A stretch of 42,058 nt of DNA, taken from an uncultured archaeon. GTDB lineage: Archaea > Asgardarchaeota > Lokiarchaeia > Sigyniarchaeales > SOKP01. The stretch is from NCBI GenBank assembly GCA_964493715.1, contig CAZBPC010000022.1, forward strand, positions 1 to 42,058, given 5' to 3'. The notes under the pieces were generated by a model. The model worked only from the letters and a program-made list of their open reading frames with translations. It searched no databases and was not told where the DNA came from. Both the position numbers and the translations under genes were made by a program. Numbering within the stretch: position 1 is the stretch's first letter; every line of letters starts with the position of its first letter. Positions 1 through 42,058 of this stretch are shown piece after piece.

Positions 1-61
1 ATTTGGGAAATTTCTTATAAGTTGATTGTAAATAATCAAGTGCTTCCAAAAACTTATTTCT

Positions 62-1381
62 TCATCCTAAACTCGGATCCAAGACTCTACTATAAGTTAT
101 ATTCAGATTTGTGAAACTTGATTGAGCTGCTGAAAGACTATCGAAATATTGAACCATAATCGAGTCATCATACATTGATGAATAATTCCCCTCAATGAAT
201 TGATATTTCATGTATTTAGGGGAAGGTCGGTTAACATCAAAAAATTGGGTTAATTGTATAATTCCTGAATTATTGTCCCCTTGCTCATAATACATGTAAT
301 CACCACCAAGTCTCGTGTAACCTTCGACAGGGACGTACTTTGAATCGTAGAATACCCCAACCATGCTCGAATTAAAAGGTAACCCCGTATTGACATCCTT
401 ATAAAAAGTGTCACGACTCGTTTTATTTATATTAAGAATGTTTAGGATTGATCCATCAAAAGAATACCACCCTGTGAGATGATGAGAACTGTTTAATTCA
501 AACCAACCAGCTTTGTAAAACCATGAACCAAAAATAGAGTGATTCGTATTTATATCATAGGAAGTCCGATTTATGCTTGCATCTGGGTAAAGCCCACTTA
601 ATTTTTCCGCATTATATTGAAGCGAAAAATAGCTATCGATTTCTGATCTTGCACTATTAGTAAAATACCAATAAGGATTGACTGGGTTGACCAAGGGTCC
701 CTCTGTTATTCCTGGACCAAAATTGAAAACCGTATCATCGATCATGACAAAATCAAGCGCAGCATTAGAATCAGTATAGCCTATGATTGTATTTTTGGAA
801 ACAAATAAGCCCTTAGTATTACCATCAAAAATGTTAGTACTATTAACATCATAAGCATTTTTTAGCGTGACGTTGATTCCCACGTGATCCATTGCTATCC
901 GTTGATAATAGCTTAAAGCAAACGTAGCTTTTACATTAATAGCGATAAGAGATCCATTAATCGTTTCGTAACTTGATGGGTTCCAATCAAGTAGAGTTAA
1001 ATACGTATCTTGTGAAAATCGGATCGGTGAATGTTTTCCTACGTACAAATACCATTTCATTGCTCCAGGAGAATGACCATGGTGAAAATAGTTAGGATAT
1101 GTTTCCATAAATAGACCACTTGCTTCTGGTCTTCCGTTAATAATGGCATTTAATTGAAGTGCTTGCTGCGAGGGATCATTAGTCTTGAATAAATCATCAA
1201 GTGAGACTGGAAAGTAATTCAGATATACTCTTTGGTATGGAGGTGGAGCGAATGGATTTTGATTTTTTTCATTCGATGACGTTAATATTTTTAAGAAAAT
1301 ACCAATTCCTACTACTAGTATTCCTATAAATACAATCGTGATGATAATTTTTTTTTTTGACTTCTTCTTCTCATCACTCAT
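62..1381 (-). CDS. Membrane-anchored, probably extracellular hypothetical protein (Asn/Tyr/Ser-rich)
   Basis: Long ORF. The ATG at 1381 gives MSDEKKKSKKK followed by a hydrophobic helix (IIITIVFIGILVVGIGIFL) and is preferred over the upstream start at 1414. No confident family. Confidence 0.7.
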   Translation of the reverse strand: MSDEKKKSKKKIIITIVFIGILVVGIGIFLKILTSSNEKNQNPFAPPPYQRVYLNYFPVSLDDLFKTNDPSQQALQLNAIINGRPEASGLFMETYPNYFHHGHSPGAMKWYLYVGKHSPIRFSQDTYLTLLDWNPSSYETINGSLIAINVKATFALSYYQRIAMDHVGINVTLKNAYDVNSTNIFDGNTKGLFVSKNTIIGYTDSNAALDFVMIDDTVFNFGPGITEGPLVNPVNPYWYFTNSARSEIDSYFSLQYNAEKLSGLYPDASINRTSYDINTNHSIFGSWFYKAGWFELNSSHHLTGWYSFDGSILNILNINKTSRDTFYKDVNTGLPFNSSMVGVFYDSKYVPVEGYTRLGGDYMYYEQGDNNSGIIQLTQFFDVNRPSPKYMKYQFIEGNYSSMYDDSIMVQYFDSLSAAQSSFTNLNITYSRVLDPSLG

Positions 1382-1493
1382 TAAAAATGAACTTAGAATG
1401 ATCAGTTTAAACATTATTCCTTTACTTTTATAGTACTTTCATTTTTAAAAGAAGAGCGTTAATTTAATTATATAAATTTTAATAGAAATCATC

Positions 1494-1688
1494 ATGAATA
1501 TAGACAATAAACACGAAAGAAATCAAATTTTAATGATACTATTTTTTGGAGTCTTAATGGGAGCATTAGATATAGCGATAATAGGTCCAGCGTGACCTGC
1601 TATAAAGACTACTTTTAATCTCACCACTAGAATTGAAGCGTGGATCTTTAGTATTTACGTCTTATTTAACATTAATTTATTAGTATAG
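1494..1688 (+). pseudogene. 5' remnant of a DHA2/EmrB-QacA-type MFS transporter with an internal stop
   Basis: Manual translation: MNIDNKHERNQILMILFFGVLMGALDIAIIGPA*PAIKTTFNLTTRIEAWIFSIYVLFNINLLV*. This matches the TM1 motif LDxxIvxxALPxI and the TM2 WxxxxYxL. TGA at 1593-1595 replaces the conserved Leu, and the rest of the gene is absent. Confidence 0.75.
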
Positions 1689-1925
1689 TAATTTTAGGTT
1701 TACAAATTAATAAATCTACATGTATAAATTGATTCTTTTATCATTACTATTTAATAATATTCGATTTTGAATGGGGGGTTAAAGATGGGAAATTGATTGA
1801 GAAATGTTTAATAACAGTTCTTATTTACTAAATCTTGCACATTTTTAAGTTTAAATTGAAAGATTTAAAGTGTAAAATGACTCATTCAATTCATGTGAAA
1901 ATTGATAAAAAATCGGTTAAAAATT

Positions 1926-3854
1926 ATGGGAAAGACATTAACAGAAAAAGTAATAGAAGAACATCTGATTGAGGGCACTTTAGAAAGAGGATCTGATATC
2001 TCTATCAAAATTGATCAAACTCTCACACAAGATGCAACCGGAACTATGGCTTATCTTCAATTTGAAGCAATCGGAATAGATCGAATACAAACTGAACTCT
2101 CGGTAAGCTATGTAGATCATAATACCCTCCAAACAGACTTTAAAAATCCAGACGACCATAGATATCTCCAAAGTATTGCTGCAAAATATGGACTCTATTT
2201 TTCTCGTCCCGGTAATGGCATTTGCCATCAATTGCATCTAGAGCGTTTTGCTAGACCGGGAAAAACGCTCTTAGGAAGCGATAGTCATACACCAACGGGA
2301 GGAGGTGTTGCAAGCATCTCAATTGGAGCAGGCGGATTGGATGTTGCGGCCGCGATGGCCGGAGATTCTTTCAGGTTAAAAATGCCAAAAATTGTAAAAG
2401 TTCACCTCACCGGAAAGCTTCCTGATTTTGTTTCTGCTAAAGATATTATTCTCGAAGTGTTGCGAAGGATCGGAGTAAAGGGAGGAGTAAATAAAGTCCT
2501 CGAATATACTGGTCCAGGTATAAAAAGTCTTTCTGTTCCAGAAAGAGGGACAATAACAAATATGGGTACTGAAACTGGAGCTACTACATCGATCTTTCCT
2601 TCGGATGAGATTACAAAACAGTTTTTAGAATCACAAGAAAGAGGAGAACAATGGGTTGAGTTAAAAGCAGATGATGATGCAGTATATGATGAGACAATCG
2701 AAATTGATTTAAATAAACTTGAGCCTCTCATTGCTGAACCTCATAGTCCTGGTAAAGTTAAAACGGTAAAGGAACTTGAAGGATTAAAAGTAGATCAAGT
2801 ATGCATTGGGAGTTGTACGAACTCTTCTCTTCGCGATCTCAAGATCACGGCAAATATATTGAAGGGAAAGACTATAAGTCAAAATACCGTGCTTACGGTA
2901 TCAGCAGGTTCCAGACAAGTAGTAGATCATTTAATTCATTCCGGAGAATTTGTTTATTTAATTGAAGCAGGAGCTAGAATATTGGAAAACGCTTGTGGTC
3001 CATGTATAGGAATGGGACTTGCTCCACGTTCAGATGCCGTCTCTCTAAGGACTTTCAATAGAAACTTTCTCGGTAGAAGCGGAACTCAGAGTGCACAAGT
3101 CTATTTAGTTAGTCCTGAAACTGCTGCTGTATCTGCAATCGAAGGGAAAATTAAGGATCCAAGGACTTTTGGAAAATATCCGAAATTTGACATGCCAAAG
3201 AATTTCAAAGTAAATGACAATATGATAATTCCTCCCTTAACCCCAGAAGAAGCAAGAAAGGTGGAAATTGTTAGAGGGCCAAACATCAAACCTTTACCCG
3301 AATTCAATCCATTACCAAATAAATTAACTGGGGAAGTTCTCCTAAAAGTTGAAGATGATATTACAACAGATCATATCATGCCTGCTGGTGCTGAAATTCT
3401 ACCTTTTCGTTCCAATATACCTGAAATCAGTAAATATGTTTTTAAGGCCATTGATGAAAGCTTTCCCGAGAGATCTTTGGCAAAAGGAGGTGGATTCATT
3501 ATTGGTGGAGACAATTATGGTCAGGGTTCATCTCGAGAACATGCTGCTATAGCTCCAAAATATTTAGGTATTAAAGCTGTTATCGTGAAAAGTTTCGCTA
3601 GGATTCATCTTGCTAATTTAGTCAATTTTGGAATTGTTCCTTTAACTTTTGTTAATAAGGATAATTATGGAAAAGTTGAACCTGGTGATAAGATAGAGAT
3701 CGATTTAACAACCATTAAATCTGGAAAGGTAAACATGAAAAATCTTACAAAAGGGTTAGATATCGAATTAACTCATTCTTTAAGCGGACAAGACCTTGAA
3801 GAATTAATGGCAGGGGGAAAGCTTACCCTGATTAAACAAAAACATATGAAATGA
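1926..3854 (+). CDS. acn: Aconitate hydratase (aconitase family, ~640 aa single-chain type)
   Basis: Motifs QDATGT, DHN, GICHQ, GSDSHT, IGSCTN, CGPCIG, TFNRNF, TTDHI and GQGSSREHA. ATG at 1926 (MGKTLTEK) is preferred over TTG at 1902. Confidence 0.9.
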   Translation: MGKTLTEKVIEEHLIEGTLERGSDISIKIDQTLTQDATGTMAYLQFEAIGIDRIQTELSVSYVDHNTLQTDFKNPDDHRYLQSIAAKYGLYFSRPGNGICHQLHLERFARPGKTLLGSDSHTPTGGGVASISIGAGGLDVAAAMAGDSFRLKMPKIVKVHLTGKLPDFVSAKDIILEVLRRIGVKGGVNKVLEYTGPGIKSLSVPERGTITNMGTETGATTSIFPSDEITKQFLESQERGEQWVELKADDDAVYDETIEIDLNKLEPLIAEPHSPGKVKTVKELEGLKVDQVCIGSCTNSSLRDLKITANILKGKTISQNTVLTVSAGSRQVVDHLIHSGEFVYLIEAGARILENACGPCIGMGLAPRSDAVSLRTFNRNFLGRSGTQSAQVYLVSPETAAVSAIEGKIKDPRTFGKYPKFDMPKNFKVNDNMIIPPLTPEEARKVEIVRGPNIKPLPEFNPLPNKLTGEVLLKVEDDITTDHIMPAGAEILPFRSNIPEISKYVFKAIDESFPERSLAKGGGFIIGGDNYGQGSSREHAAIAPKYLGIKAVIVKSFARIHLANLVNFGIVPLTFVNKDNYGKVEPGDKIEIDLTTIKSGKVNMKNLTKGLDIELTHSLSGQDLEELMAGGKLTLIKQKHMK

Positions 3855-3984
3855 TCTAGAAATTCTATTTCTTTTTTATTATTTAGTTTTAAATTACTTC
3901 TCTAAAATGGTATTCCATATTATTTAAATAAGCATATTACTTCTTTCTATTTAGAGTCCAATAATAAGATGGTAAATATCTCTT

Positions 3985-4524
3985 ATGATTGAGAAAGAAT
4001 CCAAGCAAAAGAAGATTTCGACAATCTTAATAATTGGGATAATCTTTTCATTTCTTGGAGTATCCATTATAAGTATCCCGTTCCCAAATACAGTTGTGAT
4101 TGAGAACTTAGGACAATTTGGTATAGCAAAAGGTGTAAACTATATTGTACATTATAATTATCCAACGTTTTCACATGATCAAGAACTGTTTATTAATCTA
4201 GGAGCAGTTAACAGTTCTTTTACAATAATAGTACTTGATGATGACGAATTAGGAATTTGGATTAATGAAGAAGGAGGATATCTCCCTTATTACTGGGAGC
4301 AGAATATTAGTGCCGTCTATAAAAGCTTGTATCTAAATCAACCTTTTATTGGTAATATAAATATTCTTATAACTGCTGAAACTTCATTAAAAATATATGG
4401 GACAATTCAAACAAGCTTCTCATCTCACTATGTTATAGTAGGGTCAATACCTTTAATAATTGGAGTTATTTTAGTTTTATATTTAGTACTACAAAAGTAC
4501 AAAATTAAAAAACCTATGAGATAA
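3985..4524 (+). CDS. Hypothetical membrane protein (N- and C-terminal TM helices flanking a beta-rich domain)
   Basis: 179 aa ORF with two hydrophobic segments. Confidence 0.7.
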   Translation: MIEKESKQKKISTILIIGIIFSFLGVSIISIPFPNTVVIENLGQFGIAKGVNYIVHYNYPTFSHDQELFINLGAVNSSFTIIVLDDDELGIWINEEGGYLPYYWEQNISAVYKSLYLNQPFIGNINILITAETSLKIYGTIQTSFSSHYVIVGSIPLIIGVILVLYLVLQKYKIKKPMR

Positions 4525-4525
4525 A

Positions 4526-7207
4526 CTAAATGTTATCTTTAGTTAAATTAACTACTAAAGGTCCCATATTAGAAGGAATATTAATTTCTATAAATCCATC
4601 AGGATCTTCATTACTTTGAAGATCTACTATATATATTCTATTATTTAGATAAATTTTAGAGCGTTCATTCCACCATTTTGGCTTTTTGATTTTAATCTTA
4701 TAATCTAATTCAGCAGTAATATTGTACCATAAAATTAATTGTTCTAAATCCAATTCTAATGAAATTAAAGGAGATTTAAAAGAAAATCCTTGATGTAAAA
4801 TATTCGGATCAATGATAAGACCCAAAAAGTCTGCTTCAATTCCTGCTATTTTTATTATACTTAATAAATAGCTAGCATGAGCATTCATGTTCATTATTGG
4901 AAAGTCACACATTGGAGTTGCAAAATGATAGAAAGCCTGTCCTGCATTTTCAGAATAATCTGCGATGTAAGAATCAGGTGCGCTCCAAATTCCATACCAC
5001 ATTCTTGGATAAATTTCTGCTCTTTTTGCTAAAGAATTTTTTATTATTGAATTAAAGGCTTTTTTTTTATCATATTTCGAATATCCCCATGTAAGTAAAG
5101 CATTCATCGCGTGCCATATACCTCCATTCACATCCCATCCTTTAGGAAGAATATTTAAATATGTCTTTTGAGGCGGATAGCTAATATATTGACCAATGGA
5201 AGAGGGAATATCTAACGTATTATAAATTTGGTCAATTAAATTGAAAGCACTCTCACTATCTAAAATTTTTGAAATTAATAACCATGCATGATGCTCTAAA
5301 TACAACGATCGATCTCCTATGGGATTTCCTTGACCATCCCAACCCCGGAAAAACCATTTTCCATTGTAGGATTTAAGAACTGCTTGTTTTAATAAGTCAA
5401 GTTTATCTAAGCAGGATTTTACAAACGGTTCATTAGAATCCTTCATCAAATCTAAAACTCTTGGGATTATATAGAGAGCAAAAGTAGAGTTAAAACTTGA
5501 TTCTCCATTCTTTATAAATTTACTTCGGTTCCTTACCATTAAAGAGATTCCATCAGACCAATCTCCATCATTGCACTTTATAAGACCGTGTTCTCCAAAC
5601 CCTACTTTTTCTGAGAATAGATAATCAATCAATAATTTAACTTTCTCAGATACACTTGTTTTAATTCCCTGTGGTTTATCATGAAAAGGAAGTTTTTCTT
5701 CCAAAAATTCAAAATCTCTGGTTAAAGAGAGGTATTGCTCTATGCCCCACAGTAAAAATAGATACAAATCTGAGGGTTTAGAATGAACAAAAACGGAAGA
5801 TAGCTTTCCGTATCCATATAATGAATATGGTAATTTCCCGTCATTAAATATGAGAGATAAATTAAATAGCAGGAATTCTCTTGCGATTGAAGGATTAATT
5901 AAAATAAGAGAATTTAAATAAAGAATAAAATCTCGAATTGAACCATCAATTCCATGTCCAAATAGATAAACTGAACCTTGATATAGTCGATGTTTTTGAT
6001 AATATTCATCATAAAATAAAGCACTTCGGATATAATATGAATGCCATATAGTTTCACGAGAAAGTTGAGGTTCGTTTTTTATGTTTAAATTAATCAATGA
6101 ATTTTTCCAATGATTTGCATTCCATTCCAATATCGATTGATTTGCGACAATTTGCGTGTACTTTTTTACTAAATCTTCAATTTTATCAAGTTCTTCATAC
6201 CCCAAAAGGGTGATAATTTTGTTATTGTCATTATTATATAAATTTAAACTAATTCCTGCCCCCAAGCATAAGTTTCTCTTTTTAAGTCTCCTTAATTCTG
6301 CTTCTGTATCCCAATTTATCGAAATTTCATTTCCCTTGAATAATTTTTTTTTATTTATGAAAAACTTGACTTCAATTTGATTGAGTATCGCTAAAAAGAG
6401 AGGCTTAGGATAATAATCATACTTGTTTGGCTCATTCTTGGCAACTGGTGGTTTTTTTTTATATTTTGGTATTAAAATAATTGTTTTTAATTCTGAATTA
6501 AATGATACAGTATATCTGAATTTCTTAGTAAATCTTCTTCTAGCTGTTTCTGTATCTCTTCTGATTATTTTTAATATGAATTCCACTAATCGTCCAACTA
6601 TGTTTAATAATTTAGACATCCCGAAGCTCTTACGATTTTTCCAAGTTACAATTAATGATTTTAAAAGAGGGTGGATATTTACATCCCACAAATCTATGAT
6701 TTTTATTACATTACCACCCGAATTAGCATTTTCGGTTGAAATTAAAAATTCGGAGATAATTACAGGATCATCTGAAAACGGAGTACAGATACTATGTTGA
6801 ATATCTATACCGTTAAAATTAAATATCTTCTTGAAATATCCCATTCCAAATATTCTCTCAAATTTAGTGTATTTGTTTAAATTATCAACAGTATAGAGAT
6901 CTGAAGAGCATGTTTTTTCGTTCTCAAAATAATATAGCCCTATGCCTCCGCCAAGTTTTCCATGGCGGCTATCTTGGTATGTTAACCATTTAAATCCCCT
7001 AGATCCATCTAAGAATTGAACGTACCCCCCATTATGAGCAGTTGCCATTATTCTATCATTACCTAATTGATGGAAATGATCTGTTGAAAAACCATAAGAA
7101 GTCTTAGTTTTTGCAATCGGATCTGTTAAATGATTACATTTATAATTATAAGCAGGTAATCCATGTTTATCAGTAATCCATTCGCCAAAATAGCCATTTC
7201 CTATCAT
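4526..7207 (-). CDS. GH94-like glycoside phosphorylase/hydrolase (cellobiose phosphorylase-like fold)
   Basis: GEHGLIKCNDGDWSDG resembles the GH94 GxHGLPxxxxGDWND motif. GES, WFFRGW, NGGIWH and SDLYLFLLW motifs fit the (alpha/alpha)6 barrel. Confidence 0.7.
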   Translation of the reverse strand: MIGNGYFGEWITDKHGLPAYNYKCNHLTDPIAKTKTSYGFSTDHFHQLGNDRIMATAHNGGYVQFLDGSRGFKWLTYQDSRHGKLGGGIGLYYFENEKTCSSDLYTVDNLNKYTKFERIFGMGYFKKIFNFNGIDIQHSICTPFSDDPVIISEFLISTENANSGGNVIKIIDLWDVNIHPLLKSLIVTWKNRKSFGMSKLLNIVGRLVEFILKIIRRDTETARRRFTKKFRYTVSFNSELKTIILIPKYKKKPPVAKNEPNKYDYYPKPLFLAILNQIEVKFFINKKKLFKGNEISINWDTEAELRRLKKRNLCLGAGISLNLYNNDNNKIITLLGYEELDKIEDLVKKYTQIVANQSILEWNANHWKNSLINLNIKNEPQLSRETIWHSYYIRSALFYDEYYQKHRLYQGSVYLFGHGIDGSIRDFILYLNSLILINPSIAREFLLFNLSLIFNDGKLPYSLYGYGKLSSVFVHSKPSDLYLFLLWGIEQYLSLTRDFEFLEEKLPFHDKPQGIKTSVSEKVKLLIDYLFSEKVGFGEHGLIKCNDGDWSDGISLMVRNRSKFIKNGESSFNSTFALYIIPRVLDLMKDSNEPFVKSCLDKLDLLKQAVLKSYNGKWFFRGWDGQGNPIGDRSLYLEHHAWLLISKILDSESAFNLIDQIYNTLDIPSSIGQYISYPPQKTYLNILPKGWDVNGGIWHAMNALLTWGYSKYDKKKAFNSIIKNSLAKRAEIYPRMWYGIWSAPDSYIADYSENAGQAFYHFATPMCDFPIMNMNAHASYLLSIIKIAGIEADFLGLIIDPNILHQGFSFKSPLISLELDLEQLILWYNITAELDYKIKIKKPKWWNERSKIYLNNRIYIVDLQSNEDPDGFIEINIPSNMGPLVVNLTKDNI

Positions 7208-7337
7208 TATGAGATCTAAAAAGAAAGTATTGAATTTTTTATTTGTAGAAGATTATTCAAAATTTAAAAATCGAATTGATTTAATACTATTAATTAAATC
7301 TGATTATTTTAATTATATTTATTATTATCAATACTTA

Positions 7338-8099
7338 ATGCCTGATTCTGGATATAAAGTTGATCCTAAAACAAGATTTTCTTCTAGAGTAGAAAATTAT
7401 ATTAAATATCGCCCTAGATATCCTAATGAGATTATAACCTTTCTTATTGAAAAAGAAATCCTTAAAACGGATTCTATTATTGCCGATATCGGTTCTGGAA
7501 CCGGAATATTAAGTGAATTATTCCTAAAGAATGGAAACATGGTATATGGAGTAGAACCCAATGATGAGATGCGGAGAGCTGGCGAGAGATTACTAAAAAA
7601 TTATCCGAACTTTATTAGTTTAAATGGATCTGCAGAATCAACAAAATTAAAATATCATGCTATTGATCTAATTACTGCAGGGCAAGCTTTTCACTGGTTT
7701 AAACTTGCTGAAACTAAATTTGAGTTTAAAAGAATTCTAAAACCTAAAGGTTACGTTATTTTATGTTGGAATAATCGAAGAAAAGAAGGGACCAATTTTT
7801 CTTCCGATTATGAAAAATTTATTTTGAAATATGGAACTGATTATGAAGAAGTAAGGAAGAATGAGAAAAATATTGATCAATTCTTTAAGTATGATAAAAC
7901 TACATTTTATACTTATCAGGAGTTGGATTTTGAAAGTTTAAAAGGAAGATTACTCTCAGTATCATATATTCCACAGGAGGATAGCCCTCTTTTCATTCAA
8001 ATGTTAAATGAATTAAAAGAACTTTATAACAAATACCAAAATAAGGAGTTAATAAGAATTGAATATGATACTGAAATTTATTATGGTCAGTTAAACTAA
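7338..8099 (+). CDS. Class I SAM-dependent methyltransferase (Methyltransf_11-like)
   Basis: RFSSRVENYIKYRPRYP, ADIGSGTG, GVEPN, AGQAFHWF, RILKPKG. ATG at 7338 is preferred because a start at 7209 would leave no promoter space between divergent genes. Confidence 0.85.
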   Translation: MPDSGYKVDPKTRFSSRVENYIKYRPRYPNEIITFLIEKEILKTDSIIADIGSGTGILSELFLKNGNMVYGVEPNDEMRRAGERLLKNYPNFISLNGSAESTKLKYHAIDLITAGQAFHWFKLAETKFEFKRILKPKGYVILCWNNRRKEGTNFSSDYEKFILKYGTDYEEVRKNEKNIDQFFKYDKTTFYTYQELDFESLKGRLLSVSYIPQEDSPLFIQMLNELKELYNKYQNKELIRIEYDTEIYYGQLN

Positions 8100-8231
8100 A
8101 GTATCACTATTAGAGACAGCACTTTACGTTTTTACTTTTTATTATAATTCTTTAAAATTATAGAGACCAAAATAGTTTTATAGAAAAAATTAAGTATTAA
8201 AGTATACTAAAAAAATTCATTTTTTTTGATT

Positions 8232-8534
8232 ATGGAAGAGATAACCCCAGAAAAAAAAATTGCTAGAATCGAGCAAGTATATGCAGTAGGAGGATCTTTT
8301 ACTGAACCTTCAGATTTTGTCCAAGCAGTCAATAGAAATCTCCAAATTTTACAAACTAGTGATAAATATTGCCATATTAAAGATATTAAGTTTAATATAT
8401 TCAATGACAATCGTTATGCTAACGCAGTTCCTATTTATCTCGCATTTATTAGAGCAGATGTCGATGTGGATGTTACTCCTGAACCAGAATTTAAGAAAAA
8501 GAAAAGCAGAAGACGAAAAAAAAATAAAAAATAA
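8232..8534 (+). CDS. Small hypothetical protein with a highly basic C-terminal tail
   Basis: About 100 aa ORF from ATG at 8232, ending KKKKSRRRKKNKK. Confidence 0.55.
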   Translation: MEEITPEKKIARIEQVYAVGGSFTEPSDFVQAVNRNLQILQTSDKYCHIKDIKFNIFNDNRYANAVPIYLAFIRADVDVDVTPEPEFKKKKSRRRKKNKK

Positions 8535-8541
8535 TCACATC

Positions 8542-9594
8542 TTAAACTAAAATCGCAGAATTAATTTCGGATATATTTTTACAATTAGTGATCTTCATTG
8601 CTTTAATAAGAGTTTTCTGCATGTATTCCATGTGGATCCTTACACCCTCTATTCCAGCTCCTACGGCCGCTCTTACGATATCCCTTCCAATCAACACGGC
8701 TTCAGCTCCTAATGCTAGAGCCTTTATCACATCATACCCCGTTCTTACCCCTCCATCTAACAAAATCCTTATTTTTCCTTTCATCTGAGCAGCAATCTCA
8801 GGTAAAACATCTAAACTACCAGGGGTATGATCTAAAACTCTCCCTCCGTGATTTGATATAACAATTGCAGCTGCTCCTGCTTGATATGCCAATTCAGCAT
8901 CTCCAGCACACATAATGCCCTTAACAATAACGGGAAGCTTTGTAGAAGCGATTAATTCCTTTAAATCATCAAAATTTTTTCGAAATACCGGTATATTATG
9001 AGATGACATTGCAAATGATTCGCACCCATCTATATCAATACCAACGGCTATGCAACCTATTTCCTCTGCCTTCTTGAAAAATTTCATTATGGTTTCTTGA
9101 TCTCTAGGTTTTACTATTTTTACACCCCAACCATTTGCTTCTGTGATAGCATCAATTCCATATGAGTTTTCTAGAGAATAAGTGTAAGAATCGCCTCGCC
9201 AACCTAAAGTTCCAGCCAACTTAGAACCTAGGACTACTGAACGACAAAATTCCTTTTCTGAAATGACAGATTCCCCTCCAAAACTATTAACACCCGCAAC
9301 ACTCGCTGCCATTACTGGTAATGATAATTTATTGCCAAAAAAATTATAGGAAGTATCTGGTTCAAAATGATCTCCGATTAATTTCATCTTTAATTCGTAT
9401 TTCCTGAAAGCTAAAAAATTATTATGAAAACTTGTTCCACTTCCAATGCCTCCAAACTGAAGGTATTTTCCGTAACTTTGACCTTGACAGATTCTCATTG
9501 GAGAGCCATCACAATCCTTATATACCCCACAGATACCCATTAACTTCTTCCTTGCTTCATCTCTCACGTCTTCTAAATTCATTTTAATCTTCAT
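8542..9594 (-). CDS. FMN-dependent alpha-hydroxy-acid dehydrogenase/oxidase (LldD/glycolate oxidase family)
   Basis: LPVIVKGI, ISNHGGR and DGGVRTGYDVIKALALGA motifs. The start overlaps the fumC stop (ATGA). Confidence 0.9.
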   Translation of the reverse strand: MKIKMNLEDVRDEARKKLMGICGVYKDCDGSPMRICQGQSYGKYLQFGGIGSGTSFHNNFLAFRKYELKMKLIGDHFEPDTSYNFFGNKLSLPVMAASVAGVNSFGGESVISEKEFCRSVVLGSKLAGTLGWRGDSYTYSLENSYGIDAITEANGWGVKIVKPRDQETIMKFFKKAEEIGCIAVGIDIDGCESFAMSSHNIPVFRKNFDDLKELIASTKLPVIVKGIMCAGDAELAYQAGAAAIVISNHGGRVLDHTPGSLDVLPEIAAQMKGKIRILLDGGVRTGYDVIKALALGAEAVLIGRDIVRAAVGAGIEGVRIHMEYMQKTLIKAMKITNCKNISEINSAILV

Positions 9595-10982
9595 ACCATT
9601 TTTTTGGGGTCCAAAATTTCATCAATATCTCCTTCAAGTTGTATTCCCATATCTTTTATTACTTCCTTGATAGTTTTTCCTTCTTCATATGCTTTTTTAG
9701 CGATAATTGAGCATTTATCATAACCAATTATGGGAGTTAAATTTGTAACTAACATTAATAGGCGCTCTAAATGAGAATGTATTTGAGAAGCATTAACTTG
9801 TAAATCATCTAAACAATGGTCTATAAATGAATTAATGCCACCATTTAAAATTTCGATAGATTCTAAAATGTTAAAAATCATAATAGGTTTACAAACATTC
9901 AAATCCAAAATACTACCATAGGCCTCGGCTGATGTTATAACCGAGTCGTTCCCCATTACTTGCAAACATACTTGAATTAGAGCCTCAGATTGGGTCGGGT
10001 TAATCTTTCCTGGCATAATCGAAGATCCCGGTTCATTTTGGGGCAAAATGAGTTCTGAGAGTCCCGCTCTAGGCCCGCTTCCCATCCATCTTATATCATT
10101 TGCCATTTTTAACAAAGAAAGGGACAATAACTTTAAATTACTACTCAAATTAACTATTGAATTATGAGAAGATATACCCTCTGCTTTAATTGGATTAATT
10201 TTGAATGGAAAATTAGTAATATGATTAAGTTGTTTCACCACTTTTGAAGCGAATTCCTTGTGTGCATTCAATCCAGTACCTAAGGCTGTTCCTCCAATTG
10301 GAATGAAATATAACTCATTAATTGCATTTTTTAATCGTTCTCTACTATTTTCAATTTGTTTTTTATACACTTGGAACTCCAATGATATTGGAATAGGAAC
10401 AGCATCTTGTAAATGTGTTCTGCCCACTTTAATGATTCCTTTAAATTGTACAATTTTTTCTTCTAAACTTTCAATCATTCGATCTATAGAAAGGATTAAT
10501 TTACTATTAATTAAATGAATCGCAGATATATGCATTGCTGATGAAATCACGTCATTTGAAGACTGACCTTTATTCACGTGGTCATTGGGATGAACCGGAC
10601 TCTTTTTTCCCAAAGGATAACCTAGAACTTGATTTGCTCTATTTGCTAAAACCTCATTCATATTCATGTTAGTTTGAGTTCCAGAACCAGTTTGAAAAAC
10701 ATCTATAGGAAATTGATCTTGATATTTATTTTCATTTAAAAGCTCATCAGTCGCTTTTAATATCGCATCAGCTATCTCTTGATCGATTAAATTCAATTCT
10801 AGATTTGACATTAAACAGGCCTTCTTTAACTGAGCAAGTGATATGATAAAACTAGAGGGAAAGGTTATACCACTAATTTTGAAGTTGTTAATCGCTCTCT
10901 GGGTGTTAATACCCCAATATACGTCTGCGGGAACCTCTACTTCACCTAATATGTCCTTTTCAATACGAGAATTCAATTTCAA
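9591..10982 (-). CDS. fumC: Class II fumarate hydratase
   Basis: FQTGSGTQTNMN, HPNDHVN, GRTHLQDA and GSSIMPGKINP signature motifs; TTG start. Confidence 0.92.
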   Translation of the reverse strand: MKLNSRIEKDILGEVEVPADVYWGINTQRAINNFKISGITFPSSFIISLAQLKKACLMSNLELNLIDQEIADAILKATDELLNENKYQDQFPIDVFQTGSGTQTNMNMNEVLANRANQVLGYPLGKKSPVHPNDHVNKGQSSNDVISSAMHISAIHLINSKLILSIDRMIESLEEKIVQFKGIIKVGRTHLQDAVPIPISLEFQVYKKQIENSRERLKNAINELYFIPIGGTALGTGLNAHKEFASKVVKQLNHITNFPFKINPIKAEGISSHNSIVNLSSNLKLLSLSLLKMANDIRWMGSGPRAGLSELILPQNEPGSSIMPGKINPTQSEALIQVCLQVMGNDSVITSAEAYGSILDLNVCKPIMIFNILESIEILNGGINSFIDHCLDDLQVNASQIHSHLERLLMLVTNLTPIIGYDKCSIIAKKAYEEGKTIKEVIKDMGIQLEGDIDEILDPKKMV

Positions 10983-11086
10983 TACGATCCATAAAGTTAT
11001 GTTTTACTAATAAGTTAATTAGGAAATAGGAAGTAAAAAAATTATATCTTATTAATTATCGATAAAAAATTATTAATAAATTTCAA

Positions 11087-11109
11087 AATCATATGAAATT
11101 CATATGATT
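11087..11109. promoter_or_regulatory. Perfect 11-1-11 dyad, candidate operator
   Basis: AATCATATGAA-A-TTCATATGATT in the divergent fumC/sulfatase intergenic region. Confidence 0.5.
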
Positions 11110-11209
11110 CAAAATGAAGTTGGTAAAGCTAAACCATTAATAAATCGTAAATTTAAATTTGGAAAGAAGTTTATCAAACGCAGATATAATTAACAATATA
11201 TGATTTTTT

Positions 11210-12670
11210 ATGGTAAATGCGATATTAATTATTCTTGATACTCTAAGGCAGGATTATGTTGGTGCTTATGGAAATACTTGGATAAAAACTCCGAATTTAG
11301 ACAAATTTGCAGAAGAATCGGTAAAATTTACGCGAATGTATCCAGAGTCATTGCCAACGCTCCCAGCAAGAAAAGCAATCTATACGGGAAAACGCATATT
11401 TCCTTTTACTGATGATAAGCTTGGAAATACAAAAACTGGGAAGGGAGATTTTATCGCTGATGCTCTTGGAGCTCCTGGTTGGAGCTCTATTTCAGATTCT
11501 AACGACACCCTTGCAGAGCGATTTAATCGGAAAAAATATGTTTCAGCTTTATTTTCTGATGTATATCATCAATTTAAACCTGGATATAATTTTACTCGTG
11601 GATTTCATCAATGGAAATGGATTCGTGGTCAAGAGGAAGATGCATATCTGTCCGGACCCCGAATTTCTGATGAAATTCTTAACGAATTTCTCACTTCTAA
11701 AGGAGATGGAATAAACGCAGGAACAATATTTGCTCAACACATGATGCGCCGATTCCTTCAAAACGTACGCTGGTGGCGTTCAGAAACTGACAGCTTTCCT
11801 TCCCAGGTTTTTCGTTCAGCGGGAGAATGGTTGGATATGAATTATGATAACCTTATAAATGGTAAAGCATTTATGACTGTAGAGTCCTTTGACCCACATG
11901 AACCATGGAATCCACCTCCTCATTATATTCGGATGTACGAAAAAGATCCCAATTGGGAAAAAGGGTGTAGAAAGATATCACACTCACTTTATGGTCCAGC
12001 AAGTATTTTATCCGAAAAGGAACTCAAAAATTTAAGGACAAGATATGCCGCGGAAGTTACGCTTGTAGACACGTGGTTCGGTTATTTCATTGATTATATC
12101 AAGCGAATAGGGATCTGGGATAATTCAATCATTGTGGTAGTTTCTGATCACGGTCACATGTTAGGTGAACACGGACTTGTAGCAAAAGCGGCCAATCCAC
12201 TTGGACGTGAAGTAGCAGATCTCGTCTCCATGATTCGATTTCCAGGGGGTGAAGGTAGTGGTAATACATGTAATAAGTTTTGTTATCATCATGACATTGC
12301 TCCTACCATTAGCGAAGCATGTAGTATTTCTACAAATAATATGGATGGTAAGAATCTGCTAAATTTAATTCACGATGATAACCTTACATATTATAATCAC
12401 GTTTCAATAGCGTGGGGTGGCTCCGTAGCAGTTTACGATGGTGATTTCTGGTATAATGGGTATGTATGGGACACAGAAGGAGGAAGTCTGTTTGATGTCA
12501 AAAAAGATCCAAAATTAACAAAGAATATTATTTTAGAAGCTCCTGATAAGGCAAAAGAACTTTTAAAACTTTGTTGGGAGGATGCGAGAGAGCCAATTGA
12601 TATGGAATTCATGCGGAAATTCAAAGATTTATTAGGGTGCACACCAGTTACCAAAACTCTCAACTGTTAA
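11210..12670 (+). CDS. Sulfatase-like hydrolase (alkaline phosphatase superfamily) with a TxPxR motif
   Basis: LDTLRQD, TPNLD, TLPARKAIYTG, DPHEPW and SDHG motifs. Confidence 0.85.
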   Translation: MVNAILIILDTLRQDYVGAYGNTWIKTPNLDKFAEESVKFTRMYPESLPTLPARKAIYTGKRIFPFTDDKLGNTKTGKGDFIADALGAPGWSSISDSNDTLAERFNRKKYVSALFSDVYHQFKPGYNFTRGFHQWKWIRGQEEDAYLSGPRISDEILNEFLTSKGDGINAGTIFAQHMMRRFLQNVRWWRSETDSFPSQVFRSAGEWLDMNYDNLINGKAFMTVESFDPHEPWNPPPHYIRMYEKDPNWEKGCRKISHSLYGPASILSEKELKNLRTRYAAEVTLVDTWFGYFIDYIKRIGIWDNSIIVVVSDHGHMLGEHGLVAKAANPLGREVADLVSMIRFPGGEGSGNTCNKFCYHHDIAPTISEACSISTNNMDGKNLLNLIHDDNLTYYNHVSIAWGGSVAVYDGDFWYNGYVWDTEGGSLFDVKKDPKLTKNIILEAPDKAKELLKLCWEDAREPIDMEFMRKFKDLLGCTPVTKTLNC

Positions 12671-12722
12671 AATTGAACTAAACAAAAATTAGATTATACT
12701 ATTTCTATAAAATGAGATATCT

Positions 12723-13178
12723 TTATGATAATAATGTACCACAAGAAGGGCAAGTTTCGATATCATCTTCGATCTTGGATCCACAGAAAGGACATACCTT
12801 TGTAAGTATATTTCTTTGTGTAGATTGAGAATTTACGCTATAAAACAATGAAAATAATTGAGAAAATAATCCGTCATACCAAGATTTCTTAAGTTTTTCA
12901 ACTCTTAAAATATTTCTTGAAAGTGGAGTAGCTTCCACCCTTAAAAGAGTAAAATTTCCTTCTAAATCATAAAAACTTATCCGAATTCTTTTCTTCCAAT
13001 TCGGATCATGCCCCGTATTAGCCATTAATGTTCCTTGCTTAGCTTCAATAAATGTGGGAGGATATGATTTCTTTATTTTTGCTTTATGTGTCCCATTCAG
13101 CCATTGGAGGGTGATTTCAAATGTTTTTTCCATATTAAGAGGTATTTTTTCCTCATATATAACATTAACATTCATCAT
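12723..13178 (-). CDS. Hypothetical protein with a C-terminal zinc ribbon
   Basis: C-terminal CPFCG...CPSCG motif. Confidence 0.75.
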   Translation of the reverse strand: MMNVNVIYEEKIPLNMEKTFEITLQWLNGTHKAKIKKSYPPTFIEAKQGTLMANTGHDPNWKKRIRISFYDLEGNFTLLRVEATPLSRNILRVEKLKKSWYDGLFSQLFSLFYSVNSQSTQRNILTKVCPFCGSKIEDDIETCPSCGTLLS

Positions 13179-13489
13179 AAATACTCTTTCGAATAATAAT
13201 AAAAGAAAGGTAAAGAATATTATTTAATTTTGTATTCTCTTGCTCCAAGTCATATATTAATTCTTTTTTTACAGATTTAATTCATAGATTTTTGAAAATT
13301 GATACAAAATTAAAGACATCATGAAAAATCACGATTTAAATAGGGTGAGTATTTCTATGTAAATGATACAAAATATATAATTTAGAAGATATAATTTTAA
13401 AAACTTGAATGGCTTAAGTTTAAAGAAGATATAAAAAAAAATTAAGATTCATAGTTGCTATAAATTAAACAAATATAGGTTGATTTTCG

Positions 13490-13855
13490 ATTTATAGGGT
13501 ATTTATCGTTGAGGATAATCAAAATTTTCAAGATATAATTAAATTAACACTTGAAGGATTTGGATATCAAGTCATTGGGACAGCTTCAGATGGAGAGATG
13601 GCGATTACTGAATTTAAGAAATTCAATTTGAAACCTGATATTATAATAATGGATCATAGAATGCCCAAAAAAAATGGAATTGAAGCAACGATTGAAATTT
13701 TAAAAATCAACAAAAAAATGAAAATCATTTTTACTACTGGTGATGATGAAATCAGAAATCAAGCTATTGATTTAGGCGTGAAAAGTGTGATATTAAAACC
13801 CTTTTCTATCACCAAATTACTAGAGCAGATTGAATTGATAATAAATAAAAATTAG
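13490..13855 (+). CDS. Single-domain response regulator receiver (CheY-like); probable ATT start
   Basis: The frame is open from 13484 and reads IYRVFIVEDNQ...GYQVIGTASDG-E-MAI...IIIMDHRMP...NGIEA...ILKPF. The ORF-track ATG at 13598 removes beta1 and the acidic pocket. Confidence 0.8.
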   Translation: MYRVFIVEDNQNFQDIIKLTLEGFGYQVIGTASDGEMAITEFKKFNLKPDIIIMDHRMPKKNGIEATIEILKINKKMKIIFTTGDDEIRNQAIDLGVKSVILKPFSITKLLEQIELIINKN

Positions 13856-13921
13856 GGTAATAATAATAGTAATAGGTTTATTATCAAAAAGATTTAATAT
13901 TATTAAAAAGAGGAATTTTAT

Positions 13922-16900
13922 ATGAATAAAATAGAAAGGTCGAATAAAGAAAAAAATGATTTCATCCAAGTTGTAGGAATTGGGGCATCTGCGGGAGGTC
14001 TAGATGCTTTTGAAAAATTTTTTTCAAGTATGTCCCCTAAAAGTAATATGGCATTTGTACTAGTACCTCATCTTGATCCAACTCATAAGAGTATTTTGGG
14101 AGAACTGATTAAAAAATGTACTGAGATGAGTGTAAATGAAATATGTGATGGAATGAAAGTTGAAAGAAATCGGACATATGTGATACCTCCGAATTATGAT
14201 TTAATATTAGAAGATAATAAATTTAAATTAATAATGCCTTCAGCACCGCGGGGTTTAAGGTTACCAATAGATCATTTCTTCCGTTCTTTAGCAGAATCTC
14301 AAAAAGAAAATTCAATTGGAATTATACTTTCTGGAACAGGAACAGATGGATCATTAGGGCTTAGAGCGATTAAAGGGGTGGGAGGAATGATAATGGTACA
14401 ATCTCCAGAAACTGCTAAATATAATGGTATGCCACAAAGCGCTATAAAAAGTACTTTGGTAGATTTTGTTCTAGCCCCAGAAGAAATGCCTGAGCGATTG
14501 ATCTCTTATGTAAAAAATTCATACAATGTCACAAAAACCAAATTAGAACTCCCTGGAACTGAAACAGCCATTCTGTTGGATGAAATTTTCAGAACTTTAC
14601 GCTTAAAGAGGGGGTGGGACTTTTCAGCATATAAGGAAGCAACGATTTTAAGGAGATTAGAAAAAAGGATGTCAATTAATAATATTGACACTTTAAATGA
14701 ATATGTAAAATTTTTTATTGGCAATAGCAATGAAATAGCTATTCTCAGTCAAGAATTGTTAATTGGAGTTACAAATTTCTTTCGAGATAAAGATGCATTT
14801 GATCATCTAAAAAAATTTGTAATTCCTAAGTTATTTGAAGGACGTTCTATAGAATCTCCTATTAGAATTTGGGTTCCATCATGTTCAACAGGAGAAGAAG
14901 CATATAGCATTGCAATTTTAATATCAGAATATTTAGACATTATGAATGAAAAATTTGATGTGCAAATTTTCGCAACTGATATTGATGAACAAGCTATTGA
15001 AAAAGCAAGAATAGGGATTTATCCCGATAATATTGGTGTTGACATCCCAGAAGAGTATTTGAAAACCTATTTTATCTCTCAAAACAATACATACGAAATT
15101 AAAAAAGAAATACGTGATTATATCGTTTTTGCTGTTCAGAATGTTATTGCCGATCCACCTTTCTCTAAATTAGATTTAATCTCTTGTCGTAATTTGCTGA
15201 TCTACTTAATTCCAGACATTCAAAAAAAATTATTGCTCCTATTTCATTTTGCTCTCAATTTAAATGGTTTTCTTTTTTTAGGAAACTCAGAATCAATTAG
15301 TAATGTTTCTTCTTACTTTGTGGTAATCAATTCACGCTGGAAAATCTTTCAAAAAATTGAGACTCTTTTACCGTATTTAGAATATGAAAGAACATTTCCA
15401 CCCTTAGTAACTAATATTAAAAAGCAGATATCTGAAAATATGAAACCACAAGAAAACGTATTAAAATATGATAAACTAGTCAAAGATTATATGCTCGATC
15501 AATTCTCTCCTTCAGCAGTTTTGATAAATCAGGAAAATAAAATTCTCTATATTCACGGTCATTCAGGAAAGTTCTTGGAACCATCCGAAGGTGATGCTAA
15601 TTTAGATATTCTTGATATGGCACGCGAAGGTTTACATTTAGAATTATCAACTGCCTTGAGAAAAGCAAAGATACAGAAAAAAGAAGTAAAATGCCAAAAT
15701 TTAAAATTTAATATATATGGAAATACAATATCTGTTAATCTAACTGTAAAACCAATAAGCAAACCAGGAAAGTTCGATAAACTGATCCTTGTAATATTTG
15801 AGGAAAATCCAATTGAATCAGAAGAAAAAACAATTGAAATTGAAGGAGATAATATTGAAAATGAGAAAATAAAGCTCCTTGAATATGAGCTAAAATCAAC
15901 TAAACAAACTCTTCAAACAGCATATGAAGAACTTGAAATCACGAACGAAGAATTAAAATCTACTAATGAGGAATTACAATCGTCAAATGAAGAGTTCCAG
16001 AGTACAAATGAAGAACTACAGACTTCTAGAGAAGAGCTTCAGTCGATAAATGAGGAATTAATTACTGTAAATACAGAGTTAGATGTGAAAATAAATGAAA
16101 TATCGCTTATAAACGCTGATCTCCTTAATTTAATACAAAGTACTGATGTGGGAATTATTTTTTTGGATCTAAATCTTAATATTAAACGATTTACACCCCC
16201 AATTACAAAAATTCTAAACATAATCGATACTGATCTTGGGCGTCCGCTTCTCCATATCACCTCTAACTTAAATTATAATTACTTGATTAATGATGCTTTA
16301 GAAGTCATTAAAAATCAACAACCCAAAAACTTAGATGTCGAAGATAAAGATGGAAAATGGTACAATATACGAATTTTACCATATAAAACATTGAATAAGA
16401 TTGTAGATGGGGTTACAATATCATTTCTTGATATTACACAAATCAAGAAAGCAAATCAAATGACTGAGGAAGCTCGAGAGTTTTCAGATAATATTATTAA
16501 GACTATTCGTGAACCTCTCTTAATCCTTGACTCAAATTTCAGAATAATTTCTGCGAATCATAGTTTTTACGAGACTTTTTTAGTTTCGAAAAAAGAAACT
16601 GAAGGTAAAATCCTTTTTGATTTAGGAAGCGGACAATGGGATATCCCAGAGTTGCGAGTAATTCTGGAAGAAATTCTTCCTAAAAGCTTAGAATTTGAAG
16701 ATTATGAAGTTACTCATGAATTTCAAATTATAGGTAAAAAAATTATGTTCCTTAATGCAAGGAAATTAAATTCCATAAATGTTAATTCTGAGTTGATATT
16801 ACTTGCGTTTGAAGACATCACATCCTTTAGAGAGACTGAAGAAAAGTTGAAAAACTCTGAAATAAGATATAAAAACGCATTCGATCTTACAAATTTCTAT

Positions 16901-17572
16901 AAAGACTTGTTTGCTCATGACATGAGCAATATTTTGCAAAGCATAATTTCTACAGTAGAATATTATGATAAATTACAAAAAGATGAGAGCGACAAGAACT
17001 ATCTTGTAGAAAATCTTACAAATTTAATTTCTAAAGCTTCAGTTTTGATAGCTAATGTCAGAAAATTATCAAAAATTGAGGATCCTAATGCTACAATTGG
17101 TCCAATAAAAATTTCTGATGTCTTGAAGAAAGCTACTAAAAATATTAAGGATAGTTTTAAATCAAGGAAATTAAATTTGGAAATATCCGGATTGACTGAT
17201 GACATGTTTATTCAAGGCGATGATTTGTTGATTGATATTTTTGATAATTTATTACATAATTCGGTTAATTATAGTGATAAGAAAAGAGAATTAGAAATTA
17301 AAATCAAAATTTCTGAAGTAGAAGCAGAAGGTACAGATTTTATCCAAATGGAATTTATTGATAATGGAATCGGAATATCTGATGATAATAAAAACAAATT
17401 ATTTACTCAAAATAATAATAAAGATATTCACTCCAAAGGTATGGGCATGGGATTATCGCTTGTAAAAAGAATTATTGATAAATACAAGGGAAAAATACTA
17501 GTTGAAGACAGAATAAAGGGTAATTATAAACTGGGTTCAAATTTCAAGATTTTGCTCCGAAAGAGTGTTTAG
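13922..17572 (+). CDS. cheBR: CheB methylesterase-CheR methyltransferase-PAS-coiled coil-PAS-histidine kinase fusion
   Basis: CheB motifs GASAGG, VPHLDP, SGTGTDG. CheR motifs IGVTNFFRD, CSTGEEAYS, ATDID, ISCRNLLIY. EELxSxNEEL heptads. Kinase motifs FAHDMSNILQ, NLLHNS, DNGIGI, GMGLSLV. Confidence 0.9.
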   Translation: MNKIERSNKEKNDFIQVVGIGASAGGLDAFEKFFSSMSPKSNMAFVLVPHLDPTHKSILGELIKKCTEMSVNEICDGMKVERNRTYVIPPNYDLILEDNKFKLIMPSAPRGLRLPIDHFFRSLAESQKENSIGIILSGTGTDGSLGLRAIKGVGGMIMVQSPETAKYNGMPQSAIKSTLVDFVLAPEEMPERLISYVKNSYNVTKTKLELPGTETAILLDEIFRTLRLKRGWDFSAYKEATILRRLEKRMSINNIDTLNEYVKFFIGNSNEIAILSQELLIGVTNFFRDKDAFDHLKKFVIPKLFEGRSIESPIRIWVPSCSTGEEAYSIAILISEYLDIMNEKFDVQIFATDIDEQAIEKARIGIYPDNIGVDIPEEYLKTYFISQNNTYEIKKEIRDYIVFAVQNVIADPPFSKLDLISCRNLLIYLIPDIQKKLLLLFHFALNLNGFLFLGNSESISNVSSYFVVINSRWKIFQKIETLLPYLEYERTFPPLVTNIKKQISENMKPQENVLKYDKLVKDYMLDQFSPSAVLINQENKILYIHGHSGKFLEPSEGDANLDILDMAREGLHLELSTALRKAKIQKKEVKCQNLKFNIYGNTISVNLTVKPISKPGKFDKLILVIFEENPIESEEKTIEIEGDNIENEKIKLLEYELKSTKQTLQTAYEELEITNEELKSTNEELQSSNEEFQSTNEELQTSREELQSINEELITVNTELDVKINEISLINADLLNLIQSTDVGIIFLDLNLNIKRFTPPITKILNIIDTDLGRPLLHITSNLNYNYLINDALEVIKNQQPKNLDVEDKDGKWYNIRILPYKTLNKIVDGVTISFLDITQIKKANQMTEEAREFSDNIIKTIREPLLILDSNFRIISANHSFYETFLVSKKETEGKILFDLGSGQWDIPELRVILEEILPKSLEFEDYEVTHEFQIIGKKIMFLNARKLNSINVNSELILLAFEDITSFRETEEKLKNSEIRYKNAFDLTNFYKDLFAHDMSNILQSIISTVEYYDKLQKDESDKNYLVENLTNLISKASVLIANVRKLSKIEDPNATIGPIKISDVLKKATKNIKDSFKSRKLNLEISGLTDDMFIQGDDLLIDIFDNLLHNSVNYSDKKRELEIKIKISEVEAEGTDFIQMEFIDNGIGISDDNKNKLFTQNNNKDIHSKGMGMGLSLVKRIIDKYKGKILVEDRIKGNYKLGSNFKILLRKSV
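15926..16081 (+). repeat. Degenerate 21-nt coding periodicity (EELxSxN heptads)
   Basis: EELEITN-EELKSTN-EELQSSN-EEFQSTN-EELQTSR-EELQSIN-EELITVN within the CheBR kinase. Confidence 0.75.
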
Positions 17573-17730
17573 CAGAGAGATATAAAAACTAAGAATTAAA
17601 TTAAGGATTATTTTTTGTGTATATTTCATTAAAGGATGTTAAATCGTTTTAAATTAGTAAATTAGAATATAATCACTGAATTTACTATTTCATTTCAATA
17701 ATATTATCAACTGACATGTATGTTAATACT

Positions 17731-18273
17731 TTACAATAGACCCCCTTTACTCAGCAATTTTCTTGATAATGTCTCAAAAATTGCTTCTACATTCTCACCA
17801 GTTTTCGAAGAACATTCGAGAAAATCGAATAAATTTCGTGTTTTACCATAATCTTTAGCAAATTCGGGATCGACTACTCTCTTACCTTGGGATGCTAAAT
17901 CCGATTTCCCACCAACTAAAATCATTGGAAAACGAAAATTTTCATGTTCATTGGGTGTTTTCTGTATCACATCCATCCAACCTTCCATATTTTTTAAGCT
18001 AGAAAAGCGAGAAATATCATACATGAATATCCCCCCAGAAGCACCAATTAAATAATTGGGTAATAGATTTTTGAATCTATGTTCTCCAGCAAAATCCCAA
18101 ATTTGCAGGGTGATATTTATTCTATCAATCTCGATGGTTTTAATATAAAAATCCACGCCAATTGTCATCTTAAAATCCTCACTATATTTTCCTGAGATAT
18201 ACCTATTCACTAAAGTAGTCTTTCCGACTCCTCCATCACCAATTAAGCATACTTTATACCTAGCGTGTGGCAT
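17731..18273 (-). CDS. Rab-like small GTPase (Ras superfamily; eukaryotic signature protein)
   Basis: G1 GDGGVGKT, G2/RabF1 TIGVDF, G3 WDFAG, G4 GKSD, G5 CSSK. No C-terminal prenylation cysteines. Confidence 0.92.
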   Translation of the reverse strand: MPHARYKVCLIGDGGVGKTTLVNRYISGKYSEDFKMTIGVDFYIKTIEIDRINITLQIWDFAGEHRFKNLLPNYLIGASGGIFMYDISRFSSLKNMEGWMDVIQKTPNEHENFRFPMILVGGKSDLASQGKRVVDPEFAKDYGKTRNLFDFLECSSKTGENVEAIFETLSRKLLSKGGLL

Positions 18274-18308
18274 TATAATTACCTGATATTTATAATATTT
18301 TTATTCGT

Positions 18309-18656
18309 TTATTTTGTAGAATTCTTGCCAATAGTCAAAATTTCTTTATTCAATGATTCATTTTCTTCCCTTAATTGTTCTATCTCTTTCATAAGGGTAG
18401 TAGTTATAGTTAAAACTTGATCTTTAGAGAACAGGTCACTATCTTTTAATTCTCTTACTTCCACGCCTCTAATTTCCAAATTTTTATCAATATAGAGAGT
18501 GGTTAAAATATTTTTTATTTCTCCATGTAAAAATGTATATGGAAATGGATATTCATCAATATCCTTTAAAAGATGGTTGCTTAGTGTTATCTTGTGACGT
18601 TGGTTACATAGTCTACAGTCATACTCTCGTATAACGGAAGCTATTTTCCTATTCAT
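18309..18656 (-). CDS. Small hypothetical protein with a CxxCxxxH motif and a C-terminal coiled coil
   Basis: YDCRLCNQRH, YPFPYTFLHG and LMKEIEQLREENESLNKEI. It lies 35 bp upstream of the GTPase on the same strand. Confidence 0.75.
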   Translation of the reverse strand: MNRKIASVIREYDCRLCNQRHKITLSNHLLKDIDEYPFPYTFLHGEIKNILTTLYIDKNLEIRGVEVRELKDSDLFSKDQVLTITTTLMKEIEQLREENESLNKEILTIGKNSTK

Positions 18657-18804
18657 AAATACATAGTAATATATCTTATTAATATATGAATTGATATTTT
18701 CTCAATTCTCAAAATTTAGAAAAATTATTTAAATTTTTATAATATCTAATTTAGATATCTGAATTCTAAAAGAAAAAAATGAAATCGTTATAGAGGAAAT
18801 AATT

Positions 18805-19929
18805 ATTAGATTACTTGAATATGAGAGTAAGGATATCTTCTTTAAATATGATATTCCTTTACCTGATTATATTGTTATCCAAAAGTATGAAAAAGTTGAG
18901 AAAGAAGTAGTCAACTTCTCATTTCCAGCAATAATTAAATCTCAAATAGCAATAGGGAGCAGAAAAAAAGAAGGGTTGATAAAGATAGTACAAAATCAAG
19001 AGGAGGCAATTTCAACATGCAAGGATCTTTTTAATCGAACTGTTGCTGGCTATAATGTCGAAGCAATTTTAATTGAAGAATTAGTTAACATCAAACACGA
19101 ATTTTATGTATCTATTGCATTAGATGCTTCTGGCAGACAATTCTACATCATTGCAAGTGAAGAGGGTGGAATTGAAATTGAAGAAGTAGCCAAAAAAAAT
19201 TCAGAATGTATCTTTAGAATAAATTTTCCTCTTTCCACTGGTTTAACAGATAAAATTGCCAATAAAATTGCAATCAAACTTGGTTTCACTAAAGATCTGC
19301 AAGAAAAAGCTGTGAGAATTTTCAAAAATATGTGGAATATAACAAAAGATTTGGAAGCTCAACTAGTTGAAATTAATCCTCTTGCACTTACCCCCACAGA
19401 ATTGATTGCAATTGATGGTAAAATGATTTTAGATGATGATGCAAGTTTTAGACAACCAATTATCGAAGAATTTAAAAATAAAAAACAATCCAAATTAGAA
19501 AAATATGCTATGGAAGCAGGATTCTCTTTTGTTAAATTAAACGGAAATATTGGAATACTTGCAAATGGTGCTGGTTTGACCATGGCTTTATTAGATATCT
19601 TATCAAATATGGGATTAAAGCCGGCAAATTTTTTAGATATTGGAGGAGGAGCGTCAAACGAGAGAGTATATAAAGCCTTAATATTACTTTTTAAACTTAA
19701 ACCCAAATGTATATTTATAAACATTTTTGGGGGATTAACTCGATGTGATATAGTAGCAAAAGCAATTGTACAAGCCATTAATGATTTTATAAATTTCCCT
19801 CCCTTAGTTATTAGGTTATCTGGAACGAATGAAAAGGAAGGAATAGCTTTATTAAAAAAAGAAGGAATAGATGCTTATCAAGATGTGATAGAAGCAGTAA
19901 AAAGAGTAAAGGAGGTGTTAAGCGATTAG
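18805..19929 (+). CDS. sucC: Succinyl-CoA synthetase beta subunit; probable ATT start
   Basis: The in-frame extension upstream of TTG 18976 reads (I)RLLEYESKDIFFKYDIPLP...FPAIIKSQ, the canonical SucC N-terminus. Also EINPL, NGAGL, PANFLDIGGG and NIFGGLTRCD. Confidence 0.88.
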   Translation: MRLLEYESKDIFFKYDIPLPDYIVIQKYEKVEKEVVNFSFPAIIKSQIAIGSRKKEGLIKIVQNQEEAISTCKDLFNRTVAGYNVEAILIEELVNIKHEFYVSIALDASGRQFYIIASEEGGIEIEEVAKKNSECIFRINFPLSTGLTDKIANKIAIKLGFTKDLQEKAVRIFKNMWNITKDLEAQLVEINPLALTPTELIAIDGKMILDDDASFRQPIIEEFKNKKQSKLEKYAMEAGFSFVKLNGNIGILANGAGLTMALLDILSNMGLKPANFLDIGGGASNERVYKALILLFKLKPKCIFINIFGGLTRCDIVAKAIVQAINDFINFPPLVIRLSGTNEKEGIALLKKEGIDAYQDVIEAVKRVKEVLSD

Positions 19930-20790
19930 ATGTATATAGATGAAAACTCAAAAGTTGTTGTGCAAGGGATTACAGGCAATCAAGGAGGTTTTCATACAAA
20001 ACTCATGCTTGAATATGGTACAAAAATTGTAGCAGGTGTAAATCCAAATAAAGGTGGTGAAGAAGTTCAAGGAATTCCGGTTTTCAATTCCATCAAAAAA
20101 GCAGTTAATGAAACAAATTGCGATACGAGTATTGTATTTGTTCCTGCTAAATTTACATTTGATGCTGTTAAAGAGAGTTTGTTAGCAGGAATAAAGATAA
20201 GTGTTATTATCACTGAATTAATGCCAGTTTTCGATATGTTAAGGTTGGTAGAGATAGCAAGGGAGAAAAATTTATATTTAATTGGACCAAATAGCCCAGG
20301 AATGATGATTCCGGATAAAATTAAATTGGGGATCATGCCAAGTGATTTGTGTCATTTTGGAGAAGTAGCTGTTATTTCCAAAAGTGGAACATTATCCTAC
20401 GAGATTACTAAAGTAATCGGAACAGCTGGTATTGGTGTTTCAGCTTATATCGGGATAGGGGGAGATCCTGTGAGAGGTACAACAATGTTAGAAGCAATAG
20501 AATATTATAATGAGGACCCAAAAACAAAAATCATTGTTTTGATAGGTGAAATCGGTTCAAATGAAGAAGAAAAAGCAGCATTATTTATAAAGAATAATGT
20601 TGATAAATCAGTTATAGCGTATATTGCTGGAAAAAACGTACCAGAAGGAAAACGCATGGGTCATGCAGGAGCTATTATCTCAGGAGTCTTTGGCTCAGCT
20701 CAAGGAAAAATTAAAGCTTTAAGAAATTCAGGAGTTTTAATTGCTGATAATCCATGGGATGTTCCAAAAATAATAAATGACATTCTATAA
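19930..20790 (+). CDS. sucD: Succinyl-CoA synthetase alpha subunit
   Basis: QGITG, IGPNSPG, SKSGTL, GIGGD and RMGHAGA (phospho-His) motifs. The start abuts the sucC stop. Confidence 0.93.
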   Translation: MYIDENSKVVVQGITGNQGGFHTKLMLEYGTKIVAGVNPNKGGEEVQGIPVFNSIKKAVNETNCDTSIVFVPAKFTFDAVKESLLAGIKISVIITELMPVFDMLRLVEIAREKNLYLIGPNSPGMMIPDKIKLGIMPSDLCHFGEVAVISKSGTLSYEITKVIGTAGIGVSAYIGIGGDPVRGTTMLEAIEYYNEDPKTKIIVLIGEIGSNEEEKAALFIKNNVDKSVIAYIAGKNVPEGKRMGHAGAIISGVFGSAQGKIKALRNSGVLIADNPWDVPKIINDIL

Positions 20791-20981
20791 TTATAATTAA
20801 CTTTTAATTTCTTCAAGAAAGCTTTCCCTATAACGTCCTAATTTAAATAGATTAGTAATAAATATTTTATTTTACTAAAAAAAATTGCTAAAATACATCT
20901 TTTTAAATCTATAATACATCAGATACTCGTTTTTGTTCTCAATAAATAAAACCTTTAAAAAAATAAATATTAGTAACGTCA

Positions 20982-22109
20982 ATGAAAATTTCATCTGCGG
21001 AATATTACAAGAAAGTATTAGGATCTTGGGAAGGTCGCATAGCAGGAGATTATGTTGGAGCACCGGTTGAATTTAAATCTCATGAGCAAATATTGAATCA
21101 ATTCGGAAATATAACATATTTTACTGAACCAATTGATCTAAATTACGTAAATGATGATGAGATGTATGAAATTTGTGCTCTGATCGCTTTAGAAAAAAAA
21201 GGAATAAATCTCAATGCTAGAGATATTGCTATAGAATGGACAGATCTATTGTATGGTTTGAACTTCACCGCTGAAAAGATTGCTTTAGATAATCTCAGAT
21301 CGAATATATGGCCACCTCAATCTGGATTGCACAACAATATCTACTTTGATGCCATTGGGGCACAAATGCGAGCCGATATTTGGGGTCAAATCGCTCCAGG
21401 CGCACCTTCAGTGGCAAAGAGATACGCTGAAATGGATGGCTCTATCTCACATGCTGGAATAGGCATTGAAGGTGAAATTTATATAGCAGTGCTAGTTTCA
21501 AACGCATTTACTGAACAAAATATCAAAACTAATATTGAAAAATCACTTAATCTAATTCCTCCTCCTAAGGAAAGCCTATATTCTCAAATGGTAAAAAAAT
21601 CGATTCAGATTTATGATGAGAATCCATTAGATTTCAGAAAAGCTCTAATAAATTTGATTAGATATTGGGAGGATATTCGAAAAAATGTGTTGAAAGTGAC
21701 AGGAGTTAAAGGATCTAAATCAGATTCCCTTTTAACTCGAAAAAGAAAAATGTATTTGAAGGATAATAGTTCAGTTCACGTTTTACCAAATATTGGTATT
21801 ATTATTTTATCCTTACTTTATGGTTCAGAAGATAAAGATGATCCTTTAGGAAGATCTATTTGCATTTCTGCAATGATGGGGTTTGATACAGATTGTAATT
21901 GTGGAAATATCGGAGCAATATTAGGAGCTCAATTAGGTGCAGCTAGAATCCCTAAAAAATGGACAGACCCCTTAGAAGATAGCTTTTCTACTTTTGTTAA
22001 AGGATATGAAAAATGGAAGATATCTGAATTAGCAAATCGAATTGTAAAAATAGGAGAAATTGTTATTTCAGAAAAATATCACGAATATAATAGGAGTAGT
22101 ATGCCTTAA
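20982..22109 (+). CDS. ADP-ribosylglycohydrolase family protein
   Basis: GDYVGAPVE, NDDE, GAQMRAD, SHAG, GFDTDCNCGNIGAILG and IPKKW motifs. Confidence 0.85.
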   Translation: MKISSAEYYKKVLGSWEGRIAGDYVGAPVEFKSHEQILNQFGNITYFTEPIDLNYVNDDEMYEICALIALEKKGINLNARDIAIEWTDLLYGLNFTAEKIALDNLRSNIWPPQSGLHNNIYFDAIGAQMRADIWGQIAPGAPSVAKRYAEMDGSISHAGIGIEGEIYIAVLVSNAFTEQNIKTNIEKSLNLIPPPKESLYSQMVKKSIQIYDENPLDFRKALINLIRYWEDIRKNVLKVTGVKGSKSDSLLTRKRKMYLKDNSSVHVLPNIGIIILSLLYGSEDKDDPLGRSICISAMMGFDTDCNCGNIGAILGAQLGAARIPKKWTDPLEDSFSTFVKGYEKWKISELANRIVKIGEIVISEKYHEYNRSSMP

Positions 22110-22331
22110 TCATAAAAAGCCGATTATTTTATATTTTGAAAAAAATGAAGAAATCCTTTTTTAAGAATTCATTATCTCTCAGAAAATTCAAGCATGTTAA
22201 TCATATCATCGCAAAAACGGGAAATGCTTCCCATATTAATCATGTTGGAAAAATTTAAATGAAAATAGAATCTAAAGATATTATCTACTATTATGATTAT
22301 TTTGTAAAAACGATAAAAGAGTTAGAGAAAT

Positions 22332-23624
22332 TTGGCCCAGAAGAATGTATACGAAATGGCAGCAAAGAAGTTAATTGCTTCTGAATTACCCAAATATTAT
22401 CCGCAATTCGAGTATCATAATAAAATAGCGATAATCGAGCCTAATACGGATATAGATCAAGTAATTGCTGAAAACTCGTGGATGAAAACTGACAAATTAG
22501 TTGTAAAACCTGATCAACTGTTTGGTAAGAGGGGTAAAGCTAATTTAATTTTACTTGATGCTGATAGCAATCAAATGAAAGAATTTTGTAATAGTAACTT
22601 AGGAAGAGTTCGTGTTATTTCTGGAATTGAAGGAGAAATTACCCGGATGCTTGTTGAACCATTTATCCCACATCAAAAAGAATATTACATCTCATTTACA
22701 ACCGAGAGGGAAAATGATCTGATTCACTTTAGTTTTGAAGGTGGTATTTTTGTGGAAGAAAATTGGGATAAAGTGTTGCATATACCTATACCTGTTGGTC
22801 AAGAAATTCAGGATTTTGATTTAGCAAGCAAGATGCCCGATTTAGGTGATTTGATGGATGTAATAATTCCCTTTATTAAGGGTATGTATCAAGTTTTTGT
22901 CGATCAAGATTTTACTTTCCTTGAAATTAATCCATTTGCCATTACAAAAGAACATAAGATTGTTCCATTAGATGTAAAGGCTCGTTTAGATGACACAGCT
23001 GCTTTTCTTCATGCAGATACATGGGGAAATCCTCAGAATCCTATAGAATTCCCGGCTGGTTTTGGTCAGAAAATGAGTCCTGAAGAAGAAAAAATACAAA
23101 GTCTAGATGAAAAGACGGGAGCCTCACTTAAATTAACGATTCTTAACAAAGAGGGTCGAATATGGACTATGGTTGCTGGAGGTGGAGCAAGCGTTATATA
23201 TACAGATACAATTGCAGACCTTGGTCTTGCAAATGAACTTAGCAACTATGGAGAGTATTCTGGTAACCCTAGTCAAGATCACACGCAAATTTATGCTCAA
23301 ACCATAATTGATCTCATTACCGAATCCCCTGATCCTGAGGGAAAAGAGAAATACTTAATAATAGGCGGAGGAATTGCAAACTTTACTGATGTTAAAGCCA
23401 CATTTGGAGGAATTGTGAAAGCAATCAAGAATTCGGTCGATAAATTAAAGAAGGCTAATGTAAAGATCCTCGTTCGGAGAGGCGGTCCAAATGAAAAGCA
23501 AGGGTTAGAATTAATGCGAAAAGTTGGTGAAGAAACTGGCATTCCAATAGATATTTATGATCGGTATGATAGCATGACACGACCAGTTGCTAGAATGAAA
23601 GAAAAAATGGAGAGTGAATTGTAA
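22332..23624 (+). CDS. aclB: ATP-citrate lyase, ATP-grasp/citrate-binding subunit (AclB in Chlorobium naming)
   Basis: VKPDQLFGKRGK, LEINPF, SLKLTILN, WTMVAGGGAS, NYGEYSG, GGGIANFT and VRRGGPN motifs; TTG start. Confidence 0.92.
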   Translation: MAQKNVYEMAAKKLIASELPKYYPQFEYHNKIAIIEPNTDIDQVIAENSWMKTDKLVVKPDQLFGKRGKANLILLDADSNQMKEFCNSNLGRVRVISGIEGEITRMLVEPFIPHQKEYYISFTTERENDLIHFSFEGGIFVEENWDKVLHIPIPVGQEIQDFDLASKMPDLGDLMDVIIPFIKGMYQVFVDQDFTFLEINPFAITKEHKIVPLDVKARLDDTAAFLHADTWGNPQNPIEFPAGFGQKMSPEEEKIQSLDEKTGASLKLTILNKEGRIWTMVAGGGASVIYTDTIADLGLANELSNYGEYSGNPSQDHTQIYAQTIIDLITESPDPEGKEKYLIIGGGIANFTDVKATFGGIVKAIKNSVDKLKKANVKILVRRGGPNEKQGLELMRKVGEETGIPIDIYDRYDSMTRPVARMKEKMESEL

Positions 23625-25460
23625 ATGGAAAATTATGAATTATTTGATGAAAATTCCCAAGCCATAATTTATGGGTTACAAGCGGCTCCAGTTCAACGAA
23701 TGTTAGATTTTGATTACGTGTGTCGTCGGAAGACGCCATCGGTTGCTGCCATGATTCGACCTACCCAGGAAGCTGCAGTTGCGTATCATAAAGTATTCTG
23801 GGGAAGTAGCGAAATTGTGATTCCTGTTTATAAAACGTTAAGTATGGCAATCAAGAAGCATCCTAAAGCAGACGTTATGATAAATTTTGCATCTTTTCGC
23901 TCTGCATATGATACTAGTAAGGAAGCACTTGATTCAGAAACGATTCGAGTTGTTGTAATTATTGCCGAAGGTGTACCAGAAAGGCAAAGTCAATTACTAA
24001 ATAAAATTGCACATGATCATGAAAAAGTTATTATTGGTCCGGCTACAGTTGGAGGAATACGTGCTGGAGCTTTTAAAATCGCTAATACTGCGGGTACACT
24101 TGAAAATATAATATTATCCAAACTGTATCGCCCTGGTTCAGTAGGTTTTGTATCCAAGTCTGGTGGTTTAAATAACGAAATGAATTTTATGATTGCCCAA
24201 AATACAGATGGAGTCTATGAAAGTATTGCAATCGGAGGGGATCGCTATCCTGGATCCCGGCTAATCGATCACCTTTTGAGATACGAATCAAACCCAAAAA
24301 TCAAAATGCTTGTTTGCTTGGGTGAAATTGGCGGAACAGAAGAATATGAAATAGTTAACGCCTTGAAGAGTGGAACAATCAAAAAGCCCATTGCTGTATG
24401 GGTTACAGGAACTGCCGCGAGAATACTTCCTAAGGGTCTCCAGTTTGGTCATGCAGGTGCAATGGCTGGAAGTGATAGAGAAACGGCTGAAGCCAAAAAT
24501 GATGCACTCAAAAAGGCTGGGGCTATGGTTCCAACTTCTTATGAAGATTTCGATAAAGTAATTAGAGGAATATTTGATAGACTAAAATCTGAAGGTAAAA
24601 TTGAACCAATTGACGAAGTAGAACCCCCCAAAATTCCGCTTGATTTTAATGAAGCTGTTCGACTTGGAATAGTCCGACGTCAAAGTGATGTTGTTGTCAC
24701 CATTTCAGATGATCGTGGTGATGTACCAACCTTTGCTGGTATCGGACTTGATGATATAATCCGTGAACATAAATCAATTGGGTATGTGATTGGACTCTTA
24801 TGGTTTAAGAAAGAATTACCCGAATTCGCTCAAGAATTCATAGAAATGGTGATTAAGCTTACTGCAGATCATGGACCTGCTGTTAGTGGAGCTCATAATG
24901 CGATCATCACTGCTCGTGCTGGTAAAGATTTAATGTCCTCACTTGCTTCGGGAATTTTAACAATTGGCCCTCGTTTTGGTGGCGCAATTTCAGATGCTGC
25001 TAAATATTTCAGGGAAGCTTTACAAAAACAAATGCCGCCATTGGAATTTGTAAGTTACATGAAAAATGTGGCACAAGTGAATATCCCGGGGATAGGGCAT
25101 AGAATAAAATCCGTACAGAATCCAGATGTTCGAGTAACTTTACTCAAAGAATTCGTCTTTAAGAAATTTCCAAAACATCCTCACCTAGATTATGCATTGG
25201 AAGTAGAAAAACTCACAACATCTAAGCGTAACAACTTAATTCTGAATGTCGATGGTTGCATAGGTATTACTTTTTTGGATTTACTGGAAAATCTAGATTT
25301 CACTAAAGAAGAGATTGAAGATGTTATACAAAGTGAGGCATTGAATGGATTATTCGTTCTAGGAAGAACAATTGGAATGATGGGACATGTATTTGATCAA
25401 AAACGTCAACGTGCTGGGTTATATCGTCAACCATGGGATGAAATTTTATTTGGGAGCTAA
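23625..25460 (+). CDS. aclA: ATP-citrate lyase, CoA-binding/citryl-CoA lyase subunit (AclA in Chlorobium naming)
   Basis: QRMLDFDY, NFASFRSA, IGPATVGG, QFGHAGA, ADHGPAVSGAHN, IPGIGHRIKS and LILNVDG motifs. The start abuts the aclB stop. Confidence 0.93.
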   Translation: MENYELFDENSQAIIYGLQAAPVQRMLDFDYVCRRKTPSVAAMIRPTQEAAVAYHKVFWGSSEIVIPVYKTLSMAIKKHPKADVMINFASFRSAYDTSKEALDSETIRVVVIIAEGVPERQSQLLNKIAHDHEKVIIGPATVGGIRAGAFKIANTAGTLENIILSKLYRPGSVGFVSKSGGLNNEMNFMIAQNTDGVYESIAIGGDRYPGSRLIDHLLRYESNPKIKMLVCLGEIGGTEEYEIVNALKSGTIKKPIAVWVTGTAARILPKGLQFGHAGAMAGSDRETAEAKNDALKKAGAMVPTSYEDFDKVIRGIFDRLKSEGKIEPIDEVEPPKIPLDFNEAVRLGIVRRQSDVVVTISDDRGDVPTFAGIGLDDIIREHKSIGYVIGLLWFKKELPEFAQEFIEMVIKLTADHGPAVSGAHNAIITARAGKDLMSSLASGILTIGPRFGGAISDAAKYFREALQKQMPPLEFVSYMKNVAQVNIPGIGHRIKSVQNPDVRVTLLKEFVFKKFPKHPHLDYALEVEKLTTSKRNNLILNVDGCIGITFLDLLENLDFTKEEIEDVIQSEALNGLFVLGRTIGMMGHVFDQKRQRAGLYRQPWDEILFGS

Positions 25461-25604
25461 GGAGAATATTCAAACTATATTTTTACAAATTTAAATTAAC
25501 CTTTTTTGTTTAATTTATAAAAATAATAAATTTTAAGAAATCTAAATAATTAAAAACAAAAGCAAATCAAAGAAAAAATAAAATTGAAATCGAGGAAATA
25601 AAAC

Positions 25605-26816
25605 ATGGAAGATGTAGTTCAAAAGGCAAAGGACCACTTTGAAGGTTTAGTAAGGGTTCAATTAAAAAGAATTGAAGCTTTAAAGAGAGGAGCAGATTGG
25701 ATTGATTATTCTAAATTGAAACCACTCATAATAGGTGTAGCTGGTGGAGATTATATCGGACCAGAAATTACAAAACATGCCGAAAATATTTTAAAGTTTC
25801 TTTTAAAAGAAGAAGTTAAAAGCGGTAAAATTCAGTTTAAAAATATCGTTGGATTGACTATTGAAAACCGAGCAAAATTATTAAAAGCAATACCTGATGA
25901 TGCTCTGGTTGAGCTAAAGAAATGCCATGTGATTCTCAAGGGACCCACCCATACTCCTTCGTCAGCCGATCTTACTTCTGGTAAATGGCCAAACTTAGAA
26001 AGCGCAAATGTGTCGATGCGAAGAGAATTAGATTTATTTGCTAATGTTCGACCAGTTAAAGTTCCCGAGTTAGGTATTGATTGGATCTTTTTTAGGGAGA
26101 ACACGGAAGGAGCTTATGTATTGGGTTCACAGGGAATTAATGTAACAGAAGACTTAGCTTTTGATTTTTGTGTCCATACCAAACAAGGTACAGATAGAAT
26201 CCTGAGATTAGCATTTGATTATGCTAAAAAAACTGGACTAAATAGAGTATCTTTGATTACAAAAGCAAATGTTGTGAAAGCTACTGATGGAATGTACTTA
26301 AACATGGCGAAAAAGCTGGCAAAAGAAGAATACCCAGAAATAAGGTTTGATGATTGGTATATAGATATAATGGCCGCCAAATTAATTGATCCAGAACGTC
26401 AGAGAGACTTTAAAGTATTCGTGGCACCCAACTTATATGGAGATATCATTACTGATGAAGCAGCGCAAATTCAAGGATCCGTAGGTACTGCGGGAAGTGC
26501 AAATATCGGAAAACGCTATGCGATGTTTGAAGCCATACATGGTACAGCACCTAGAATGGTAGAAACAGGAAGAACTAAATACGCAGATCCAACAAGCATT
26601 ATTAAAGCTTCTGCAATGCTCTTAAATCATATTGGATACATAGAAAAAGCTAAAAAGCTAGAAATGGCATTAGATATCTGTGCATTATACGAGAAAAAGT
26701 TAAAAGTGACTGGAAGAGACACGGGTGCGACGGGTGCAGAGTTCGGCAAGTACATAATGGAAACCTTACAAGATCCAAAGATTGAAGAGAAATGGAATAG
26801 CTTTCAAAAAGCTTGA
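25605..26816 (+). CDS. icd: Isocitrate/isopropylmalate dehydrogenase family enzyme, probably isocitrate dehydrogenase
   Basis: GDYIGPEI, LKGP, SANVSMRRELDLFANVRP, RENTEG, NLYGDIITD and FEAIHGTAP motifs; lies directly downstream of aclBA. Substrate is inferred from context. Confidence 0.75.
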   Translation: MEDVVQKAKDHFEGLVRVQLKRIEALKRGADWIDYSKLKPLIIGVAGGDYIGPEITKHAENILKFLLKEEVKSGKIQFKNIVGLTIENRAKLLKAIPDDALVELKKCHVILKGPTHTPSSADLTSGKWPNLESANVSMRRELDLFANVRPVKVPELGIDWIFFRENTEGAYVLGSQGINVTEDLAFDFCVHTKQGTDRILRLAFDYAKKTGLNRVSLITKANVVKATDGMYLNMAKKLAKEEYPEIRFDDWYIDIMAAKLIDPERQRDFKVFVAPNLYGDIITDEAAQIQGSVGTAGSANIGKRYAMFEAIHGTAPRMVETGRTKYADPTSIIKASAMLLNHIGYIEKAKKLEMALDICALYEKKLKVTGRDTGATGAEFGKYIMETLQDPKIEEKWNSFQKA

Positions 26817-26817
26817 T

Positions 26818-26860
26818 TTGACATTTTTTAAAAAGTCGAAATTTCTAATTTTTTTTATCT
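26818..26860 (+). terminator. Putative terminator (imperfect hairpin plus T-tract)
   Basis: TTGACATTTTTTAAAAAGTCGAA followed by a T-run directly after the icd stop. Confidence 0.35.
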
Positions 26861-27252
26861 TATTTATAAAAATTAAAGCAAGTTGTTTAAATCCGTTTTT
26901 AAACACGAGTTTATGGACTTGAAATGTAATAAATTAATTTATATAATTAATACATAAATTTTAAATACCTATTGATTTAAAACCAAATAAAGCAATAGAT
27001 AAACTTGATTCAGACTTTATAAGTTAATTCTTAATTTTTAAAAAAAAAATTAAAAAAAAATATTTTTTTAGCTTTTTAATATTCAAAACAAGATAGTTTT
27101 TCGCTTGAATAATTTTCTCTCTTTTAAAATGAGAGTATGATAATATTATAATTAATTAAAGATAAGTTAAAATAGAAAGAATTAATTCTTATGTAATAAA
27201 ATTCAAATCAAAACAATTAAATGTTAATCATTAATAAAAAAAGGAGAGATAT

Positions 27253-27945
27253 ATGAGTGAACAATCTAATCTACCTTCAGAAAGTCAAATTAACAAAGAA
27301 ATGAAACATGAAGATAAAGTATTTTTAAGGAGTTATTCTAAAGTTATTTTCCTTTATCCCCTTTTAATTACATCTTTCGTATTATTTTTAATGCAATATA
27401 TTAGTGGAACGAATGAACCATGGCTTGGAGCAATTTGGCTTACAGTTTTTTTCTTTAATTTATTCATTATTGCTTTCGACACCTCATCAACTAAATTCTT
27501 TATATTACTATTAATCGTAATTATATTAGTATTTCTCTTTGTTTTTCTCTTACATCCAAAAGCAATAATTGGTCAAATATTTTCATTTGAATTCTCAATT
27601 ATAATGAATTATCAATTTTATTTGGCTTCCACGGTAATTTTAACCATTATATTTATTATAGCTTTGATTGCACCTATGTTTAATTATTGGAAAATAGAAA
27701 GAAACGAAGTAATTCACAAAAAAGGGATTATTGTTTCGACTAAGAGGTATCCTACAAAAAGCCTACGTATTGAAAAATATATTCCCGATCTTTTTGAGCT
27801 TTTACTATTAAGAGCTGGATCAATTCAATTGTTTTTGGGAAACGAGGAAGTAGCTCATCTTGATACTATCTTAAATATCCATAAAAAAGCAAAAAATATA
27901 GATTTTTTACTTAGTGACATTCAAGTTGAAGTTGAAAAAAATTAA
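27253..27945 (+). CDS. Hypothetical multi-pass membrane protein with a C-terminal soluble domain
   Basis: About four hydrophobic segments; AGGAGAG ribosome-binding site upstream. Confidence 0.75.
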   Translation: MSEQSNLPSESQINKEMKHEDKVFLRSYSKVIFLYPLLITSFVLFLMQYISGTNEPWLGAIWLTVFFFNLFIIAFDTSSTKFFILLLIVIILVFLFVFLLHPKAIIGQIFSFEFSIIMNYQFYLASTVILTIIFIIALIAPMFNYWKIERNEVIHKKGIIVSTKRYPTKSLRIEKYIPDLFELLLLRAGSIQLFLGNEEVAHLDTILNIHKKAKNIDFLLSDIQVEVEKN

Positions 27946-28135
27946 AAGCTTCAGTTCCCTTAAGGATTTGTCGAAGGAGTATATATAATATTTAAATTTG
28001 TATGGCAATTTACAATACCCAATAAGGTCAAACAGAGCAAAAATGTTAGATTGCAAATTTAAAAATAAATTTCTTCTTTTTTTTCATTGAAGTTCGAATT
28101 TTGATGAAATGAGAGAGTAAGAAACTAGATTTCAT

Positions 28136-29080
28136 TCAAATGAAAGCCAAAGTTTGGTTCAATATAACAATTGTTAAAATCAAGAATAATAAGCTAATTG
28201 CTGCTGGTAATATCATTATGCTATAACCGTACTTAGTTTGATCTAAATGAGTTCTTCTATGGATGTAATAATAGAGTAGTGCGCTAAATCCTATTCCGAA
28301 TATAATGAAAAGTGATATTATTCCAAGTAAATCATTTTTGTTTCCATAGCTATCGGGAACGAAATTAATATTAAAATGAAGTGGAATTGTTTGGGGTAGT
28401 TGAAAATAGATAAACAGAAAATAAGCTAATCCCGTAATTGAAAGAATAATTGAAACGATAAATAAGGATAAGGCATATTTAATGTCTTTTGAAGAGCTTT
28501 TAGTAACTTTAAAGGGTTCGGGTTTTTTTATAACTTGTGGCTCAATATTTCTCCCGATCCTATTTAAATTACTAATAAATTCATCTTCTTTAGCAGGCGT
28601 TAATCCATAAAATTTCTTTTTTTTTCCATTCGTTTCAATGAACAATAGATTATCTAGTTTAGTGGCATATAAATAGACAGTCTCGAAATTTCCTTCGATT
28701 AAAAATTTGAATTTTCCAAACAAATATCCTGGAATCCCTACACCACCCAATCTAATACCCTCATAATCTTTCGTTTCCGATTTAATTATTCTTTTAATCG
28801 AATCAATCGGAATTCTTGTAGTTTTTAATCCCCACTTAATTAAAAGAAATTCGTTTGTTATGATGTATTCCAGTTCATAGTATGCATAAATTAATAATGA
28901 AAATATGGCGATAATTGCTATAAAAAAACTTAACATTAATAGAAAAACTGAAACACTCTGAATACTCGAATATATTGAAACTAGTATAGTTAAGAACAAT
29001 ATAATAATTGCTATTGTAGTAAAAATTATATATTTCCCTCCATTTGACTTTGCAGGTTTAAATATTTGATAATCTGACAT
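28136..29080 (-). CDS. Membrane protein with a bacterial PH-like domain and a DUF1648-like domain
   Basis: GIRLGGVGIPGYLFGKF (bPH-like) and YFQLPQTIPLHFNINFVPDSYGNK (DUF1648-like); several TM helices. Confidence 0.75.
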   Translation of the reverse strand: MSDYQIFKPAKSNGGKYIIFTTIAIIILFLTILVSIYSSIQSVSVFLLMLSFFIAIIAIFSLLIYAYYELEYIITNEFLLIKWGLKTTRIPIDSIKRIIKSETKDYEGIRLGGVGIPGYLFGKFKFLIEGNFETVYLYATKLDNLLFIETNGKKKKFYGLTPAKEDEFISNLNRIGRNIEPQVIKKPEPFKVTKSSSKDIKYALSLFIVSIILSITGLAYFLFIYFQLPQTIPLHFNINFVPDSYGNKNDLLGIISLFIIFGIGFSALLYYYIHRRTHLDQTKYGYSIMILPAAISLLFLILTIVILNQTLAFI

Positions 29081-29301
29081 TCATCAATCAACACATTATT
29101 TTTATTCTAATTATATTATTATTTCAATTAAGTCATATATAAGAAACTATTAAAGTAGGAGTATTACAGTTTAAATACTGTTTTGTGTTTCCTCTTTATT
29201 TATTAAGCAAAAACCAAAAAACAATCTAACTTTTATTAATGAATAAATCACGTTAAAGTTATTAATAAAATATTTTATTTTCTTCTGATTTTATTGCCTT
29301 A

Positions 29302-29391
29302 ATGTTACCAGAAGAATTTAGCCAAATTATATATGAAGAAGAAGAGAATGGGATTCTAATGATATATCCAAAAATCACCTGCAATCAGTAA
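29302..29391 (+). pseudogene. Possible 5' stub of an enoyl-CoA hydratase/isomerase gene
   Basis: MLPEEFSQIIYEEEENGILMIYPKITCNQ* resembles crotonase N-termini (F-x-x-I-I-Y-E-x-x-x-x-G-I) and then diverges. Confidence 0.35.
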
Positions 29392-29405
29392 CTGAGTTAA
29401 TTTTA

Positions 29406-30260
29406 TTAAATACTAGCTTTAAACATCTCTTTTAAATGATGATTCCCATAACTTGGCGCAACAACATCTTCATTCATAAAACGACTCATAAATTTTAATA
29501 TAGTATAAGTTTTAAAAGAATATAGCCTAACTATTCCAAGAAACAATTTCACTAAAAACGAGGGAAGATGAGTAATCTTAGGTTTTTTATCAAGAACCTC
29601 AAATGCTAATTTTGAGATATCATTGATTTTCATTGTGTCTGGGCCACCAACAGGAATTATTTTATCCATCTCATCAATATGTTCGTAAAAGAATTCGGCC
29701 AAATCAATTGGATCAATAGGATTCATGAAATTATTACCATGCCCTAGTAAAATTATTCTTCCTTTTTTAGCCATTTCAAAGAATTCTTGGATGTCTGAAA
29801 AAAAACCTGTTGGGCGTATTATAACGTAAGGAATCCCGCTTTTTTTGAGCTCACCTTCAAATTCATATTTTGCGTAGTATAACGCAATATCTAAGTTGTC
29901 TTCCACTCCAAAACCGGAAGTATACATGAATTTTTTTACATTATTTCTTTTTGCTTCGAGTAGAAGGTTCAAATTTGCTTGATAATCTATGTCCATGAAT
30001 GTAACTTTATCTTTTTGCCTAGTGATGCCTATTGTTGTAATCACTGCATCAAATCCGTTTAAGGTTCCAACTAATTCTTCGGGATGAGTCACATCAACTT
30101 TGAGAATTTCAAACAGATTATTAGATTTGTAAAAATTAAGTACATCGGGATGACGGGCGAGTGCTCGAATTTGAAATCCTCTTTTAAGTCCTACTTCTAC
30201 AAGTGCTTTACCAAGATGACCTGTAGAACCTGCAATCACTATTTTTTTTAAAGAACTCAT
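29406..30260 (-). CDS. Atypical SDR / NAD(P)H-binding oxidoreductase (NmrA-like)
   Basis: IAGSTGHLG, ALARHP, IDYQANLNLL, IIRPTGFF and VGGPD motifs. Confidence 0.85.
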   Translation of the reverse strand: MSSLKKIVIAGSTGHLGKALVEVGLKRGFQIRALARHPDVLNFYKSNNLFEILKVDVTHPEELVGTLNGFDAVITTIGITRQKDKVTFMDIDYQANLNLLLEAKRNNVKKFMYTSGFGVEDNLDIALYYAKYEFEGELKKSGIPYVIIRPTGFFSDIQEFFEMAKKGRIILLGHGNNFMNPIDPIDLAEFFYEHIDEMDKIIPVGGPDTMKINDISKLAFEVLDKKPKITHLPSFLVKLFLGIVRLYSFKTYTILKFMSRFMNEDVVAPSYGNHHLKEMFKASI

Positions 30261-30414
30261 ATATGTTTCTTATTTCAAATGAATATTTAAGGTAGACGGT
30301 TATAATTTTAATTCGAAAAATTATTACTGAGCTTTCTAAAAGATTTACTATTTATATTATCTCTAGGCGATTTTATTTTCATAAAACTTTTAAAATCAAG
30401 GTGAAAGTGAAATA

Positions 30415-30516
30415 ATGAAACCTACTATTTTTTGAGCAACCAGAGGAACGGGAAGACTACGGGTTTAAATTATGGGTACTAGAGCCCACAAAAGTGTCGT
30501 TACAATTTTATATTAA
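30415..30516 (+). pseudogene. Possible decayed 5' stub of a Rossmann-fold NAD(P)-binding oxidoreductase
   Basis: MKPTIF*ATRGTGRLRV*IMGTRAHKSVVTILY* resembles the MKxxIFGATGxTGR motif, with TGA at the Gly position. A GGTGA RBS-like sequence lies upstream. Confidence 0.45.
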
Positions 30517-30577
30517 GAAATGTTATAGCTATTAAAAAATTCTGATACATTAATAAGAATTAAGAAATTGCGATGAT

Positions 30578-31918
30578 ATGATGACAAGAAAGAAAGTGGT
30601 AATTATAGGGGCCCTCGGAATGGATTTTCATGTTTTTAACACAGTATTCAGAGATAACAAGGAGTATGAAGTTATTGCGTTCACTATTGCTGGGGAACAA
30701 AATGTTGGAACCACTGAAGAAACTCAAAGGAGATATCCAGCAGAATTAGCTGGAAAATTATACCCAAAGGGTATTCCGATGCTTCCTGAAGAAAATCTCT
30801 CAGAAATTATAAAGCTCCATAAAATAGATGAAGTAGTGTTTGCATATTCTGATGTTTCACACGAAGAAGTAATGCATAAAGCTTCTCGAGCTTTATCTGC
30901 TGGAGCAAATTATCGATTGATATCAGGGAAGTTCACACAAATAGAATCCAATAAACCAGTAGTAGCTATATGCGCTGTTAGAACGGGATGCGGTAAAAGT
31001 CAAGTTTCCAGAGCAACTTATCGGTATCTAATGAGCAAAGGTTATAAGGTTGTTGCAGTAAGAGAACCAATGCCTTATGGAGATTTGATAAAACAAAATG
31101 TAATGCGATTTGAAAAATACGAAGATTTAGATAAATACGATTGTACAATTGAAGAACGGGAAGAATATGAACCCTATATAGAGCAGGGTCTTGTGATTTA
31201 TTCTGGAGTGGACTATGAAAAAATAATCAGACAGGCAGAAAAGGAAGCAGATATCATAATTTTCGATGGCGGAAACAACGAAATTTCGTTTTATGTTCCA
31301 GATTTACTTTTTATCGTAGTAGATCCATTGAGACCTGGACACGAAATGAAATATCATCCAGGTGAAGTGAATGCTCGATCAGCTGACGCATTTGTAATTA
31401 ACAAATTAAATAGTGCAAAAGCAGAAGATGTGAAAATTGTAGAAACTAATTTAAACGAGTTAAACCCTCAGGCAACTAGAATACATACCAATTCAGTTGT
31501 AACTATCGAAGGAAATCACGATTTAAAGGGTAAAAGGGTGATTGTTGTTGAAGATGGGCCAACTTTAACTCACGGAAACATGTCTTATGGTGCGGGATTT
31601 GTCGCAGCAACCAATAGTGGTGCTACGATCATCGATCCTAAACCCTACATTACTGGTACAATGAAAAAATTATTCGAAGAGTTTCCACAAATTACACAAA
31701 TAGTCCCAGCAATGGGGTACAACGACCAACAGATTAAAGACATGGAAGATACGCTTAATAAAGCAGATTGTGATATTATTATTGATGGTAGCCCGATAGA
31801 TCTAGAGAAATTAATTAAAAGCAATAAGCCCATCATTAGAGTCACATACGATATTGAACCAATATCCAGTCCAACTATCGAAGAAACATTAGATAAATTT
31901 ATTGAAAAATTTTTATAA
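30578..31918 (+). CDS. arcE: ArcE-type arginine synthetase (P-loop family often annotated cyclic 2,3-diphosphoglycerate synthetase-like/GTPase)
   Basis: DFHVFNTVFRDN, AYSDVSH, AVRTGCGKS, PMPYGDL, TIEEREEYE, DGGNNE, YHPGEVN, VEDGPTLTHG and PAMGY motifs. Clustered with OTC and carbamate kinase. Confidence 0.8.
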   Translation: MMTRKKVVIIGALGMDFHVFNTVFRDNKEYEVIAFTIAGEQNVGTTEETQRRYPAELAGKLYPKGIPMLPEENLSEIIKLHKIDEVVFAYSDVSHEEVMHKASRALSAGANYRLISGKFTQIESNKPVVAICAVRTGCGKSQVSRATYRYLMSKGYKVVAVREPMPYGDLIKQNVMRFEKYEDLDKYDCTIEEREEYEPYIEQGLVIYSGVDYEKIIRQAEKEADIIIFDGGNNEISFYVPDLLFIVVDPLRPGHEMKYHPGEVNARSADAFVINKLNSAKAEDVKIVETNLNELNPQATRIHTNSVVTIEGNHDLKGKRVIVVEDGPTLTHGNMSYGAGFVAATNSGATIIDPKPYITGTMKKLFEEFPQITQIVPAMGYNDQQIKDMEDTLNKADCDIIIDGSPIDLEKLIKSNKPIIRVTYDIEPISSPTIEETLDKFIEKFL

Positions 31919-31942
31919 AGAAATTTTTAAATTTTAATATGT

Positions 31943-31990
31943 AAAAGGGCTTGACATCAAGAACCCTTTTTTCATAAGTTTTTTATTTTT
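31943..31990 (+). terminator. Hairpin plus T-tracts between arcE and aor
   Basis: AAAAGGG-CTTGA-CA-TCAAG-AA-CCCTTTT, followed by further T-runs. Confidence 0.5.
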
Positions 31991-32009
31991 TCAGAAGGTG
32001 AAAAATAAA

Positions 32010-34202
32010 TTGATAATTGCAGAAAAAAAATATGAAATTCGTGAAGTCCAAAAAGGGTATGCTAATAGAACTCTATATATTAATCTTAGTAATAATGAGA
32101 TTCAGATCAGACCGGTCTTTGATGAAATGAAAGAAAAGTTTATCGGTGGAAAGGGATTTGATCTTTGGCTCATGTGGGTGAGCATGAATGGACTTCCTCG
32201 AGATAAAATTGTTAATTGGAATGACCCTGAAAATGAGATTTGTATTTCTTCGGGACCTTTAGGAGGAAACATCTTTTATCCTGGTTCGGGAAAATCAATA
32301 GTTACTACAATATCTCCTTTAACAGATATGATCATAGATTCAAATGTAGGGGGTTATTTCGGACCCTATTTAAAATTCTCGGGTTTTGACGCGATTGAAA
32401 TTCAAGGGAAAGCCCAAAAAGAGGTGTTAATATACATAGATGGTGTAGAGGGTTTTGTTCAAATTAAGGAAGTCGAAGATTCTGAAGGGCTATCAAATTA
32501 TTCTCATGAATTGACTCAACAACTTACAGCACAATACGCAGAAGATGATCGTGAAAAACAAAGAATTTCAGTTGTAAGTACGGGTCCGGGAGCAAAATAT
32601 TCGAATTGGGGTATGTTAAACTTCTCTTGGTATGTTCCAGGTCGCAATTGGGCATCAAGTAAACAAGCGGGGAGAGGCGGAATTGGTAGTGTTTTTGCGG
32701 ATAAACGTGTTAAAGCTTTGGTGTGTCGCTCTCCAAAAGTTTCCGTTAATTCTAATAATCCCGCTAATTTAGAAGAAGCTAGAAAAATAGGAATCGCACA
32801 TACCCAAGAAATAATTAAACTTGATCCTATTCAGAATGAAATGCGCAGAGTGGGGACGGGACACCTACCAGATATTATGAACGTGACTGATCTCTTACCA
32901 ACAGAAAATTATCGTTTCGGAGCTCATCGAGAAATCCGAGGAAAAAACATCCCTTACAATAGAGAGATCATGAGAGGAATATACTCTGGAAAAGAAGGAG
33001 GAGATGGATGTTGGATTGGCTGTACTGTTTCATGTTCTCACTATTCAGAAGGACATGAGGTCTTAACGGGTCCTTTTAAGGGACAAAAATTAATCGTTGA
33101 TGGACCAGAATATGAAACTATCGCTGGTTGTGGCTCAAATTGGGGAGTTTGGGACCCAAAATGGGTCTTAGAAGTAAATTTTTACTGCGATACCTATGGT
33201 TTAGATACAATTTCGGTAGGGACGGGAATAGCTTTTGTAATGGAATGCTTCGAAGCAGGCATTTTAAATAAAGAGAGGACTGGAGGACTAGAATTAAATT
33301 TTGGAGATGTTGAAGCAGCCGTAGAGTTGATTCATCAAATGGCAAAGGGTGAAGGTTTTGGAGTTATTGTAGGAAAAGGTATTAAATACATGAAAAAATA
33401 TTTTGTTGGAAATTTTGGAGCAGATCCACAATTTATACAAGATATTGGCATGGAACATAAAGGTTTAGAATTTTCTGAGTATGTAACTAAAGAATCCTTA
33501 GCACAACAAGGTGGATATGGACTAACTAATAAGGGACCACAACATGATGAAGCGTGGCTCATATTTGATGACGTGATTAGAAATTCGATACCATCATTCG
33601 AAGACAAGGCTAAAGCTCTGAGATATTTTCCATTATGGAGGACTTGGTTTAGTTTGTGTGGTTTATGCAAGTTACCATGGAATGATATCCAACCAACTAG
33701 CCAAGCAGATTATCCCATAAAAGATCCTAAAACAGGAGAGCTGGTTCGAGCAAAAATCCCAGATCACGTTGAAAATTATGTAAAATATTATTCAGCAGTT
33801 ACGGGAAATCAATCAACATCTAATGATCTCATAAACATGTCTGAAAGAGTGTATACCTTTCAACGGATATTTAATATTAGATTAGGTAAAGGACTTCGAG
33901 AACACGATTCAAATCTACCTTATAGAGCAGTTGGTCCAGTTACTTTACTTGAATACGAAAGCCGCGCTGAGAGATATGATACGCAACTTAAAGAGTTAGG
34001 ATTTAAAATTAAAGGTAAATCTACCGAAGAAAAAATAAAAATTCTCCGTAACTATCGTGAGGATCAGTACGTGAAACTTCAAGATGCAGTTTACTTAGAG
34101 CGGGGTTGGAATCAAAACGGTTGTCCTACTATAGAGTTAGTAAAAAAGTTAGGAATTGATTTTAATGAGATAATTGATATCATTACTCCTTTTCAAGAAT
34201 AA
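32010..34202 (+). CDS. aor: Aldehyde:ferredoxin oxidoreductase (tungsto/molybdo-bispterin AOR family)
   Basis: SPLT, SNVGGYFG, QAGRGGIG, CWIGCTVSC, GPEYET, CDTYGLDTIS and GLCKLPW motifs. TTG at 32010 is preferred because the GTG at 31998 lies within the GAAGGTGA RBS. Confidence 0.9.
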   Translation: MIIAEKKYEIREVQKGYANRTLYINLSNNEIQIRPVFDEMKEKFIGGKGFDLWLMWVSMNGLPRDKIVNWNDPENEICISSGPLGGNIFYPGSGKSIVTTISPLTDMIIDSNVGGYFGPYLKFSGFDAIEIQGKAQKEVLIYIDGVEGFVQIKEVEDSEGLSNYSHELTQQLTAQYAEDDREKQRISVVSTGPGAKYSNWGMLNFSWYVPGRNWASSKQAGRGGIGSVFADKRVKALVCRSPKVSVNSNNPANLEEARKIGIAHTQEIIKLDPIQNEMRRVGTGHLPDIMNVTDLLPTENYRFGAHREIRGKNIPYNREIMRGIYSGKEGGDGCWIGCTVSCSHYSEGHEVLTGPFKGQKLIVDGPEYETIAGCGSNWGVWDPKWVLEVNFYCDTYGLDTISVGTGIAFVMECFEAGILNKERTGGLELNFGDVEAAVELIHQMAKGEGFGVIVGKGIKYMKKYFVGNFGADPQFIQDIGMEHKGLEFSEYVTKESLAQQGGYGLTNKGPQHDEAWLIFDDVIRNSIPSFEDKAKALRYFPLWRTWFSLCGLCKLPWNDIQPTSQADYPIKDPKTGELVRAKIPDHVENYVKYYSAVTGNQSTSNDLINMSERVYTFQRIFNIRLGKGLREHDSNLPYRAVGPVTLLEYESRAERYDTQLKELGFKIKGKSTEEKIKILRNYREDQYVKLQDAVYLERGWNQNGCPTIELVKKLGIDFNEIIDIITPFQE

Positions 34203-34229
34203 AAATTATTATTTAAAATGTGATCCTAA

Positions 34230-36311
34230 ATGGAAAACATAACAAGCCATCCCATCCTTGAAATACCGGAAAGAAAAAAAATAAAATTCAAGTTTGACGG
34301 AAAAGAATTAACTGGATTTGAGGGATTGGTTATATCTTCGGTCTTGTTTCTTAATGGGATTAAAATTTTTGGACATCACATAAAAGATTCAAGTCCTCAG
34401 GGGATCTTTTGCGCTAATGGACAATGTTCTCAATGTAATGTAATCGCCAATAATATTCCAGTGAAAGCTTGCATGACACTGTTAGAAGATGGAATGGAGA
34501 TAAGAAGTTGCAATGGCTTACCAGAGTTACCTCTGGACGATAAATATATAGAAGTTGGCGATGTTGATATTATTAAGACAGAAGTTCTTGTTATAGGTGC
34601 GGGTCCAGCGGGATTATCTGCTACCAAACTTCTTGGAGAACATGAAATAGATGTAATACTAGTCGATGATAAAAATAGACTTGGGGGAAAATTAGTGCTT
34701 CAAACCCATAAATTTTTTGGTTCTCAGGAAGATGTATATGCTGGTAAGCGTGGTATTGATATTGCAGAAATTCTTGGTGATCAGGTAAAATTATTGGACT
34801 CCGTAAATATTTGGATTAATAGCACGGTTGTAGCTGTATTCAGTGACAAGTTAATTGGGGTTTTGAAGAATAATGAAGAATATGTTTTAATTTCGCCAAG
34901 AAATATATTAGTAGCAACGGGAGCGAGGGAAAAAATGCTTGTATTTCCAGGAAACACTTTACCGGGTGTATATGGTGCTGGTGCATTTCAAACATTGGTG
35001 AATCGAGATTTAATAAAAGCCGCAAAACAGATTTTCATTATTGGAGGAGGGAATGTTGGATTAATAGCAGGATATCATGCAATTCAAGCAGGAATAAATG
35101 TGGTCGGACTAATCGAAGCAATGCCATACTGTGGAGGATATAAAGTGCATGAAGATAAACTCCACCGCCTGGGTGTACCAATTTATACGAGACATACTGT
35201 CACAAGTGCTAATGGAAGTAATAATGTCGAATCAATAACTATTGGGCAAATTAATGAAAAAGGAGAAATTCTTCCAAATACTAAAAAAACCTTCAATTGT
35301 GATACAATACTAATAGCTATAGGTTTGAATCCTGTAGATGAGTTTTATCTTAAAGCAAAAGAATTTGGAATGAATGTGTGGGTTGCTGGAGATGCTCAAG
35401 AAATTGCTGAAGCGTCAGCTGCGATTTTTACGGGAAGAATTGAAGCGTTAAAAATGTTAGAAAAGATGGGAATCAAAGTTAAAGAAAATATCGATGATTT
35501 AGAAAAGTTTGCAAACATAATGAAGGCAAAACCACCACTTCCCAGTGAACCGAAAATTTTAGAAAAGGAAGATGGAATTTTTCCTCTCTTTCATTGTAAT
35601 CAAGAAATCCCATGTAATCCATGTACCTCGGTATGCCCTCAAGATCAAATTAATACAATTGATAATATCATCACACAACTTCCATACTTTAGAGATGAAA
35701 AAGATTGTATCGGATGTGGTAAATGTATAGCAGTATGTCCTGGTTTGGCTATTACATTAATAGATTATCGCAAAAATAAAGATTTTCCATCTGTTACACT
35801 CCCACTTGAGCTATCTGCTAATAAAATTGAAATAGGTAAAAAAGTACTTATTGTGAGTAACGATGCTGGATTAGGAGAATTCAAAGTTAAACGAGTGCGT
35901 ATATTACCCGAATTTCCTAAAACGCAACTCATCACTGTTGAAATACCGTCAAGAATCGCTAAACATGCTACGGGTATAAGATTAAATCAAAATTCTTATA
36001 ATGAATCGCTGAATTTATATCAGAAAAATTTTACTGAAAATGAAACAATTGTATGTCGTTGTGAACGCGTTTCAGTAGGAGAAATTCGACATTGGATTCG
36101 CAATGGTGTAAGGGATTTTAATGAATTGAAAGCATTGACAAAAGTTGGAATGGGGTCTTGTGGTGGAAAAACGTGCACCCCTCTTATTGATAGGATATTC
36201 CGTGAAGAAGGTGTTAATATTGATGAGGTTGTTCCTGGAACAAAGCGGCCTTTATTCATTGAAATGCCCTTGAAACTATTTGCTGGTATAAAGGAGAAAA
36301 AGGAGGATTAA
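34230..36311 (+). CDS. Fused Fe-S flavoprotein ([2Fe-2S] + FAD/NAD(P) + 2x[4Fe-4S] + BFD-like), proline dehydrogenase/sarcosine oxidase alpha-like subunit
   Basis: FCANGQCSQC...KAC; GAGPAG; ATGARE; GGGNVG; CNQEIPCNPCTSVCP; CIGCGKCIAVCP; CRCE...GMGSCGGKTC. Confidence 0.8.
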   Translation: MENITSHPILEIPERKKIKFKFDGKELTGFEGLVISSVLFLNGIKIFGHHIKDSSPQGIFCANGQCSQCNVIANNIPVKACMTLLEDGMEIRSCNGLPELPLDDKYIEVGDVDIIKTEVLVIGAGPAGLSATKLLGEHEIDVILVDDKNRLGGKLVLQTHKFFGSQEDVYAGKRGIDIAEILGDQVKLLDSVNIWINSTVVAVFSDKLIGVLKNNEEYVLISPRNILVATGAREKMLVFPGNTLPGVYGAGAFQTLVNRDLIKAAKQIFIIGGGNVGLIAGYHAIQAGINVVGLIEAMPYCGGYKVHEDKLHRLGVPIYTRHTVTSANGSNNVESITIGQINEKGEILPNTKKTFNCDTILIAIGLNPVDEFYLKAKEFGMNVWVAGDAQEIAEASAAIFTGRIEALKMLEKMGIKVKENIDDLEKFANIMKAKPPLPSEPKILEKEDGIFPLFHCNQEIPCNPCTSVCPQDQINTIDNIITQLPYFRDEKDCIGCGKCIAVCPGLAITLIDYRKNKDFPSVTLPLELSANKIEIGKKVLIVSNDAGLGEFKVKRVRILPEFPKTQLITVEIPSRIAKHATGIRLNQNSYNESLNLYQKNFTENETIVCRCERVSVGEIRHWIRNGVRDFNELKALTKVGMGSCGGKTCTPLIDRIFREEGVNIDEVVPGTKRPLFIEMPLKLFAGIKEKKED

Positions 36312-36315
36312 TTAG

Positions 36316-37482
36316 ATGGTAGAATATGATGTGATTATCATTGGTGCTGGAAGTATTGGGGTTCCAACTGCATTAGCAACTGCCAGTGATGGATTAAAAA
36401 CATTAGTAATAGATACTTTACCATCAGTATCTCAAGCTGATAATAAGCATGCAATAGGAGGCATCAGGGCAACCCATACTCAAAAAGGGAAAATAATGTT
36501 ATGTCAACGATCAATCGAAATTTTCAGGAACTGGGAAAGCCAATTTGGAGATGATATCTGGTGGAAGCAAGGAGGATATTGTTTTGTGGCTTATACTAAA
36601 GAGCATGAGAACACGCTTAAATTAAATGTGCAATTACAAAAATCCTTTGGTTTGGATATAGACTATGTTAGCAAGGAGGAAATAAAGAATTTAATTCCAG
36701 GAATTAATGAGGATAACTTACTTGGGGGAACTTATAGTCCAAAAGATGGCAACGCTTCCCCTCTCCTTTCCCTTCATGCTTTTTATCGCCAATCAAGAGA
36801 AAAAGGAGCTGAGTTTAAATTCAATGAGACCGTAACAGATATATTTTCTAAAAATGGAACGATCATAGGACTAAAAACAAATAAAAGTAAATATAACACG
36901 ACTCAAATTGTGAACGCAGCGGGAGGAAATGCTAATACGTTAGGAAAAATGGTAAACATTAATTTACCCGTGATTCCAGAATCCCATGAAGCGGGTATTA
37001 CTGAACCCGTAAAAAAAATTTTCAACCCTATGGTTGTTGATATGAGACCCGCTATAGATAATACTTTTGGAAACTCTAAAAATTATTATTTTTATCAAAA
37101 TAAAGAAGGTAAAATCATTTTTTGCCTTACTCCAGACCCAAGCATAATTGGTAAAGATAGAAGAGAAACAAGTTCATTCCTTCCTCAGATTACTAAACGA
37201 ATGATTTCCCTTATGCCCAGATTGAAAAATATAAAAATTCGTAGAACGTGGAGAGGGCTATATCCAATGACTCCTGATGGAAATCCTATTTTAGGGATCG
37301 TGGAGGGTATAAATGGATATGTAAATGCTGTGGGAATGTGTGGTCAAGGGTTCATGCTAGGTCCTGGCATTGGTGAACTCATAAGTAGATTTATACGGAA
37401 CAAATTAACTCCGCAAGATAAAGATATCCTTAATGAATTCTCCATTACAAGAGATTATAATAAGGAAGAAGAATTAAAGTAA
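36316..37482 (+). CDS. FAD-dependent amine/imino-acid dehydrogenase, DAO family (proline dehydrogenase/sarcosine oxidase beta-like)
   Basis: IIGAGSIG, GGIR, IVNAAG, RTWRGLYPMTPDGNPILG and GMCGQGFMLGPG motifs. Starts 4 bp after the alpha-like subunit. Confidence 0.82.
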   Translation: MVEYDVIIIGAGSIGVPTALATASDGLKTLVIDTLPSVSQADNKHAIGGIRATHTQKGKIMLCQRSIEIFRNWESQFGDDIWWKQGGYCFVAYTKEHENTLKLNVQLQKSFGLDIDYVSKEEIKNLIPGINEDNLLGGTYSPKDGNASPLLSLHAFYRQSREKGAEFKFNETVTDIFSKNGTIIGLKTNKSKYNTTQIVNAAGGNANTLGKMVNINLPVIPESHEAGITEPVKKIFNPMVVDMRPAIDNTFGNSKNYYFYQNKEGKIIFCLTPDPSIIGKDRRETSSFLPQITKRMISLMPRLKNIKIRRTWRGLYPMTPDGNPILGIVEGINGYVNAVGMCGQGFMLGPGIGELISRFIRNKLTPQDKDILNEFSITRDYNKEEELK

Positions 37483-37552
37483 AAATTTAAAGTAAGCTAC
37501 ATATAACTATCACAATATTGAAAAAAAAAGTCAATTGTAATTCTTAGAGTGA

Positions 37553-38491
37553 ATGAAAATGGTTAGACATTTATTAAAAATATCAGATTTGTCGAAAGTA
37601 GAATGTGAAAAGATAATATCGAAAGCTATAGAAATTAAAAATAATCCTCCGAAATTTAAAAGTGCATTAAAAGGAGAAACTCTCTTAATGCTATTCGAAA
37701 AACCCTCATTAAGAACCCGTATATCTTTTGAGACAGGAATGCAACAATTGGGTGGACATGCAATATTTTATTCTATAGTAGATTCCCCCTTAGGGAAAAA
37801 GGAAAACATCCACGATACTGCCAAAGTAGTATCATTATATGTGAATTTAATCGCTGCAAGGGTATACAAAAGAGAAGATATGCGAGATTTCGCTAAAGAT
37901 GCCAGCGTTCCATTAATCAACATGCTTGATGATTTTGCTCATCCTTGTCAGATTCTCTGTGATTTTCTTACCATTAAGGAAAAAAAAGGGCGTCTTAATA
38001 ATTTAAAAATGTCATTTTTTGGTGATGGATATAATAATGTTACTTATGATCTCATGAGAATGTGTGCGATGTTTGGATTAAGAATGGATGTTGCTTGTCC
38101 AAGCGAAACTGATTATTCTCCTGAACAAGAAGTTTTAGATGAAGTAGCGGAATTATCAAAAATTTCAGGTGCTGATGTAAGAGTCGTCCATGATGCTAAA
38201 GAAGCAGCTAAAGATGCAGAGATTATTTATACTGATTCATGGATGAGTTATGGGATTCCTAAGGAGCTAGAAGAAGAACGTAAAAAAATATTTATGCCAT
38301 ATCAAGTGACTGAAGAAATAATGAAAAGTGCTAAATCCGATGCTCTTTTCATGAATTGTCTCCCCGCTATGAGAGGTTCTGAACAAACGGCAGCTGTTAT
38401 AGATGGCCCTCAATCAATTGTTTTCGATCAAGCGAGAAATCGTCTTCACGGACAAAAAGCAATCATGCTATTTCTAAGGGATAAATTTTAA
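37553..38491 (+). CDS. arcB: Ornithine carbamoyltransferase (probably catabolic)
   Basis: FEKPSLRTR, HPCQ, GDGYNNV, TDSWMSYG, NCLP and NRLH motifs; directly upstream of carbamate kinase. Confidence 0.92.
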   Translation: MKMVRHLLKISDLSKVECEKIISKAIEIKNNPPKFKSALKGETLLMLFEKPSLRTRISFETGMQQLGGHAIFYSIVDSPLGKKENIHDTAKVVSLYVNLIAARVYKREDMRDFAKDASVPLINMLDDFAHPCQILCDFLTIKEKKGRLNNLKMSFFGDGYNNVTYDLMRMCAMFGLRMDVACPSETDYSPEQEVLDEVAELSKISGADVRVVHDAKEAAKDAEIIYTDSWMSYGIPKELEEERKKIFMPYQVTEEIMKSAKSDALFMNCLPAMRGSEQTAAVIDGPQSIVFDQARNRLHGQKAIMLFLRDKF

Positions 38492-38645
38492 TTCTCATTA
38501 TCTTAATTTTATCATCAAGAAATTCAAGGATGTATAGCAATTTCTTTTAAAAATAGATTATAATTTTTGATGGCTCTTATAATAAAATTTATAATTTTCC
38601 CTACAATACTATTATTTTTCACTTTGATATAGGAGTTGATAACAT

Positions 38646-39572
38646 TTGAAAACATTAATCATAGCACTTGGTGGGAATGCTCTCATAAAACCGGGAGAAA
38701 TAGGTACCACTGAAGAAATGATTAATAATTTACGATCCCCAATTAAGCAAATTGCAGAATTATCAAAAGAATATAACATTGTTATCACGCACGGAAATGG
38801 TCCCCAAGTAGGAAATCTTTTATTACAACAAGAAGCTACAGAAACTATTTCAAAAAGACCTCTACAAATATTGGTAGCAGAAACTCAAGGGCAAATTGGA
38901 TTCTTAATTGAATCCACTTTAGATGAAGAATTAATGACGCTAAACATGGATAACGAAAAATTTTTCCTGACAGTACTTACTTATGTTAAAGTCGATCAAA
39001 ATGATCCTGCCTTCAAACATCCAACAAAACCAATCGGACCATCATATAAAAGAAAAAAAACTGGTTATGTAAAAACATCTAAGGGGTGGAGACGTGTAGT
39101 TGCTTCTCCTAAGCCAATTAAAATTTATCAATGGCGTGAAATAAAAAAATTGATGGCACTAGGCGATTTTATTGTCATTGCTTGTGGAGGCGGAGGAGTT
39201 CCAGTCATAAAAGATGAAAAAAGACTATACGGTGTTGAGGCTGTAATTGATAAGGATCTTGCAAGTGCGAAATTAGGAGAACAAATTAGAGCTCAAATTC
39301 TCTTAATTGCATCTGATGTTGAAAAAGTTGCACTAAATTATGGTCGAATTGACTATAAATACTTGGATCTTATTTCCACAAGTGAAGCTAGAAGCTATAT
39401 GAAAGAAGGACATTTCCCTGCAGGCTCTATGGGTCCAAAAGTTCAAGCTGCGATAAATTTTCTAGAATCTGGAGGGGAACGTGCCATCATAACTTCTATT
39501 GAAAAAATAAAGGATGCAATAGAAGGAAAAGCAGGAACGCAGTTTTATATTAATATGGGAGAGAAAATCTAA
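38646..39572 (+). CDS. arcC: Carbamate kinase
   Basis: ALGGNAL, THGNGPQVG, PTKPIGP, WRRVVASP, GGGGVP, VIDKD and GSMGPKV motifs. TTG start with an AGGAG RBS. Confidence 0.95.
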   Translation: MKTLIIALGGNALIKPGEIGTTEEMINNLRSPIKQIAELSKEYNIVITHGNGPQVGNLLLQQEATETISKRPLQILVAETQGQIGFLIESTLDEELMTLNMDNEKFFLTVLTYVKVDQNDPAFKHPTKPIGPSYKRKKTGYVKTSKGWRRVVASPKPIKIYQWREIKKLMALGDFIVIACGGGGVPVIKDEKRLYGVEAVIDKDLASAKLGEQIRAQILLIASDVEKVALNYGRIDYKYLDLISTSEARSYMKEGHFPAGSMGPKVQAAINFLESGGERAIITSIEKIKDAIEGKAGTQFYINMGEKI

Positions 39573-39615
39573 AAAATAAAAACGATACAATGATGGCATA
39601 AGAAGAATTCTTTTA

Positions 39616-39927
39616 CTAAGAGGCAATCTCATCCGTAATTCTCGTGCCCTTAAGGGATGCTTTGCCAAGAGGGCTCTTCACCGTGCCCGACATGGTGTCA
39701 CCATCAACTTTGACATTGAATTCAAAAGTTAAGAATCGTGGAAATTTTCTCGAAGCCTTCCACATCAATTTGTCACCGTCAATTTTTCCATCCGTGATAT
39801 CACTGGCGCCTCTACGATATTCCATTCTACCAGTGATCGCATTACCTGCAAGGAAGAGATGCAAGGTGGATTTTTGAGTACCAAAAGGGGTCTTCATTTC
39901 TAATTTCCATATTTCATTAACAGACAT
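39616..39927 (-). CDS. Small hypothetical beta-rich protein with elevated GC
   Basis: 103 aa (WKLEMKTPFG...ITDGKIDGDKLMW...VDGDTMSG). Roughly 44% GC by hand count. Confidence 0.65.
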   Translation of the reverse strand: MSVNEIWKLEMKTPFGTQKSTLHLFLAGNAITGRMEYRRGASDITDGKIDGDKLMWKASRKFPRFLTFEFNVKVDGDTMSGTVKSPLGKASLKGTRITDEIAS

Positions 39928-40082
39928 AAATGATCACTTTAATAAATTGTTTAAACTTTATAATAATTTCCACTAATTTCAATTTTATAACCAGTGGTTG
40001 GTATGTTTGATTTGAAATAGAAGGAAAAGCAAGTACTCAATTTTTTTTAGAAAAAAATGATAATAAATCAACCGAAAACTGA

Positions 40083-41345
40083 TTAGCTAACAACGAATAC
40101 CTTTTCAATTATACTTAGAGCCCAATCGATTTCCTCTTTAGTAATTATTAAAGGAGGGGCAAATCTAATTGTTTTAGAATGAGTATGTTTAGCGAGTACT
40201 CCATTGTCTTTAAGTATTTCGACGATATGCCTTGCATCCGATTCAAACTCGACTGCCATTAAGAGTCCTTTGCCTCTAACTTCCTTGATTGGAACTATAG
40301 TTTTCTTTGCTGCAATATTTCTAAGCCCTTCTAAGAAATACGCCCCAGATTCCTTAGCTCTTTGAGCTAAATGATCATCAATATGGATATCAAGTGATTT
40401 CATGGCAACCGCACTAGCCAATGGATTTCCACCAAATGTTGATCCATGCGTACCTGGTGTAATGATATCAGGACCAATTATATCTCTCGTAGTGACCACT
40501 GCGGAGACGGGATAAACACCTCCTCCGAGCGCTTTTCCAAGTAACATCACATCCGGCTTCACATCTTCATGGTCACATCCAAAAAATTCCCCTGTCCTTC
40601 CGAAACCAGTTTGAATCTCATCAGCAATCATTAGAACATTGTATTTTGTGCAAATTTCCCTAATCTTTTTTAAGTAGCCTTCAGGAGGGATCTTTATCCC
40701 CGCTTCTCCTTGAATTGGCTCAAATAGGAATGCTGCTACGTTTTCAGCACCAATTTCTAAAATTGTATTTTCTAGTTTTTCAGCATCTCCATACGGAATA
40801 ATTACAAAACCGGGAGTGTAAGGGCCGAAGTTCCCATAGTATCTTACAGCTGCGATATCCGTACTAAATCCTACGATTGCTATTGACCGACCATGAAAAT
40901 TATCTCTACAAACAATAATTTTTGCCTCATTTTTAGAAATCTTTTTCTTGATATAGCCCCAAGCTCTCGCAACTTTTAACCCAGTAGAAACTGCTTCAGT
41001 CCCCGAGTTCATGGGCAATGCCATTATTCCAGATTTGTTTGGATCGTTGATATGTTGACCCACAACTTCGCATAATTTTTTTAAAAAGGGACCCATCATA
41101 TCGTTATAGAACGCGCGAGATGTTAATGTCACCTTATCTGCTTGTTCTTTTAACGCTTTTATAATTTCGGGGTGACAATGCCCCATATTTAGGGCTGAAT
41201 AAGCGGATAAACAATCTAAATACTTTTTACCTTCTGGATCATATACCCAGACACCCTCAGCTTTGCTAATAACAACGGGTATGGGGTGATAATTATGAGC
41301 ACAGTATTTATCATCCATTTCCATATAATCTTTTGAACTTGGCAT
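40083..41345 (-). CDS. rocD: Ornithine--oxo-acid aminotransferase (class III PLP enzyme)
   Basis: AHNYHP, LSAYSALNMGHCHP, LTSRAF, FHGR, EPIQGEAG, DEIQTG, GKALGGG, HGSTFGGNP and IRFAPPL motifs. Confidence 0.92.
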   Translation of the reverse strand: MPSSKDYMEMDDKYCAHNYHPIPVVISKAEGVWVYDPEGKKYLDCLSAYSALNMGHCHPEIIKALKEQADKVTLTSRAFYNDMMGPFLKKLCEVVGQHINDPNKSGIMALPMNSGTEAVSTGLKVARAWGYIKKKISKNEAKIIVCRDNFHGRSIAIVGFSTDIAAVRYYGNFGPYTPGFVIIPYGDAEKLENTILEIGAENVAAFLFEPIQGEAGIKIPPEGYLKKIREICTKYNVLMIADEIQTGFGRTGEFFGCDHEDVKPDVMLLGKALGGGVYPVSAVVTTRDIIGPDIITPGTHGSTFGGNPLASAVAMKSLDIHIDDHLAQRAKESGAYFLEGLRNIAAKKTIVPIKEVRGKGLLMAVEFESDARHIVEILKDNGVLAKHTHSKTIRFAPPLIITKEEIDWALSIIEKVFVVS

Positions 41346-41763
41346 ATTAACTCATTACTTCTCTAAAATAGAATTTCTCTGATCATTTAAATTGTGGAAT
41401 CCGTTAAAAATTTAAGTGTTTTTGAGGGAAATATTTGGGAAATAGATTTAAATTCATTTTTCTCAGAAGGTTATGATGATTAATGCTACTTTCTTAGTAT
41501 CTAATAGTAAAAAGATCCATAAAGAATTCTGTATAAATTTGGTCTAAATAGGTTTATAATAAAAGGATGAATATTTGATCTATACATTTTTGTATATACA
41601 AGTGTGTAAATTAAAATAAAAAAAATGGCGAAATTGAAATGCAAATAAATTAGTTTCTATTGATTTCATATCTCATTTTAAATGCCATTCTATCCTTTAT
41701 TAGGGAAAACTATTCAAATAATCAACAATTTTATAAATCGTATTTCAAAACCTTGAAGCGTAA

Positions 41764-42058
41764 ATGAAGCTAACCAATAAATATATCTTCAATTTAATCA
41801 TTGCAAATTTGCTTTGGAGTTTCATTCCTATAGTTGTCTCGGGATTATTTGATGGAATCTCCATCATCACGATAATTGTCCTAAGGTTTCTTACAGCGGG
41901 AATTATTTTATTTCTAATCGCTATCTTCATAGCACTTGTAAATAATTATTTGAACAAAGATGCAAGAATTCCCTTAAAGGAGTATATATTTAATTTAAGG
42001 CATAAAAATAGGAGATTTTATGATATACGTACTTATAATTACTATTTTCTCATTGGAT
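41764..42058 (+). CDS. EamA/DMT-family transporter, 5' partial (runs off the window end)
   Basis: Manual translation MKLTNKYIFNLIIANLLWSFIPIVVSGLFDGISIITIIVLRFLTAGIILFLIA... shows the DMT-like LW...RF pattern. The frame is open to the window end. Confidence 0.65.
   Translation, partial: MKLTNKYIFNLIIANLLWSFIPIVVSGLFDGISIITIIVLRFLTAGIILFLIAIFIALVNNYLNKDARIPLKEYIFNLRHKNRRFYDIRTYNYYFLIG

What the first reader, a model, noticed from the sequence alone, without database searches (positions are those of the whole stretch)
30578..41345. Deiminase-free, ATP-conserving arginine catabolic cluster extended with AOR and a proline-dehydrogenase-like complex
Seen: arcE-aor-alpha-beta-arcB-arcC are co-oriented with gaps of 4-154 bp, followed by a convergent rocD. 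No arginine deiminase, arginase or NAD-dependent P5C dehydrogenase is in the window. Known: ArcE (characterised in Thermococcus kodakarensis) converts Arg + ADP + Pi to citrulline + NH3 + ATP. OTC plus carbamate kinase give ornithine and a second ATP, and OAT gives glutamate-5-semialdehyde/P5C. Inference: a complete module yielding 2 ATP per Arg that then processes the ornithine skeleton by redox chemistry instead of excreting it. I do not know of this combined architecture being described, particularly in an Asgard archaeon.
Basis: partly seen in the sequence, partly recalled or inferred. Interest (0 to 1): 0.9.

Follow-up and report, generated by a model that had tools for sequence, protein, structure and literature searches.

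The report
Arginine-to-glutamate gene cluster in Lokiarchaeia
An Asgard archaeon keeps the genes of the ATP-yielding "arginine synthetase" route for breaking down arginine next to an ornithine aminotransferase, a tungsten-type aldehyde oxidoreductase and a proline-dehydrogenase-like iron-sulfur flavoenzyme; this hints, without proof, at an oxygen-free route from arginine and proline to glutamate.

Summary
Six co-oriented genes (gaps 79, 27, 4, 70 and 154 bp) and a convergent ornithine aminotransferase lie at the stated coordinates.

Family searches identify OTC, carbamate kinase, OAT, an AOR-family enzyme and an alpha/beta pair. The pair's closest solved relative is Pyrococcus horikoshii L-proline dehydrogenase PDH1. 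The first gene belongs to the widespread "predicted GTPase" family to which the published ArcE description fits. I could not obtain TK2200 for a direct comparison.

The genome (100% complete by markers) gave no match for arginine deiminase, arginase, ArgG, ArgJ, ArgC, ProA or PutA-type ProDH.

Synteny holds in one family and a sister genus: 17 of 20 arcE-anchored loci carry AOR beside arcE, and 9 of 20 carry all seven genes. It was found in 0 of 20 loci from other Asgard families.

Against a dedicated role for AOR: its ortholog also occurs alone, for example in 34 of 43 genomes of a family with no OAT, alpha or ProDH match. A terminator-like hairpin follows arcE.

Verdict: a real, lineage-specific variant of the known ArcE pathway. 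The arginine-to-ornithine part is well supported. AOR oxidising glutamate semialdehyde is plausible but inferred. ArcE in Lokiarchaeota was already noted in print.

The parts
30578..31918 (+). ArcE-like protein (446 aa), a candidate arginine synthetase: Arg + ADP + Pi <-> citrulline + NH3 + ATP
   Evidence: No Pfam or NCBIfam family at E<=0.001. Sources name close relatives 'predicted GTPase' or 'cyclic 2,3-diphosphoglycerate synthase'. A solved cDPG synthetase (9sxb) matches only at E 0.0028, 20 bits, over 124 residues. There is one copy in the genome. A P-loop motif RTGCGKS lies at residues 135-141, in nearly invariant columns of the family alignment. Homologs sit within 8 kb of carbamate kinase in 14 of 80, and of OTC in 8 of 80, named loci from many phyla.
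31925..31995 (+). Hairpin followed by U-runs in the arcE-AOR spacer (terminator-like)
   Evidence: MFE -12.2 kcal/mol, z = -2.2; 5 of 200 shuffles fold as well. T-runs occur in most, and G-rich/C-rich stems in several, of the arcE-AOR spacers of the 11 relatives examined.
31998..34202 (+). AOR-family tungsto/molybdopterin aldehyde:ferredoxin oxidoreductase (734 aa from the GTG start; orthologs are mostly 726 aa, so the true start may lie a few codons downstream)
   Evidence: AFOR_N E 2.9e-45 and AFOR_C E 1e-89. Far below every NCBIfam equivalog cut-off (94.8 vs 868 bits; 42.8 vs 1300 bits). Best solved relative is 1aor at E 2.7e-49. The cysteine motif, a fourth Cys and the GPEYE and His positions align. 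It is one of 12 AOR-family genes in the genome; the other 11 are 22-26% identical.
34230..36311 (+). Fused alpha subunit (693 aa): 2Fe-2S (Fer2_4) + FAD/NAD(P)-type Pyr_redox_2 + 4Fe-4S dicluster + BFD-like 2Fe-2S
   Evidence: Pfam domains. Best solved relative is 1y56_A (PH1363, PDH1 alpha) at E 1.5e-18. Residues 447-528 match a separate 170-aa Fer4 protein, and residues 599-684 a separate 99-aa BFD protein, of the split operons in other Asgard families; both matches are 38% identical.
36316..37482 (+). Beta subunit (388 aa), DAO-family flavoprotein; the presumed catalytic amine/proline dehydrogenase
   Evidence: DAO E 4.2e-56. Best solved relative is 1y56_B (P. horikoshii PDH1 beta) at E 3.4e-53, against 1e-20 for sarcosine oxidase beta. 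It lies beside or within 3 genes of alpha in 16 of 18 alpha-anchored loci; the other 2 are cut by contig ends.
37553..38491 (+). Ornithine carbamoyltransferase (ArcB/ArgF), the only OTC in the genome
   Evidence: TIGR00658 scores 359.3 bits against a cut-off of 280.85. The only other carbamoyltransferase-like hit in the genome is 26% identical.
38646..39572 (+). Carbamate kinase (ArcC), TTG start
   Evidence: TIGR00746 scores 355.7 bits against a cut-off of 358.25. The subfamily model NF009007 scores 309.3 against a cut-off of 266. Single copy.
39616..39927 (-). 103-aa ORF with no family; probably not a conserved gene
   Evidence: No Pfam or NCBIfam hit. No tblastn match in the 20 related loci. 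In several relatives CK and OAT lie only about 20-90 bp apart.
40083..41345 (-). Ornithine--oxo-acid aminotransferase (RocD/OAT), convergent with the cluster
   Evidence: TIGR01885 scores 526.5 bits against a cut-off of 378.4. It follows CK in 9 of 20 arcE-anchored loci and in both AOR-anchored cluster loci.

Best explanation
This is an accessory catabolic gene cluster of one Lokiarchaeia-type lineage. I read it in three modules.

Module 1 (well supported by homology and context; the chemistry comes from the T. kodakarensis work). ArcE converts Arg + ADP + Pi to citrulline + NH3 + ATP. OTC phosphorolyses citrulline to ornithine + carbamoyl phosphate. Carbamate kinase makes a second ATP.

Module 2 (supported). 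OAT transaminates ornithine to glutamate 5-semialdehyde (GSA), which is in equilibrium with P5C. Because the genome lacks ProA, ArgJ, ArgC, ArgG, arginase, ADI and PutA-type ProDH, imported arginine is the only recognisable source of ornithine and P5C. P5C can go to proline through the ProC encoded elsewhere.

Module 3 (inferred). The tight aor-alpha-beta unit makes GSA a hub. The PDH1-like flavoenzyme, whose alpha subunit has absorbed the two small Fe-S subunits, oxidises proline to P5C/GSA. The AOR-family enzyme oxidises GSA to glutamate with ferredoxin or flavodoxin as acceptor, standing in for the missing NAD-dependent P5C dehydrogenase. Glutamate would then enter the TCA-type enzymes encoded just upstream.
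For: Gene identities.

ArcE family membership by context:
- There is one copy in the genome.
- It has only a remote match to a true cDPG synthetase.
- Homologs 43-55% identical sit near CK in 14 of 80 and near OTC in 8 of 80 named loci across bacterial and archaeal phyla.
- The family reaches a eukaryote, Creolimax, as PMC11032458 says of arcE.
- That paper (sections 6 and 15 read) states that homologs are annotated as putative GTPase, resemble cDPG synthase weakly, occur in Lokiarchaeota and sometimes lie by arcB/arcC.

Genome-wide gaps (100% complete by markers, 3.85% contamination):
- ADI 0 matches.
- The arginase family gives only an agmatinase, next to deoxyhypusine synthase.
- ArgG 0; ArgJ 0; ArgC only a 29-bit match; ProA 0; Pro_dh 0.
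- The two Aldedh proteins are far below the P5CDH cut-offs.
- ProC, an OCD-family gene and CPS are present.

Synteny:
- 17 of 20 arcE-anchored loci of the family/order have AOR beside arcE, and 9 of 20 have all seven genes.
- aor-alpha-beta is always contiguous, while insertions occur elsewhere in the cluster.
- In the 38 other genomes of the family, all five searched genes occur together in 16, none in 6, and all 20 genomes with alpha also have the AOR ortholog.
- A flavodoxin gene sits directly upstream of aor in 5 related loci, and next to arcE on a sixth, short contig.
Against: - No enzyme here has been assayed, and TK2200 was never compared directly.
- The AOR ortholog group (52-89% identical) is not specific to this context. 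It stands alone in 18 of 20 AOR-anchored loci, with no conserved neighbour.
- AOR is present in 7 genomes of the same family that gave no arcE, alpha, OAT or CK match.
- AOR is present in 34 of 43 genomes of family f7, where OAT, alpha and Pro_dh each gave 0 of 43. At least there, it must use another substrate.
- Family f14 has OAT in 6 of 7 genomes but the AOR ortholog in 0 of 7.
- Two generic aldehyde dehydrogenases elsewhere in the genome could oxidise GSA.
- The substrate of alpha/beta is not fixed by homology. The same heterooligomeric group includes opine, D-hydroxyproline and HCN-forming enzymes (PMC4575208, passages read).
- A hairpin plus U-run after arcE and AT-rich spacers of 70-154 bp argue for several transcripts.
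- From recalled redox potentials, not from any call: proline oxidation is a poor electron source for ferredoxin, so the direction and acceptor of alpha/beta in a strict anaerobe are unclear.
Confidence: 0.5

Rival explanations
1. Only arcE, OTC, CK and OAT work together: arginine goes to ornithine with 2 ATP, then to P5C and proline via ProC, as in T. kodakarensis. The aor-alpha-beta unit is a separate redox operon that happens to have been inserted between arcE and arcB and hitch-hikes with the island. AOR would be a general aldehyde scavenger, and alpha/beta would act on proline or another amine unrelated to arginine.
For: - One related genome has arcE-OTC-CK-OAT with no aor/alpha/beta (L018).
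- AOR and alpha/beta are each encoded apart from the arginine genes in other families.
- AOR occurs widely without any GSA source.
- There is a terminator-like element after arcE.
- PMC11032458 (abstract and section 13 read) shows that the Arg -> Orn -> Pro route in T. kodakarensis needs no AOR.
Against: - The insertion site and gene order are kept across four genera of the family and a genus of the sister family, at 59-89% protein identity.
- The five genes are gained or lost together: 16 genomes have all, 6 have none, out of 38.
- Both alpha/beta (if it is a proline dehydrogenase) and OAT produce the same aldehyde, and the genome has no dedicated enzyme for that aldehyde.
Confidence: 0.25
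2. Alpha/beta is not a proline dehydrogenase. It is a flavin-dependent secondary-amine (opine-type or N-alkyl-amino-acid) dehydrogenase that releases arginine or ornithine plus a carbonyl compound. AOR oxidises the aldehyde by-product, so aor-alpha-beta feeds the ArcE pathway from the top rather than draining it.
For: - Flavin-containing opine dehydrogenases, D-hydroxyproline dehydrogenase, HCN synthase and archaeal L-proline dehydrogenase form one heterooligomeric group within the DAO superfamily (PMC4575208, passages read).
- Alpha and beta also hit the sarcosine-oxidase alpha/beta families.
- A PutA-type Pro_dh gene lies 3-4 kb from alpha/beta in 3 of 18 alpha-anchored loci. If that is meaningful, it argues that alpha/beta is not redundant with a proline dehydrogenase.
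- An Amidohydro_3 gene is inserted between beta and OTC in 4 related loci.
Against: - Among solved structures, beta matches PDH1 beta far better (184 bits) than sarcosine oxidase beta (77 bits) or other DAO enzymes.
- The split operons in other Asgard families have the four-gene layout that I recall for the Thermococcus alpha-beta-gamma-delta proline dehydrogenase (the recollection comes from no call).
- No opine dehydrogenase sequence was available for comparison.
Confidence: 0.1
3. The cluster runs in the biosynthetic direction: proline (or glutamate reduced by AOR) -> GSA -> ornithine (OAT) -> citrulline (OTC with carbamoyl phosphate) -> arginine (ArcE consuming ATP and NH3). This would replace the missing ArgG/ArgH route.
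For: - ArgG gave 0 matches, as did ArgJ and ArgC above cut-off, so no standard arginine synthesis is recognisable.
- CPS is present.
- PMC11032458 (section 15 read) raises a biosynthetic role for ArcE in organisms lacking ArgG/ArgH, and shows reversibility in vivo.
Against: - Carbamate kinase, which the same paper treats as the catabolic signature, is in the cluster.
- CK and arcE co-vary in the family.
- The reported equilibrium constant favours citrulline + ATP (abstract read).
- Six genomes of the same family, three of them in the same genus, gave no match for any of the five genes. That is unexpected for an essential biosynthetic route, unless arginine is imported.
Confidence: 0.1
4. The first gene is a cyclic 2,3-diphosphoglycerate synthetase, as some database names say, and has nothing to do with arginine.
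For: NCBI source names for close relatives. The only solved-structure hit is a cDPG synthetase.
Against: - That hit is 20 bits, E 0.0028, over 124 of 446 residues.
- Family members in bacteria, archaea and a eukaryote score 200-530 bits.
- The family recurrently neighbours carbamate kinase and OTC.
Confidence: 0.02

Closest known systems
Arginine synthetase (ArcE) pathway of Thermococcus kodakarensis: ArcE TK2200, ArcB TK0871, ArcC TK2158, with OrnAT TK2101 (PMC11032458; PMC13260591)
   Same: The enzyme set is the same: an ArcE-like protein, OTC, carbamate kinase and an ornithine aminotransferase. Both lack ADI and ArgG. The expected yield is 2 ATP per arginine, with ornithine passed on to P5C.
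   Different: By their locus numbers the T. kodakarensis genes are scattered; here they are clustered. Here CPS is present, so the pathway is not needed for carbamoyl phosphate. An AOR and a PDH-like complex are embedded in the cluster. Identity to TK2200 was not measured.
Classical arginine deiminase pathway, arcABC(D)
   Same: OTC and carbamate kinase are clustered with the enzyme that converts arginine to citrulline.
   Different: No ADI: 0 matches in the genome. The same search does find full-length ADI genes next to CK in 3 of 199 Asgard genomes. No antiporter gene is in the cluster, and ornithine is apparently metabolised further.
Pyrococcus horikoshii L-proline dehydrogenase PDH1 (PDB 1y56), and the alpha-beta-gamma-delta PDH of Thermococcus
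   Same: Beta and alpha are the best solved-structure matches (E 3.4e-53 and 1.5e-18). The two genes are adjacent, and other Asgard families have separate Fer4 and BFD small subunits.
   Different: Here alpha is a 693-aa fusion that carries the 4Fe-4S and BFD 2Fe-2S modules. The substrate is untested. The AOR neighbour was not found described in my searches.
Pyrococcus furiosus AOR and FOR (PDB 1aor, 1b25)
   Same: Same two-domain architecture. The Fe-S cysteines and the Glu and His positions align.
   Different: The match is only 171 and 149 bits. The protein is about 120 residues longer, and the first two cysteines are one residue further apart. It is below every NCBIfam equivalog cut-off. 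It is a distinct subfamily, seen so far only in Asgard-labelled records among the best 120 hits.
PutA / RocD-RocA logic: proline dehydrogenase or OAT followed by NAD-dependent P5C dehydrogenase
   Same: Two routes converge on GSA/P5C, which is then oxidised to glutamate.
   Different: No PutA-type ProDH and no recognisable P5C dehydrogenase. The proposal is that a flavo-Fe-S complex and a pterin enzyme do these steps with low-potential carriers.

Membership tests
ArcE (arginine synthetase) | Close, reciprocal homology to the characterised enzyme TK2200 | not testable with these tools
   No Thermococcales sequence could be reached. There was none among the 80 named loci kept, the 20 cluster look-ups, or the 120 best hits of an Aciduliprofundum-labelled homolog.
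ArcE (arginine synthetase) | Fits the family as the paper describes it: annotated as putative GTPase; weak similarity to cDPG synthase; present in Lokiarchaeota, many bacteria and a few eukaryotes | tested here: met
   Source names 'predicted GTPase' and 'cDPG synthase'. 9sxb matches at E 0.0028. Named hits span many bacterial and archaeal phyla. One representative comes from Creolimax. Paper sections 6 and 15 were read.
ArcE (arginine synthetase) | Genomic association with arcC/arcB and complementarity with ADI | tested here: met
   OTC and CK lie in the same cluster. CK is within 8 kb in 14 of 80, and OTC in 8 of 80, unrelated loci. ADI gave 0 matches in this genome. In the family, arcE and CK are both present or both absent in 32 of 38 genomes.
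ArcE (arginine synthetase) | Nucleotide-binding P-loop | tested here: met
   RTGCGKS lies at residues 135-141; R135, T136, G137, G139 and K140 are nearly invariant in a 31-sequence alignment. That this loop binds ADP/ATP is my inference.
ArcE (arginine synthetase) | Catalyses Arg + ADP + Pi <-> citrulline + NH3 + ATP | not testable with these tools
   Needs an enzyme assay.
AOR family (tungsto/molybdopterin aldehyde:ferredoxin oxidoreductases) | AFOR_N plus AFOR_C domains | tested here: met
   E 2.9e-45 and 1e-89, both covering nearly the whole profiles.
AOR family (tungsto/molybdopterin aldehyde:ferredoxin oxidoreductases) | Four cysteine ligands of the 4Fe-4S cluster, and the catalytic Glu and His | tested here: met
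   In the alignment to 1aor, three clustered Cys align (the first two are one residue further apart), a fourth Cys aligns, and the GPEYE and His positions are kept. Which residues are the ligands and catalytic groups in 1aor is recalled, not taken from a call.
AOR family (tungsto/molybdopterin aldehyde:ferredoxin oxidoreductases) | Equivalog of a characterised member (AOR/YdhV, GAPOR) | tested here: not met
   94.8 bits against a cut-off of 868; 42.8 bits against 1300. I therefore file it as a family member of unknown specificity.
Archaeal heterooligomeric L-proline dehydrogenase (PDH1/PDH2 type) | DAO-family beta subunit closest to the PDH beta | tested here: met
   1y56_B scores 184 bits at E 3.4e-53; the next distinct enzyme scores 89 bits.
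Archaeal heterooligomeric L-proline dehydrogenase (PDH1/PDH2 type) | Adjacent Pyr_redox_2 alpha subunit related to PH1363, with small Fe-S subunits | tested here: met
   1y56_A matches at E 1.5e-18 over residues 14-258. Alpha and beta are adjacent. The Fe-S subunits are fused here and separate elsewhere.
Archaeal heterooligomeric L-proline dehydrogenase (PDH1/PDH2 type) | L-proline as substrate | not testable with these tools
   Related complexes use opines, D-hydroxyproline or glycine (PMC4575208, passages read).
Arginine deiminase (ADI) pathway | Presence of arcA (ADI) | tested here: not met
   PF02274 gave 0 matches in a genome that is 100% complete by markers. The control search rang in 3 of 14 known genomes.
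Ornithine carbamoyltransferase / carbamate kinase / ornithine aminotransferase | Score above the curated equivalog or subfamily cut-off | tested here: met
   OTC: 359.3 against 280.85. OAT: 526.5 against 378.4. CK: 355.7 against 358.25 for the equivalog model, and 309.3 against 266 for the subfamily model.

The most novel reading that the evidence does not exclude
aor-alpha-beta is a dedicated low-potential redox node around glutamate semialdehyde/P5C in a strict anaerobe.

AOR oxidises GSA to glutamate and reduces ferredoxin or flavodoxin. The fused flavo-Fe-S alpha/beta complex (2Fe-2S, FAD/NAD(P) site, two 4Fe-4S, BFD 2Fe-2S) then does one of two things. It either combines those low-potential electrons with the high-potential electrons of proline oxidation to reduce NAD(P)+ (confurcation), or it runs backwards as a ferredoxin-dependent P5C reductase.

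In the second case, arginine-derived P5C is dismutated to glutamate plus proline. This would be a redox-balanced arginine fermentation, yielding 2 ATP per arginine, that needs no hydrogen-consuming partner. Neither mechanism is described for Asgard archaea or for PDH-type enzymes in the literature I could search.
Probability: 0.12. Interest if true: 0.8.

Novelty: new variant of a known kind. Interest (0 to 1): 0.5.

Why it matters
Asgard archaea are thought to live by fermenting amino acids, and their energy budget matters for models of eukaryote origins.

The searches show that the ArcE-like gene and carbamate kinase are widespread in the phylum sample: 164 and 149 of 199 genomes. True ADI is rare, at 3 of 199. 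The 2-ATP route is therefore probably the main arginine pathway of the group.

The cluster studied here adds a testable proposal for what happens to the carbon skeleton. Ornithine and proline would converge on glutamate semialdehyde, which a pterin enzyme would oxidise with ferredoxin in place of an NAD-dependent dehydrogenase.

If that holds, it gives a first physiological substrate to an uncharacterised AOR subfamily. It would also give an anaerobic counterpart of the PutA/RocA step. If it fails, the cluster is still a clean natural example of an arcE-arcB-arcC-OAT island, useful for choosing enzymes to express.

Tried and rejected
1. Direct anchor to TK2200. No Thermococcales sequence was reached.
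- Cluster look-ups of 20 family representatives gave names for 8 of 20, none Thermococcales.
- The genome-contig scan kept 80 of 597 confirmed stretches, none Thermococcales.
- The last protein search, with an Aciduliprofundum-labelled homolog, returned Thermoplasmata, Euryarchaeota, Bathyarchaeota and Anaerolineae labels only.

2. Expression. No RNA holder was listed for window 30300-39700.

4. ESM Atlas. It did not hold the window protein. The stored 85%-identical homolog returned only 'putative GTPase' and 'cDPG synthetase' clusters.

6. Neighbours of the stand-alone AOR orthologs. Nothing was conserved across families in 18 loci.

7. Neighbours of alpha/beta in other families. These were housekeeping or transport genes: P-type ATPase, ZnuA/ABC-3, SDR, KaiC-like, CDC48, TiaS. 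They were rejected as uninformative, except for a Pro_dh 3-4 kb away in 3 loci.

8. Literature.
- Asgard + arginine + carbamate kinase + ornithine: 1 paper, unrelated.
- Formaldehyde ferredoxin oxidoreductase + semialdehyde + arginine + proline: 0 papers.
- Lokiarchae + AOR + arginine + proline dehydrogenase, at least 3 of 4 terms: 3 papers, unrelated.
- Prometheoarchaeum + arginine + ornithine: 1 paper, unrelated.
- arcE + arginine synthetase: 3 papers.
- Asgard archaea + arginine + AOR + amino acid: 1 paper, unrelated.
- For the unrelated papers I saw only the search listings.

9. Complex prediction was not used. My best explanation does not require AOR to bind alpha/beta.

10. PF02274 across the phylum gave 96 of 199 genomes with a match. 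Most are short ORFs of about 250-350 aa covering part of the model, which I read as amidinotransferase/DDAH-like rather than ADI. Only 3 hits are full-length. I did not study the short ones further.

Full report
**What is there**

- 30578-31918 (+), 446 aa
- 31998-34202 (+), 734 aa
- 34230-36311 (+), 693 aa
- 36316-37482 (+), 388 aa
- 37553-38491 (+), 312 aa
- 38646-39572 (+), 308 aa
- a small ORF at 39616-39927 (-)
- 40083-41345 (-), 420 aa

The spacers are 79, 27, 4, 70 and 154 bp.

Family searches name the last three large genes securely:
- Ornithine carbamoyltransferase: TIGR00658, 359 bits against a cut-off of 281.
- Carbamate kinase: TIGR00746, 355.7 against 358.25; subfamily NF009007, 309 against 266.
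- Ornithine-oxo-acid aminotransferase: TIGR01885, 526 against 378.

The second gene has both AOR domains. The third combines Fer2_4, Pyr_redox_2, a 4Fe-4S dicluster and a BFD-like 2Fe-2S domain. The fourth is a DAO-family flavoprotein. The first has no Pfam or NCBIfam family at E<=0.001.

The close relatives of both the first gene and the AOR carry the labels Lokiarchaeota, Promethearchaeota, Hermodarchaeota and Hodarchaeota. The Asgard assignment is therefore reasonable.

**The ArcE-like gene**

Its close relatives are named 'predicted GTPase' or 'cyclic 2,3-diphosphoglycerate synthase' by their sources. Against all solved structures, the only relevant hit is a cDPG synthetase at E 0.0028, 20 bits, over 124 residues.

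An exhaustive phmmer search finds 445 representative clusters at E<=1e-30. Full-length members are 31-58% identical to it. One of them comes from the eukaryote Creolimax.

The paper that defined arginine synthetase is PMC11032458; I read the abstract and sections 6 and 15. It says that TK2200 homologs are annotated as putative GTPases, resemble cDPG synthase only weakly, occur in many bacteria, a few eukaryotes and Lokiarchaeota, sometimes lie near arcB/arcC, and complement the absence of ADI in genomes that have arcC. All of these descriptors fit.

I tested the context claim independently. In 80 named loci from many bacterial and archaeal phyla, the homolog is 43-55% identical to the window protein. 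Within the 8 kb flanks, carbamate kinase is found in 14 of 80, OTC in 8 of 80, OAT in 4 of 80, and AOR or alpha in 0 of 80.

The gene is single-copy here and carries a P-loop in nearly invariant columns.

What I could not do is compare it with TK2200 itself. No Thermococcales sequence surfaced. Membership is therefore inferred, not measured.

**Genome-wide background**

The genome is 3.68 Mb in 160 contigs, 100% complete by markers, with 3.85% contamination.

No match was found for:
- ADI
- ArgG
- ArgJ
- ProA
- PutA-type Pro_dh

Other results:
- ArgC gave only a 29-bit match.
- The one arginase-family gene scores as agmatinase and sits beside deoxyhypusine synthase and ArgRS.
- The two Aldedh proteins are generic and far below the P5C dehydrogenase cut-offs.
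- ProC, an OCD-family gene and the CPS large subunit are present.
- OTC, CK, alpha and beta are single-copy, and there are 12 AOR-family genes.

With the usual caution about draft genomes, imported arginine is the only recognisable source of ornithine. Ornithine or proline are the only recognisable sources of P5C. No standard enzyme for GSA -> glutamate is recognisable.

**Alpha/beta**

The best solved relatives are the two chains of the P. horikoshii L-proline dehydrogenase complex 1y56. Beta matches at E 3.4e-53 (184 bits), against 77 bits for sarcosine oxidase beta. Alpha matches at E 1.5e-18.

In 18 alpha-anchored loci from other Asgard families, beta lies next to or within three genes of alpha in 16; the other two are cut by contig ends. 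Four of these loci have a split layout: MFS transporter, a 495-aa alpha, a 170-aa Fer4 protein, a 99-aa BFD protein, then beta. Residues 447-528 and 599-684 of the window alpha align to those two small proteins at 38% identity. The window alpha is therefore a three-subunit fusion.

The substrate is not settled by homology. The same heterooligomeric group contains opine, D-hydroxyproline and HCN-forming enzymes (PMC4575208, passages read).

**AOR**

The best solved relatives are P. furiosus AOR (171 bits) and FOR (149 bits). The cluster cysteines, a fourth cysteine and the GPEYE and His positions align. It is far below every equivalog cut-off. The best 120 database relatives, 69-87% identical and mostly 726 aa, all carry Asgard or metagenome labels. 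It is an uncharacterised subfamily.

**Is the juxtaposition conserved?**

I fetched 20 arcE-anchored loci from the same family (f1) and order.
- 17 have the AOR ortholog beside arcE.
- 9 show all seven genes in the window's order.
- 5 end or break off after OTC.
- 3 end at a contig edge after AOR or alpha.
- 2 are contigs too short to tell.
- 1 (L018) has arcE-OTC-CK-OAT with no AOR/alpha/beta.

The genera involved are g1, g2, g4 and g5 of the family, and g10 of the sister family.

In 20 arcE-anchored loci from other Asgard families, none has AOR, alpha, beta, OTC or OAT in the 20 kb fetched, and one has CK.

Within the conserved loci, aor-alpha-beta is always contiguous. Other genes are inserted elsewhere: a flavodoxin directly upstream of aor in 5 loci (and next to arcE on a sixth, short contig), an Amidohydro_3 gene between beta and OTC in 4, and a PIN/VapB pair in 3.

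Across the 38 other genomes of the family, the five searched genes (arcE, AOR, alpha, OAT, CK) are all present in 16 and all without a match in 6. AOR alone is present in 7, and 9 show partial patterns, several of them on fragmented assemblies. All 20 genomes with alpha also have AOR (compiled). The island thus behaves as one accessory unit, apart from AOR.

**Evidence against a dedicated AOR role**

- The AOR ortholog is present in 93 of 199 sampled genomes (E<=1e-120).
- In 18 of 20 AOR-anchored loci it stands alone, with no neighbour conserved across families.
- Family f7 has it in 34 of 43 genomes, yet OAT, alpha and Pro_dh each gave 0 of 43 there.
- Genera g3, g6 and g8 of the window's own family keep AOR (7 of 7) without arcE, alpha, OAT or CK.
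- Family f14 has OAT in 6 of 7 genomes and AOR in 0 of 7.

In those lineages, the enzyme at 52-71% identity must serve another aldehyde. The GSA assignment here rests only on the conserved embedding and on the missing P5C dehydrogenase.

**Transcription**

The arcE-AOR spacer folds into a hairpin followed by U-runs (MFE -12.2 kcal/mol, z = -2.2). T-runs occur in most, and G-rich/C-rich stems in several, of the spacers of 11 relatives. No RNA run holds the region. I therefore describe a gene cluster with a tight aor-alpha-beta core, not an operon.

**Phylum-wide picture**

In the 199-genome sample:
- The ArcE-like gene is in 164 genomes.
- Carbamate kinase is in 149.
- Full-length ADI is in only 3, each directly beside a CK.

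This fits the paper's complementarity rule. It suggests that the ArcE route is the usual Asgard way to use arginine.

**Mechanism proposed**

- Shown by homology and context: Arg -> citrulline (+ATP) -> ornithine + carbamoyl phosphate -> (+ATP) CO2 + NH3; then ornithine -> GSA/P5C by OAT.
- Inferred: proline -> P5C by alpha/beta, and GSA -> glutamate by AOR with ferredoxin or flavodoxin. Glutamate would then pass to the TCA-type enzymes encoded upstream in the window: aconitase, fumarase/aspartase, succinyl-CoA synthetase, ATP-citrate lyase and isocitrate dehydrogenase.
- Rivals: aor-alpha-beta is an unrelated hitch-hiking operon; alpha/beta is an opine-type enzyme that feeds arginine in; the cluster runs biosynthetically, because ArgG is missing; the first gene is a cDPG synthetase.

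**Novelty**

The ArcE pathway, its presence in Lokiarchaeota and its occasional clustering with arcB/arcC are in print (PMC11032458).

I found no paper that links it with an AOR or a PDH-type complex.

I rate this a new variant of a known kind, of moderate interest.

Noticed in passing
window 1902-3854, 9591-10982, 18976-20790, 22332-25460, 25605-26816: A run of TCA-type genes lies upstream of the arginine cluster: aconitase, a class II fumarase/aspartase-type lyase (not ArgH), succinyl-CoA synthetase beta/alpha, ATP-citrate lyase (two genes) and isocitrate dehydrogenase. In three related loci (L008, L009, L010), the ACL large subunit and the isocitrate dehydrogenase sit directly upstream of arcE.
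   Followed up: partly
window 31925-31995 and the arcE-AOR spacers of L008-L021: A hairpin with a G-rich/C-rich stem followed by U-runs sits right after arcE. Comparable stems and T-runs recur in several relatives. This could be an archaeal terminator or a regulatory element.
   Followed up: partly
L006:7543-8106 and equivalents in L007, L011, L016, L022, L024: A 187-aa flavodoxin (Flavodoxin_5) is inserted directly upstream of aor in five related genomes, and lies next to arcE on a sixth, short contig. The window genome has only a weak homolog, on contig C43.
   Followed up: partly
L012:7709-9346 and equivalents in L013, L024, L128; G000 contig C55: A 545-aa Amidohydro_3 protein is inserted between beta and OTC in four related loci. 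The window genome has a 59%-identical copy elsewhere, on C55. Its function is unknown.
   Followed up: partly
window 39573-40082: The CK-OAT spacer is 510 bp here and holds an unconserved 103-aa ORF. In several relatives CK and OAT lie only about 20-90 bp apart.
   Followed up: partly
window 13922-17572: A 1216-aa fusion protein combines CheB methylesterase, CheR methyltransferase, PAS domains and a histidine-kinase ATPase domain.
   Followed up: no
window 17731-18273 and L012:2519-3235: Ras/Arf-family small GTPases, typical eukaryote-like Asgard genes. One is in the window and another lies near the cluster in relatives.
   Followed up: no
L148:4796-5722, L156:2301-3224, L157:4169-5095: A PutA-type proline dehydrogenase gene (Pro_dh; the L148 copy scores E 7.5e-40) lies 3-4 kb from alpha/beta in three loci of two other Asgard families, separated by unrelated genes.
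   Followed up: partly
G060:C49, G034:C20, G189:C159: The only full-length ADI genes found in the 199-genome sample each lie directly beside a carbamate kinase. Two of these genomes carry a second CK.
   Followed up: no
G190 (L128) and G168 (L129): Two genomes of the same family carry AOR-alpha-beta-OTC-CK-OAT but gave no arcE match. In G168 the contig starts just before AOR. In G190, 3.7 kb upstream of AOR holds no arcE.
   Followed up: partly
window 20982-22109: An ADP-ribosylglycohydrolase gene sits between the succinyl-CoA synthetase and ATP-citrate lyase genes.
   Followed up: no

Follow-up and report, generated by a model that had tools for sequence, protein, structure and literature searches.

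Gene content of the locus

The window, by which we mean the whole stretch of DNA analysed (42,058 nucleotides, contig CAZBPC010000022.1 of an uncultured Sigyniarchaeales archaeon of the Asgardarchaeota), carries genes of arginine and proline metabolism around a gene of the aldehyde:ferredoxin oxidoreductase (AOR)/WOR family. The first of them (30578..31918, forward strand) encodes a 446-aa ArcE-like protein, a probable arginine synthetase, an enzyme which reversibly converts arginine, ADP and Pi to citrulline, NH3 and ATP. The product had no match to any Pfam or NCBIfam family, and in the PDB it matched only cyclic 2,3-diphosphoglycerate synthetase, and weakly so (E 0.0028); the label was given because the protein agrees with what is published on ArcE/TK2200 homologs, namely hypothetical proteins with low cDPG-synthase similarity, located near arcB/arcC and found in Lokiarchaeota (PMC11032458). 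The AOR gene follows on the same strand in a reading frame at 31998..34202, which gives 734 aa from a GTG codon and 730 aa from an in-frame TTG at 32010, the latter preceded by AGGTGA 8 to 13 nt upstream. Since alignments with homologs begin at residues 3 to 6 and the annotated length of homologs is mostly 726 aa, the start at 32010 adopted in the preliminary description is reasonable, and the long AOR gene of about 730 aa which it placed between the arcE-like and proline-dehydrogenase genes was confirmed by the reading frame, the Pfam domains, and the gene order.

Beginning 27 nt past the AOR stop codon, a gene at 34230..36311 (forward strand) encodes a 693-aa fused subunit of the proline dehydrogenase (PDH) alpha type, identified by Pfam and PDB matches, which combines a [2Fe-2S] Fer2_4 domain, an FAD/NAD(P) Pyr_redox_2 domain, two [4Fe-4S] motifs, and a BFD-like [2Fe-2S] domain. 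It matched 1y56_A, of the P. horikoshii L-proline dehydrogenase, at 1.5e-18 and sarcosine oxidase alpha at 2.5e-18, and its cysteines 61/66/69/81, 456/462/465/469, 493/496/499/503, and 609/611/644/649 were invariant in 9 of 9 sequences. The four 2Fe-2S-like cysteines at the N-terminus are kept in this fusion, whereas the P. horikoshii-type domain is described as being without them (PMC1949818). Only 4 nt further on lies the gene of a 388-aa PDH beta-type flavoprotein of the DAO family (36316..37482, forward strand; PF01266, 4.2e-56), for which the best solved match was 1y56_B (3.4e-53), in comparison to 2e-24 for dimethylglycine dehydrogenase and 1e-20 for sarcosine oxidase beta. The forward-strand series is completed by ornithine carbamoyltransferase (OTC; 37553..38491; TIGR00658, 359.3 bits against a cut-off of 280.85) and carbamate kinase (CK; 38646..39572), the latter scoring 309.3 bits against a cut-off of 266 with PRK12352 and 355.7 bits with TIGR00746, slightly below its cut-off of 358.25. 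The gaps between successive genes of the cluster are 79, 27, 4, 70, and 154 nt. On the reverse strand, an ornithine-oxo-acid aminotransferase of the OAT/RocD type is encoded at 40083..41345 (TIGR01885, 526.5 bits against a cut-off of 378.4), and between it and CK lies a 103-aa reading frame (39616..39927, reverse strand) which had no Pfam or NCBIfam match and whose membership in the system is uncertain. The locus was found in 20 DNA sequencing runs, from salt-marsh and sediment metagenomes, and in no RNA run.

The AOR protein contains AFOR_N (PF02730, 2.9e-45) and AFOR_C (PF01314, 1e-89), both far above the gathering scores, and the closest solved structures were those of P. furiosus AOR (PfAOR, WOR clade 87; 1aor, E 2.7e-49) and then P. 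furiosus FOR (1b25, 1.3e-42). PfAOR has the same two domains, and its iron-sulfur ligands C288, C291, C295, and C494 align with C338, C342, C346, and C557 of the window protein, which do not vary in any of the 55 orthologs aligned, the motif spacing being CX3CX3C, not CX2CX3C. Thr287, Glu373, Tyr495, and His516, invariant in the clade, align with Thr243, Glu313, Tyr427, and His448 of PfAOR, which the WOR classification gives as second-shell residues of the aldehyde-oxidising members (PMC13328260). The window protein is longer than PfAOR by about 130 aa, with inserts at about 560-592, after the fourth cysteine, and at about 646-690. Its gene lies in a dedicated arginine/proline operon, whereas PfAOR is described as detoxifying a broad range of aldehydes from fermentation (PMC13328260). 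The models of characterised subfamilies scored far below their cut-offs (94.8 against 868 bits for the E. coli YdhV-type NF007354, and 42.8 against 1300 for GAPOR NF040818), and both matches span the N-terminal domain only. Neither an Aldedh fold nor a match to a P5C dehydrogenase (P5CDH) model was found, AFOR domains being the only ones detected by Pfam, and any equivalence of this protein to RocA/PutA is functional and not by descent. The protein is probably the catalytic large subunit (WorL) of a pterin aldehyde oxidoreductase with tungsten as its metal.

Clade boundaries and co-occurrence

The sequence comparisons indicate a sharply bounded, uncharacterised clade of AORs of about 730 aa, every member of which is named just "aldehyde:ferredoxin oxidoreductase" in databases. 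Identity between orthologs is 53% or higher across Asgard archaea and many bacterial anaerobes, in comparison to about 25% for the paralogs in the same genome; the window genome (G000) has 13 AFOR_C matches, and the window AOR is the sole member of its clade there. The matches in 199 Promethearchaeota genomes were bimodal, with either at least 55% identity and more than 800 bits over the full length, or no more than 35% identity and 226 bits. In the tree, a long branch parts the 121 clade rows from 6 in-genome paralogs, and 77 positions show conservation of 97% or more within the clade while each is common to at most one of the 6 paralogs. These positions include a block at the catalytic histidine (Q515, D517, E518, A519, and W520) and suggest a defined pocket. 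K498, K512, and R216 are, like D517 and E518, invariant in the clade. The clade comprises at least 7,910 clusters at 90% identity (E<=1e-150), and the 120 relatives of near length that were listed out of these carry two AFOR domains and nothing else; no protein of 1286 to 3670 aa was found at E<=1e-100, which is weak evidence on AOR fusions.

Among the 199 Promethearchaeota genomes, AOR and PDH beta were both present in 35, AOR only in 58, PDH beta only in 8, and neither in 98; for AOR and OAT the corresponding counts were 47, 46, 14, and 92, and the Fisher values for both pairs overstate the co-occurrence since kin genomes are not independent. At the thresholds used, 43 of the 93 AOR-bearing genomes had neither PDH beta nor OAT. 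A RocA-type P5CDH over the cut-off was present in 0 of the 199 genomes, though OAT was found in 60 and PDH beta in 43. RocA/PutA was likewise not found in the window genome, whose two ALDH-family genes scored 303 and 284 bits against P5CDH cut-offs of 648 and 660. Families differ in this respect: OAT was present in 21/21 genomes of family f5 and AOR in 18 to 19 of the 21, with ProC, ProA, and RocA in 0/21, while in family f7 the AOR was found in 35/43 genomes at E<=1e-50 (in one at paralog level only), and PDH beta, OAT, ProA, ProC, and RocA were all at 0/43. The neighbours of the f7 AOR are PEPCK and Hdr-like genes, and with no known P5C enzymes in that family either its ortholog does something else or P5C arises there by an unrecognised route.

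Of 150 Clostridia genomes scored as a sample, 7 had PDH-beta-type genes and 10 the AOR ortholog; all 7 genomes with PDH beta have the AOR ortholog, and in 6 of them it lies within about 2 kb of PDH beta. The only RocA over the cut-off in these 150 genomes (in G347) is located 1.1 kb from an AOR ortholog, and this side-by-side arrangement implies that the AOR is not a strict replacement of RocA. The anticorrelation with rocA anticipated by the preliminary description was not shown, RocA having passed the cut-off in just 0/199 and 1/150 genomes.

Neighbours of the AOR orthologs

The order ArcE-AOR-PDH alpha-PDH beta, in some with OTC and CK, is kept in 9 related archaeal loci, and ArcE-like orthologs of 77 to 82% identity stand upstream of the AOR in 7/80 loci and in one further locus (L127). 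The linkage to proline dehydrogenase, which is of the P. horikoshii type, recurs within the AOR clade in Promethearchaeota and in Bacillota. Eight Bacillota loci contain Fer2_4, Pyr_redox_2, and Fer4 (some with SO_alpha_A3), DAO, and AOR, with WorS in six, and the best solved match of their DAO subunit was again 1y56_B (1.7e-94 in comparison to 2.8e-48 for sarcosine oxidase beta). A sigma-54 activator is also encoded in the Bacillota operons. In the tree, PDH linkage occurs in 19/121 rows, and its state changes at least 8 times.

Other genes of the same metabolism adjoin the AOR elsewhere. Two loci (L137 and L138) have ProC-WorS-AOR operons, and in an archaeal locus (L020) ProC is about 1.8 kb from the AOR. 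GDH, the alpha, beta, and gamma subunits of a 2-oxoacid:ferredoxin oxidoreductase, and an ArgD-type class-III transaminase are neighbours in L072 and L079, the latter additionally having an ornithine-cyclodeaminase-family gene and a DAO gene, and GDH and 2-oxoacid:ferredoxin oxidoreductase are neighbours in L059. The AOR cluster of Desulfosporosinus has an ArgD-type transaminase, with GDH and 2-oxoglutarate:ferredoxin oxidoreductase downstream, and M24B prolidase-like peptidases adjoin the AOR in 8/120 loci. These recurring neighbours share P5C/glutamate semialdehyde or its product glutamate. The clade was thus found linked to arginine and proline genes, as had been proposed, for a part of its members in several unrelated lineages: the linkage or co-occurrence holds for Promethearchaeota families f1 and f2, Bacillota, and Desulfosporosinus, but not for f7, Bacteroidales, or many Anaerolineae, and in the latter two groups the context consists of cofactor genes or WorS only.

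Bacterial orthologs are flanked by cofactor-synthesis genes (MoeA, MoaA, MoaC, and ThiF-like), and a WorS-like protein of 128 to 145 aa with multiple [4Fe-4S] motifs is encoded just upstream in 23/120 loci. They fit the WorLS definition of the Class II WORs (WorL with the polyferredoxin WorS, such as C. bescii GOR and P. furiosus ASOR) as given in the classification (PMC13328260). Unlike Class II WORs, archaeal members are without WorS, the exception being a Bacillota-like copy in L035 which has the same sequence as L126. No reading frame for a small subunit with four [4Fe-4S] clusters was found beside the window AOR, which is separated by 79 nt from the preceding gene and by 27 nt from the following one; the ferredoxin-like module of the window is inside the adjacent PDH alpha fusion, where Class II WORs have WorS.

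Proposed function and competing readings

Family membership, intact catalytic and cluster residues, gene order, and the linkage conserved in other lineages are observed directly; substrate, direction, electron acceptor, and metal of the AOR are what we infer from these observations. We lean, by a narrow balance, towards L-glutamate 5-semialdehyde, the open form of P5C, as its physiological substrate in this operon, oxidised to glutamate, and the fact that its relatives in unrelated bacteria neighbour genes of the proline and glutamate pathways makes this its probable reaction. In the proposed pathway, arginine would be converted to citrulline by the ArcE-like protein with a gain of ATP, citrulline to ornithine and carbamoyl phosphate by OTC, and ATP would be obtained from carbamoyl phosphate by carbamate kinase. 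Glutamate semialdehyde would be formed from ornithine by OAT and P5C from proline by the PDH alpha/beta flavoprotein, and the AOR would oxidise this shared aldehyde to glutamate, with ferredoxin, flavodoxin, or the Fe-S chain of PDH alpha receiving the two low-potential electrons by way of its [4Fe-4S] cluster. The AOR would thus stand in for the NAD-dependent P5C dehydrogenase (RocA/PutA), which carries out the same net step after OAT and proline dehydrogenase; RocA/PutA is an NAD-dependent enzyme of the ALDH fold whereas the AOR is a pterin/Fe-S enzyme with low-potential acceptors, so the two would be analogues and not relatives.

The proposed physiological role would be a new one and is plausible, and as a whole it is partly supported. 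The substrate specialisation advanced in the preliminary description agrees with the neighbours sharing P5C and with the absence of RocA, and it is weakened by the 43 of 93 genomes without PDH beta or OAT and by f7. The novelty it claimed for the family has to be lowered to some extent, since FOR, for which a C5 semialdehyde or dialdehyde is the suspected native substrate (PMC12096430), is the nearest published precedent for this idea, and C5-semialdehyde handling is accordingly less alien to the WOR family than had been stated. FOR (1b25; 1b4n with glutarate) is a distant relative aligned over residues 20-632 and has in common with the window AOR an H-x-E-A-W stretch after the catalytic histidine; unlike the clade of the window AOR, it has, as far as this analysis went, no conserved gene link to PDH or OAT. 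The original FOR paper reportedly tied that enzyme to arginine, lysine, and proline metabolism. Literature searches found nothing joining aldehyde ferredoxin oxidoreductase to glutamate semialdehyde, unrelated matter only for aldehyde ferredoxin oxidoreductase with proline dehydrogenase, nothing relevant by title or abstract among the matches listed for tungsten with pyrroline-5-carboxylate, nothing for Prometheoarchaeum with aldehyde and ornithine, and no description of a WOR partner for the P. horikoshii L-proline dehydrogenase complex. It may be that neighbours of the PDH alpha type are already entered as 'WorN' subunits in the WOR classification, which tabulates gene context clade by clade.

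A broad substrate range is common among WOR enzymes, which counts against so narrow a role, and the AOR could be broad or otherwise specialised, acting on succinate, glutarate, or 2-aminoadipate semialdehyde or on amino-acid-fermentation aldehydes generally, in which case its place in amino-acid catabolic clusters would imply no specificity for glutamate semialdehyde. The clade is indeed much wider than PDH and OAT, as the genomes with neither and f7 demonstrate, the class-III transaminases of Desulfosporosinus are ArgD-type and not RocD-type, and a second copy in G289 lies beside an M19 dipeptidase and a peptide-binding protein. PfAOR and FOR take many aldehydes and FOR binds glutarate (PMC13328260, PMC12096430). 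We regard this reading as unlikely, given that PDH, ProC, RocA, OAT/ArgD, the ornithine-cyclodeaminase family, and GDH have P5C or glutamate in common and not intermediates of GABA or lysine, and that the 77 clade-specific positions point to a defined pocket.

The enzyme might also run in the opposite direction, with reduced ferredoxin driving glutamate to glutamate semialdehyde/P5C as an ATP-free substitute for ProB/ProA, and thereby feed ProC for proline and OAT-OTC-ArcE for ornithine, citrulline, and arginine. The ProC-WorS-AOR operons, the ProC near the AOR in L020, and the window genome, which is 100% complete and has ProC with no ProA/ProB match, speak for it, and ProC adjacency together with the lack of ProA/ProB there fits the biosynthetic direction equally well as oxidation. 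Arginine synthetase is able to run towards arginine (PMC11032458), and AORs are reported to reduce non-activated acids (PMC9295118). Against it, the proline-oxidising PDH and the ATP-yielding ArcE/OTC/CK suit catabolism, two genomes (G308 and G200) have ProA and ProB alongside the AOR, and GDH and 2-oxoglutarate oxidoreductase lie downstream in the Desulfosporosinus cluster. Ferredoxin-driven reduction of acids is, besides, uphill unless strongly pulled, and we consider the reverse direction to be decidedly unlikely.

It is very improbable that the AOR is a formaldehyde oxidoreductase which clears formaldehyde released by DAO-flavoprotein demethylation of sarcosine or N-methyl amino acids. The flavoprotein complex is homologous to heterotetrameric sarcosine oxidase and is without a folate-binding domain, M24 neighbours bear a Creatinase_N domain, and among solved structures FOR ranks second in similarity to the AOR; however, the archaeal and Bacillota beta subunits are far closer to 1y56_B than to sarcosine oxidase beta, the M24 proteins match best to the Xaa-Pro dipeptidase PepQ with no creatinase model at E<=1e-30, and OAT, ProC, RocA, GDH, and ArcE/OTC/CK are unconnected to C1 units. 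That the AOR is one of 13 generic paralogs without functional link, placed in the cluster by chance, could draw on that number of AFOR_C matches and on the fluid archaeal gene order, the linkage being missing in f5, f7, and f22, but we find it hardly credible when only this AOR clade is PDH-linked, in both Archaea and Bacillota, and the association is so regular in the Clostridia and in the nine archaeal loci.

With oxidation of glutamate semialdehyde as the preferred reading, a specific and cheaply testable role is proposed for a large, generically named WOR clade; the 2026 classification assigns a defined physiological role to only 5 of the 92 clades (PMC13328260). If true, the role would supply the anaerobic breakdown of arginine, ornithine, and proline with the P5C consumer it lacks where RocA/PutA is missing, carry the recently described arginine synthetase pathway on to glutamate, and give the amino-acid fermentation proposed for Asgard archaea a step which reduces ferredoxin and hence yields H2 or formate. 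Operating in reverse, the AOR would lead from glutamate to P5C at no cost of ATP, which is of interest to pathway engineering.

A further idea, to which we attach little likelihood, is that PDH and AOR form one four-electron 'proline-to-glutamate oxidase' module of strict anaerobes. Electrons from proline oxidation alone are too high in potential for NAD+ or ferredoxin, and the pair from the aldehyde is of very low potential. The two pairs would merge on the FAD/Fe-S chain of PDH alpha, in bacteria with the aldehyde electrons passing via WorS, and the outcome would be flavin-based confurcation to NAD(P)H or a bifurcation which still gives some reduced ferredoxin. Such a module would explain both the occurrence of this PDH type only in AOR-clade genomes of the Clostridia sample and the Fe-S-rich, fused alpha subunit of the archaea.

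The AOR protein and its clade

The AOR gene is one open frame on the + strand, running from a GTG at 31998 to 34202 (734 aa), and a second possible start, the in-frame TTG at 32010, is preceded by AGGTGA at 8-13 nt and would make the protein 730 aa long. Since alignments to homologs begin at residue 3-6 and most homologs are annotated at 726 aa, the start at 32010 and the length of about 730 aa proposed in the preliminary description are correct. Pfam searches returned AFOR_N (2.9e-45) and AFOR_C (1e-89), and the closest solved structures were those of P. furiosus AOR (1aor, 2.7e-49) and FOR (1b25, 1.3e-42). Aligned to 1aor, the protein has C338, C342, C346 and C557 at the positions of the four cysteines that bind the [4Fe-4S] cluster, and T287, E373, Y495 and H516 at those of Thr243, Glu313, Tyr427 and His448, which are conserved in aldehyde-oxidising WORs according to the main text of the 2026 WOR classification (PMC13328260); all eight cluster and second-shell positions are unchanged in 55 of 55 aligned orthologs. 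Domains, cluster ligands and catalytic residues all place the protein in the AOR/WOR family, and it looks catalytically intact. It scored far under every NCBIfam equivalog cut-off (94.8 bits versus 868 for the YdhV type, 42.8 versus 1300 for GAPOR), and by sequence it is outside all characterised WOR subfamilies. Most of its extra length over the P. furiosus AOR is accounted for by inserts near residues 560-592 and 646-690.

The window's genome has 13 AFOR_C matches, with the window AOR as the only clade member. Among 199 Promethearchaeota genomes the AOR matches were bimodal, the orthologs having at least 55% identity and, when full length, more than 800 bits, and the non-orthologs at most 35% and 226 bits. 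The scan of species-representative genomes gave 564 relatives, and the best 80 of these included Promethearchaeota at 67-85% identity and full-length proteins from Chloroflexota, Bacillota, Bacteroidota, Cloacimonadota and others at 53-59%. A wide protein search returned at least 7,910 clusters at E<=1e-150 (of 8,000 candidates scored), and among the matches listed (120 clusters) all names beyond "hypothetical protein" were aldehyde:ferredoxin oxidoreductase labels. The tree (FastTree only; 121 clade rows plus 6 in-genome paralogs) was built without three of the ten paralog loci (L002, L003 and L008, no ORF match at 1e-20) and three further AFOR_C matches of the window's genome; a starred branch of 0.85+0.85 divided the clade rows from the in-genome paralogs, with long outgroup branches flagged. 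The clade itself was resolved into an archaeal group of 56 rows (support 97) and a bacterial group of 65 rows (support 88). The archaeal copy at locus L035 (same sequence as L126, G083:C7) nested among Bacillota and has a bacterial gene for the small polyferredoxin subunit WorS upstream, which together suggest that this WorS-AOR pair was transferred from bacteria to the archaeon.

Gene neighbourhoods in the window and in related loci

In the window, the AOR gene is preceded by an ArcE-like gene (30578-31918, 446 aa; gap 79 nt) and followed, after 27 nt, by a proline dehydrogenase (PDH) alpha-type fusion (34230-36311, 693 aa; gap 4 nt), a PDH beta-type gene (36316-37482; gap 70 nt), ornithine carbamoyltransferase (OTC, 37553-38491; gap 154 nt) and carbamate kinase (38646-39572), all on the + strand, and then by a 103-aa ORF of unknown function (39616-39927) and ornithine aminotransferase (OAT, 40083-41345), both on the - strand. 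The placement of the AOR between arcE and proline-dehydrogenase genes thus agrees with the gene order, the ArcE label itself being inferred. OTC and OAT were over their curated cut-offs, as was carbamate kinase with PRK12352 (309.3 bits versus 266), which fell just below TIGR00746 (355.7 versus 358.25). The 446-aa protein matched no Pfam or NCBIfam family model, and its sole structural match, a weak one, was to cDPG synthetase; since ArcE/TK2200 homologs are described likewise, and are reported in Lokiarchaeota and near arcB/arcC, in PMC11032458, the protein is probably ArcE. The region 31911-31997 between ArcE and AOR holds an A/T-rich element, TTTTTATAAA, directly at the ArcE stop and an imperfect hairpin (AAGGGCTTG..CAAG..CCCTT) with a T stretch after it, so the AOR and downstream genes may have their own transcript start, apart from ArcE.

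The PDH beta-type protein matched 1y56_B (3.4e-53) ahead of dimethylglycine dehydrogenase (2e-24) and sarcosine oxidase beta (1e-20), and entry 1y56 is P. horikoshii L-proline dehydrogenase by a reference title in PMC1949818. In the alpha fusion, an FAD/NAD(P) domain is accompanied by conserved cysteines for four Fe-S clusters, two of the [2Fe-2S] and two of the [4Fe-4S] type: Cys 61, 66, 69 and 81 of its N-terminal 2Fe-2S-like domain are invariant in 9 of 9 relatives, and the polypeptide also carries a BFD-type [2Fe-2S] motif and two [4Fe-4S] motifs. The fusion thus retains N-terminal cysteines that the corresponding P. horikoshii domain is described as having lost (PMC1949818). Four GDH homologs and ProC are also present in the genome. 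Just upstream of the Arg/Pro cluster the window carries a citric-acid-cycle gene set (1902-3854, 9591-10982, 18976-20790 and 22332-26816), comprising aconitase, a class-II fumarase-type lyase, succinyl-CoA-ligase-like alpha/beta, ATP-citrate lyase A/B and isocitrate dehydrogenase.

For comparison, ORFs were called and clustered, and representatives annotated, in 80 loci of the species-representative scan and 40 around phylum orthologs. Within 6 kb of the AOR, these 120 loci, four of which duplicate another and many of which are short contigs, held WorS-type polyferredoxin in 23, DAO/PDH beta in 17, fused PDH alpha in 9, ArcE and M24B peptidase in 8 each, OTC in 6, and class-III transaminase and carbamate kinase in 3 each. 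Five settings recurred. In the Promethearchaeota families f1 (that of the window) and f2 the order was ArcE-AOR-PDHa-PDHb(-OTC-CK-OAT) in 9 loci plus the window. Eight Bacillota loci ran in the order sigma-54 activator, Fer2_4, Pyr_redox_2, a Fer4 subunit (SO_alpha_A3 in some), DAO, WorS (6/8) and AOR, and in some an M24 peptidase came next; the DAO subunit matched 1y56_B at 1.7e-94 versus 2.8e-48 for sarcosine oxidase beta. Two Desulfosporosinus loci (L072, L079) held GDH, AOR, 2-oxoacid:ferredoxin oxidoreductase alpha/beta/gamma and an ArgD-type transaminase, with ABC-transporter, DAO and ornithine-cyclodeaminase-family genes in L079, and a Thermoanaerobacteraceae locus (L059) had PDH, GDH and 2-oxoacid:ferredoxin oxidoreductase near the AOR. 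If the AOR fills the second step, these three clusters would encode consecutive steps from ornithine or proline through the semialdehyde, glutamate and 2-oxoglutarate to succinyl-CoA. Anaerolineae showed WorS-AOR-M24B peptidase-cyclophilin-like, and the M24 proteins had Xaa-Pro dipeptidase PepQ as top match, under cut-off. The Bacteroidales loci (ThiF, MoeA, MoaA and TonB genes) and, within f1, those of genera g6 (MoeA in L021 and L130, MoaA also in L130) and g3 (FeoB in L022 and L128) are uninformative on substrate. On the tree, PDH linkage occurred in 19 of 121 rows with at least 8 changes of state. A second clade copy in one Clostridia genome (L135, G289:C305), with WorS, adjoins an M19 dipeptidase and a family-5 peptide-binding protein, a setting that by its gene content is one of peptide uptake rather than PDH.

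Co-occurrence with arginine and proline genes

Orthologs of the AOR were held by 93 of the 199 Promethearchaeota genomes, PDH beta (E<=1e-60) by 43 and OAT by 61, 60 of them over cut-off. AOR and PDH beta occurred together in 35 genomes, AOR only in 58, PDH beta only in 8 (a contig-edge fragment in 3) and neither in 98; for AOR and OAT the numbers were 47, 46, 14 and 92. The Fisher values (2e-7 and 1e-8, respectively) overstate the association, since related genomes are not independent. Clostridia, the class of the genome holding L043, served as an independent sample: an ortholog was found in 10 of 151 genomes, and all 7 genomes with PDH-beta-type genes (of 150 scored) were among these 10, six of the seven genes lying on the AOR's contig within about 2 kb. 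Of the other three AOR-positive Clostridia genomes, G308 and G337 carry ProC-WorS-AOR, and G273 has a divergent copy of 45% identity in an unrelated context.

None of the 199 Promethearchaeota genomes had a match over cut-off to the RocA-type model TIGR01237, nor did any of the 10 bacterial genomes whose AOR is linked to PDH or a transaminase; among 150 Clostridia one did (G347). With RocA near-absent in both samples, no AOR-rocA anticorrelation is computable for the proposed replacement of RocA, and in the sole informative case, G347, RocA coexists with the AOR. That gene lies 1.1 kb from a WorS-AOR pair (L133, G347:C5), divergently transcribed and next to cofactor-synthesis genes, and is one more association with P5C. 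It is preceded by a full pterin-cofactor set (two MoeA, MoaA, MoaC, MOSC and a MogA-like gene).

Family f5 fits the glutamate-semialdehyde reading well: OAT is present in 21 of 21 genomes and AOR in 18-19, with ProC, ProA and RocA each in 0 of 21, so that nothing else is known there to consume the OAT product. At E<=1e-50 the AOR was found in 35 of the 43 genomes of family f7 (one at paralog level only), and PDH beta, OAT, RocA, ProA and ProC each in 0 of 43. In f7 loci L093-L112 the AOR adjoins GTP-type PEP carboxykinase, with an Hdr-like set close by (a 925-aa Pyr_redox_2/Fer4_20 protein, a 4Fe-4S dicluster protein and a CCG-domain protein), and Arg/Pro genes are absent. Neither PDH beta nor OAT was found, at the thresholds used, in 43 of the 93 AOR-bearing Promethearchaeota genomes. 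Therefore the whole clade cannot be attributed to P5C alone, unless the role of the enzyme has changed in f7 or P5C arises there through some unrecognised pathway. The suggested tie of the clade to Arg/Pro genes is seen in the f1/f2, Bacillota and Desulfosporosinus contexts and for Clostridia PDH beta, and not in f7, Bacteroidales or many Anaerolineae.

ProA occurred in 11 of 199 Promethearchaeota genomes, 9 of them in f1, nearly all of these nine in genera without OAT and PDH. Within f1 it was almost confined to such genera (g3, g6, g7 and g8), the exception being a g5 genome (G132) with ProA, OAT and PDH beta, while g1, g2 and g4 have the ArcE-AOR-PDH-OAT cluster and no ProA; by gene content this looks like two alternative routes to P5C/proline in sister genera.

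Substrate, direction and precedents

In the best-supported reading, the arginine route (ArcE/OTC/CK/OAT) and the proline route (PDH) would converge on glutamate semialdehyde, which the AOR would oxidise to glutamate. Electrons would exit via its [4Fe-4S] cluster to ferredoxin or flavodoxin, the latter suggested by a flavodoxin gene between ArcE and AOR in three related loci, or alternatively to the Fe-S chain of PDH alpha. The boldest reading is a putative integrated PDH-(WorS)-AOR module that would merge high- and low-potential electron pairs. Glutamate semialdehyde/P5C and glutamate are, whichever the direction, a fairly probable substrate pair, and for the window operon we put oxidation of the semialdehyde as the physiological reaction at about an even chance. 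The preliminary assignment as a glutamate-semialdehyde oxidoreductase is partly supported, by P5C-centred linkage in several lineages and by f5, and not by f7 or the 43 AOR genomes without PDH and OAT.

A real rival is the reverse reaction, reduction of glutamate to the semialdehyde, as ProC adjoins the AOR in some loci (ProC-WorS-AOR in the AOR-positive Clostridia G308 and G337, spaced by 98 and 18 nt in L137), the window's genome, 100% complete, has no ProA/ProB, and arginine synthetase is reversible according to PMC11032458; against it, PDH and ATP-yielding genes make catabolism likelier in the window operon. A generic ALDH may also act on the semialdehyde in this genome, whose two ALDH-family genes scored at best 303 and 284 bits versus P5CDH cut-offs of 648 and 660. 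It is unlikely that the AOR acts on formaldehyde released by a sarcosine-type reaction, since the PDH beta/DAO subunits match 1y56_B and the neighbours are centred on P5C.

The bacterial clade members fit the definition of Class II WOR (WorLS), while the window AOR lacks WorS. The closest precedent for a glutamate-semialdehyde WOR comes from FOR: its suspected native substrate is glutaric semialdehyde or dialdehyde (PMC12096430). Our literature search found no proposal of a WOR for glutamate semialdehyde and no link of a WOR with P. horikoshii-type proline dehydrogenase, and the words proline, semialdehyde and sarcosine are absent from the main text of the 2026 classification (PMC13328260). 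What would be new, at the level of comparative genomics only, is a specific, previously unassigned pathway role for a known enzyme family.

Elsewhere in the window, a 1216-aa fusion of CheB methylesterase, CheR methyltransferase, PAS and histidine-kinase ATPase (13922-17572) is followed on the opposite strand by a Ras-family small GTPase (17731-18273), and in f5 loci the AOR likewise has Arf- and Ras-like GTPase genes as its neighbours.
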